Shown here one piece after another: positions 1 through 64,000 of a DNA stretch of 64,000 nucleotides (positions within the stretch are counted from its first letter, which is position 1; the number at the start of each line of letters is the position of its first letter). The position numbers were made by a program, and so were the translations under genes. The stretch is from Takakia lepidozioides (Eukaryota; Plantae; Bryophyta). Below the pieces are notes generated by a model. It made no database searches. It saw nothing but the letters and a program-made list of their open reading frames with translations, and had not been told where the DNA came from. The DNA is taken from contig CM060733.1 of NCBI GenBank assembly GCA_030704615.1, forward strand, positions 7,502,001 to 7,566,000, read 5' to 3'.

Positions 1-710
1 TTAATTTTCCCTCTCATGGTGCCGTAGCCGTCGCTCAGGCTTCCTTTAAAAAAGAAAAAGAAAAATGAATGGTACCCAGTGCTTTGCAGCTGTCCCTTGG
101 TGGCTGGCTCCCCATCATTGTTTTGCCTTGTGAGGTCCTCGTTCTCCATTTTATTCATTTGAGTAACAGGGCCTCCTTGGTCCCGAAATGGAAACAATAA
201 TGAAAAATTCATGACACGCTATACGCATGCTAACTGGTTGGTGCACGGATACCTAGGTCACCAAGTAGGTAGGTAGGTAGATTGGCAGGTAGGTATACGT
301 GTAGTAGAGTGTAGGCAGGTAGGTACCTGAATCCGACATGGAAGTAGTCTACGGATATGGCCGCGGCATTGCAGACACTCGCCTTCTCAGATATGCTCTC
401 TGAAATCTTCTGTGAGATCTACACAAGAGAGGTGAGCAAGAGATTTCTGTGCTACAACAGAGAGAGGAAGGAAGAAGCTGCATTCAAGTCTAGTGAATAG
501 ATATTTGAAGAGTTTGATTCTTTCATCGAGAAGAGAGAACGAGTTTTTTGGAAGATTAAATTGCTTGAAAAAAGTGGGATGTTTGAAGGTTGCGGGAGAG
601 AGAGGGGATGAAATTGGCGGAGCTGATGAGTGTTAGCTGTTAAGAGGGAAGAGGGATTGGGCGAGAGAGGGGGAAGACGTTGCTGGAGCTGAAATATACA
701 TTCTGTGGCT

Positions 711-3700
711 ATGGCGGCCTCCCTCTCCTCGCCGATGGGGGCATTGCGGCATGCTGACCTGCCTCATACTTCTCTAAGCGTGCCTCTGCCGTCGTCGTCG
801 GCTTCTAGTTCTCACACACTCTCAGCTTCCAGATCGTGCCTCTTTGCAAAGGAGTTGAATGGATTCAGAGAGTTGAAGTGCTCGAAGACGGTGCCTGCCA
901 CTGCTCGTCCTCAGGTGTGTTTTCAGCTTCGTACCTGGTGGACTTGTTTGATGAAATACAAGAGAGTTGTCTATGCGTGTGAGAGAGCGGCACCTATGAT
1001 GTGATGTGACTGGCGAATCCGGGTAACATCTCTCAAGCGAATGCTGTTTTTCCTGTAGTGTATGTGGATTTGGAATCATTGCTTGCGCTGTAATGTTGCA
1101 GGGGAGGAAGATAGTCGCAGCAGCTAAAGCTGACGATGGCGAGTATGCTGCAGAGAAGCCTCCCACACCTCTCTTGGACACCATCAATTACCCGGTTCAC
1201 ATGAAGAATTTGACCTTACGAGTATGTGAATCGCGTGATTTCAATCCTTTCGTATGTTAACATGTTTTATCTCCATGACCATGGCCCAAAGAGGTGGGAT
1301 TGAATTGTCGTATGGTCAAATCTTACAGATTTGCGACTTTACAACCTCCATTGAGTGTGTCTGGTTGAAAGATTGAGCACTCTGGTTGATGCATCTAGCC
1401 AAAATATAGGAAGTATACTCCGAGGACATGATATTTTGAGTTGGAAGTCAAGCAACATCCTACTGTAATTAAGTCCATGGGTCTTTGAGCTTGTCAGGAA
1501 ATGTGAAGACTGTATATATAGCCTTGGGAAAAGACCATGCTAACAAAATATTGAAATATGCCCCCCTTCTCTCCCCCCACCCACCCCACCACAAGGCATC
1601 GCTCACAGTTGTCATGTTCACTTGGTTGCCTGAACAACAATTTTCAGTGATACCCTTGTCAGTTTTCCTGCTACAGAAGCATGATCATTCTTCAAGGAAC
1701 TCCTTTTTGGCTTGGCCCTGTAGTAGAATCATCTTGTTTGGCACTTCTAGAGCCAGGCCAGATATAATGTGGGATTGTGGTACCTTCATTTCAGGAGTTA
1801 AGGCAGCTTTCAGATGAATTGCGATCTGAGACAATCTTTACAGTCTCAAGGACAGGTGGTCACCTAGGTTCCAGCTTGGGTGTGGTGGAGCTTACTGTTG
1901 CCCTTCACCATGTTTTCAATACACCAGAGGACAAGATTCTGTGGGATGTTGGCCATCAGGTATGTCTCCTTTTCTTCACTTGGCTTAAAGCACTGGAAGT
2001 GCTCAAATGCCTTTTTGTCTTGTGAATAATCGCAGGATGAATCATTTGGCATCTGGGACTTATGGTGGTTGCACTTAAATTGGTGCAGGCGTATCCACAC
2101 AAGATTCTGACGGGAAGACGGTCAAGAATGCTCACATTACGACAAACTGATGGTCTGTCAGGCTTCACAAAGCGTTCTGAGAGTGAATATGATCCCTTTG
2201 GGGCTGGTCACAGTTCAACCAGCATATCTGCTGGTTTAGGTGAGAACAAATTGCATCTCAATTTGTGGTATGGATTATGTCCAGTAGAGAAAGAGAGGAG
2301 GGGGGTTTGTGACTGTTCATGGGGCTGAGGCAGCAGTGTCATTGCACCAGGGATACAATTGAAAGTGACACATGCAGACATCTCGTTTCTCATTCTGGAG
2401 CCCATTATATGATTGTCAGGAGTAATGTCTAAAACTATTCAAGTTTTACAAGGTAAATAAAAATTTGTTGACAACTTGTGAGTTGCCAAATCAGGCACTG
2501 AAAAAGTGCCCTAAAGATTTGGCAATCAAAAGATTTATCCAAAGGTTGCATCATGGAACTGTGTTATGTACTCACATGTTTACTTCCCTTAGAACTTGTT
2601 CCAAAAGCCTTTGAAGCCCTTGAGTTGGATGTCTGGATTCACTTGGGGCTGGTACATCTTGCAGGTATGGCTGTGGGGCGTGACCTGAAAGGAAGGAATA
2701 ACAATGTGATATCTGTTATTGGAGATGGGTCTATGACAGCTGGGCAAGCATATGAAGCAATGAACAATGCCGGTTACTTGGACTCGAATATGATTGTCGT
2801 TCTCAATGATAACAAGCAAGTCTCTCTCCCAACAGCTACTCTTGATGGGCCTGCTCCCCCTGTTGGTGCCCTTAGCAGTGCGCTTAGCAGACTTCAATCG
2901 AGCAGGCCACTCCGTGAGCTTCGGGAGGTTGCCAAGGTACTTTTAATTCTGTACTTTTGACATAAATAGGTCTAAAAATATTAAAGATGAGCTTCTCTCC
3001 TGACTGGATCGTGGCAGTGAAGTACTCTTGAGTGGATTGTCCCTGTGGGATGCGAACCCTTCCCAAGCTAGTCCTCAAATTGTCATCCACCAGGCTCCAC
3101 TGTACTCCATCAAATGGCAGACAGCTCTTGTGACCCCAAGGATTCTCACTCTGACCAGTGCTGGTTGCTCTGTAAATGTATGAATGTGTGTCTCTCACTG
3201 TTGGGAGCTGATGAAAGTTTGTGGGGAGTGTTCGCAGCTTGTCACTGCAACACATGAGAAGTTGATGGTCTGAGAGTTTGTGATTGAAAACACAATGTTG
3301 ACTGCACTCTCTATCTTGTGCTAGTTTATAGGTTTAACTCAGACTAATGCAACATCTAGACTTTTTCATGTTTCTTTGGAGTTGTTCTCTGTACTTGCAT
3401 CAGTAGGCTACAGCAAACGATTCCTTTATGAGTACATACTGTACATGCATCAGTAATGTATGAATAGAGAAAGAGATGATCAGGGAAAGATTTCTGTTGT
3501 TATTGGAGAGGTTCTGTATCAGTGGGTCTTTTTGGCTTCTAAAACTCTATCTTCAACAGGGGGTGACCAAGCAACTTGGAGGGCCAATGCATATGATGGC
3601 CTCCAAAGTAGATGAGTATGCACGTGGTATGATCAGCGGGTCAGGATCTACTCTTTTTGAAGAGCTAGGGCTCTATTACATTGGCCCTGTGGATGGCCAC

Positions 3701-6013
3701 AACATTGATGATCTGGTGACTATACTGCGGGAGGTGAAGGCAACACACACAACTGGGCCTGTGCTGATACACATTGTCACCGAGAAAGGGCGCGGGTACC
3801 CATATGCTGAGAGAGCTGCTGATAAATATCATGGTGATCTCAAAACTGTTTTTCTTGTACACTGAGTTGCTGGTATGTCCAAGACTTGTTGCGTTGATGA
3901 CAGATTTCAAAGGAAACATATTGCAACTAGGAACAACCTTCTTAAAGTGGTCACTTTGCTGTGTGAAGTGCAATAGTAAGGTACTGGTGCAACGTTTTGT
4001 AACTCTATATCTTGAGCCATATAAATGACTGAGTATTTTTATTAATTTTGGGGTTGCAATGTCTGACAGGTGTTGTGAAGTTCGACCCAGCAACTGGTAA
4101 ACAGCATAAAGTTAAGCCTTTGACACAAGCCTACACAACTTACTTTGCCGAAGCATTGATTGCTGAAGCAGAGGTTGACAAGACCATAATCGGGATCCAT
4201 GCTGCCATGGGGGGCGGTACTGGCATGAACATGTTTGCTAAGCGATTTCCAGACCGATGCTTTGATGTTGGGATTGCAGAGCAGCATGGGGTCACATTTG
4301 CTGCAGGTCTAGCATGTGAGGGGTTAAAACCCTTCTGCACCATCTATTCCTCCTTTCTTCAACGTGCTTATGACCAGGTACAATCTCTCTGTTCATGTGG
4401 TTCTCTGTTCACTTGATTTTCACAATTTCTTAGAAGTCACGTGTGTTTCTCTGGCTTGGTAGATTCCCCGTTTTCTTAGTTTCTGAACAAGGACCAAGTT
4501 CAGGCATGTGGCTGGAGTTCTGATGGAATCATAACCGGTTGGCAGGTTGTGCATGATGTGGACTTGCAAAAGTTGCCAGTGAGATTTGCCATGGACAGGG
4601 CAGGCCTTGTGGGAGCTGATGGTCCAACCCACTGTGGAGCCTTTGATGTGACATTCATGGCCTGTTTACCCAACATGGTGGTCATGGCACCCGCCGATGA
4701 AGCTGAGCTATTTCACATGGTGGCCACTGCAGTTATGATTGACGATCGGCCCAGCTGTTTCCGCTATCCTAGAGGAAATGGGATTGGTATCCAGTTGCCA
4801 CCTGGAAACAAAGGCATTCCACTCGAGGTTGTGGTCTCACCTGGGTTTGCTTTCTGGCTGTAAACTTAAGCAATTTGCATACAGCTGTATGCTGTGTGAA
4901 TTGCTGGATTTTAAACTTCCTTTCTTTTTCTTTCACGGCATCCCTTCTTCCTGTTTTACGTGGTTCATTAAGGGCATGTTTTGGGCACATATTTTGTCTC
5001 CTTCCCCACAAATCTGTTGAATATGTCGACTCTAGAACTGAGGAAAGGACACACATATGGTGATTACCTTGAGATGGTAATCCTGAGTGTGACGCAGAAC
5101 TCACCTTTGACACCCCTAGTCTGGCCATGATAAGGGTAAGTAACCCTCACTTAGCCTATTATGAAATATCTATCCAAACGTATCTGCAAGGAGGACCTGG
5201 CATAAACCTTGCTGTGTATTAGACTGTCATGGGTGGTGGTTCAAAATCCTTCTATTCAATGTTCTCTTTGTTCATTCTTTGATCAAATTCCCCATCTGTG
5301 CAGGTTGGAAAAGGAAGGATTTTGAGAGAAGGTACGCAAGTGGCCCTTTTGGGATATGGGACAATGGTTCAGAACTGTCTGGCAGCACACTCCCTTCTGA
5401 CGGAGGTTGGGGTGTCAGCCACTGTGGCAGATGCACGCTTCTGCAAACCTCTTGATCGTGACCTTATCCGTCAGCTAGCGAGGGAACACCAGGTCCTTAT
5501 CACTGTTGAGGAGGGCTCAATTGGTGGATTTGGCTCTCATGTTGTGCAGTTTATGGCTCTTGATGGGCTACTGGATGGAAAGTTGAAGGTGAGAGTTTCC
5601 ACGTTCCTCTTTAAGTCAGTCATTTGTGGGCAATTCCATACAAACCAGGTAGCAATCTTGTTTGGCTCTCATAAAAGGCAGAGAGTTCACATCAAATTGT
5701 CCAGGCCATCCCCCATCTGTACATACACATCCTTTAATTTTGGCATGTGATCATACATGTTAATCTACAAAACGACAAGAGAAGCTCGTCTCATTTTTTA
5801 TAATGTATTTCTGGCTATTCACCTCTGTCCTTACATGCTGTGCCTGTGTGTGTTGAGCAGTGGAGACCATTAGTACTTCCGGACCGCTACATCGACCATG
5901 GTGCACCTAAAGACCAGTTGGCTGAAGCAGGATTGACACCCGCCCATATTGCAGCCACTGCATTGAACGTGCTGGGGAAAACAAGAGAAGCTCTTGAAGT
6001 GATGTCTTATTGA
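711..6013 (+). CDS. DXS: 1-deoxy-D-xylulose-5-phosphate synthase, plastid-targeted; 10 exons (711-914, 1102-1221, 1795-1959, 2089-2239, 2665-2936, 3560-3833, 4070-4377, 4546-4827, 5304-5588, 5861-6013)
   Basis: Motifs [113 protein letters not shown]. All junctions are GT-AG and phase-compatible. Ser/Ala-rich transit-peptide-like N-terminus. Confidence 0.97.
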
Positions 6014-7261
6014 TGCGGCATGACAAATTCGAACTTCGAACCAGACATGCATGTCCAGATGATTATTTCTCAGACGTTGTTACAAACTATTGTCTGAGGA
6101 CATGCTAGATTGAAGTGATCATTACAGCTTCTTCAAATTGAAGATTGCTACCAAACCAATTTCAGAACTTGAAGGAGAAAGCTCCATTAGTATGTGTAGT
6201 TGAGTACAGGCGAAGCCATTGTTGTACCCTACACATCTTGTAATTGTACCTTGTTGCCAGTTGCTTAATACTCGATGAGATTCTCCATATTCCTCGTGGT
6301 GGCCTTGATGTTTTACTAGCTCTCTCATTGTGGCCTCAGGAATAGTACTACATCATATGCATGTTTTTGTGCCTGGCAACCAGAGAATCCTCCAGCTGAT
6401 TGACAATTCACTCACAGATTTATCACAAGCACCTTCCCACAATCCCAACCAACACCATCCGATTCAAGAGGCGAAGCTCTTCACTAGAATTCTGGGGCAG
6501 AAAGCAGACAGACAGGAAAGCTCGCAGAAAGTGAGCTCTCAAGACATGAGTTTCTCTGATGAATAAGAGAAGAGCCAAGTCGTCTTGGCACCGTTGGATG
6601 ATAAGCATCACACTGACCGATGCCACAATACAAGGCCTGTTGTGGAATGATGCTTCGTTGCATGCCTGCACCAATGAGGCTCGTGAGTCCAAGCCAGTTG
6701 AGAGGGTAGGGTGAACGAGACGAGATTCCAGGCTTTCTCACTCAAACAATCCTTCGCTGTTTCTCCGGGATTGCAGTTACACCGTTTTCATCCAGATTCA
6801 GGCTTCGTATCGGAGCTGCACACTCGAGTTCCGGCAATTTGTTGCCCCTCTAGCCCCGATTGCGAGTAATGAATCGCATCCAAGCAGATACCTAGACTTG
6901 CGATGCAGTGATTCAGAACGAAGCGGAACGATCCATTCTGCAACTGCCGTATTGTCAACTGTGTGTCTCTGTGCCTCTCTTAACATAGTGTTTCGGAAAA
7001 TCGGGGAAGGCTGTAGGTGAACAAGGAGTTTTGAGACAGTGCTGCATTTTCCTTCAGAGGAGGTTTCTGGTTCAGGTGTCAATTAGCTTGAAAAACACGT
7101 CGGCATTTATCGCCGTTGGAGCAATTATCGGTAGCCTGTGATGAGTAGGAAAGATTTCGTTAGCTGTGCTGTTTCTATCTGAAAAAGATTGAACTGCAAT
7201 CACGGCTGCTACTTGGGAGATTTCAACCGAAACAAGCCGCAATTCCACTAGATTTGCAAGC

Positions 7262-10200
7262 ATGGATTCCAGTAATGGGTTGAACATGTGGGATGCACTG
7301 CCGGAGGAGTGCAAGTCGATGATATTAACTCGGTTGTCCAAGAAGGAGGCTGCACGGATAGCAAGGGTAAGTTTTATCCCTATGATTCTTGGAAGTTACT
7401 GCACAATCGAGAAGCTAACTTCCATTGGATGGTTATCTCTGGACGTGTCTGGTTGAAAAAAGGAAAGGGTTTTGTTTCTTGTTGGGAAAGTACTAGTCAA
7501 TCACAACTGTTCTGCTTCTCCCTTTGTCTATAGCGTCCCCTGTGAATCACAAGGTGAAATTCTGCAGGAAGCTAAGTAACTGAAAAAAGAAGTCTGAAAG
7601 AACTAAGTGCTCTTCATGTTAAAATTCTGCAGGTTTCAAAGGAGTTTGCACAGGCTGTAAAGAATGTGAGAAGCGCGGTTCATATTCTCTCTTTGCCGCC
7701 TGATTTGTCGCCTGCTGCCCTGCAAGGCTTGGTACTTTTTCATGCTCTACTGCCTTTATAAATCAGGAAGACTGTCAAATTGGTGTGGAGCAGTGCTTGA
7801 ATGGTATCTAGTGGCAACATACAGGAGCTGGTTGAAGATTAGACTTAGGTTTTATTAAAAGCTAGCAATGGCAGGGAGTTTGTAGCCCATGCAGATGTAA
7901 CATAGCATACTCAACTCAAATTTACAAAGTTCCTTCTGACAACCTCTCTCTGTAGTCGAGTAACTTTGTAGAGCAGGAAGATTCATAAGAAATTTAGTTT
8001 TGGGATGACGAGACTGTGATAGTTGTCCAGACCGTCGGTATTTAATTTCAGTTTATGCATTCAACATATTGTGTTCTTGAACCTGGTAGAATGCACCCAA
8101 AGTGTGAGTAACATGAAACTCTACATAATCTGTATCCATAGAGGATACACTACAGAGGTATAACAGTCCCAGTCCTGGTTTGTTTTTTACCTGCTCTTTT
8201 CACTTATCTTCTCTTGTGGGTTATCTCCAAACACCAACACCGTGCAATTGTAACCTTTGCAGTGATAGTTCTAGCCTACACAGTAGCTGATTCCGGAAAG
8301 TATCTAAGAAAGGGTTTGACGGTCTTGGCAGGTGGGAGCTCATCCAAATCTCAAGAGTCTGAGTTTCAGACGATGCAGTAAGTTTGAATATCATCTTGCT
8401 ATTTTTCAACGGAATTAGCTTCAAGCGTATAACAATCGAACTAGATCTATAATGGTGGCCACCCTCTATAGTCAACCAGCTGCTAGAGAGGTGACTTGGA
8501 AAACTGGCCACCTACTAATTGCATATGGGGATGGTCTCCCACATTGGAGGATGAAATTCTACAGGATGACTGCCTGAGAGAATGAATAAGCAACTGGAAT
8601 TCAGACCCTGTTTGTAAGAAGCGCAACACAAAGTGCTTCTTTAATAATGGCAGTCAAGCTGGCCCACATAACCATGTTCTTGGGCATGGTGCATTTGAAT
8701 CACCAACAAAGCTTGGTCTGTCTTGTGAAAGAAGAGATTTATTTGACAAGCCAAACAAATAAGTCCAGTTACATAATGTTCTCTTGTTCTGCTCTTGATG
8801 GCGGTGTAATATTTATGTCATTCCAGGTGCAAAGCTGAAGAAGTTTGGGCCAATTCTGGAGGCTGCAGCAGGGGGAAAACCAAGCGAGAGCCAGCACCAG
8901 CGGTCATTGGAGGCTGTGGATTTCAAAAGCTGTACATATCTGAATGATTCTGATGTGATTGCACTTTGTGTTCTTCATTCCAGGGTAATCCTTTTGTCAT
9001 ATGGCTGTGGTTGTGCATACTCTGTATTGCCATCATCAGTAGTAGTTTCTTGCACCAGAAGAAGTATTTGCTGATGCACTCCAGCAAGGTGACTGCAAAA
9101 CTGTTAGCACTTTATTACTTTCTAAGCTCTCTAGCTGTGGAAGAATGCAGTTGCATGTGATGCAATACTGAGAAAGACAAAAGACCATCCCAAAAGGAGA
9201 AGGGCTTGTAACAGTGCTTGAGCACAACACCGCAAGCAGGTTGATACTAGCCAAGGTTTTGGTCATACGGACTGTACTAATGTTCTTAGTGCTACAATAT
9301 TGCAAATCTTATGCTCTAATCCGCCACTTGTGTGGTGCTTTTGGCAGCTGGATGACATCAATCTGGCAAATTGTCAAAGCATTTCTGATACTGCCCTCAC
9401 TGCCCTCTCCCGCTATGAGAAATTCCATGATCCAACATTGGTCCAAACTTTAACCCTGTTGGCAGAAGCTCCTGAAGAAGATGAACAACAGACTGTTCCT
9501 GAGGTTAAGAGTCATCAAAACCTTCAGATTAGTTCAGATTGTACTTGGCCTAAACTAAGCCAGCAGCCTAAGGCCCTCAGCACAACTCGCGACAAAAACA
9601 TAGAGACAGGCAACAAGAAAATCTTGGAGGGAGGGCCTGGAGCAGCACAAGAATCTGAATCTCCTCAGCTTGTCCAAGGTGAAACTAAAGTAGTTCCTAA
9701 GAGTAGTGGAGAAACCATGCCAGTAAACATAAGGCAGAGCTCTAACATAGAGAACCACAGTTTTATTCCAGTTGAGGGAAATGTAGTCCCTAAGACTTAT
9801 GCTCAGGCTGCTTCAAAAGCTCTAATGTCAGTCAATTCATCAGTGAGACAGAACATAGATATTCCTGGACATGGTGAAGCTATTCACTGTAATCTTGTAT
9901 CTGATACCCTTCCCTACTTAGACTGGAGAAGTATAGAAATTCCTAGCTTGAAATTTGATAGCTTAACTTCAGACCGTAGTGAAACCAATCATCCAGGGGT
10001 TCGCACTGATTTTGACATACCCTCAAGTTCTAATGGTACTGTTGCAGCTGGCAAAGAAAGGAATACCCAGGAGCTATATCAGCCACTTCCAGATGAGGTA
10101 CCCCATCATAAGGAAACCTGGTGTGACAGGTATAGACGCTATATACTGGATGAAATTGACAACTCGGCTGACCATATCCCTGTTCTGATGGATGCACTGC

Positions 10201-13200
10201 AATTAAGCTGTGGGCAAAGGAAAGATAGGCAGGGAAGCTCAAGCCCTTCAAGGATGCAAGTTGATTCAGCTGGGAGCAAGGACCCTGTCATGATGCAAGT
10301 TGATGCTAGTGGAACCAAGTATTGCAGTTACAATGTAGAGGTCTCCGGTGACAAAAAGCTGGCTACACGGCGGAAGCTCTTAGTGCCTAGCTTACCTGCA
10401 AGTAGCTCAGATGAATTCAATACTCTGGCCAAAAACTTCAAAGCTTCAAAAGCTGTCCGGGTTGCAAGTGCGACGCAAATCACCGACCAAAGGCTTCAAT
10501 TACCTGGCAGAAGCCCAACAGACAAGTGTGTCGAAGCCTTTAGTACGACAGAAAGTGATGTGGGAGTGTTTATGATCTCCGATGATAGTTCCTCTGATAG
10601 TAGAGCTGAGCTTACAAATGCAGCTCCAGCTCCAAAGCTTAAGTTGCTTGAAAGTAGATATGCTGAGAACCCAGCTCAACTCTCACAACCCCCAACACCT
10701 CCTGCAGCTGCAATAGATGCTTTGCAAGCTGGAAATTTAGTGGTGAAAAGTGGGAAACACAAAGATGCTGCACTTGCTTTGCTGGAATACATCGTGGAAA
10801 CTCCCGCGTCATCTGAAAAGAGCTCAAACACTCTTGACAACTGTTTGGAAGTGGAGCCCAGGAGTTTCAGAGGCTTGAAATCATTATCTGTGGCTAGTTG
10901 CGGGGACATTACTGACAAAGGCGTGCAGGTGTGCCTCTCTCTCTCTACCTCTGATGTGCTATAGTTGACTTGGATGTAGTGTTTTTCTCATAGCTATGTG
11001 ATGTTGGCCTTACATTACAGTATGTCTGTAAGTACAGTATTGCCATGGAACTGGTGGTGTGAGGGGTTAGTTAAGTGGGGTTAATATTTTCATGATAGCA
11101 GTATCTATTGGAATGGATTCCTACATTTGAAAGTTTAACCCTTTTTCTGACGAAGTCTCACTGCTCATGCAGGCATTGCTGAAAGGTCCATCAAGAGCCT
11201 CTCTATTGTCGCTCGATGTCTCAAGGTGTCCAGGAGTGACCAGTACAGGGCTGCGGTTGCCACCAAAATCCGCACTGGAGGTTTTGACAGCAGCCCAGAT
11301 GCCTAACATCACTCGCTTGACATTGCAACTTTCCCGTGAGGGAGCTCTTCAACACCTCAGCCTGGCAGCTTGTCCGAAGGTTAGCCCTATTACAGTCTCG
11401 GTTTGGCCATAGATCTGCCCTTTGTTCAAGAAAACATTATAGGCATGCAGTGGAGATGTATGGGTTTTTTCCAGTGTGTATGTTCCATGATTACAGCAAT
11501 CAACATGGTTCCTTTGGAAGCACTGTGTTTAGCAGTTTCACCGCATGGAAGCCCTGCCAGTCTGCTAATGCCTAGCACAGTCTTTGTTGTGATAGGAGGC
11601 ACCTCTGACAATACATTATGCGAAAGCTTGTTCTGTTCCGCCCTTCTTTCGGCTCCTAATGTAACAGCTTAACTGGATCTCAGTTTATGCTTTTCCCTGA
11701 CTGTTTTTACCAAGTATGCTCAAGGACTGGAAGGTTTATCCATGCTGCACCCTGTTCCTCTACTAAAGTGCCACTATTTGACCACGTCTTCTGCAATGGT
11801 AGTGTGCATATATCTGCTCTCCCCCTGTCCCTATCTTTATTTCATCACAGTCCAAAGCAGGGGCAGGTTCTATGGCCTCAATGCTATGACAAGCAAAGTC
11901 TTATATTAGGTGCATGTCTCTCCTTCATTCTACAGCTGGAAGACTTATGTCTGGTGGCGCCACATGTCCAAAGCCTCAATGTATCGAACTGCAAGAAGCT
12001 TGTCCGTCTTCAGCTCAAGTGCCCTGCCCTCACATCAGTCAATCTCTCTCTCTGTGGTATGTGAAGTTGTTCCTGACAGATGCCCCTATTTCTCTTAATT
12101 ATGCAGTCAATGTTGGCTTTGAGGGTTGACCTTGAGAAATTACACTGATACCTTCCCATTGTATGTGTCTATTTGTCACGGGCTATTTCAGCCCTACCAC
12201 CCAAGTGGAAGGAAGGAATCCCTGAGTCCTGTCTGGTGGATAATAGGCAAAAGCATTCAGAAGAACAACATCATCAACTACGGGCTGAGGTCTGATCTTG
12301 TTGATACATGCGTCGACAGCCTTACCCTGTATTGCATTCAGAGAGTTCAGATTTATACCGGATTTCCTCGTAAAGATGACACCTGTAGTGAGAAACACGT
12401 CATTGTATAAGATGTTGGGTTGTTTTGTTTTTGGTGTCGTGTACAGACAACTTGGAGGCATTTGGAAGGTTTAATTGCAGTGCCCTTCAGAATGTCAATG
12501 CTATTGGCTGCCGACTGTTAACCCCAGCGGCCTTATCAGCTATCCTGGAGTCAGCGTCTGGTCTCCAGGAGCTTCGTTGTGGGGGTTGTGACCGACTCGA
12601 ACGGGTGGACATACCACAAGCTTCTTTGTTACATTTGGAGGTTTCTGGTTGCTCATCTCTCAGAAGGTTAGTGCTTATTCAGCCAGTCTTGCCTACTATC
12701 TCAAGTGGATGGAGAACAGCCTTAACTTCAATATGTTTGTCTTCTTGTTATTTTGTTTTGGTTTCAGCTCGAGGTTGGCAGTTGCTTGATGTTTAGTGTA
12801 CCCTTGATTATAAGCTTTTGTGTGGCTGGACTAGTTGCGTGCTTGTGTCTGTCATATGGTTGCAAGGTGGGTTGGCCACAGATCTTTCACATTGTTTTCA
12901 CCTCTGATCCTATGGCTTCTGTCCCCAATCCAAGAAGAGAAATGTGGGAGTTGATGGTAGGGGAGGCATTCAAACGAAGGAAAGGGAGAGATTTAATTTT
13001 GACTGGCTTGGATGCAGGCTCTATGCTCACTCTCGAGCATTGAGGGTTGTGGAAGCCTGTGGATGCAAAAGCTTGGTTGAAGTCTTTCTCTATTCACCCT
13101 TACTACGCCGAATGCTCTTCTCCAACTGTGCTCTCCTGCAAACACTGGTTCTTTTACTCTTGCACACCCCATCTTCTCAATCTTTTCAATCATGGGCAAA

Positions 13201-13496
13201 TAGGTGTATTTCTGCATATGCCTACATGGAAGTGTTTGAGAAGGGCATGGATTTGGAAGGGAGGGTATGTAATCTGGGGAACGGGGAGACTAATAGGGAG
13301 ATTTTTTTTGCTTTAGGTGATACCATTGGATGCAATCAAAGAGTCCGTTGACTCTGCTGTCAAGAATCGGGGCAAGAAAGGCAATCTACCCCAGGAGGGT
13401 GTGGAGATCTCCATCAGTGGATGTAACATGCCTGAATCTGTCAGAAAAAACCTGGGTCGATTGACAAAGCAATGGAAGACCTGCTTCAAATCCTAG
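7262..13496 (+). CDS. F-box/cysteine-containing LRR protein with a large low-complexity insertion; approx. exons 7262-7366, 7633-7731, 8332-8377, 8827-8984, 9348-10928, 11173-11379, 11937-12056, 12449-12667, 13018-13147, 13318-13496
   Basis: N-terminal F-box-like WDALPEECKSMILTRLSKKEAARIARVSKEF. LRR-CC units LEAVDFKSCTYLND, LDDINLANCQSISD, LKSLSVASCGDITD, LSLDVSRCPGVTS, LHLEVSGCSSLRRL. GT-AG junctions. Confidence 0.85.
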
Positions 13497-14309
13497 TTCC
13501 ACATCTTGCCAGTCTCTCTACTTGCACTTCTCCCAAGTCGGACATTCTGGTTGTTCCACCTTCTGGCATTACGGGTTGTTCTTTAAGACTGAATACTTGG
13601 TTCATCAGTACGGTGTGAACTGCAGAGTATAGCATATAAGGCCGTCAACATGGTCTATCAGCTGCATGTCCCACATGCCTCTAAATTAAGGAAGAGATAT
13701 ACTCTTTTTGTCCACAGCATTAGGTCTAAAAATTCTGTGCCCAGATTGGAGGGACCAGAAAGACAGGACAAAAGGAAGGTTTAGATTTGGAGAATCACAA
13801 GAGGTTGGCAACAGTCATCTGACTTACCAGTGCGAGTGTCGGTGCTTAGCGGCTCTCCAGATGCGTTACAACTTGAACTTCAGAAGAGTCATTTTATGGA
13901 TTGAGAAATGAGGGGACTCCAATGGGATTTGTATAGGGCACACGAAGCAACATGGGGACATGCATTCCTCCCGTTGATTATCAGGCACTTCTGTGCACCT
14001 CTTCTTTATTGAAGACTTGAACTCCCTCTAGAAGAATACTGTAGTGATACTGCATTTTCAGCCTTTGATCCCTGCTGCCCACATTTTAATTCTATGTGTA
14101 GACTGTATGGGGTTATGGAAAATGTTATCTCAAAATTCTTCAAATATTTTCTCAAGATGGTTTCTTCATTGCATTAGTGGGCTCAAGCAGTATTACTATC
14201 ATACCAAGATCAAAGTAGCAGCTTCCAACTTAATTCTTTCTACAGGAGAATGGTGACAAATGTCCTCCCTTTTGTTGGATGTGATGCACTTTCTTTCATA
14301 GATATTTAC

Positions 14310-14575
14310 TCAAGTGGAATCCCCACAAGAACAAACGCCGTCTTGGAAGTAGTGAAAATGGCTGGCATCCTGTACAACAATAGCTTGTCCACCAATCTTT
14401 GAGACGAATCTGATAGTAACATGACAAGTCATCGATGAGGTGAAGAGGCGTCCCAGGGGCTGTGTTGATGAGCCCAAAAGTGCCAGCTTCTCACTGCGGA
14501 GGCAAAGAGAAACTGACTTTTGATTGTCCCCCAGATTATGCAATACCAAGCGGGGTGTCAGGCAAGTACCCAGTT
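14310..14575 (-). pseudogene. Degenerate E+/DYW domain remnant
   Basis: Across frameshifts reads [73 protein letters not shown]. The catalytic HxE His is lost and the CxxC is truncated. Confidence 0.85.
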
Positions 14576-14752
14576 GGTTTTAGGTACCATGGCTTCTTTA
14601 ACGATGTTTTTCATTCTTCAATCTGGTTCAATCCCTCAAAAGCATTTTGTTGAGCCCAGCTTCCTACAGCCGGGACAACAATATCATCTTCCCTACATTG
14701 TGTTTGGAGTGACGCACTTCTTTTCATGCATTTCTTCATGTATTTGGCTGGT

Positions 14753-17472
14753 TCACCAGTAATCCCCACAGGAACAACCCCCATTTTCAAAGTGGTGAAA
14801 ACGGTTGGCATCCCGTACAATGATTGCTCGCCCAACAATCTTTGAGATGAACTTGGTAGCCGTGTGGCAGTCACCACACACCCGAAGGTTTTTGATGATG
14901 CGGAGAGGCCTCCCAGGGGGTGTGCTTATTAGGCCAAAAGCAATGGCCAGCCTCTCGCTGTGGTAGCACAGGGAAAATTCCTTATGCTGCTCCTCTACAT
15001 CGTGCAATACAAAGCGTGTGTCAGGCACATACCCAGCCTCCTTCATCTGCCCATACAATCTCTTCAGTTCGACATGGATATCCTCAATTTGGGGATGCAA
15101 TTTGTCGTCTACAACAAATGTGTGCACCTCGTTGTCTACCTCAATGCAGCAGCTGCCCGGTGCCTTTCTGAAACCTCTGTCCTCCATCATTTTCCTCACC
15201 TTTGCTGTATCCTCCCACCTGCCAGCAGCAGCATAAATGTTTGACAGCAGCACATAAGTTGCCCCGTCTTGTGGATCCATCTTGAGAAGGCATTTTGCTG
15301 CACGTTCTGCTACATCCACATTGCCATGGATACCGCAGGCACTAAGCAAAGTACCCCACATTGCAGCATCTGGTTTGATTGGCATTTTGATAATGAGGTC
15401 TTCTGCCTCATCCAATCGCCCTGTGCGGCCAAGAAGGCCCACCATGCAGCCAAAATGTTCCACTGTCGGAGTGAGGCCATGGTTTCGACACATGGAATCA
15501 AAGTAGTGACAGCCTTCATCCACTAGGCCCACATGGCTACATGCAGAGAGAAGACCTACAAAGGTGATCCTGTCTGGCCTTACACCTTCCTGTTGCATCT
15601 GTTCAAATAGTTGCAGGGCTTCCATGCCATACCCATGCTGAGCATATCCTGTGATCATTGCACTCCATGAGATTACATCTCGTTCAGCCATATTGTCAAA
15701 CACCTTACCTGCATCCTTCATACTCCCACATTTAGCATACATGTCAACAAGGGCAGTCTCCAGAATGATATCTGGCGGAATTCCAGTTTTGATGATGTCA
15801 CCATGGACCTCTTTGCCGTGCTCCAGGGCTGCCATGCTAGCACACGCATTGAGAACAGAAATGAATGTGACCTTGTCAGGTGGCACCTCTCGCCACATCA
15901 TCTGCTCATACATTGCCAAAGCCTCCCTACCACACCCATGCCGAGTACATCCTGCGATCATGGCATTCCATGACACCACATTGGGTTTCAAGCCTTCCTG
16001 TTGCATTTGTTCAAACAGTTGCAAGGCCTCCCTACCACACCAATGCTGTACATATCCTGCCATCAGCGCATTCCATGAAACCACATCCCGTTGAGGCATA
16101 TTGTCAAACACTTGACGTGCATACTTCATGCTCCCGCATTTGGCATACATGTCAACAAGGGTATTCTCTAACTTGATGTATGGTGGAATTCCAGATTTGA
16201 TGATGTCAGAATGGACATCTTTGCCCTTTTGCAGGGCTCCTAGGCTGGCGCATGCATTTAAAGCGCAGATGAAGGTGACTTTGTCACACGTCACCCCTTC
16301 ACATTGCATTTGCTCATAGACTCTGAAAGCCTCCTGAGCATGCCCATGCTTTGCATATCCTGCCATAATCATAGTCCATGAAAACACATCTCGTTTAGGC
16401 ATTTTGTCAAACACCTGATGTGCATCCACCATACTCCCACATTTCACATACATGTTGACAAGGGCATTGAGTAAGAAAATGTTTGGCTTGAATCCACTTC
16501 GGATAATGTGGGCATGCACCTGCTTTCCCTCTGCTAGGCCTTTCATCTTGATGCATTCCTGCAAGAGATAGAGATAAGTCTTGGAGTCTGCCCCAATGCA
16601 TTCTTGGTTCAAAATGTGCACTTCCATTTTCAGTTTTCCTGCATCACATAGTGTCCTCACATCCCCACCAGTGCCAAAACTGTTCTTGGTGGCTCCCTTC
16701 CTTTGTTGTATTTCCAACGCACTGGTCATGGTGCAAGTGCTTGATTCAAACACCACAGCCTGATTCAACCCTGCCAACCTGCATACCTCAAGCCTCGGTC
16801 GTTACAAACCTTGACACTCCAACGAATGTATGTCAAAGCTCCAACATACTTTTCCAAAATACATCATGGGGAAAGACTCCTTGCTCTCTATTAGCAGAAT
16901 TCTATGTTGGTTACCCTTCCCACATCACAACCAGGTTCTACAAGTTGGGAACCTGCATTACTGTCCTCGTATGCATGGACTACCAAGACCACGACTGACA
17001 ACTCTGTTTGCCTTTATGCACTCACTAAGTTAACGCCAATATCTGTGTGAACTTCCCCTTTCCGGTACCCTCCTATTGCACCCCAACACAACTTTCCTGC
17101 TCCACTATGCCTATAGGGAGAGAAGTAACTATTCCTTCAATGTAAGAAGTAAGAACTCTGCTCCTTGCAATAAGCCATGTGTGGCTCCTTGTCTCTCCAG
17201 AGAAACTACGATGACAGCACTTTGCAGAACACCCTATTGCAACTAAAGGAGAAGGAGCAGATCCCCCAGAGGTCTGCATCCCTAAAACAGAAGAGACTGC
17301 CATACTGGTAGCAGCCTGACAACCCCCTTCCACCAGGGCTCACTTCAGACTTCCACCTAGCTGCTTCCAGCTTCTCCAATTGACCATCTACCCATGCAGG
17401 TTTCTTGCAGTTATCAATCCACAATGCCAGGTTGATACTCTTGTGCTTGAAATCTGGCTCTCTGGGATTGAT
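14753..17472 (-). CDS. PLS-class PPR-E-DYW editing factor (paralog A); main exon 16759-14753, upstream OSB-PDF half-motif exon 17472-17344, possible further exons 18610-18354 and 18837/18821-18735
   Basis: P/L/S repeats, E1/E2, PG box, HSERLA...CGDC...DYW stop. Phase-0 junction GAA|GTGAGC...AATCAG|GCT is in frame with the main ORF. Confidence 0.9.
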
Positions 17473-18235
17473 CTGCACCCACACTCCATCCCTGTCTTCC
17501 ACAACAAAAAACGAATAGATCCTCCCTGACAATTTAGATACCTGACAGTTACACCCCACCCCTTCATATTCTAGTTCTTAGGCTAAAAGAGTGGGGTGTG
17601 TGTGTGTGTAAGAGAGAGAGGGGATATGCGTCCTTGCAAAGCGTTAACATCACTAACAGATCCCTACTGGATATGAAGTTCCAGCCCATCAGTCATTTAA
17701 GGCCTGGCATTGACATCATGTTAAAAAACACAATGTTCGTATGAGCGCTGCTCCGTTAGCCCTCCGCTTAATGTGTAGTTGCAATCGAGTTGCAGTTCAC
17801 AAGAAGTGCGAAAGGGCAGAGATTGTAGTCATTGAACACTGAGACCCACCTCAAGGGCTTGTCCTCTCGGAATAACCCGCCTTTCGAAGCCCGTGGGAAG
17901 TTCCAGACCTCCAGAGTATTTGTGACAGCACAGAATTTCCATAACATTCGCGCATAAGCCAGGCGCACAGAGAACATCCAGCTACATCGAATTGAGTGTT
18001 GATCAATTCGATGGCAATGCCCTAAACATGAGGTTCGTTCCAAAACTGCCCCTCTAGCCCTGGAGATGTCAAATTGCTGCCCAATGACCGGGAATTGAAT
18101 GTAGGCGAATTCTCCTCATCCTAGAAAGTGGAAGTAAAGGTGATCCAGCGTTGCTCCGCTCGCCTTTAGCTTGCAACACACGTGACACACCTGAATGCAC
18201 AGCCAGTCAGAGTGTTGTGGAGAAGGGGCACCCAC

Positions 18236-18237
<2 letters not shown>

Positions 18238-18281
<44 letters not shown>
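18238..18281. repeat. (GA)n microsatellite
   Basis: About 21 GA units seen directly. Confidence 0.95.
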
Positions 18282-18283
<2 letters not shown>

Positions 18284-19292
18284 GGCGCTATATTGAATTT
18301 GAAGCTGTAGCTTTTCTATATGCATCTAGTTGTCTGCTTCAACTTAGCATCACCGTCCTCCTCAATTGTCCCACCGTTGACAGAATTTTGTATTTTACTG
18401 CATTCCAACCTGCAGGGCTGATCGGAGCACCATTGTATCCCCTGCATTCAAAAGAGATTCCAGGCCCCAGAGAGGCTGAACTTCCAAACGAGCAGATGCA
18501 CGTCATTGGTTCAAACATAACTCCTTTGATTTTGAAGGTCTTGTTATTACTTGAACAACAATGCGCTCCTTGCCTGCTGATACGGACTTCGCAAAAGCGC
18601 TGTACATAATCTGGAGTTGGAGGAACATGGCCAGCCCTGGGTCCTTTGTCCTTTCCTTTGAGCTTTTGCGCTCCCCAGAAGCCACAACATTCTCGACAAG
18701 TGAATCGGGGTAACGCTTTTATGAACGTACACACCTGCCGTATCTAACCCCACTCCATACTTTTTATAGTCAATCACGAAGTCAAAGCTGGTGATGGAGT
18801 ATAAGGTCGGTAAAATCCCACCTTTGCAGGGAAACATCCAACCATTTTGCCCAAGTGGAAGGACTAGAACCAACCAGCTGTGCTTGTGCCACGCACGAAC
18901 TATGGAGATTTCTACGACGGAGGGAGGGAGGAAGGAGAGGAGTAACGATTTTCAGGAACCAGAATTCACAGTGGTTTAAAGTTCAGGAGTTAGCAGACCG
19001 AGGTGGATTGCCCTTGCCAGCGCCTATTCTCCGCCCCATCGAATTGCGACAGGAGGACGTTGAAGACCGATTGGAAGAGCGTTACCATAGGGCTTCGAAT
19101 TCTGCTCGGCTGCAGTGATGCACATGATGAGCTGTGGTAAAGCAAAGGAGGTGATGGGCTTTGCGAGGGTTGAAGGGTGAGGAGAGGAGCGACAAAAGTC
19201 TTAGCTCAGGTGCTTGAAGTCAGGTGACGGTGGAGGAGGAAGCTAGACGTAGGGGAGTGGATTGTGTTGGAGGGGCCGCATAAACAGTAGCT

Positions 19293-19946
19293 ATGGCAGG
19301 GGACATGTTGCGGGGTCTTCAGGCCGCAGCATGTGTGTGTGGAGTTGGGGTGGTCTTAGGACTGGCAACGTTCGAATGGCTTCCACACCACATGAAGTTT
19401 TGGGGCGGAGACCTGCCTCGGATCATAGGGATGATGTTAATTCCACTTGTGGGGGTGGCCATGTCTCTGCTGTTGGCACTAGTTTCAAGTTGTGATCCTC
19501 TTATGGTTTCTCAGTCGTCCTCTTCTCGAGCTGCGGTCGCGGCTGTGGTGGCGTTACCCAGCTTTCTCGCATTACCACTCCATATCATCATCCTTTGGGC
19601 CAGCCTCAGTAATCACGTCATCGGAATAACCCCACTCACGGTGCTCACAGGGGTGCTCTTGATTTGCTTGGCAGTTGTTTTCAACTACGTGGAGCAGAAT
19701 TACGTGGTGGGGATTCGGGATCTTTGGACACTGCGGAGTGCAGAAGTCTGGGAGAAGACTCACTCCTTTGCTTCCAAGCTCTTTGCGCTGGTGGGTGTAG
19801 CAGGTATTGTGCTCGCCTGGTTTGTTCCACAGGGCATGTGGCAGCTCTTGTTGATAGCTGGCCTGCTCTTACTTCCCACTGGAATTTCTGTCATTTACTC
19901 ATATCTTATTAGGGAGGATACCCAGTATCAATACATCATAAGGTAA
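19293..19946 (+). CDS. sdpI: SdpI/YhfL-family (DUF1648 + SdpI) polytopic membrane protein, single exon
   Basis: 217 aa with about 6 hydrophobic segments. NYVVGIRDLWTLRSAEVWEKTHSFASKLF matches the SdpI hallmark N..vGIRTpWTL.s..vW.kTHr..gk. Also N-terminal LP..M..W and DP elements and C-terminal VIYSY. Confidence 0.82.
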   Translation: MAGDMLRGLQAAACVCGVGVVLGLATFEWLPHHMKFWGGDLPRIIGMMLIPLVGVAMSLLLALVSSCDPLMVSQSSSSRAAVAAVVALPSFLALPLHIIILWASLSNHVIGITPLTVLTGVLLICLAVVFNYVEQNYVVGIRDLWTLRSAEVWEKTHSFASKLFALVGVAGIVLAWFVPQGMWQLLLIAGLLLLPTGISVIYSYLIREDTQYQYIIR

Positions 19947-21715
19947 CGGAGGGCTGTTTTCTATGTCACATCAGCTCAATTGCTATAGAGTACCCCGGAG
20001 AGATATGAAGAGTTGTTCAACCAAAAAAAAAATGGAAGTGGTGGAGAAGCTTGTAGGTTGCAGCCCAGGTTGATTTTTTGAGAGGGAGGCTCCTTGTTGG
20101 CTAGCTGGCAGTGTAGGATAAAGCAGATCAGTAGAGTCAATGAGGGATAAATCTAGTTCACAGATTGGTCTAGTTTGTGTGCAAAACTTCAGTGAGCCTG
20201 ACTAATAAGCAAACTTCAATTGAGAGTGTTAACTGAAGTAGATCTTTCTTAGCCCAGAGAGATGGGACTATACTTGGTAATCTCTAGTCATCAGCAAATT
20301 CCAACTGTATATTCTTTATCTGGCAGACACAGCTGTGGCTACTAAGAGCAAAATTTGTTTCAGTAGATTGGAAGCTTTTTTCACATCTGAAGTTGGTTTA
20401 GTTGTGTGTTTGGGCTCGGCATGTTAGTTAGATGCTGCGAATTGAGGAAATGTATGACTGTCTCTGAGATACACAGAACTCTGTTAACACGTGTTGAGAA
20501 ATTCAGCTTGGATACATGGCACTTGGGGATTCAATGGGTCAACTTTCCTTGGATCTGTGTGAGAGGGGAATGGAGGTAAGAGAGGTGGATTCAGCCAAGC
20601 TACTGTAATCAAAGAGATTCATTTTCCAACAATTTTCATCTGGGAGTCAACAAACTGTTTAGTTTTGTGACAGTAGAACACAATCAAACAGCACCTAAGC
20701 AAAGGAGATCAAAGCATCATACTCACTTGACCACCGATGAACTGATCAAAATTAGCCGCCAAAAGTCACTTGTCACTACAGGGGAAAAACCTGCTTGGTT
20801 TGGGCCAGCTTGGAGTGATGAGCTGGGGTCTTGCCTGCAGTTGGGATGCGCAAAGTGCTTATTGTTGATAGATATGGTGTTACAGTTACTTGAATTGCGA
20901 AGTCAGATACAGACGAGGGATGATTTCAACCTCTCCCAACATTTTTCAGAACAGTGACACCCTTTGGAACTGCCACAGCCAGTATAACAAATTTGCGCGT
21001 AGTTCCTAAATGAGCTCTCAACTGATCCCACAACAACTGGTGAAGACAGTTCAAAATGAGTGGGTGTACCTTCCATGGAAGCAATTCTAGTCAGGAAATG
21101 ACTCTGAATCGTCAGATGTTCCGATTACAACGAATTATATATGTCGTCCGATCGCTTAAGATCAGAGGCTGATATGGATGGACAGCAATGTCTGGGTGCC
21201 GTTTTTGCTTTTTATTTTCAGTTGAATAACAGACATGTTAGTACTGGCGACCGGCATCTGGCCGTGTGCTCTCACGTCATTAGCGGATAGCCTTGTCCAC
21301 ATTTGCAGGGATTCGATTGGAGGTGACCTGAGGACCGGCTGGGCGGGTGACCGGAACGTTCTGGAATGCCCTGCTCGTCTCTCTCGTGCTCAGTGTGAAG
21401 ATTTGTGAGGAGATTTGTGGAGCCTTTGAGAGTGTTCTCGACGAGCAAGCTGCTTTGGTTCTGGGCCAGAATGTTGTAGAGATTTTCTGATTTTTAGTTG
21501 TATGCTTTCAAGAGTTTGAGAATCGGATGGCTTGTTGTTGACCGTCAGTTGCTAAGTCTCTTGGCAGGAAATGAAGCTTCTCTCATTGTAATCAAAACTG
21601 CGCGCTCTTGAAGGTTTAGAGTGCGCTTGTGAGGGTTTGAGTGGGGGGTTGGGTTTTTGGTGGTTGTGCAGACATCGACATCCCTGTTTTTGTAGGTGGG
21701 TTGTTGAGTTAAAGT

Positions 21716-23541
21716 ATGGCAAAGATTGGGGAGGGGGATAAGCGGTGGATAGTGGAAGACCGATCTGATGGAACGAACGTGCATAACTGGCACTGGTCGG
21801 AGAAAGACTGTCTAGAGTGGACGAGGAAGCGCCTCGGCCAGCTCCTGGAGAACACGTCCATCCTGTCAGGAGAGGGAGGCCTCTGGATCACTATCGGGAA
21901 AGTGGAGAGCGTGACGGGAGAAGCTTATGTCAATATTAGAAAGGGAAAAATCATCCCTGGGTATGAGATCAATGTGCGGCTGTCTTGGACGGGCGAGGCA
22001 AAGGACGGTAGTGGAAACAGTGTGGCCAAAGTTGAGGGCGGTGTGGATCTACCTTACATTGCTGATGAGAATGCGGACGAGGAACCGGAATTGAAGGTGT
22101 CCGTGAAGGATGAAACCCCTGTGGGGCAGCGGCTCCGTGAAGCATTTCTTGCCAAAGGCAAACCGGTGGTGCTGGAGAAGGTGGCTCGATATGTGAAGGA
22201 CATGGCGGCTGGAGGGCCCGCGAAAGATGAACTGGAGGGGAAAGTGAACTCCAAAAGCAGTACAGGAAAGTCTGGCAAAGGAGGCGTTGCAGAGAAGCCG
22301 ATTGTCACGTCAACAGTACCAGAACCACCAAAACCTAAAGGCAAAGAGGGGTTTAGAACCATTTCCTTAATCGAGAGATTTCATTGCCGACCCCGGGATA
22401 TCTATTCTACTCTCTTAGATGAAAAAAGATGGAAGGGGTTCACCCAGAGCAATGCCAAAATTAGCAACGAGGTCGGAGGGGCTTTCTCCATATTTGATGG
22501 GGCCGTGACGGGAGTCAATATGCAGCTTCAAGAAGACAAGCTCATTGTGCAAAAATGGAGATTCGGAAGTTGGCCTGATGGCCATTACTCGAATGTTAGT
22601 AGTATTCCTCTCTTGCGCCTTTACTGAAAGTAGTTTACCAATGTGGAAGTGCCTTTGAAAAGTTTCTATTGGTATTTCTAGGGCGCTCACTTAGCTAAAC
22701 GTCAGTGTTCTAAGATAAAGCACCTTCCATGCGCAAGGTCAGGACTGATTTCTTGGAAGGTGGCTTACGAGCAGCAGGCACACCTGCAGTTAGCTGGGGG
22801 GAAGGGGAGGGGGTCTTTGGGTTTAGGTTAAGTTTTCATCAATTGTTTATGTAGGGGAAGGATTCCCACCTCCGATCCCTACCGTTGGACCTTCATCCGC
22901 CTTAACAATTTAACCCTCGGACTGCGGCCCTTGGGGCAGTTCCTCAAGCTGGGGAACATCCTGTTTGATCGAAACATTCCCATACACAGAACAACTGGAG
23001 GATAAAGTGGACCTGATAGTAGTGGGACTTCTTGTCTGTTAGCCTGTTGTCCCTGCACATGGCCTTGCTCTTCTCTTACCATAATTTCAGTAGGTGAACA
23101 TGGCAGTTATGAACTAATTTTCTTTAAGGAGAAAGGTTCAAAACACACTGCTCAAAGTAGCTGGAGTTTCTGGAAACCTGAAACCGGAAATGGGAGAACC
23201 CTTCTTTAGCGGTGACCTGCTTCTCGGTGGCGCTGACCTTTACTTATCAACTGTATGGGCAGGTTTGTTTGACAATTGAGGAACCAGACATTGGAGTGAC
23301 AGTTGTGAAGCTGACACAGACTGATGTTCCAGAGGAAGACAGGTGAGCAAACGACCAAGTCTTTTTCCTAGCATCAGTATGCTTCTCAGACCTTGTTCTC
23401 TCTTTCACACGTGACCCCTAAACAAGTATGGCTGGATTCATGTGCAGGTTTGGCAATTCAACCGTGGTAGAGAACACAGAGAGGGGATGGCGGGATCTGA
23501 TCTTTCACAAAATCCGGGCTGTTTTTGGTTACGGGCTATAG
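21716..23541 (+). CDS. AHA1: Activator of Hsp90 ATPase (Aha1_N + AHSA1/SRPBCC); exons 21716-22594, 23263-23342, 23448-23541
   Basis: MAKIGEGDKRWIVEDRSDGTNVHNWHWSEKDC, NIRKGKIIPGYE, LIVQKWRFGSWPDG, DVPEEDRFGNSTVVENTERGWRDLIFHKIRAVFG. Confidence 0.96.
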
Positions 23542-26500
23542 AATTGGCAACGCTATGCCCAGATTTTTCTGCACTTCCAGTTGCTATTAATCGATGTTCA
23601 ACTAAAAGTGGTACATCAAGTGAAGACAAGGCAAATGCTGTAATACTGAAGAACCTGCAATGTTTAATGTCAATGTAGGAGTCGTGTCATGCAACTTGTC
23701 ATACTTTATTCATGAAGGGTTGATACTCTTTTGAGTTTCCTATTGTGTTCTCCGTGCAAGTGGAACTTTGCTTTATGTATGATGTTGGTGTATATTATGC
23801 AGTCTGAATGCAAATGCAAAGCACTTTTCTAGGTCCACATCCACGATTCATTATTCTCCCCTGACTTGTGGTACAAAAACATGTGCTAGTCACTCCCTCA
23901 ACCAGCTGTTATCAATCAATCATTTCTTTCGACCCACAGAGCCAGGGTTACCAAAAAGGATTAACAACTCTGTTGCTTAGAGAAACTCTCATAGACAGAA
24001 TGTTCCAGGAGCCTAACCTCTTTTGAAGACTTTACTCAGCTTTAAAGGGCTGAAAAGACCGCAAAACAATTGTACTGAACACCAGGTTACCTTAGTTGCA
24101 AAGTGGAGAAACTGATCTCTTCCTTGTTGTTTTCGATCTGTGAATTGAGGTTGCAATGGAGACTTGGTCTCAGAAAACATCATATCAACTCTGCTGTTAG
24201 GCAGGTATTCTTCAATGTAGGAGGTAGTACGTCCACTCCAACCGGTACTCTTCTCCATGCGCAACTGCAACTGGCTGAATTGCACACAACTCAATTCTCC
24301 AGTTCTGATGTCAGAGTCTTTCATTCTTTTTCTTTTATTTGAAAATTTGCAAGAGCATCGCGAACCTGTCACATACGAGGTTGGGTAGGCGTGAGCACAA
24401 TGGCATATTCCCCAAATTTTCGTGAGATTTCTGTGAAATTTCCAAAGCAAAATGAAATTGGCAAAATTAACAATTATGCCAAACCAACACATAAAGAACA
24501 AGTAGTGGGCTTATTAATACCTGATGAACAAGTTACCCTATAGGCGTGGCCTTTTCTCCATATAACAAGAAGAGAGTGGACGGTGAGGCTTCACCTCAAA
24601 TTTAAGGTCCTCGCCCATGGATAATTTCGCACGGCGAAACCAGCCTGAGAAGAAATCACATTGTAGCTAAAAGGATGAATATGTCACTTTTAAAGCCCCC
24701 ACCCATTTCTTTTGGATGTGGCATTGTTGGGGTGATGGGATTTCGTATAAAAAGTTTTGACTCAAACTATTTCACTAAGGGTTTCTCAATGCGAAACCCA
24801 CCGCTGTTTAGGTTTGTGCCCATATCACATATCATTTCAAAATTCAAAATTCACCACCACCGCTATAGGTTTAGGGTTTCAGGCTACACTATTGAAGGTT
24901 TCGTTCGTCTCGCTGAATTGGCGCAGATGTACCGGTCCTCTATACCCGCTTATGGTTTTATTCCATTTTGAAAACATATAACTTATATGACCGCGGGTTG
25001 TGCTCACGCGAGCATGCTCACGCTGTGCTCACAGGATACCAACCCCCTCACATACTTGTTATGTATTAGGTCCTAACTCATAACCGTTGGACGCCACCAT
25101 CACAATGGACACAAAACGAAAGACAAGTTTTCCTTTTTTGACCGCGAATTTTTGTATTTGAGGCACATTGTTGAAGAAGGGACATACCAATAGACTTAGG
25201 ACCATGTTTGTTGTTGCAGGCAAATTTGATTATCTTCTTGAAGGTAATTAGTTATTACGTAGATGTGATTACCTCTGATGTGGTGATGGTCACCTTAAAA
25301 ACTATGAATATATATTTTTGAAGTTGGAATATAAAACTACTTTCGAGGAGATAGTTCACGTGTACAAACTATCTTCATCAAGGAGTAATTTCAAGTTGTA
25401 GTTGATAATATGAAAATTTATATTCACTCTAGAAGAATTCAAACTTTGCATTACACCTCTACCACTAGACTATTCACCACATTTTTTTTTGGAAATAATC
25501 TAAAAGTGATGTTATGATGATTTTGCATGTCCAATGCATGGTCGATGTCAATTGTCCCCTCATTACAACAAGTTGACGTTTAATGTGGTGTAGGTGTGTT
25601 TCTGCATTGATGCCACCATCATTTATGCTCAGGTATTTTTGTGTCAGCTTGGACACAAACTGGACTATGGCGGTATGACTTGACTTTGGCCTCGCATATT
25701 GGCAAACCTGCTCACTTGTTATTCTGTGAGCTTGACACGAAGTTGGAGCATTAGAACATACACCAATGAGATTTGTCTTGTTCTGGGTGCAGGGCTGTGA
25801 AGTAAGCCGTGCAAAACTTGATGCCTCATTTGGTCCGAGCTTCTTGGTCTGGAGATGGCGGGTGGGAAAGATGATGCTGCCGCTGCATGAGGTACACAAT
25901 TTCAAACTTAATTTTACATATTAATTTTATGTTATATTTTACTTTTAAGTCTCTTATTTATATATTGTGCTATAGTTCAACATATATTCGTTTGTATTAT
26001 CTTTGGCAAGAAAGGTTCTTTTGCATTTCCATTTCCAGGGAAAAGACAGAAGTTGTCTTTCAAAATGAAGGAGGCACGTCGAGTCCACACCAAAGAGACA
26101 TACTGTCACAAAACACAAAACACGTGAGGGGAGGAACAGGGACAACTCACAAGGTCTCTTGTCTCTTCTACCCGACTAAAAAGAATTTTTACTTCCATGG
26201 GTAGGGAAAACATGACTATTAGACCTCTTGTCTCTCCTATGACAGGCATGTCTATCGAATCAGAGCACTCTCTTCTTGTTGAACTCGACATAGAGAGTAA
26301 CAAAGTATCTAGGCTCCTTAAAACCAATAAGAGTTTGATGGAGGAGATGAGGCTGAAGAACCGGGAGTATAAAGTAATGCGGAAGAGTCTTGAATCTCAA
26401 GACTCAAGAATCAGAATACTCGTTTGTTTTTTGAGGATGGACACGAATTTGCAGTGAGAGCATTCCTTGATACGGTTCTTGAGACCTTTTATCAGGCTGC

Positions 26501-27970
26501 AGGGGTGAAGGGGTCCTCAGAGAACAAGACAATGTGATTAAGATCTATATCTGTAGAGCAATTCTGTCAAGGTCAGTTTATTTCTTTTTAGGAATTTGGG
26601 AAGGGGGGGATTGTTTGTGGATCAACAGGTGTTGAACCTCTTGCGACTAGCCAAGACGGAATCCTCAAAATTAAGTGCAGTCACTTGTCACAGTTCAAAA
26701 CCAGTAAAGGTTGCAATTGGGCTTCAAGAGCTGGACCAGTTCAAGAATAGGGAGGAGTTTTTCCTAGTTATTTCATCAAATTTTTCAAATTGGAGTTTCA
26801 GATATGACAACTCAATACAAATCAGGGCAAACAAGCATCATTTTCAACTACTTTCACGTTTGAAAGTGAACAACCTTCAACTATATCTGAGTAGATTATT
26901 TGAACATGCAAAAAGTTTTGCTTTTATCAACTTTGGGTATCAATGATGTATATATGGAAGGAGGTTCCTCTTGAGGTATTGGGCTGTTAGAACAATATTG
27001 ATGTGGAGTACACTCTCAGGTCTTTAGTGAATCTTCAGGAAATTTTGTTATGTAGTATTTTGGGAGCTCGTAATTGACTCAGTCAATGCCGTAGTGAAGC
27101 ATTATGTGATACAATTAGTGGATGTGAATAGACCTTTGGAACATTGTGTAAATGTTAGTCATGATATAGAACTTCTATGCATCCAGTTTTGCAGGACATC
27201 CTATCTGTTCGGGTAGCTGTCCTTGTATAGTGACATGTGATGAGACACGACGAGTTTGTTGGTGTGGCACGAGAATTGAAGCTCGGTCTTTGGTGAAATT
27301 TTTAGCGATGGCTTCTCGTTTGACTGTGTAGAGGTGATAAATTCTTTAGCGTAGTTTTTTCTTGAAGCTCCGTTGTAGCAATTTAGATTTAGTAGAGAAG
27401 AGCAAGGGTTTTAATTTTTAATCAGAGTGCGATTCTAAGTGGCACTAGTATGCCCCTGTGCCTTTGACTCAACCTGAATTTTTTTGGTTATGTTTTCTAT
27501 TTCCTGTAATTTTTTTGGAGAAAATTCTTTGAAATTCAGTAACTTCCACATCAAAGATTTATATGGTGTGAAACAATCAATATACACCTCCCCTTGCTAA
27601 AGATTTTCAAACAGTACAAAGAACAAAAAAGAACATTAAGAGTTGGTCAAGAGTAAAGCGCAGCTCAAGAGGAATCACACAACTAGCATAGAAGCAACGA
27701 GTGCTTGCGAATAACCTGGTGAGAAGCTGGTGAGCAATCATACAGACGATCACACATCCTTTTCGAAAACCTAAGAAAATTGCACATGCATCAAGACAGT
27801 ACATTCAATAAGACATTTGAACTACCAATTCTATTCTCCAGCAAAGAAAGACGCAATAATTGCCGACCAATAGGTTGTCAGCCTTACAGTTCCTGCGGCT
27901 TCAGTGCGACCCTCTCTCTATGCTATGGGAGATAGTTTGTTTGTGATGGTATCTTAAATCTCCCAAATTG

Positions 27971-28335
27971 TATGTCGAGGCCTAAGTGAGGCCCAAGTGC
28001 GACCTCTAGGGCGTCATGTACCTTTGGCCTATGTGTGAAGAACTGAAATCTAAGACCAAGTGCAATTTCCTATGTATCCCAGTGCGTTTCCTATGTCGAG
28101 GCCCAAGTGCGACCTCTAGTGTAGGCTATGTTGTTGGCCTATATGTGAAGAATTGAAATCTAAGACCAAGTGCAATTTCCTATGTATCCAAGTGCGTCTC
28201 TTATGTCGAGGCCCATCTAAGCCCAAGTGCAATCTTCTATTCATGTATCCAAGTGCATCTCCCATGTAGAGGCCCAAGTGTCCAGTGTCATGTAAGCCCA
28301 CATGTAATCTCCTATGTATCCCATATCAAGGCCCA
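27971..28335. repeat. Complex minisatellite built on CCAAGTGC/TATGT cores with a ~110-bp higher-order unit
   Basis: GCCCAAGTGCGACCTCTAG at 27991 and 28101; GAAATCTAAGACCAAGTGCAATTTCCTATGTATCC occurs twice; further degenerate cores. Confidence 0.85.
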
Positions 28336-31007
28336 ATTTGTTTTTTTCCATGAATTTATTGAGTAGTAATATATCCAATCATTATTGATATATCTCCTGT
28401 CGAGGCTCCAAGCATTGTCCCAAGAAAGCCCACTTTGCCATTTTTTACCAATTTCCAACGACGAAAAGTACTTAAAATTCGACATCTCCTACACCGCAAG
28501 TCCCAAAATCATGAGACCAAGCCGGTGCACCCCTCCTCATCGAGGGCTTTCCAACAGTACCAAGCACCAGGGCTGGGGCCTTGCAGTTTGGGACATCTCA
28601 ACTCTACAAAACAAACAAAACAAATGTCTCGATTCATATATTGATATGGCTACCAAAAATTTACATACCAGAAAACCACGTGTGTCATCGAAGATAAAAA
28701 AAAATACAACCCACCCTCCCCTAGGCCTCCATGGCTTGCTAGTTTGGGGGGGGGGATTTAGCACATAGTGATAAAGATAAAGTTTCTCTTAAATCCAGTG
28801 AATTTACAGAGCCTACTGTTCAACACGCAGGCCATCAAGGGCCCAATGGACTTGTAAATGAACTTGCAACGGCAAAGTGACAGAGAGAGAAGACTCAGCT
28901 AGTAACTAACAGCCACTTTGCTTTGGGGGTGACAAAAGTGATACCAGCATGTCGTCTGTAAATTGAGGTTGGTAGTTGTTCACTCCTTATCCTTAGTACG
29001 AAATAGGTCACTTGACATTGAAGGGTGATTATAACCTTATATCATGTTGTTTGTTTGAGATCATACTACCTCCTAGTGTGACACTCGCTTCCAATAAAGG
29101 CCCATTCTGTTCAATGTTAATACAGACTAATATTGGATCATGGATGGTAATTGGATTGTTTGATTAGTTCGAGTTCTTTCCCCCCTTGTACGCACTTTTG
29201 AGAAAAACATCTAGGGGGGGCACTCCGAAAATCCTGCAACTACCATAGGCAGGGCCTTATCTTTCCCAGGGCAAAATGTGGAATCTTGAAACCAGGCGAT
29301 TACACGTGGGGACATCCCCATTATTACAAAGGAAATTTCAGCCAATGTTTTGCGATTTAGTCAATATTGGCATGCAATTTTGAAGTGCTATACAAGAATC
29401 TGGAATCTGGATCTGGATGCCCCACAAAATCTCCAAGATGGTGCACTTTTGTTGGCTTCTCTTTATTCACATCCCAGCGAAAAATGGCTTAGCACCTATT
29501 GTGCCTTCTCCAGGTGTCACCTCTACCTGCTTTGCATAAAACTACTTCCATGATGTGCCTTTTCATGATTTGCCTTGTCAAGGTTACACCTACCTCACAT
29601 GACATCTCTATTATTGAACATAGACAATAAGTGGATATTCAAGTTTATTGGCTCTGTCCCTTCAGGGCAGAGCATGTTGAAGTCAATGGAGAAAATCTGG
29701 TCAACGGACCTTACACCATGTCAAGAGTTGGTCTACAAAAGCTCTTTAGTATAAACCATGTTGCAGCTTGCCTCTCGCAATTTGCGGCTTGTTATTGATG
29801 AGAGTAGATTCTACTATTCACAAGGAGGAGCCTAGTCGCTTGTTCCATATGTATGGATTTCAAAGGCACAGCTAACTGTCAAGGGCACTCTACACCATAT
29901 GCACTTCCAGCTTTGATATACTGAACCTCTTTGCCCTTGTCCAAAACTATCAGGCTGACACATGTAGGGTGAGATCAAAAGAATATGACATTCCCTGTGC
30001 CACTATGTAGAACCACTTGGACTATGCGGGTTCTGCACCAGGGTACCGAGCTCCTTGCAAAACACCCCCCCCCCACCGGCTTCCCTTCCATGCGTGGTTC
30101 CATGTGCATAGCAACTGCCGATTATGCATGTATGCATAACTGTAACCGGCCGGGTATACTCCTGCCTCACCATACCCTACTAACACTGGTTGATACCTGG
30201 TGCAGAACTTCAGAACCGCTCAACACTAGCAATTACAGCTCACCAACCTCCATCATATACATTGTTTTTTGTTTTGAAGGAGCGGCTGAGACCAACTGCA
30301 GGGCCACGCGGACATGTGACTTGATCAGCACTGGCACCGGCTTTCCAGGACACTAGCAGTCTGGCCAATTGTTTCATACATGCTCCCAAATCTGGTCTCG
30401 AACTGCAATTGTGTTCTGAAGTGGGTGGAGTAGGTGGAGACTCTCCCCTAACCTGAACTCCACCATGCACAAACTGCAATTCATGCCACATCAATCAATA
30501 ACCGAATACCCACCGCAGTCACTATGCGAACTTTCAAGTGGCCGCCATGGGTTAGTTCTTGGTGGCTTAAAGCTAGCTTCGACGACATTCATGCAAGTTA
30601 GTCAAGGGCTCTATCTGAAGCAGCACCATGAGAAACATACAAACATGTCCAAATTTAAGATGCTGAACAAACTTGTGCACAGGGCTGCCCCTCTAATTCA
30701 TTATGAATCGTATTGACTTCCATCTTCAAGCTTTGGAGAAGCTCCACCACCCACCCCAGAATTAGGACCACACTCTGATTTCCTTCCACTATCACCAGAG
30801 TCAGTTTCAAAATCCCCTCTACCTGCTCCAGTCAAGTGCAATTATGAGCTGACTCCCACCTATGCTGGGTAGACCCCACTATCCCCCAGGAAATGCCATC
30901 AACAGTACATCATGGTCAATATTCTCAAGAAATGGTGGATGAACTGAGTAGCTACACAGATCAATGAATGAAGCAAGACACTCGCACCTTTCCAGAAAAC
31001 CATCATT

Positions 31008-34000
31008 TCACCAGTAATCCCCACAGGAACAGACCCCATCTTCAAAGTGGTGAAAGTGGTTAGCGTCCCGTACAACAATTGCCAACAATCTTTGAGGTGA
31101 ACTTGGTGGAGGTGTGGCATTCACCATACACCCGAAGCTTCTTGATGAGACGGAGAGCCGTCCTAGGGCCAGTGCTGATCAGCCCAAAACCAATGGCCAG
31201 TTTCTCACTGTGGTGGCAAAGAGAACTCCTCCCCCACATCATGCAATACGAAGTGCTCGTCAGGCACATACCTGGCCTCCTTCATCTGCCCAGACAATCT
31301 TCTTAGCTCAGCATGGATTTCCTTAAGTTCGGGATGCAATTTGTCATCTACAACAAAGGTGTGCACTCTGTTGCCAACCTCAATCCAGCAGCGACCTGGT
31401 TTCTTTCTAACCACCCTGACCTTCATCAATTTCTCACCTTTGCACTCTAGTTGTACCTGCCAGCTGAGGCATAGATGTTTGATAGCAACACATAAGTCGC
31501 GGCATCCTGTTCATCCCTTCGAGAATAGATGTTGCCACACGTTCAGCCATCTCCACATTGCCATGGATTCTGCAGGCACCAAGCAAGGCCTTCCACACCA
31601 CAACATCTGGTTTGATTGGCATTCTACTAATGAGGTCCTCTGCCTCATCCAATTGCCCTGCACGTCCAAGGAGGTCCACCATGCAGCCAAAGTGCTTTAC
31701 TGTCGGGGTGACACCATGATCTTCACTCAGGGAATCGAAGTAGCGTCTTCCTTCATCCAGTAGGCCAGCGTGGCTGCATGCAGAGAGGACACATATAAAG
31801 GCGATACTGTCCGGCTTCAAGCCTTCCTTTTGCATTCCTTCAAATATTTGCAGGGCCTCCCTATGACAACCATGCTGGGTATATGCTGCGATCATCGCAT
31901 TCCAGGACACCACATCTCGTCCGGCCATGCTGTCGAACACTCCCTTTGCATCCTCAATGCATCCACATTTGGCATACATGTCCACGAGGGTACAGTTCAG
32001 AATGACATCTGGTACAATTCCAGCTTTGACAATGTCACCATGGACCTCTTTGCCCTTTTCCAGGGCTGCCAGGCTCGCACACGCATTGCAAACACAAACA
32101 AATGTGATGTGGTCAGGCTTCACCCCTTCCCGCATCATTTGCTCATAGGTCTCCAAAGCCTCCATCCCACGCCCCTGCTGTGCATATCCTGCAATCATCG
32201 CATTCCACGACACCACATCTCGTTCAGCCATATTGTCGAACACTCCCTTTGCATCCTCAAGGCTCCGACATTTGGCATACATGTCCACCAGGGCAGTGTT
32301 CAGAATGACATCTGGTACAATTCCAGCTTTGACGATGTCACCATGGACCTCTTTGCCCTTTTCCAGGGCTGCCAGGCTTGCACATGCCTTGCAAATGCAA
32401 GCAAATGTGATGTGGCTCGGCTTCACCCCTTCCTGCACCATTTGCTCATAGGTCTCCAAAGCCTCCATCCCGCGCCCCTGCTGTGCATATCCTGCAATCA
32501 TTGCGTTCCAGGACACCACATCTCGTTCATCCATATTGTCAAACACTCCCTTTGCATCCTCGATGCACCCACATTTGGAATACATGTCCACCAGGGTGCT
32601 GTTCAGAATGACATCTGGTACAATTCCAGCTTTGACAATGGCACCATGGACCTCTTTGCCCTTTTCCAGGGCTGCCAGGCTCGCACATGCATTGCAAACG
32701 CAAACAAACGTGATGTGGTTGGGCTTCACCCCTTCCCGCACCATTTGCTCATAGGTCTCCAAAGCCTCCATCCCACGCCCCTGCTGTGCATATCCTGCAA
32801 TCATCGCGCTCCATGACACCACATTTCGTTCGGCCATATTGTCAAAAACTCCCTTTGCATCCTCAATGCACCCACATTTGGCATACATGTCCACCAGGGT
32901 ACTGTTCAGAATGACATCTGGTACAATTCCAGCTTTGACGATGTCACCATGGACCTCTTTGCCCTTTTCCAGGGCTGCCAGGCTCGCACATGCATTGCAA
33001 ATGCAAACAAATGTGACGTGGTTGGGCTTCACCCCTTCCCGCACCATTTGCTCATAGGTCTCCAAAGCCTCCATCCCACGCCCCTGCTGTGCATATCCTG
33101 CAATCATCGTGCTCCATGACACCACATTTCGTTCGGCCATATTGTCAAACACTCCCTTTGCATCCTCAATGCACCCACATTTGGCATACATGTCCACCAG
33201 GGTACTGTTCAGAATGACATCTGGTACAATTCCAGCTTTGACGATGTCACCATGGACCTCTTTGCCCTTTTCCAGGGCTGCCAGGCTCGCACATGCATTG
33301 CAAATGGAAACAAATGTGATGTGGTTGGGCTTCACCCCTTCCCGCACCATTTGCTCATAGGTCTCCAAAGCCTCCATCCCACGCCCCTGCTGTGCATATC
33401 CTGCAATCATCGTGCTCCATGACACCACATTTCGTTCGGCCATATTGTCGAACACTCCCTTTGCATCCTCAATGCACCCACATTTGGAATACATGTCCAC
33501 AAGAGTACTGTTCAGAATGACATCTGGTACAATTCCAGCTTTGACGATGTCACCGTGGACCTCTTTGCCCTTTTCCAGGGCTGCCAGGCTTGCACACGCA
33601 TTGCAAATGCAAACAAACGTGATGTGGTTGGGCTTCACCCCTTCCCGCATCATTTGCTCATAGGTCTCCAAAGCATTCCTACCACACCCATGCTTGGTAA
33701 ATCCTGCCATCATTATATTCCACGTGACCAAACATCGTTTAGGCATTCTGTTGAACACTTGGTGAGCATCCATGATGCTCCCACACTTAACATACATGTT
33801 GACAAGGGTGTTGTGTAGAAAAACGTTTGGCTTGAATCCAGTTTGGATAATGTGAGCGTGCACCTGCTTTCCAGCTTCCAGGCCTTTTATCTTGATGCAC
33901 TTATGCAAGAGACAGACATAAGTATCTGTCTCTGCTGAAATGCCTCCTTGGTTTAAAGTCTGTAGAGCCTCTTTCAGTCGCCCTGCCTCACAGAGCATCC

Positions 34001-36394
34001 TCGCATGCCCAGAAGAGGCATTGTTGACTCCCTCCCTTGGTCCTCTTTGGGAAGCTGTGGTCATGGTTGAGGTGCCTGATTTTATCAACGGTGCCACTGG
34101 CGCTGGTGCTTCCACTACCCATGCAGGTTTCTTGTAGCTATCAGTCCACAGGGAATCATGGGTAATCTTGTGCTTGAAATCCGGCCCTCTTGGATGAATC
34201 TGGACCCACACTCTATCCCTGCTCCTTCAGCTATCCCTGCCTCTGAACAAATCATGCATACGTTCTCCCCTTGCTGCTAGCAGCTGACAATGACAGCCTA
34301 GATTTCTTCTAGCAAACAACCCAACCCTACCTATCACACTAGTTCCTATTCTGAACTGCGTTTGTTTCCTAACAGGCATTCACCTTTTTGCATCGATTGT
34401 CCCACCATTGACTGGGGTTGGAAAAATATTCATTCCAAAGCTCCTCATCTCTGTTATCTGTTTTTGGATACTTTCCTGTTGCCACATTGGCAGTAACATG
34501 TCAAAATCACTCCAAACCACCATAGATCCACCCGATGAGCTAACTTGCAGAATTCAACCTGAAAAAATAGGGACGGATCAGATAAGAGGGCAAAACAGCC
34601 TGAAATGTGATGAAGAAGGTGCTTCATTAGCAGTGCCTGAATTGATCAATTGTGCTGCCACCGCCGCTGCTTCCAGTTGACCATCTACCCATGCAGGTTT
34701 CTTGTCGCTATCAATCCACAGGGAATCATAGGCAATCTTGTGCTTGAAATTTGGTCCTCTTGGGTGAATCTGGACCCAAACTCTATCCCTACTCCTTCAG
34801 CTATCCCTGCCTCTGCACCAGTCATGTAAAGATCCTCGCCTTGCTGCTAGCAGCTGACTATGACAGCCTAGATTTGTTCTAGCAAACACCCCCACCCTAC
34901 TTATCATGCACTAGTTCGTATGCTGAATTGCTCCCAGGACTTTAAAAATGTGCTGGGGAGATGACAATTTCCAGCTAACCTTTGCATTGCATCTTGTTGT
35001 CTGCTTGTCTCTGTAATCTAACAGACATTCACCTTTTTGCCTCAATTGTCCCACCATTGACAGGGGTCGGACTCCAGAGCTTCTCCTTGTCTCTGCTAGC
35101 TGGTTTTGGAGATTTTCCTGCTGCCACATTGGCAGTAACAGTGAAAATCACTCCAAACCATCACATATCCACCCAGTGAGCTTACTTGCAGAATTCAACA
35201 CAAAAATTTACAGACAACTCTGATAAGAGAGCAAAACAGGCTGAAACGTGTTGGAGAAGAAGGTGCCCTCACCAAATCGTCCTTGATCTTGTGTTGTGAA
35301 AGCAGCTAGCTTCTCTTTCAACCATGGAGGATTCAACCGACCATCAACCCAAAAGGACCTCTTGTGTGTGCTGCATATGTCTGTAGTCAGGTGATCTCGG
35401 ATTGGTCTGTGAGGAGAACCGCGACGGTGCAGCTGAGCAGCCATAGATTTAAACTCGGTCTCCTAAGAGCTTGACCCTCCAAGTACCGTGTAAACACCAG
35501 GAAAATTACCAAATCATGATACTAACACGAAGAACCCACATTTGCAGGATGGACAAGCTTCTTCACATCGTACATTAAGAAAGCCACACCTTGCGGCTGC
35601 GTTTGTCCCACCATTGAGAAGGATGTTTGACAAACTCGTGCCAGCTCTCCTCCATGCTCCACAGTAGACCTTAGTGCCCGAACATCCCACACCATCAAAT
35701 TTTTGACAATTCCCTTATGGAGGAGTGCTAGCGAGCTTTCCACGACATTCATGCAAGTCGCTTCGAGCTCGATTGGACTCTACACAATGAGGAACATTCG
35801 AACATGTCCAAACTTACACATATGAAAAACCAGCTTACATGTGTGGTCTAGAGATTTTGCAGTGGCATGTGAAAACGACCAGGGAGCAGCTGAGCAGCCA
35901 CAGTCTCAACCCTCCCAAGTACCTTATAAACTCCAGGTCAAGACCTTGTGCATCCTAATACGCAATACGGACAGTAAAAGCAGTTTCTGCAGAACAAAAT
36001 GAGATTCTGACTTCACTCAACAGCCGTATAATCCAGTCCACACTATACGATCATACCAGAGTTCAGTCAAACTCCCTTTCTCATCCTACATGAAGAAAGC
36101 TCACCTTACCGAGGCTACTGTCCCACCACTGTGAAGGACCTTCAAAGAAGTCATGCCAGCACAGTTTTTTCATGCTCCAGCGTAGACCTACACGCCAGAC
36201 ATACCAATTATCGGCCTTGCCTACCGATCCTTCGCGCTTTCTTGCTTCTTTAAAGCAAAACTCCGAGCCTGGATCGGATCTCACACACACAACAACACAC
36301 AACAACACAGCGACCCCACAAAAAAGGAGACCGCGAAGTGTTTCGTGTCCTTACCTAATTTGAATGGCATCCCTGAAGGCGCCATGGCCACCAT
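31008..36394 (-). pseudogene. OSB-PDF(x3-4)-PLS-PPR-E-DYW chimera (paralog B); PPR array still open (34199-31434), E/DYW tail and most upstream PDF exons disrupted
   Basis: PDF half-motif exons at 36268-36105, ~35660-35590, 35406-35273, 35120-35033, 34769-~34629, 34478-34384 and 34199 onward. The ORF shifts frame after ILEG. The tail has further frameshifts, an in-frame TAG, RVCGDC changed to RVYGEC, and ends GDYW* at 31008. Confidence 0.88.
31850..33720 (-). repeat. 303-bp tandem repeat (one L-S-P triplet, 101 aa) x ~6, near-identical at the DNA level
   Basis: ALEKGKEVHG occurs six times. Shadow ORFs start at 32233, 32536 and 32839, and at 33109 and 33412, each step exactly 303 bp. Confidence 0.95.
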
Positions 36395-36806
36395 TCGCAA
36401 CAGACTCCGTCTCACCGAGCTCTCTGAAGGGATGCTCCACAGCCGCGATGAAGAGACAGTTCCCTACTATGTGGAACGGGCCGGGTCCCTTGTAATGTGC
36501 TGGCCGAGGATTTCTGGGAAGCCGTTCTACAGCATCAGAGCTGAGGTGGCAGCTTGAACAGCCGATTCGGGATGCAGAATCGGCCGCCGTCCGTGGAACG
36601 GCCTCCTCTCTAGATTGCGCCACGTAATCATGTGTGAACTTTAAGGAGCCAATAAAACTAGGGTCTCATTCAGGCCGGCAATAAGAGAAAGAATCCCCTT
36701 TCTTTCTTTTTTTTCTTTTTTTTCAAAATTTTAAAGGGAAACACCTGGGACTCTGGGAGCGACAGCTCACAAATCAGGCCCATTGATAGTGAGGGGAGAA
36801 AATAAC

Positions 36807-37638
36807 CAGTGTTGTGCGGGTTCTGCCTTTTTAAGGAACCCGCCGGGTCTGGGTGCGGGTTTGTTTTTGGAGCCAAGTCCGGGTCCGGATTTTGAAATTT
36901 GGAAAATCGGGGTGCGGGTTCGGGTCCGGGTTTGTCAACACGGACTCGGGTTAGGGTCTGGGTAGTTGTTGGGAAATATTAGCGGTTCCCGGGTTCGGAT
37001 CCGGATCCTAATTTATTGATTAAATAAATTAGAAAATTAAGATTAATTAGGGATAAATTTATTTTTGGCTGGAAAAAACTTTAAATCCTAATAATGAATT
37101 TTATTTTAAGAGACATTCCTTCAAAATATACCATGAATATGAATATGTATACCATGAATAAGAATTAATCTATTTTTCAATATCAATTCTTTAAACGTGT
37201 TAAGAATAGTAATATGCCTCAAGGGTAGATCACTATAGCATGGATGTGTGGGATCTGGCATAATAATAATATATGACGTCTCCTTTGGGAGGTGTAAATT
37301 ATGATCCCAGAGGGCACAACTTTGTGACACCACTCCGGGGATTGAACCCACAACCGCTTTTGAGGTGGTATGTGGGCATGACCACTGGGCTACAACGTGG
37401 TGGGGCTGGCTGCTGCAGTGGCCTATTACTGCTCGTCCCCTCCACACATATGACAAAACCTACCAGATCCAAGGTGGACCCGGTATGCCCCATCTAAATT
37501 TAAGACCCCGACCCTGACCCGCTACAATGGCCCAAAGGTAGCGGGTTTAACAGTTCTGGACCCAGCAGGCGGGTCCGGGTAACCCGGATCCTAACCCGCC
37601 GGGTACCCGCCTTCAAAACCCGGACCCGCACAACACTG
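36807..37638. mobile_element. Non-autonomous hAT element (MITE), 832 bp
   Basis: 15-bp perfect TIR CAGTGTTGTGCGGGT / ACCCGCACAACACTG. 8-bp TSD AAAATAAC at 36799-36806 and 37639-37646. Many subterminal CGGGT/ACCCG repeats. Confidence 0.93.
37257..37405 (-). mobile_element. tRNA-derived SINE-like element nested in the hAT MITE
   Basis: On the minus strand: A box TAGCCCAGTGG (37392-37382), B box GGTTCAATCCCC (37348-37337), CACCAC/GTGGTG acceptor-like stem, (TAT)n tail. A related copy lies at ~57017-57165. Confidence 0.75.
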
Positions 37639-38094
37639 AAAATAACCTCTTTCACAGTAACCATGCCATGGAGGCTGAGAAATGGGACACCGCCCAGTGA
37701 AGAGGGGGAAATATACCACACCCGTCAAGTAGCAGGATTTGACCCCAGAATCATCTGGGTGGCACTCCGTGCACTATCCAACTGAGTCCCTTGGTGAGTC
37801 CCCTTTCCTTAAGCAAAAAACAAAAAGAAAACAAAAAGAAAGGGAGGACTGCGAGTCTGTTGGTGACTAGGAAGTCCATTGCAGCGCTTGGTAACCCTGG
37901 AAGGCTGCAGAGCAGGCATGGTGGTGTAGCGGTTGTGGAGGGCGAGGGAGACATCGACAGAACTGGGTTTGGTTTGTGGCTGAGGATTGTCTTTGGGGTT
38001 TGGTGGAAGGGTTGAAGGGTCTGGAGAAGAATTGTGGGTGTCTTGAGGAGGGAGAGGATCGAGGCAGTCTTGGAAGGTTGCGGGAAGAGGAAAG

Positions 38095-41000
38095 ATGTGG
38101 ATTGCATCGTGTGCTGCGACTTGTTGCGCATCGTGTGCATGCGAGGCATGCAAGGGTGTGGTTAGCGGGATCTCCCGCCGCTCTGCGCGCATAGCCTACT
38201 GTGGCCTCTTCGCCTTATCTCTGATTGTTTCATGGCTGCTTCGGGATTTTGCCGGGCCCCTTCTTGCGAAGATTCCATGTAAGTGGTTGTTTGCTCTTGT
38301 TGTGGTACAGTCCCTAGCTCCCCTTGTGTGCCAGGAAGAAATTGACCCCGGATGGTACTAACATATACGAGAGCGAGAGAGAGAGAGAGAGTTCAACATT
38401 TTTGTAGAGGCTATCTCCACGCCAGCAACCGTGGTCCTTAACGGAATTGCCGCCTCAAATTTGGAGAAAGAGAATTAGGGATTGTTGTTCAGTCTCGATG
38501 GTTGCATGATCTGGTTTTCACTCAGTTGGATGAGGACTAGTTTTTGACGTGCCGAAACATAGTTGTCAAGGGTTTCTCGTTAAATTTTACTGTAGACTGC
38601 AACATGCTTTGTGAAGTTTCTAGCTTGATGAGTTCCGTTGCTGTGGGAAATCCGCTTTACTGTATGTTCTTAGTAAATTCCAGCTTTGGTTGGAACCCGA
38701 ATGGTCTGGTAAGGCGCCATAACCTGCCATGTAGTAAGGCAGTTGTGCTGTCTCCAAATTGGGTTCAATGCCTTCTCCAGTCAAGGATGAAGCTCCTCTT
38801 CCTCCTAATCTTGATCTTCTACATCCCTAGATGCAATGACCCACCAATTTGTCAGTACTTATTTTGACTGGCAGATGTGAGCTGATTGATGTGGGCATTC
38901 TAAACTCTATGAATGAGTGATGGGACGTTGTTTTGTTGGGGATACTAGGGATCAATACTTTCACAGAAACCCCTAGCATGGAGTGGTTTGCAACACAGGC
39001 AGTACTGCGCGTAAGCCTGGGAACTTTTTTGTTCTTTCTGCTGTTTGCGTTGGTGATGATTGGTGTGAAGGACCAGCGTGACCAGCGAGATGGGTGGCAC
39101 CATGGTGGCTGGATGTTGAAGATCGTCATGTGGTGTATCATGGTCATCCTCATGTTCTTCCTGCCCAATGGTGTGGTCAATGCTTATGGTCTGTATTGGG
39201 GTCTTCCTTCATCCCTTCTTTGTTTATTTTCTGTCAAATTACTCTTCCTCCAAAATGGGGTGGCTGTTGCCAAATGTCTGCACCAAGCAAGCCTAATCAG
39301 TACATGTTAAATCAGTTGTCTTTCTCCATGGTGGTTTGCCGTGTATGACATTAACCACTTGACACACAGAGTTTGTAAAAAAATTTATTGTAAAATAGGG
39401 GATTGCTGTCCACTGAAATGGTTCTTCTTTCTTCATAGATGCCTCTTTCCTCGCTGTATGAACTTTCATTAAGACTGTTGGATAACATAGAGGGAGGAAG
39501 GTAGATAGGCACAGTCACGTGAGAGTGGGAGCTTTAGTGTCTGTCTAGAATGTATGATGATAAGGACGTGTGCTGATTTATGGGGTTTTCCCTGTAGGCG
39601 GCGTATCAAGGTTCGGGTCAGGCTTGTTTCTTCTTGTCCAAGTCATCATCCTTCTGGATTTTACTCATAACTGGAATGCTGCCTGGGTTGCGATGGATGA
39701 ACAATTTTGGTTTGTTCCTCACCTTTGGTTCCCATCTTTCAATGACCTTCATTGGGTGGTTCGGTGATTTATCCTTCTCTTTCATATGGCACTCCCTGGT
39801 TTTGTGTTCTGAGCACCTTGTTTTGTTAGTGGAGTAAAGCTGATCCTGATTATCAATTCATGCTACCTTGTCCTTGAAATGTGTGTCTCAAGTTAGCCCC
39901 AACTCTCTCTCTCTCTCTCTCTCTCTCTGTCTATGAACTCTCTGTTGCATGAATAATGTCCCTAGTTTCCTGCTTAAGTGTCTCTGGCCTGAAGCTCCCA
40001 ACACGTGTTTCAGTACCTTCACGTCCTCCCCCCTTCAGACACTGAAGAGTGGATGGAGAATGTAGTTCCTGTAGCACAGGAAACTTGCAATGAAAATGAG
40101 GGATGAGGGATGTGATCTTAAGCGCATTTTAGGGATGTGTGATTGTAGGAATATCTGGTAGATGATGGTGGCTGAGAGGAGAGGGGCATGGGGGAGGGGC
40201 AGGTACATAGCATTGCTTGTGGTATCAGTCATATGCTATTTGGCAAGTTTTGCATTTTCTGGGCTGCTCTTCCATTGGTTCACTCCTTCAGGCGGCGACT
40301 GCCAGCTCAACACGTTCTTCATTGTTCTCACTCTCATTCTGGCTCTCTCTTTTGCCATCATCTCCCTCCATCCCCAGGTACATGTCTGCTCCTTACCCTC
40401 TACTTATTCCAGGAGTTACGTTGACCATATGATGGTAATTGGGTCTTGTTTGGGATGGCAGAACACTTGGTTGTTGGATGACTACATTGTTTCAGTTATC
40501 GTCTCTATGTTATTCCAGGACCACCACCAGTCATTGCAAAGCCTCCTGATTTGTACACCAGTTTTTCCTAGTAGTAAAGTTTAAACTTAGACTCGTCTTT
40601 GGGTTGGAATTGGCAGGTGAATGGGAGCCTCTTGCCTGCTGCAGTGATTTCGGTTTACTGCACTTACTTGTGCTACAGTGCGTTGGCTAGCGAACCACGT
40701 GGATATGAGTGCAATGGCCTACACAAACACATCGCTGCGGTGTCGACAGGAACACTTGTTTTGGGGATGGTCACAACCATCCTTTCAGTTGTCTATTCTG
40801 CTGTGCGCGCGGGGTCTTCCACCACCTTCCTCTCCCCTCCATCATCTCCAACGGCCGGTGGGTCTCCCATGCCTTCTATTCACATTGATTATAGATGTGA
40901 CAGAGAAGCTGAGCCTATTAGTCTCAATAACCATGTACCTATTGCTCTATATAGAAGAACTAGGGATATATCAAGCTATGGATTTTGACATACCTGACGC

Positions 41001-41347
41001 TGTTTGGATGGGCAGGGACTTCACGCAAGCCGTTGTTGACAGCAGATGATTTGGAAGAGGGCACTGACGAGGATAATGAGCCAATAAGGCGCGGTGGTCG
41101 GCACAGCAAGGAGCCACGCCCCGTCACATATGTGTACAGCTTTTTCCACTTAATCTTTGCGCTTGCTAGCATGTATTCGGCCATGCTACTGACGGGCTGG
41201 GGGAACGCCAATGTGGCCGAGAAGGATATCATTGATGTGGGCTGGCCTTCTGTATGGGTTCGCATCTGCACCCAGTGGATCACGGCCGCCCTATACATCT
41301 GGTCTCTGGTTGCTCCCCAGATCTTTCCAGACCGTGATTTCTCATAG
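38095..41347 (+). CDS. SERINC: Serine incorporator (Serinc/TMS/TDE) membrane protein; exons 38095-38278, 38949-39188, 39598-39709, 40203-40377, 40617-40857, 41016-41347
   Basis: Cys-rich MWIASCAATCCASCAC, SARIAYCGLF, AVLRVSLG, HHGGWMLK, LLDFTHNWN, GSLLPAAVISVYCTYLCYSAL, YSFFHLIFALASMYSAMLLTGW, PDRDFS*. Confidence 0.95.
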
Positions 41348-42091
41348 ATGGCCTCGAACTTACCTTGTAGCTGGTGCGTGGCCCTGATCTCCAAGCTTGT
41401 GAAGTTAGCACAAAGTGAAGCCTATGTGTATCTGCTTTGAGTCACTAGCCAGCCTGGCCATCTCCATGAAAAAGATGCATTAAAAGATTTGGTGTTGTAC
41501 TTCACTGGTTAAGTGTTAGTGCCCTGTGGGTATTCTGGGGTCCCATCTCAAGTTTGGTCTGTTGTGGTCTTCAGTGCAATGGGATCTTATGTATGAAAAG
41601 CTTTTGTAAATAAAACTCTGTATGATGCTGAACCAGAAGAAGAGGCTCAAACTATATAAAGCTGGCTGCTCTAGTGATTGGAGATTTCATGGGCATATGT
41701 ATGTGATACCAAAGATTTGGTAGTTTGGATGAGTGTATCAGAGTTTGTATAACATCATTTGTCTTCTGTGGTACATCACTCCAGTTAATGTGTCCCCCAC
41801 AAGCATATTGCCTCTTAGCAGGCAGCTTGTCCTACAAGTAGTTCTAGAAGCCTGGGCTCTTATCTCACGGTCTTCACTTTACCGCCTTTCTAGCCTGGTG
41901 GACATGGTGGTTTGGGTATTGTGCCTTGCCTGTGCTCAACTAGGGTAATGCAGGGAAATGTCACAGAATAGTATGTCTTGTGAATTTGTGTTGGGGGGGA
42001 AGCTTCATGTGGATGTTGAACAATCTTTTATCCTAAAACCAAAACAGTATGTAAAAGGAGTGAAACATTTTCAGACAGACCAATCCTTGAT

Positions 42092-44521
42092 TCAGCAGTT
42101 TTGAGTCTCCTGGTCCAGCATTGCAGGCTCCCATATATGGAGAGCTTTGTCATAAAAGGAGCAAGTGGCTACCAGACTTCTCAAACCCCTGGTCCTATCT
42201 TCCTTGCCCATACATTTCTCCCTGCTCTCCTTTGAAACTCTTGCATTCTGCATGTCATCTCTCTCCTCAACTATCAGCAGTTCATCCCTCTCACAACTTA
42301 CATCTCCTCCAGCTGGGGGGTCCTTTCCACTCCGAAATGGTTCAAGGTATTGTGTTAAAGACACAGCAACTGTACAGTTCTCAGGATCTGATATGCTGCT
42401 GCCAGTGCATCTTGTAGAATCCGCCGTATTTCCCCAGTTGCCTTTATACCAATCAGCACCATAAGCCAGGGATTCATGCCCCTTGTATTCTTCAACCACT
42501 TTCATTCCCTCTCCGTCAACACTGATGATAGCGAAACCATTATGCATACAGGCAGCTAGCACGAGACTCCTATCAAAGGGGTGCCATTTCAGTCTCCAAA
42601 CCCCACCACCTAACCCCAACTCAATCTTCAAAAGAGGACTTTGGATCATTCTCATATCCCACAGCCTGAGACTCTCATCATAACTCCCTGTCACAGTAAT
42701 GTGCTCATGCTGTGGGTTGCTCTGCACACTGCAAACGCCCATCTGGTGGGAGTTTTTATTTCGAAAAATGGGAGAATACGAGTCTTCTCTCAAATCCCAC
42801 CCACAGAAATGGCAATCATCTGCCCCACTGTACAACAAGTTGGGTTGCCGAGTGTCATAGGAAGTGGTCCAAGTTTCAAACCCATGCGCCCGCCAGCTCA
42901 TTGTCACCACAGGGTCTGATTGTCCCACATCCATGACACTAATTGAACCATCAGAGTGGCTCACAGCTATTTGAGACTCAGAGGACACTGGGCTCCAGTC
43001 GAGAGAGAGACACATCGAGGAATCAACCTCCAGCATTGCTGTCTCATGGAGTGCAAGCCCATTACCTGCATAACCTGCAGGTCAACTATTTCTGATTCAA
43101 TTGTGCTACTTGACCTGCTCAGCATTCTTCAAGCAAGTTCTGGTGAATCTCCTAGAAGCCACTAGTCACAATTTCTGGCTAAAAATGACAAAAACATACA
43201 TCAATTCGGGCTGGAGAAAGCTGTTGGTTGCAATGTTGAAGCTGGAATTAGGCCACTAACGAGCTGCATGGGATCTCACTTCATCCAGGTGTTCGACCAC
43301 TCAACGACTGGGATAGCATCCCACAATCTAATGAATCTTGTTCCTATATGTTGTGCATTTTGTGTTTGATGAAACTTTGTATGACTTTATTTACAACATG
43401 TACAATGGGTGAATGTACATAGGATTGTGAAGTTCCCAAAGAGGGGGAGGAACAAGAAGTAGGAGGAAGAAAACAAGCTATAGTAAGCTACTCAACCAGA
43501 ACGACCCTCCCAGCCAACAGCCTGGAGGAGATCAGGCACAGAGATAGGCAAAGTGTCAGGCATAGGCGGAAATGAGATGATGCGGAGCCAGCCACATCAG
43601 CCTGATGCAAAATAGATATGGCTTGTGCTCTTTGTAGCACAACTGAAACATGTTGTCGATAGTATGCCACAAGGACGGAGGCATGCAGAATGCCAATGGA
43701 CTTGCTCTACGCTGCATGATGTGCACATGTCCGAAGGAAGTCGTCGAAGTGCCTATGCAAGGAGCCAAATATCTCGACCGCCAGCGGAAGAAATCCATCG
43801 GTGCATATACCCAGCATCCCGAGCGGATATGTTACCTTGCGCAGCTACCACACCGGGCACGGCAGAAGTTGTTGCAGCTCAGGCCAAGGAGCGCAACTAT
43901 AGAGATCTTCACCCCACCGACGGATTTCTTCAGTTGCGCTGCAGAGAGCACAAGCCATATCTATTTTGCGTTGGGCCGATGTGGCTGGCTCCGCATCATC
44001 TCATCTTCCGCCTATACATGACACTTTGCCTATTTCTTTGCCTAATCTCCTCCAAGCTGTTGGCTAGGAGGGTCGTTGTGGTTGAGTAGCTTACTATAGC
44101 TTTTGTTTCCTTCCTCTTACTCATGGTTCATCCTCGGCTTTTGGGAAGTGTTTCCTAAAACGTAGAAGTAAAAGAAGAAGAAGGTGAAGAATGAAGAGGG
44201 GTAGGCACATGCATCACCTTCACGTAATGCGTATAGGTGAACAGTGCCATCAGCGCTCGCCTGTCCAAGGCATGGAGATATGCTGCCCTCTGAAAGCTTC
44301 CATTTGATATCGAAAATTCCCGAAGTCTCAGTATACTGCAGTCGCTCGAGGGCCTCCAAGCTTTCATCAACGGAAAAGAGATAGAGGCCGCCCACGCGTG
44401 TAGGGGTAGGGCCTTCCTGCAGAGTGTAGGAAGCCGCCGCCAGGACATGCAAATAAGGAGGGGTGCTACAGAACTCAACTGCATCTGCATTCCCCTCAAG
44501 CTCCGTGCACAATGGTGCCAT
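42092..44521 (-). CDS. DPH7: Diphthine methylesterase / WDR85 WD40 protein; exons 44521-44218, 43074-42092
   Basis: NADAVEFC, ASYTL, GIFDIKW, MCLSLDW, AHGFETW, TGSYDE, GGGVWRLKWHP, LAACMHNGF, HESLAYGADW, ATCSFYD. Phase-1 intron is compatible. Confidence 0.93.
43463..44116. mobile_element. Two head-to-head 3' fragments of a CRE-like (restriction-endonuclease-type) non-LTR retrotransposon forming a ~185-bp-arm inverted repeat in the DPH7 intron
   Basis: Arms ~43463-43646 and ~43929-44116 are reverse complements. Translations AQAKERNYRDLHPTDGFL and DGFLPLAVEIFGSLH...YRQHVSVVLQRAQAISIL resemble the K..KY...F.P.a.Et.G...S..LQR.nA C-terminus of CRE elements. Confidence 0.72.
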
Positions 44522-45493
44522 TTGCTAAACCCTAAACCTTGAGACTGTTCCACTGACCTTCACAGTGCGTGATGCTGCAAGAGGAAGAACGTGTGCGCTT
44601 GAAGATCACTGTGTGAAAGTGTGTGTTCCGCTTGTGTACACACGAGATGTTGGTGTCCTTCCTTGCCATCCATTTCTCTTCGAAGGCCTGCAAAGCATGC
44701 GGACTTGCATGAGCTGTACATCGATGCACCTAAACTGCATGCTCCTGAGACCTATGCCTCCATTTCAACAAAGAGTGCCTAGTGTAGAATCCTCCCACAA
44801 CGTGCACCACCATGTCGATTAAGAGATTGTTCCACCCGAGCACCACACTTTAGGTAACAAGCGGGTCTCCTCGCTCCAATTGCCTTCACCACAAGCCAAT
44901 GAAAATTGGGCGATGCTCTAGAAGAGTCACCTGGCCATCGCATCGAAAACACAACTAGAACGTCTCCCACCAAATAATCTGGAGTCTCGTCAACCCCCAG
45001 ATCCACTTCTCAGCAAGCTCCGCATCGCTGAAGCCGTGCGACCGATTTGGGGTGCAACCCTTGAAAGTGAGTGAGTCTTTCGTACTCGCATGATGGATAT
45101 ATGCTTCTCTTCGGGACTCTTTGTTCCAAAGGTTTGAAAAGTAGTTTGAAGCAAGGTGTGTACGTGTGTACACATAGCTTTCGAGTGTCACTTTGACAGG
45201 AATTCTCTTAAGACTAGTGATGGTATAGCTACGGTCTTTTGTGGACGTTTTTCTTGTGGCTGTCCTACAAAAATGACAAGGGTTGTTCTTGACAGGAGAG
45301 TTCTAAATGTTCTGTTGTGATGTCTGAGCTTCGTCAAAGATGGTGGAAAATCTGGACTGTCAAAGATGGCAGACAAGTCGGCTCCCAGCACCGGACATAC
45401 TGCCCTTTTTATGGGACACACTCTCAGTCCAGAAGGCTCTTGTTCTTGAGCGATCATGGTGCAAAATCACTCTCTCTTCTTGCTTAATGATGT

Positions 45494-48400
45494 ATGGGCC
45501 AACTTGATGTGCTGGCTATTGGAGACCACCCACTTGTCCTCATGAGAGGAGTGGCAAATGCATTTGGCAATCGAGGTGAAGAAGGAGCAGCCATGACAGC
45601 GATAGTGTATGCATGGCATTTGTGGGGAGCATACCTGCCTTCTTCTCCACATGCTCTCGAGGCATCTCGGGGTGCCTTGACAAGCCTCCCCGAGTCTATG
45701 GTGCTTGCAAGCCTGGCACTGCTCAAAGCTTCAAGAAGGCCTGGGCTCGACAATCTGGACGCTCTTCTGTGTTTCCCTGATTGCATTGCATTGAGATTCG
45801 TTTCAAATAGTTTCAATCCAATTGTGGGACAGTGGAGACGAATTGTGGAGGAGAAGGTTTATAAACAGGAGAATGAGGAAGGAGGGAACTTTGAGAGGCC
45901 ATGTCGGCCTGTGGTGACATTCAGCAAGGAAGCTGCCAATACAGACACATATCCCAATCTCGAAATTCCAGACCTGGAGAAGCTTTGGATCGAATATACT
46001 CCAAAACCCCTACAATGCTGGGACACTATATGCAGTAAGGTGAATATCTGCTATGTTACAGCAGAGGCAGAGAACGACATGCATGGGAAAACTTTCGCGC
46101 AGTATTGATAGCACCCAACAACACATACACACAGTCTCTCTCCGTTTTCTGAAGTCTTGCCACCAATGCTGTATTTGGATCCATTGTTTTGGACGGAGGG
46201 ATGGGGGGTTTTCTCTGTAAATATGGGCTGTCATGTCCAGCTACTGATATCTAATGGAGGCAGGGGTGGAGTGTGGGTGCAGATCAAAGGATCGAATTTT
46301 GAGCACAAGAGTACCGACGAGGCATTGACGATGACTAGCTACGAGAAACATGTGTGGGTAGCTGCGCAATTGGAGAATCTGGAAGCAGCTAGTCAAAATT
46401 CTGTGGTGAGCCCTAGTGGACAGGAATCATCAGGCAGCTTACAGTATGACAGTCCCACTCTTTTACAGATTGAGACCTCCGCGAGTGCTGATTCTTCTTT
46501 GTTTGTTGCGTGGGTGTTCTAATTGGTTCTCTTATCATGATTTTCATGAGGGAGACAGTGAAGCACCTGTTGCTTATGGCTAGGAGCACATCTTGAATGA
46601 GAGGCATTTACTTCTCTGCCTTAGGCCGAAACGGAGCAGAAATGGTGTGAGTGGGCGGGTGCACCAAGAGCTACACATCTTGAATGAGGGGACATCTACT
46701 TCTCTGTCTTAGACAGAAATGTTGTGAATTGGCGGGTGCACCAATTTTTCAAGTGTGGAAGTGATCACAGTTATCAGAAGCGATTCTTAATCCGTGCATA
46801 AATGCACACTAATGGTCTTGCCCCTGGTGCTCAAGTTGGCAATGTTTTCAAATGTTTGTTCTGTGATGTGGAAGGGTAATCAACAAGAAAAATCTTGTTA
46901 ATATATAGCAAGGAGCTGGTCCTCAGGAAGACTTCTTTCTAGATGCATGTAGGAGGATGTAATTTCTTGGGGTTAGGGTTTGACGGTTTGTAACTAGGAG
47001 TTTGGAGTCATGCAGGATTGTTGGGTGGAAACAGGCACAGTTGTGTGAATCATCTACCTCCACCATGTCCACTGCTTTTGAAAGAGGACCAACGGAGGGA
47101 GTCAACAAAAACTATTCTGGCACTCATGGGGATATCAGGACACTATGTAAGGCAGGACATCTAAAAGAGGCACTGCATATTTTGAACCAAGGATGTATTC
47201 TGGCAGACTCCAACACTTACACCTTCGTGTTGCAGGAATGTGTTAAGAGTAAAAGCCTAGCAGAAGGAAAGCAGGTGCATGCTCACCTTATCCGAAGTGG
47301 ATTCAAGCCGGATGTCTCCCTACTTAACGCCCTTGTCAACATGTATGCCAAGTGTGGAAGTGTGGTTGATGCACGCTTAGTGTTTGACAAAATGACTGAA
47401 CGTGATATGTTCACCTGGAATATACTGCTGGCAGGATATGCCAAGCATGGTTGTGGTAGGGAGGCCTTAAAGATGTATGAGCAAATGATACAGGAACGGG
47501 TGACTCCAAACAGGGTCACGTTCATTTGTGTTCTCAAGGCATGTGCGAGCCTGGGAGACTTGGAAAAGGGCAAACAGGTGCAAGCTGAGGTAGTCAAATA
47601 TGGAATTGCACCAGATATCATTGTGGAGACTGCCCTTGCTGCCATGTATGCTAAATGTGGGAACATGAAGGATGCTCATGAAGTCTTTGACAATATGGCT
47701 AAACGAAATGTGGTATCATGGAGTGTGATGATTGCAGGATACGCCAAACGTGGGTATGGTAGGGAGGCTTTGTTGATGTATGAGCAAATGATGAGGGAAG
47801 GGGTGACCCCTGACAGGGTTACATTCATTTCTGTTCTCAATGCATGTGCCTCCCTGGCAGCCCTGGAAAAGGGCAAAGAGGTCCATGCCGCCGTCATCAA
47901 AGCTGGAATTGCCGGAGATATCATTCTGGATACTGCCCTTGCTGACATGTATGCCAAATGTGGGAGCATAAAGGATGCACACCAAGTATTTGACAATATG
48001 ACTCAACGAAATGTGTTTTCATGGAATGCGATGATCGCAGGATATGCTCAGCATGGGTACGGTGGGGAAGCCCTGCAACTACTTGACCAAATGCAAAAGG
48101 ACGGTTTGAAACCGGATGTGGTGTCATGGAACGGCCTGATTGCTGGATATACTAAACATAGGTGTGGTAGGGAGGCTTTGGCAATTTATGAGCGGATGAT
48201 ACAGGAAGGAGTGATGCCTGACAGGGTCACGTTCATTTGCATTCTCAGTGCATGTGCCAGTCTGGCAGCCCTGGGAAAGGGCAAAGAGGTCCATGCTGAC
48301 ATTATCAAAGCTGGAATTCCCCGAGATGCCATTCTGGATACTGCCCTTACTGACATGTATGCCAAATGTGGGAGCATGAAGGATGCACGTCTAGTGTTTG

Positions 48401-49752
48401 ACAATATTGCTCGAGGAGATGTAGTGTCATGGAATTCAATGATCGCAGGATATGCTCAGCATGGGTGTGGCAGGGAGGCATTGCAACTATTTGAACAAAT
48501 GCAACAGGAAGGCTTGAAGCGGGACATTTTCTCATGGAACGCTGTGATCACAGGATACTCTCAGCATGGGTTTGGTAGGGAGGCTTTGGCAATGTATGAG
48601 CAAATGGTTCGGGAACAGGTGACCCCTGACAGGGTCACATTCGTCTGTGTCCTCAATGCTTGTGCTAGCCTGGCAGCCCTGGAAACGGGCAAGGAGGTCC
48701 ATGCTGACATCATCAAAACTGGAATTCCGTCCTATGTAAATTTGGATAATACCCTTGTTGACATGTATGCCAAATGTGGGAGCATGAAGGATGCACATAA
48801 AGTGTTTGACAATATGGTTGAACGAAATGTGGTCTCATGGAGTGCAATGATTACAGGATATGCTCAGCATGGTTGTGGTAGGGAGGCCCTGCAACTCTTC
48901 GAACGAATGCAACAGGAAGGCTTAAATCCAGATGGTATCACATTCATATCTCTTCTCTCTGCATGTAGCCATGTGGGCCTAGTTGATGAAGGACACCACT
49001 ACTTCGATTCTATGAGTCGAGATCATGCCCTCACTCCGACAGTGGACCATTTTGGTTGCATGGTGGACCTTCTTGGCCGTGCAGGACGATTGGATGAGGC
49101 AGAGGACTTCATTAACCAAATGCCAATTGAACCAGATGATTCAGTGTGGCGGACTTTGCTTGGTGCCTGCAGACTTCATGACAATGTGAAGCTAGCAAAA
49201 CGTGCAGCAAAACGCCTACTCAAATTAGAACCACAGGATGCTGCAACTTATGTGCTGCTATCGAACATCTATGCTGCAGCTGGCAAGTGGAATGCCCAAG
49301 CAAGGGTGAGGAAAATGATGAAGGACAGAGGTGTCAGAAAGGTGCCAGGGCACAGCTGCATTGAGGTGGACAACAAGGTGCATACATTTGTAGTTGATGA
49401 CAGAGTGCATCCACTAATTGAGGAAATCCATGCTAGGCTGAAGAAATTATCTTGGCAGATGAAGAAGGCTGGGTATGTGCCTGACACGCGCTTTGTATTG
49501 CATGATGTGGAGGACGAGATCAAGGAATTTTCTCTCTGCTACCACAGTGAGAAGTTGGCCATTGCCTTCGGGCTCATCAGCACGCCCCCTGGGACGCCCA
49601 TCCACATCATAAAGAACCTTCGGGTGTGTGGTGACTGCCACACGGCTACCAAGTTCATTTCAAAAATTGTTAAGCGAGCAATTGTTGTTAGGGATGCCAG
49701 CCGTTTTCACCACTTCCAAGAAGGAACTTGTTCTTGTGGGGATTACTGGTGA
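45494..49752 (+). CDS. PLS-class PPR-E-DYW editing factor with an N-terminal degenerate OSB-PDF motif (paralog D); model exons 45494-46039, 46283-46405, 47035-49752 (~1128 aa)
   Basis: Intact HSEKLA...CGDC...DYW. Junctions AAG|GTGAAT, GTGCAG|ATC, GTG|GTGAGC and AAACAG|GCA are all phase 0 and give one open frame. The true 5' start is uncertain. Confidence 0.9.
46585..46745. repeat. ~85-bp tandem duplication within the paralog D intron
   Basis: CACATCTTGAATGAG...TACTTCTCTG...CAGAAATG.TGTGA.T.GGCGGGTGCACCAA occurs twice. Confidence 0.85.
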
Positions 49753-50531
49753 GCTGAAGCTCACGGGGTGAGGGTGGAAAGGTGCTAAATTGTCCTTAAA
49801 TGATAAACTTAAGTTGAAAGAAACATGTTGAGGACTGGATCTTATTGATCTCTAGTGTTGGTGAAGACAGGAGAGTTTGAGAGATCTGTGAAAGAGATCC
49901 ATGAAACTATAAGATGATGGGGGCTAGTAAGTTCCAGACACCCAACTACAATCAGTCGAGCAGGAGACTCCCAAGCAAAACCAGTCGGCAATTTGGCCCA
50001 TTTGGCTCTGACCCATCTATTGTTACTCTTGGATGCATTCTGGAATGGAAATCCTAAATCGCCAGATGGGGTCGGAAAGGCCCTTCGAGCACAATGATGT
50101 GACCAGCAGCAATATTTGTGGTCTTTCGAACATTGTGTTGTGAAGTGAGATTGCTATATGCAATCCTCCCTTCATATCGCATGAAAAGTGGGAAGCACCT
50201 GTATGGCAGTTGAGGGGCCTTTCCCTCGAACCAAAGTGCTCCGTGTCTGAAGAAGGAAACCAACTACATAACTCTGAACAAAAGGGTCACCAGAGCGGGT
50301 GTTGAGGATGGTGTTCAGCGGATGTATGAATAATCGACACGTCTCGCCTTTGTCTCTTTGACGAAGGATCTTGTAGAGCAATCCTGGTATTGATGTGATC
50401 TTCCTCTTGCTCGCTGAGCTCCTTTGCGGGATTCATAACTGTACCTGCATTAAGTAGGATGTGAATACTCCACTGTCTTCGCCATGGAGACAAGGCCTGG
50501 AACGATCATGGGTTGTTCGCATCCGTTTGTC

Positions 50532-53083
50532 ATGGCCTCCAGTCTGACATACACGACCCCTCTTTCATCATCTCGTGCCCGAGGTGCCAAAATCCTTCCT
50601 CGGTGCCAGTTAAGGTCATCCTGGATTCCATCTGATTCTCGCGCCTACCGGATTCCCCAGTTTGCAGGGCCGTCTTCCCAGCTGTTATCAGCTTGCTGCC
50701 ATACCCAAGATTCGAAGCATTCGTTCGCACATTCTTGTTTGAATTTAGGCACAGCTTTGACAAAATTTGAAGTAAGTGTTGGAGGGAATCCACTGTGCTG
50801 TGTCCCTTCCCACAGACTTTCAAGCGGAAATCACATTCGTAGTCAATTGGGCAGAGTAGCATCCTGCAGCCAAGTGTTGATGATTCAAACAGAAGTGGAA
50901 ATTTGCTCACACGCTCGATCGAACGCAAAGTTAAAGCGTCGCTTAGATTATAGCGAAGGGAACAGTTTTGTGAGTATGAGATTCGGAGCTTGTTGTTTAT
51001 GTCAAGGGCGGCGGGGCCGCAGCTGGCAGGTCGAACCCCGGGGAAGTAAGCAGACTAATGATTTCATCAAAATGGATTCTTCAAGGTTCCTCTGTAGATT
51101 TAAGGAGTGGTTTAGTGAGCTTCCATCTTTCGCAATGGGAATGGAGGCCGTGAATTGGCAGGAGCTGGAGCTTGCACTCATATCAGTAGGAATGCTCTCC
51201 CGTGGACAGGAATGTGCGATCTGCATGGTAGGATTTGAAGATACAGGGTATGCGGTTGGCGTGAAGAGAAATGACATACACCAGAGAGAGAGGGGCGCTT
51301 CCAATAATTCGGTGCATTTGGTAGCACAGAGACTGCGAGCAAAACCGGGACAGGTAGCACACCATCAGCCTTTGAGTTCTGTTTCGTGGACAAATCTAGA
51401 TGGAGGGTCACTGAGGAATTTCAATGCCTATCAATTGTACTACCGCCACTTTGTATAGTAGAGATGGTCGGCCCCCCTTAACGTACTCTGTCTGTTTCTC
51501 TGCATTTCTCAATTTCTTTTGAATCCATGAGTGTCAGTGCTCATCTTACCAGGGGGGTGTGGTTTCAATTTGAGATTCATATCTCCGTAGAATCCCAAAA
51601 GAGCCACAGATCTTTCCTGGACCTCAACAGAACACATGTTTGGATCAAGTTTGTTGCCATCAGTTTTTGTGGGCCAAGCTCATATTAGCTTTGAGAAGCA
51701 TGTTCTGCACTTGCTTATCTCTGTGACGGACAGAGTTGTAGAGCATGCTAGTGATAGGCAGAGTCACTGTCATGCCAGCTCATCGGCCGTTTTGTTTGTC
51801 AAGGGTGGTCAATGTAATACTCTTCAGTGGATGCACAACTGCAGCTGCACATCTACAGAGAACAATGAAACCGAAGAAGAAACCAAGGAGGAAGGTATGT
51901 TTCACTTGTGAACTTTGCCTTGCTATTATATCGGTTATTGGCACTGTGCTGTACCTTTGTTGCTAACGAGAACTGGCATTGATCTGGGGGAGCAATGGCA
52001 GCTCCCTACTTAGAATGCCAGGGTTATATGCTGTGGGTCTGTGACTGCAAGGCTACTGCCTCTTTAATGGCAAAGCATTATTCTTGCCAGTACACACGTA
52101 CGATCTCACCAAGCTGGGGTCATCGTGGATTTGTAGCAGGGGCTAAGCTGGCCCTTGCGATGGGAGGGGACACCTTTGGCCGTGTTTTATTTGGAGCCCG
52201 GCCAGATCTATCTAATCCTGTTTGCTCCCGCACTCTCGCTCCCATGTGGCACTACACAGCAGTTATATCTGGCATTTCTAAGTTGGTGGACGTGTATGGT
52301 GTCCAAGTGTGAGTGGAATTCCACTTCTACTGCAATCTCACAGATTGACCTCCAACTCTACTTGGAAAAGTTCTAAGATAAATCTGATTGCTTCAATCTG
52401 TCTAATATATACTTTCTTCCCCAGGGATTGAGGAGGAGAGTGCAGGAGTTCACTTTGCAGTTTCTGCACTCAAATTCTATAAACGTGGGTATCTGTCTCT
52501 TGCTTTTACCCTCGCTCCCTCCCTCTCCCTTTCTCTGACACCTGAAAGAGCTTTGCCTTTGCCATTGCCATTGCATGAAAGTTCGAGCAACATGGGGCCA
52601 AGACATCTGATTAGTTTTGTTTGGGTTGACAGTAAACTGACTAGCTGTCGACTTCTAGGAAAATGTGGTGATTGATTGAGGTCACCAATCACTGATTTTA
52701 CTATCTTTCTCTGTTGAAATCATGAGTGTTTAAAAAAATAATAGTCTCTTCATTCAATTCTTGTGGGTGTGGCAGGTGAGATATCACCCTACATCCCAGG
52801 CAGCTGCCGTTATGTGCCAACATGCAGTGAATATGGGATGCAAGCCTTCAAAAAGTATGGGGTTGTGAAGGGTGCTATTTTAACCGCCTGCCGCCTCTCA
52901 CGATGTAACCCACTAGGTAAAAATATCTTCACCTCTTTGCCTTAGATTTGTTCAAGTCAAAGATATCAAATCAATCCTCCAGAAGCCATTGAATGGGTCT
53001 TGAGATGTTGGTTTTTATATGCAGGTGGAAGTGGATTTGATCCTCCCCGTTGGTTTGGAGAGGACAGACCTCCTTCATACTGA
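50532..53083 (+). CDS. yidD: YidD/UPF0161 membrane-protein insertion efficiency factor homolog, probably plastid-targeted; 3' exons 51828-51894, 52425-52484, 52776-52916, 53025-53083; first exon end uncertain (50771 or 50969)
   Basis: Spliced product AVSALKFYKREISPYIPGSCRYVPTCSEYGMQAFKKYGVVKGAILTACRLSRCNPLGGSGFDPPRW (haemolytic/YidD domain). Ser/Arg-rich N-terminus. Confidence 0.85.
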
Positions 53084-53085
53084 AA

Positions 53086-53420
53086 AACAAAATCTGGTGC
53101 CCAAGAGAACACTGACCCGTGAGAAAGCGAGTGCTCTCTACAGACACATGCTCGTACTCAGCTCTTGTCCACCGAAGCCAGACTCTTGCACCACCCACCC
53201 ACCTTTCAGTTGGTGGTGATACTAGTTACTGTGAATTTCAACAAACAAGTATCAACAACAAGATCTGGTGCCCAAGAGAACATTGATCCATGAGAAAGCG
53301 AGTGCTCGTCACAGACACATGCTTGTACTTAGCTCTCGTCAACCGAAGCCAGACTCTTGCACCACCCACCTTTCTGTTGGTGGTGATAATAGTTACTGTA
53401 AATTTCAACAAACAAGTGTC
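53086..53420 (+). repeat. ~170-bp tandem duplication immediately after the YidD stop codon
   Basis: ATCTGGTGCCCAAGAGAACA...GAAGCCAGACTCTTGCACCACCCACC...TTTCAACAAACAAGT occurs twice. Confidence 0.92.
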
Positions 53421-54583
53421 AGGACTCCACAATAGCAATTCTAAGGACAAATTAATCCAACATGATGTTCCTGAGCTCTCGATTGCAAATTGATGGCATG
53501 ATTCCCAGGAAATGGGTCCCAATCTATGTGTTGGACGTCCACTCAAGCTTGGACAACACAGTTTAGTGTTTAGCTGCTATAAGTCACTGGCTTACCTAGT
53601 ATTGTGAATCACCCAGGTTTTCACTTTTCATAGTAGGTTACCTTTACTGGGAAAGTCTGTACATTTAAAACTGGAATTCAAACGTCTGATGAGGGCTGCT
53701 GGAGATTGGAAAGTAACAAGTAGCAGATTGAAGTTGCACTTGATGCGCACAATCACAATCTTAGCAGTCATGCCATCAGTGTTATCTGACTGAACATGCA
53801 CTCAAAAGAGGAGCTTTGCTTACTGCGGAGGCAGAGACTCCATCACCAGGTTCACCACATTGATTGAAACAACAAGAGAGAGGTCCACAACTGAATTTAA
53901 AATTTCACAGCCAATCACTGTCAGGCACGCAGCAAGTACACCCACTAACCAGAGTAAGACATGGTATAATGTATGTAAAATGTCAAAGTCACAATGTTAG
54001 TGATTGAAAGAGAAGGCACTACCACACTGGAGAACTTTCTACTCTCAGTGCCAGTTGATACAAAGCTCAATCCTTTCATAGGTACAACTGTACCAAACAT
54101 TCTTGCACAGCTGGGTGCGCAAAGCTTCTGACCTGCGATATCCCACCACAATTGCCCACAAACAAAACACCTCTGTGTATGGAAAAAAAAAAAAGGGGGT
54201 GGACGCGTTGCCGAAGCAAGCATAACTTATGGAGTCACTTGACCTAGAAGGGCTACTGCCTTCCGGTAGGAAGGTGGAAAATGGAAAACATCCTATAGAG
54301 TGTACCTCGTCCAGTGGCATAGCATTAACCCCCTCCTTGTCACATGTCCCACAGCTGAGTACTATTTCTGATGTCAAGACCTCAAAAGGCATCCAAATTC
54401 ATTAGAATTCCTGAATACAATGTTGGTTACTACAAAAATGTACTCAATTGGTGAGTAACTATAGCCTCGTGCGACTGATAATATGATCCTAACAAGAATG
54501 TGCAAAAATTCCTTAGTGAACCTCTCCAGCATCAGCATTTGCTGATCCAAACTCAAGCCCACCACAGGAAGGGCAAGAACCCC

Positions 54584-55915
54584 TCAGGACGAGTGCTTTG
54601 CTTGGAACGCTTTCATGTGAGAAACAAGCTTCTCAACTCCTGCCCTAGGCATAGCATTGTAAATGGAAGCTCTAACACCCCCAACCGATCGATGCCCCTT
54701 CAGCTGCACCATCCCTTGTGCGGTGGCCTCCTTCAAGAAAGCAGCTTCAAGTTCTGGCGTTTGCATGGTAAACGGAACATTCATGCACGATCGCACTGAT
54801 TTCTCCACGGGACATTTGTAAAACCCATTGCTCTCATCGATCGCATCATACAAAAGCTGCGCCTTCTCAATGTTCCTCTTCTCGATTGCCTTTAAGCCCC
54901 CCTGTGCCAAAAGATCCTCAAAAACAAGCCCACACACATAGATTGTGAAGCAGGGGGGTGTGTTGTAAAGAGACTTGTTGTCTGCATGGATTTTGTAATC
55001 GAGCATGACAGGTGACTGTGGCTGCGCATAACCAAGCAGATCCTTTCTTATGATGACTATGGCTACCCCAGCCGGACCAATGTTCTTCTGCACCCCTCCG
55101 TAGATGATTCCAAACTTGGACACATCAATCGGTTTTGAACAGAAATTAGAAGAAACGTCAGCAACCAGAATCGTCTCCTCGCCGACATTCGGATAGTCCT
55201 TGAACTCCACCCCGTGGATTGTCTCGTTTGCACAGATGTGTACGTACTTAGCCCCTGGAGAAAGCTTGATCTCTTCTTCTCTAGGCAGCCTTGTATACTT
55301 CTCTGCCTTCCCGCTCCACACCAAATTGACCTTGCAATACTTCTGGGCCTCCTTGTAGGCCTTGTCACCCCAAGACCCTGTGACGATGAAATCTGCCACA
55401 TCATCTGGCTTGCACAGATTCAGAGGAATAGCAGAAAACTGGGTGGATGCACCGCCTTGCAGGAACAAAACCTCATAGTTGTCAGGGATCTCAAGCAGTT
55501 CTCGGAAATCCGCCTCGGCTTTCTGAATAATGGACAGGAATTCCTTGCCGCGATGGCTAACCTCCATAATACTCATCCCACAGCCGCGCCAGTTAAAGAG
55601 CTCCGCCTGAGCTTGCTTCACGACGTTGGCTGGGAGGGTCGCAGGACCAGCACCGAAGTTGAAAACCCTGCCATCGTCCCTCAAGATCTCACTATCCAAC
55701 ACCTTCTGATCAGCAACAGCAGATGGCACAGTGGCAGTGCATGTGGAGACAAGGCGCTGCACCTTTCTGGTCCTCTGACCCTTGGATTGCTGCACACTCA
55801 CTCCCACAAAATTTCCTTTGAAACCAGACCTCATCTCTCTCCCAAAATCCACCTGTGGCCTTGCACCCATCTGAGCCACAGCACCCGCAGCGTGTGCTGC
55901 CATCACCGCCTCCAT
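54584..55915 (-). CDS. PSAT: Phosphoserine aminotransferase, plastid-targeted, intronless CDS
   Basis: [43 protein letters not shown] (PLP lysine), [24 protein letters not shown]. Confidence 0.97.
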
Positions 55916-57016
55916 CTCTCCTCGCCTTCTCTCTGTCTGTCTGTGGCTCTCTGCGGCCCTCTCTCTGTCCGTCTCTCTCTCTCTCCTTCCCTCGCAAGTC
56001 GCAACGCTCTCGTGCGCGCTTTACTGTCACACCGATGGATGGACGAATTGTCGGTGCAGGAATTTATGCAATTCTGCCAAAACGGATGAATGAACTGCCA
56101 CATCGACAACTCCACCACCGGCACACTGTATATATAGAGAGTAGGTATGACAAAGTTTCATTTGTTGGCCTCTTGTAGAGAGAGAGACTTTGAAGTCAAT
56201 GGAGAAAATGTGGTCAAAGGACCTCACACCGTGCCAAGGCTCCGATTGGTGTGTTGTGCTGAGTCATGCCCCTTACTCTTACTTACCTTTATCTTATGTG
56301 TTGCCAAAGCAAGAGAGCCCATCGCCGTTTACTTGGTTTTATTTTTTTACTTTTTTAAATATCTTTTTTATACTTGGTTGAGAGTAGTGGGAGTCTGATT
56401 GACTGTCAAATGTGCCTGTTTTTGTGGGAAAAGTGTATCCACATTGGCAGTAATAATGGGGTGTGAAGGTTGCTGACCACCTATCAGTGACCCACTGGTA
56501 ACTTGATGGGAAGACAAGTCAAGCTTCACTGGCCCAGTGCCTCACTTTCCCACAGGTATATAATTAAGTGCCAAGGAACAACTTTTTTTTTAAATAAAAA
56601 GGGGAGGAAGCCCTTTAAATCATATTAATAAGATCATGGATAAAATAACCAGCAACTAACTACTCACTACCCACCGTTGAAGGTCACCTGAAATATATAT
56701 AGATATAGAGTAATATATATATATTCCAAATGTCCTCTAGCAAGTCCAATCAGGCTCACGTTTGTTCATTTGATCATTGCATTGGCAACAAATATTCCCT
56801 TCTTCAAGTACTCAGCTATCCTCCCTCATGAAGCGAAATCCTACTGGCTACATTGACATTTTTCAAGAGGACTTGGGTGTCTATCACCATGCTCAAGAGT
56901 GACAGGCTATTAAAAGTTGGAGCGTTTGGTGTTTGGTGCAAGATTTCCGTAAGGTTAAGAAATGCGCAATTTGCATGGGATGCTAGAAGCTAGGCATAGG
57001 ATCCACAACATGTCTT

Positions 57017-57165
57017 GGCAATAAAATAATATATGACGCCTCCCAAAGGAAGAGTAAATTATGCCATCTCTTGACCCCCAAGGCCTTCCAGCATGAAGGT
57101 GGACACCTTTGTGACACCATTCAGTGCATGCACCCACACCCACTTCTAAGGTGATATGTGCCCCC
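57017..57165 (-). mobile_element. Diverged second copy of the SINE-like element at 37257-37405
   Basis: Shared blocks GGCA.TAA.ATAATATATGACG, GTAAATTATG, CTTTGTGACACCA, ACCCACA, AGGTG.TATGTG. The B box is degenerate. Confidence 0.65.
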
Positions 57166-57528
57166 TTGTTTATTACTTGGTTGTCTCTCTTGTCTCCCTT
57201 GGCAATGATGATCCAAGAGAGAAAACTCTGGCTCAAGCCGGTGTAACTACTAGAAACTAGAAACAGTTTGCCTTCTCATTCATTGCTCCCTTTTGGAGGC
57301 TGATGGGCACTATATCATTTAGTGTTTCAGCTTACGGGTTGATTGTTTTCTATTGTATGTTTATTGGCCCTCAATGCAGTGCTTGTTATGTGTATTGATC
57401 ATAGCAAAAAAAAACTAACTTATGGTGTTACTTCACCCTACTAGGAGGTGGACAGTTGTAACGGCAGTAATTGGAACAAGCTGTAAACCGCAAGAGGCTT
57501 TGTCCATTGCAGCAAAAGAGAGGGGAGC

Positions 57529-59643
57529 TTAAATGAAAGGGGATGATATTTCTGTTGATACAAAAATAGGAATATTGTTTGGAAGTTTGTAAGCGATGTA
57601 TATTGGTTTGTGATAGTCCGTCCAATATGCTTCTGTGGTACCGGATTTAGAGTCTTTCCCTAACATATTTGCCCATATGTGGTCTAATTGTGAGCCACTC
57701 TTTGTTGTGCTCATTTGAAATTGTGACTGAAGTTTATATGTATTCATAAAGTTGTGTAACTGTGAATTTACGTCATTGATATGTAACAAATCAATGTTGA
57801 AGTCTCCCAATATTATTATTGGGCATTGAGGAGGGGCCTTTAAAATGAAAGTTTCAAGATATTTTAGAAATAGTTTGGTGTCTGTAGAATGTGATCTATA
57901 TATAGATATGACATATATTGCTTTACGTGTATTTATGTTGAAAGTGGCAGCTATGTATTCTGAACCAGTACATATTAATGTTTCTGAATAATTAAGCGTC
58001 ATGTTTTTTGTGTATAACATAAGAGCGCCATGACCATCGTAAGCTCCTATATAATTAAATTTTGTGGTACCTATGTATTGTTGTAACTCAGATGTTGAGT
58101 GATGAACTCTTGTTTCAGTAAGGCAAAGGATGTGAGATAATTGTAAAGTGTGGTCAGAGTTGATGTCTTTGTGATGTTGGCGAAGAGACGTTGTGTTTAG
58201 AGCTTGAATTATGATATGGGAATATTGGTATATACTTAAGTTAGGAACTAGTAGTTCCCATTTTGCATTTGATTTGAGTCTGAGCATCTCGTGATTTCCA
58301 GAGTCATCAACTCGGAAGTTGGTTTGGTGCAATGGAGATAAAATATATAACTTTTCTTTGGTGCGAACACGAGAAAGTGTTGTATAAGTTAGGCCATGTT
58401 TACAAACGTTAGTAGGATCAAAAGCCATTTCATCCAATGATAAACCTTGAGATCGATGGATTGTTCTTGCAGCAGCAGGTTGTAGTGGAAATTGGATTCT
58501 TGTGAATACATGAGAGTCAACGTTCCCTATTCTAATTTCTTTTGTGATAGGTTCAATTGGAGTCCAAGTTTGGATTATATTGTCCGTATAAAGGTGTTGG
58601 TTTTTATGTCTAGTGAGTAATCCTTTTTTTGGATTTTGAAAATCAATCCAAATGATGTCTTTATTATTAGTAGATGTTGTTGCTTGAAATATACCATCTG
58701 CACCATTAACTAGACCATCATATGGTGGAGACCTATTGTTTTGGATGAGTCTTTGCTTAAATTTAGAGATGGAGGTGTCGTACATCAATAGCTTCAAATT
58801 TATAAATTTGGCCTAAGGTTATGGAAAAAATATAATCATTATGTGCACAGGTTAATTTGTTAGTGTAGTATATGTATGGTAGTGTTGGGGTAAGGGGTGG
58901 AGTCTTTAGGTATGGACTATTTATGGTATTTATATCTTCAATTGTTTGTGATGTTGTTCGAAACCGATTAAGTATTTCAATAAATGTGTCATCAGATTGA
59001 CGCATAACTGTTTGCAATTCATAGCATTTGACATGTGTATGCCAACTGTGGGGCGCAAGGGCGTCTAGTCCAGATTGCAATTTTTAAAATATTCATCTAT
59101 CTCTCACCAGTGGAGCTTGATAGAAATCTCCAGTCATTATGACATCTAAGTTTCCAAAAAAATGGTTATGTATATGCTTAATAGATCGTAATCTTTGGTC
59201 AATGGCTTCAAATATTCTGCTACCGACCAAGGATATTTCATCAATAACTGCAAGTTGTAGTTGTTCATATTGAGCTGTCAATTTGTTTAGTGTATCTGAT
59301 GATAGTTTTGATATGTGTGTTAAATTTTGATTTATCGGTATACATAATGTGGAGTGTATAGTGGAACCATCAATGGTTAAATGCAGTCTTCCATGTATAA
59401 GCCATAAGTATAGCTTTGATTTTAGTGCCAAGCTGTTGGTTGTATAATCGTAATAAATCTTGAATAATTAATTTTAATGTAAATGTTTTACTTGTACCAG
59501 CACCTCCTGTTAGAAATAAATGTATTGGTTTAGTGGGATGTACTCTTTTGCGAAACATACAATTGTCAAAAATACATCTTTGTTCTGGATTTAGTTGTCT
59601 TAGAAGACAACGAAATTGTTGCTCATCCATTAAAGTTGGGCAT
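57529..59643 (-). mobile_element. Degenerate Helitron/Helentron-type element: PIF1 helicase followed by an APE/EEP endonuclease; truncated by an LTR insertion
   Basis: PIF1 motifs LFLTGGAGTSKT, VIDEISLVG, FGNLDVIMTGDFYQ, ELQTVMRQSD, QFPLQPAAARTIHRSQGLSLD, YTTLSRVR. Then in the same ORF EEP motifs LNTTSL, LCLTET, IILGDFNID, QLDHIW, TDYHKPI. Several frameshifts. Confidence 0.87.
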
Positions 59644-60080
59644 TGTAACAAGGTAGAATCTAGAAGGTTCTAGATGGAGGAAGAAAGTTCTCTAGAAGTT
59701 TCTAGAATAACTAGGAAGGATCCTAAGAAGTTTGACTTAAGGAAGTTTGACTTGAGGCTCTCAAGTCAATCCTCTAAGATATTCATATTATGGAGAGTAG
59801 GTCAAATCTTTGATAAATTCATATTATGGAGAATATGTCAAACCTAGGAAAGTTGACTTTAGCAAGTATCTTTGATAAAGTCGTATTGTGGAGAATATGT
59901 CAAACCTAGGAAAGTTGACTTTAGGAAGCTTTGACTTGAGGCTCTCAAGTCAAACCTTTAAAATAATCATATCGTGAAGGGTATATAAACCTGCATTGAA
60001 AGCCTAGAAGGCATGAAGTTGTTTTGGGAAAAAGTTGAGAAGTACTTCTATTCTAGTTTGTGTAGATCCTGAGTGTTACA
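59644..60080 (+). repeat. 5' LTR (437 bp) followed by a tRNA-iMet-type PBS at 60082-60094
   Basis: TGTAACA...TGTTACA termini. TGATATCAGAGCC is one mismatch from TGGTATCAGAGC. Contains a duplicated TTGACTTGAG-GCT-CTCAAGTCAA hairpin and a TATATAAA box. Confidence 0.9.
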
Positions 60081-61780
60081 ATGATATCAGAGCCTAGTCT
60101 TTTTTAAAGTTGGGAGTGAATACCTTCTTTAGGAGGATTCAATTAAGATGTTTTTTTTTAGAGATTTTTATTGTTAATATTTTTAAGTGTTGAATAGATA
60201 GTAGTGATGGTGCGCCATAACGATAGTATAAAAATTTTATGGACTTAAATCAACCCCCTTTCCGTGATTTTCTTTCGGAGTGTGAATTTAAATTTATATG
60301 TCGTCGTAAAGCAGAAATTAGAGATATGATAGTACAGAGATTTGGAGAGGAACAATATCAAGAAGTGTTACAAAACCCACGACCTGTCGTCTTTCTTATA
60401 ATTAGAAATTGGAAGGTATACATATGTGTATATACATAGCTCATGGATCGAGGTAGATATTTTCCGCCTAATTTTCCACCGCCAAATGTATTTAGTATCA
60501 ATGTGCGCGTCATCGACAAGCATCATCTTGTGTGATTTTAGTTGCAGAATTTGGGGTAGAATTCATGAACCTTGTCATGAGTTCAAACGTCCCTTTTGTA
60601 TTACCAATAGTCACGTACGGGATGATTTGGGATTGTACTATTTACATACTGTATTAGGATAAGAGAATAGAGATAGTATACATTAATTTTAGAAGACAAA
60701 CACTACGAAGGAAGGAGTAGTGAAGCAAGCTGGTGGACAATGAAGAAATTGTGGACAACGCACACACTACTCATCAAGTCAATGATCAGACGATGTGGAT
60801 AATAGAGCGCTTACACGAATTGCAGAATGCTCTTGTCACGACCCAACAACAAAACAACGTGTTGATGGAGGAGCTTAAACAAGTGAGACAATCAACCGCC
60901 CCGGGACTGGTTGCTGATGGGTCGGATACGTTGCTGCAAAAGATGACTTAGACATGCAAGGTCGACGTATAAAGGAAGTCGCGCAATGGGAGTGCTAGAA
61001 GGATGGATTTATCGAATGGAGGTACATCTGTCATATTTTCCTACATCAAGTGATTTGAACCACGGAATGTTCATACGATCTCGACAATGCTTCAACATGA
61101 TTACAGACATGGGAGAGAAGACAGATTGCAAAAGGAGAACTTTTACTATGGAGCACCTTGAAAGCGGGACTGCTCCAACAATTCAAGGCAGTAGATGCTG
61201 TTACAACTGCTCAAATGAAATTATGGAACTTGGAACAACGCGGGAGTGTGCAAAATTACATTGAAGATTTTTTGAATGTTCAGGTCCAAATCGAAGACAT
61301 GAGTCCTGCAGAAGCTTTAGACAACTTCAAAAAAGGATTGAAGAAGAAAATTCAAGGAGAGGTAATTTTACGCAACCCAGTTGATGTCCATGAAGCAATT
61401 TCATTGGCCCAAAAGATTGAAGGGACGCTACCAAAATACGACGAAGGTATACACGTTCCATTGAACCAATACGGATCAACGCCTATGGAGCTTGGAAATC
61501 TTCGAAGACGGGATAACTTCCAATACTCTTAAAGAAATAGGCCGTGAATCAGATATGGGGAAGATAACACACAGCGGCGAATGAAATTGAGTGACAAGGA
61601 TGTGACCTCCTCAACATTCTCACGAACAGAAGGACAAAGAGAAACTCGACAATGTTACAACTGTGGAAAATACGGACATCTTGCAGCCAACTGCCGAAGT
61701 GGAAGGTACAATCGACAAACTTATCGAAAACCTCTTAACAGTTTAAGGAGAGGAGAAGATAACGAACATCACAATGAGCA

Positions 61781-61826
61781 GGAAAACGAGGACAACCAGT
61801 AAGTAGACCTCGCGGTCTTACTGGTT
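61781..61826 (+). promoter_or_regulatory. Putative -1 programmed ribosomal frameshift signal between gag and pol
   Basis: Slippery G_GAA_AAC at 61781-61787, then the hairpin ACCAGTAAG-TA-GACC-TCGC-GGTC-TTACTGGT. The -1 frame is open from the site into the protease. Confidence 0.75.
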
Positions 61827-64000
61827 CTACAAAGAAGAGGAGAGGCAAGGGGCCCTACAAGGAGAAGAGACAAATCAATCATGCGGGCAAGAAAAAGACG
61901 CAGTTAATTGTGGCAGATGGAACCTTGGAAGGTATTCATGTGAGAGTGTTAATAGACCCTGGGGCAACAGAAAACTTCTTATCTAGAAAGGCTGCCTTGA
62001 AACTAGGACTCCCCTTAGAAAAGGATGAAAGAGATGAAGTAGAAATGCCCAATGGACATACAAAGGTCATTGAGACACTACTTAAAAACATAGAGTTGTT
62101 GATTGGTAAATATAGATAAACCTTAGAATGGCGAGTGCTCAAACTGGCTCGATATGACGTAATATTAGGCATGCCTTGGATTGAATCTCACAACCCTGAT
62201 GTTGATTGGCGTAGAAAGATAGTCAAAACCCAGAATTGAAAAATATGGGGAGATCGAGTGAGGACACCATATCGAAACCTACTATCATTTGTTATAGGTA
62301 CTACAACTATATGTAAGAAAAACTTATTATTTGTAGGTTTAATAAGAGACGTGGAAAATCCGAAAAAAAAAACATGAGTGAGGTCCTTATAGAATTACAG
62401 AGTGTATTAAAAGAGTTCAAAGATGTCTCCGCCAAAGAGAAGAATAGATCATAAGATTGAGGTTGTTCCAAGTAGTACTCCTTCTTGTGAAATCCCTTAT
62501 CGATTAACACCAAACGAGTTGAAAGAATGTAAGGCTCAAATCGAGGACCTAATATCAAAAAGTTTTATAAGACCAAGTGTATCCCCGTATGGAGCGCCGG
62601 TGTTGTTTGTGAAGAAAAAAGATGGAGCAATGCGCATGTGCATTGATTATCGAGCACTCAACCAACAGACAGTGAAGAACAAGTACCCGTTACCACGCAT
62701 GGACGATCTATTTGACCAACTGCGAGGAGCAAAATACTTTACGAAGCTTGATCTAATGAGTGGATACAACCAAATTCGAGTCGCTGATAAAGATGTATAT
62801 AAGACCGCTTTCCGCACTAGGTATGGACATTTTGAATACATGGTTATGTCATTTGGTCTCACCAATGCCCCAGCCACATTCATGGGCCTCATGAATGATA
62901 TCTTTCGCTCATTCTTAGATAGATTTGTGATAGTCTTTTTAGATGATATTATGATCTATAGTAACAACCTTGTCGAGCATAGAAACCACCTCAAACAAGT
63001 ATTACAAGTTCTCCGTGAGAATCAGCTATATGCCAAAGCATCTAAATGTGAATTTGAAAAACAAGAAGTAGATTATCTTGGGCATTGTGTGAGTATGAAG
63101 GGAATTAAGGTAATGAGTGAAAAAATAGAAGCTATTCAGCAGTGGATAGCCCTTGAAGACATTACCCAATTAAAGAGTTTTCTTGGCCTTACCGGATTCT
63201 ACAGACGATTTGTACGGGCATTCTCAAAGATTGCCCAACCATTAACAAATCTTTTGGGCAAAGGAATTAAATGGAAATGGGGTACAGAAGAGGTTAGCAT
63301 TTCAAGCCTTGAAGAATGCGTTGCTTCATGCCCCGATCTTGAAATGGTAGGATCCGACAAGACTAATCAAGCTCTCAGTAGATGTGTCAGGCTCAGCAGT
63401 GGGTGAGATATTACAACAAGAATGGAAAGACGGATGGCACCCAGTGACATATTTTTCTCGCAAATTGTTACATGCGGAACAAAATTACCATACAACCGAA
63501 CGAGAAGAATTGGCCATCGTTTTGGGTACAAAACATTGGAAGCACTATCTTGGAGACAAAGAGTTCATAGTGGAGATAGACCATAAACCGTTGGTGTACT
63601 TGGAGACACAAAAAGATCTATCGAAGAGACAGATTCGTTGGGTGGAGTGGCGACAACAATTTAATATGAAGATCGTCTATGTAGAGGGAAAACGGCAATT
63701 GGCAGATGCAATGACAAGGATGTCGCGCATGAACACATTGACAGAAATCAACATTCAACCCGATTGGTGGAACAAGATAGCGACGGCTTCTAAAGATGAT
63801 GGGGAGATCGTGGACGCTAAAAAGAAGGGCAAAGTGACAGAAGTTCGAGGGTTGGTATTCAAGGAAGATAAACTTTGGATCCCTGATGAACCTGCATTGA
63901 AGACAAAAGCCTTGTTTGAAGCTCATGATACGGCGATAGCAGGACATGTTCGAGTTGAAAAAATATTCGAACAACTAAAACGAACATTTTATTGGCCGCG

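Follow-up and report, generated by a model that had tools for sequence, protein, structure and literature searches.

Predicted OSB-type PDF modules upstream of PLS-class PPR genes in Takakia lepidozioides

Described relatives and the genes of the window

Editing factors of the PPR-DYW class recognise their RNA through the PLS array and convert C to U by deamination in the DYW domain. The Physcomitrium PLS-E-DYW editors PPR56 and PPR65 are built from P-L-S triplets followed by E/E+ and DYW domains with HxE and CxxC motifs, a build common to two of the genes considered here (G1 and G3), and the PPR-DYW structure 9kfx was matched by a model of the present PPR-DYW type. In E. coli, single PPR-DYW proteins are reported to need no helper for editing (PMC6397227), and the editing efficiency of PPR56 is affected by sequence upstream of the PPR site, AU-rich upstream sequence raising editing (PMC10482289). 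The extra domains given for Physcomitrium PPR proteins in a review are RRM, LAGLIDADG, SMR, NYN, CBS and SAP; an N-terminal PDF encoded by split exons is not listed. The RRM-PPR, MORF-PPR and RRM-DYW fusions (PMC13386178) likewise carry a nucleic-acid-binding or helper domain in cis, but the domain differs from the PDF. The OSB proteins (Arabidopsis OSB1-4 and bryophyte OSBs) have the PDF motif, its tandem copies and a phase-0 intron within the motif in common with the present genes. However, the window genes are without an SSB/OB-fold, and they carry the PDF at the N-terminus, ahead of the PPRs, whereas that of OSBs is C-terminal. The PDF of OSB1 alone is sufficient for ssDNA binding (PMC6963530), and OSB1 and OSB2 prefer ssDNA over RNA (PMC4166229).

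The window (the whole 64 kb stretch of DNA analysed) is of plant nuclear origin, from Takakia lepidozioides, a species with 2,016 PPR genes (PMC13386178), and contains three PLS-class PPR genes. G1 (14753-16777, minus strand) and G3 (47002-49752, plus strand) are intact PLS-E-DYW open reading frames, each with a PLS array, in-frame E and DYW domains and intact HxE and CxxC catalytic motifs. The gene under study, G2 (about 36394 to 31009, minus strand), is a damaged PDF-PLS-PPR gene which differs from the described PLS-E-DYW editors in that its E/DYW region is destroyed. A PDF profile was built from 88 database PDF motifs, taken from non-PPR proteins only, and was run against the unspliced six-frame window. 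The homology of the window PDF exons was searched exon by exon, splice phases were obtained by arithmetic, and reads from two DNA runs and two probable RNA runs were mapped on 30900-36800 at 85% likeness.

PDF exons, their homology and their source

All of the motifs quoted in the preliminary description were recovered in place on the minus strand upstream of the G2 PPR array, as were the splice sites claimed for them, namely phase-0 GT donors at 36105, 35590, 35033 and 34384 and AG acceptors at 35406, 34769 and 34199. A putative first exon (36358-36394, minus strand) was delimited, on sequence only, by a phase-1 GT donor and the in-frame ATG nearest to it; the full transit peptide of G2 looks lost, because the in-frame stretch from ~36630, upstream of this exon, contains three stops. 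The following features all lie on the minus strand. The first-half exon A1 (36105-36268, motif 36161-36105) has a phase-1 acceptor and a phase-0 donor, has lost the invariant Arg of the PDF and resembles in type the old PPR-linked PDF. It is followed by the first half A2, of the old type, for which the core extent is 35590-35652, and by the second half B2 (35273-35406), also of the old type and nearest to the PPR-linked PDF of Sphagnum and Diphasiastrum, with a 1-nt frameshift and a phase-1 donor. The first half A3 (35033-35120) carries a frameshift and a TGA stop, and in the OSB-like second half B3 (34650-34769) the phase-1 donor is missing at the homologous site and the reading frame continues into a stop. 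The first half A4 (34384-34475) is intact, OSB-like and 79% identical in nucleotides to the exon of an OSB gene (L006) on a metagenome contig, likely from a moss, and the start of the second half B4 (34110-34199) is likewise intact. As had been proposed, B4 continues in frame into a linker and the PLS array (ORF 34211-31434); with the phase-0 donor of A4 and the phase-0 acceptor of B4, an intact PDF is in frame with the array. The two halves had been said to alternate, but the order found is A1, A2, B2, A3, B3, A4, B4, and no second half could be recognised in the stretch from A1 to A2. An intact array of four PDFs at G2 was ruled out, A4 and B4 forming the sole whole module.

Profile matches were obtained at 17472 (i-E 4e-12), 34769 (8e-10), 34446 (5e-9) and 34199 (2e-8), and further at 35652 (4e-7), 36161 (2e-4) and 46295 (1e-3). 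Values over the window exons ranged from 4e-12 to 2e-2, with background from near 0.1, and chance likeness to the PDF was ruled out by these scores, which lie far above background. Profile-profile comparison of the window exons with the PDF (hhalign) gave a probability of 99.3. In the reverse direction, a profile of four window second-half exons retrieved 239 proteins among 1.84 billion representatives; four of the ten scanned contain Pfam SSB and are OSBs, and PDF-PPR fusions are also among the 239. Pfam holds no model matching the PDF exons; Pfam SSB was absent from the exons and ORFs tested, and none was apparent in the upstream translations of G2. Since the profiles match both ways, hhalign agrees, and the phase-1 acceptor upstream of the first half and the phase-0 intron are shared with L006, the exons upstream of G2 are OSB-type PDF halves; the suggested check against OSB motifs, made exon by exon, by hhalign and through the recovery of SSB-bearing OSBs, thus bore out the proposed homology.

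The preliminary description also placed homologous exons before the other two PPR genes. They are present at both, but at G1 the first half (18350-18400, minus strand) is a frameshifted relic with the same TGA as in A3; the G1 second half (17344-17472, minus strand) is well conserved, and an intron lies between it and the PPR ORF. At G3 the first-half core (45977-46039) and the second half (46283-46509), both on the plus strand, are homologous and open but degenerate, with conserved residues lost. The candidate donors of the latter lie at 46405 (phase 0) and 46509 (phase 2), and the second fits an acceptor at 47016 in what would be, from the sequence, an in-frame GT-AG path. A well-conserved whole PDF and a working DYW domain are combined in none of the three window genes. 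The statement that many differences between copies are third-position synonymous proved overstated, as every codon position contributes to them (4/1/3 and 9/6/7), although pS does exceed pN. The proposed dN/dS calculation gave a pS ~2-3 times pN and an omega of 0.3-0.4, on few sites, for the PDF exons, but 0.7-0.9 for G3 against its nearest copies, by which the G3 PDF appears to be under relaxed constraint.

The chimeric family itself was confirmed by proteome search, which gave fusions in a liverwort, mosses, a lycophyte and a fern. They comprise Adiantum KAI5061374.1, six loci in Diphasiastrum (O6H91_18G040000, 11G100200 and 12G101800 among them) with a DYW domain in two, a PDF-PPR-E-DYW protein with intact DYW in the liverwort Calypogeia fissa (P0190), and PDF-PLS-E proteins in four Sphagnum species (for example Sphagnum fallax BDL97_10G099700). 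Fusions also occur on intron-free Logan contigs, one of which carries three PDFs. Many fusions are without DYW, and tandem PDF arrays recur in them as in group III OSBs. The overall build is shared with the window genes, the second-half exon continuing into the PPRs as it does in G2. The phase-0 intron that splits the PDF in the window, together with a phase-1 acceptor upstream, recurs in the fusion genes of Calypogeia (L008) and Sphagnum (L009) as well as in the OSB gene L006, and the N-terminus ahead of the PDF looks targeting-like in the relatives from Sphagnum and Calypogeia. The closest build to that of G2 is Diphasiastrum 12G101800, with two PDFs, a linker and an N-cap. These seedless-plant proteins are annotated merely as hypothetical or PPR, and differ in that the proximal PDFs of the window fall outside their PDF clade and nearer to OSB. 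No candidate homologue was returned for residues 1-45 of the G2 ORF, and nothing was confirmed in a metagenome scan with the exon-B alignment. The fusion family is older and wider than the preliminary description had it. Its architecture had there been thought undescribed, and targeted full-text searches, which covered mainly openly accessible journals and not the first description of the OSBs, returned no paper on PDF-PPR fusions; a 2026 OSB survey whose criterion is the OB-fold makes no mention of PPR, and a kingdom-wide 2026 survey of editing factors (PMC13386178) none of OSB or PDF. The PDF-PPR-DYW architecture is apparently new to the literature.

The window exons fall into two groups by their nearest relatives. 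For the distal A1, A2 and B2 the closest relatives are the PDFs linked to PPRs in Sphagnum, Diphasiastrum and Calypogeia, and for the proximal A4, B3 and B4, together with the second halves of G1 and G3, they are true OSB PDFs. A4, B3, B4 and the G1 second half share 70-79% of nucleotides with the L006 OSB exons, at an unsaturated pS of 0.49-0.59, and 53-65% with the Sphagnum and Calypogeia fusion exons, at a pS of 0.70-1.16. In a 35-column tree of second halves, from which B2 was omitted because it is frameshifted, a starred Calypogeia-Sphagnum-Diphasiastrum PDF group excludes the window exons. The single ancestral OSB-PPR-DYW fusion proposed earlier is doubtful, since two PDF types that differ in age are present in the window; yet a single origin of the PPR-linked PDFs was not rejected by the AU test (p 0.16) on this short alignment. 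The pattern suggests repeated PDF capture instead of one ancestral fusion, and, read most simply, is suggestive of a lineage that regained or overwrote its PPR-proximal module from its own OSB gene. The unit moved would have been a two-exon PDF cassette derived from OSB, intron included, probably captured more than once; such re-acquisition would be easy because the cassette is phase-matched.

The body of G2, its lost deaminase and its status

The linker, N-cap and PLS-class PPR array of G2 (31520-34109, minus strand) were identified by Pfam PPR matches and include tandem 303-nt P-L-S units, five of which were compared and are 91-98% identical. They differ by 19 synonymous and 23 non-synonymous changes (omega ~0.34, naive p 0.0006), which shows the array as apparently still under purifying selection. 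The E/E+/DYW region that follows (31009-31519, minus strand) is broken by four frameshifting deletions of 1, 1, 11 and 5 nt, near 31519, 31434, 31226 and 31083, and by a TAG stop, and a zinc ligand is lost through replacement of the first Cys of CxxC. Neither the E nor the DYW domain was found by Pfam in the G2 ORF. An assembly error behind the breaks in G2 was rejected on two grounds: the A3 lesion is also present in an independent-looking DNA contig, though possibly one from the assembly's own sample, that matches the window over 35032-35288 with 0 differences, and the DYW damage, taken as a whole, includes a substitution as well as the 5- and 11-nt deletions. The preliminary description had made G2 a PPR-DYW deaminase with PDFs. 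With these frameshifts, the stop and the missing Cys, and with one of its four PDF modules intact, it is no PDF-bearing editor; because its E/DYW region is destroyed, G2 as predicted cannot edit.

The contigs that land on 30900-36800 at 85% likeness number tens of thousands, and the summed depth over the PDF exons, which is not a copy number, lies about four orders of magnitude over that of the unique 5' end. The family in this genome is very large, with PDF exons occurring about as often as the PPR repeats related to them, and G2 is a damaged member of this very large birth-and-death family. A GT-AG joint from the first-half donor at 35033 to the second-half acceptor at 34199 was confined to the RNA, with 4 contigs in one run and 2 in the other, and was absent from both DNA runs; loose RNA contig ends at 35408 carry a PDF first half joined to B2, so that paralogues splice the PDF intron. 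The junctions proposed earlier were confirmed in RNA to the extent of this intron joint in paralogues, but among the contigs listed from the two probable RNA runs none is identical to G2. In this transcription check at G2 the RNA runs contained 6-14% of the words.

G2 would be either a young pseudogene or an exon-skipped PLS protein with one PDF and no deaminase. The second state, a living G2 that encodes a truncated PDF-PLS protein for RNA binding, E/DYW having been cut off by the first frameshift and the broken exons being skipped, is given a fairly low probability. A1 or A2 (by phase 0) or A4 would be joined to B4, and the product would bind or stabilise RNA or have a DYW partner recruited in trans. 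Such a protein fits the distribution of the lesions, about 2.7 kb over A4, B4 and the PLS array being free of them while four further lesions lie within about 0.5 kb past the first frameshift, a clustering with p ~0.0007-0.004 under uniform decay; it also fits the omega of 0.34 in the recent tandem PLS units and the conservation of DYW-less PDF-PLS-E proteins in Sphagnum. However, there are stops in the putative first exon, a clear transit peptide is missing, RNA depth across the unique 5' end is near zero, and the synonymous count is inflated by transition bias. Omega downstream of the lesion is still low (0.25); the lesions would therefore be recent, and the signal in the PLS array may predate them. 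The chief value of the locus is that it documents two generations of PDF capture and the loss of the deaminase.

Possible roles of the fused module

By AlphaFold the PDF is a small helix-hairpin-helix, predicted with confidence both alone (pLDDT 95) and attached to PPRs. In the ESM Atlas its model matches one OSB cluster and three PPR/DYW clusters (57-127 members) with TM 0.87-0.93; feature searches of the Atlas gave nothing informative on the PDF. No solved relative was found by sequence, nor by Foldseek at E<=0.001, the best VIA score being Z 2.6. The reading considered the most probable, with moderate confidence, is that the PDF is an accessory loading or affinity module on an ordinary C-to-U RNA editor, of which G2 is a damaged member. 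The family would consist of organellar PLS-PPR(-E-DYW) editing factors with one or more N-terminal OSB-type PDFs, each PDF being a small, separately folding and most likely sequence-non-specific grip on single strands. It would sit 5' of the RNA site, because the N-terminus of the PPR array faces the 5' side of the RNA, and would grip either the AU-rich RNA that directly precedes this site or ssDNA close by, so that the editor is locally more concentrated or more readily loaded. Its frequent loss beside intact DYW domains, as at G1 and G3, says that the PDF would be dispensable, helpful but not essential. Against this helper reading, one origin of the PDFs is not rejected by the AU test (p 0.16, 35 columns), and the ssDNA preference of OSB1 and OSB2 (PMC4166229) fits a tether to DNA better than a grip on RNA.

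In such a tether the PDF would retain the specificity of OSBs and bind ssDNA of organellar nucleoids, in transcription bubbles or R-loops, and the editor would wait by the polymerase and edit RNA co-transcriptionally. Binding that favours ssDNA and is carried by the PDF itself, the strong conservation of the PDF in the ancient fusion and tandem arrays like those of group III OSBs all speak for a tether of this kind; it is nevertheless considered unlikely, as single PPR-DYW proteins are reported to edit in E. coli on their own (PMC6397227), and the DYW-intact window copies have lost or relaxed their PDF.

The same losses could mean that OSB-derived 5' exons were picked up for their promoter, targeting signal or splice sites, the PDF being copied along as the family of this lineage expanded and now decaying with little function. 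Breakage or relaxed constraint affects three of the four modules of G2, the first half of G1 and the module of G3 (G3 omega 0.7-0.9), and the family is highly multi-copy. Yet pS exceeds pN in most exon pairs, the intact module at G2 is the one adjacent to the PPRs, and capture seems to have occurred twice. Moreover, Sphagnum and Calypogeia are 76% identical over the PDF and 58% over the next 200 PPR residues; because the PDF outdoes the PPRs in identity between moss and liverwort, it is under selection in the fusion, and simple capture of promoter or targeting exons, the alternative offered in the preliminary description, is improbable for the family as a whole.

That the PDF brings the DYW deaminase to ssDNA for targeted organellar C-to-T changes is highly improbable, for although an ssDNA-binding module is fused to a deaminase, SsdA, a related bacterial DYW-like enzyme, is reported to deaminate ssDNA and there is a solved structure of a designed PPR with ssDNA bound (PDB 5orq), PLS-E-DYW is the standard build of RNA editors and many fusions are without any DYW. 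The bolder form, in which the PDF tethers PDF-PPR-DYW proteins to organellar ssDNA, in R-loops or transcription bubbles, and the DNA itself is deaminated by some of them, is given just as little credence; if true, it would link the expansion of editing factors to organellar genome mutation.

Seedless plants edit RNA heavily and are not known to have the MORF helpers found in seed plants. As a means by which their PPR-DYW proteins could acquire affinity for, and access to, targets, the PDF offers a directly testable candidate, being ancient, conserved and apparently repeatedly recruited. The 55-residue PDF may also serve as an add-on for engineered PPR editors, and the PDF-PPR fusion would link organellar DNA maintenance with the RNA-editing machinery.

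Broken exons and family relics

In exon A3 of the damaged PDF-PPR gene G2 (35033-35120, minus strand), a frameshifted first-half exon of the PDF module, a conserved arginine codon is replaced by TGA (35043 region), and the same TGA occupies this codon in the frameshifted first-half relic (18350-18400, minus strand; 18363 region) of the intact PLS-E-DYW neighbour G1. The two exons also agree in 23 of 24 bases. Either both copies were inherited from a single exon that had been broken beforehand, or the same change arose in parallel through CpG decay.

Further debris accompanies both genes. A duplicated and broken DYW tail is located directly downstream of G1 (14318-14416). Two short relics lie downstream of G2 (29922-29989 and 30571-30657): one is a fragment of PPR sequence, the other is 75% similar to the A1-A2 intron of G2, and they represent traces of one more decayed family member.

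The intron between PDF and PPR

An intron separates the PDF second half from the PPR exon in G1 (16730-17344) and in the other intact PLS-E-DYW neighbour, G3 (46405-47030), and the two introns are homologous to each other. In G2 (34070-34110) and many paralogues, the PDF second half is joined directly to PPR without an intron. Because a short similar word flanks both ends of the G1/G3 intron, microhomology may have mediated its loss or its gain.

Other reading frames in the window

Head to head with G1, a single ORF (19293-19946) encodes a membrane protein whose SdpI/YhfL domain belongs to a family found mostly in bacteria. Ordinary neighbours encode a DXS-like transketolase C-terminal domain (5298-5750), Aha1 (21716-22627), a WD40 protein (42092-43036) and a phosphoserine aminotransferase-like class-V aminotransferase (54584-55915). 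Two ORFs resemble mobile elements: one Helitron-like, with helicase and endonuclease, in AT-rich DNA (57529-58797), and one LTR-retrotransposon-like, encoding a reverse transcriptase (62423-63406; Pfam RVT_1).

The PDF fold and motif elsewhere

A PDF-like motif is present in protein P0114 from Gymnochlora, a chlorarachniophyte and not a green plant, and database protein P0186 carries the precomputed annotation PF28390, a newer Pfam family that is not in the Pfam library scanned here. Two of the ESM Atlas clusters that match the PDF fold contain hypothetical proteins of tailed phages (199 aa, TM 0.75; 187 aa, TM 0.66), and a Rad52/22 family matches weakly (TM 0.46). Given these matches, the PDF motif may possibly have come from phages.
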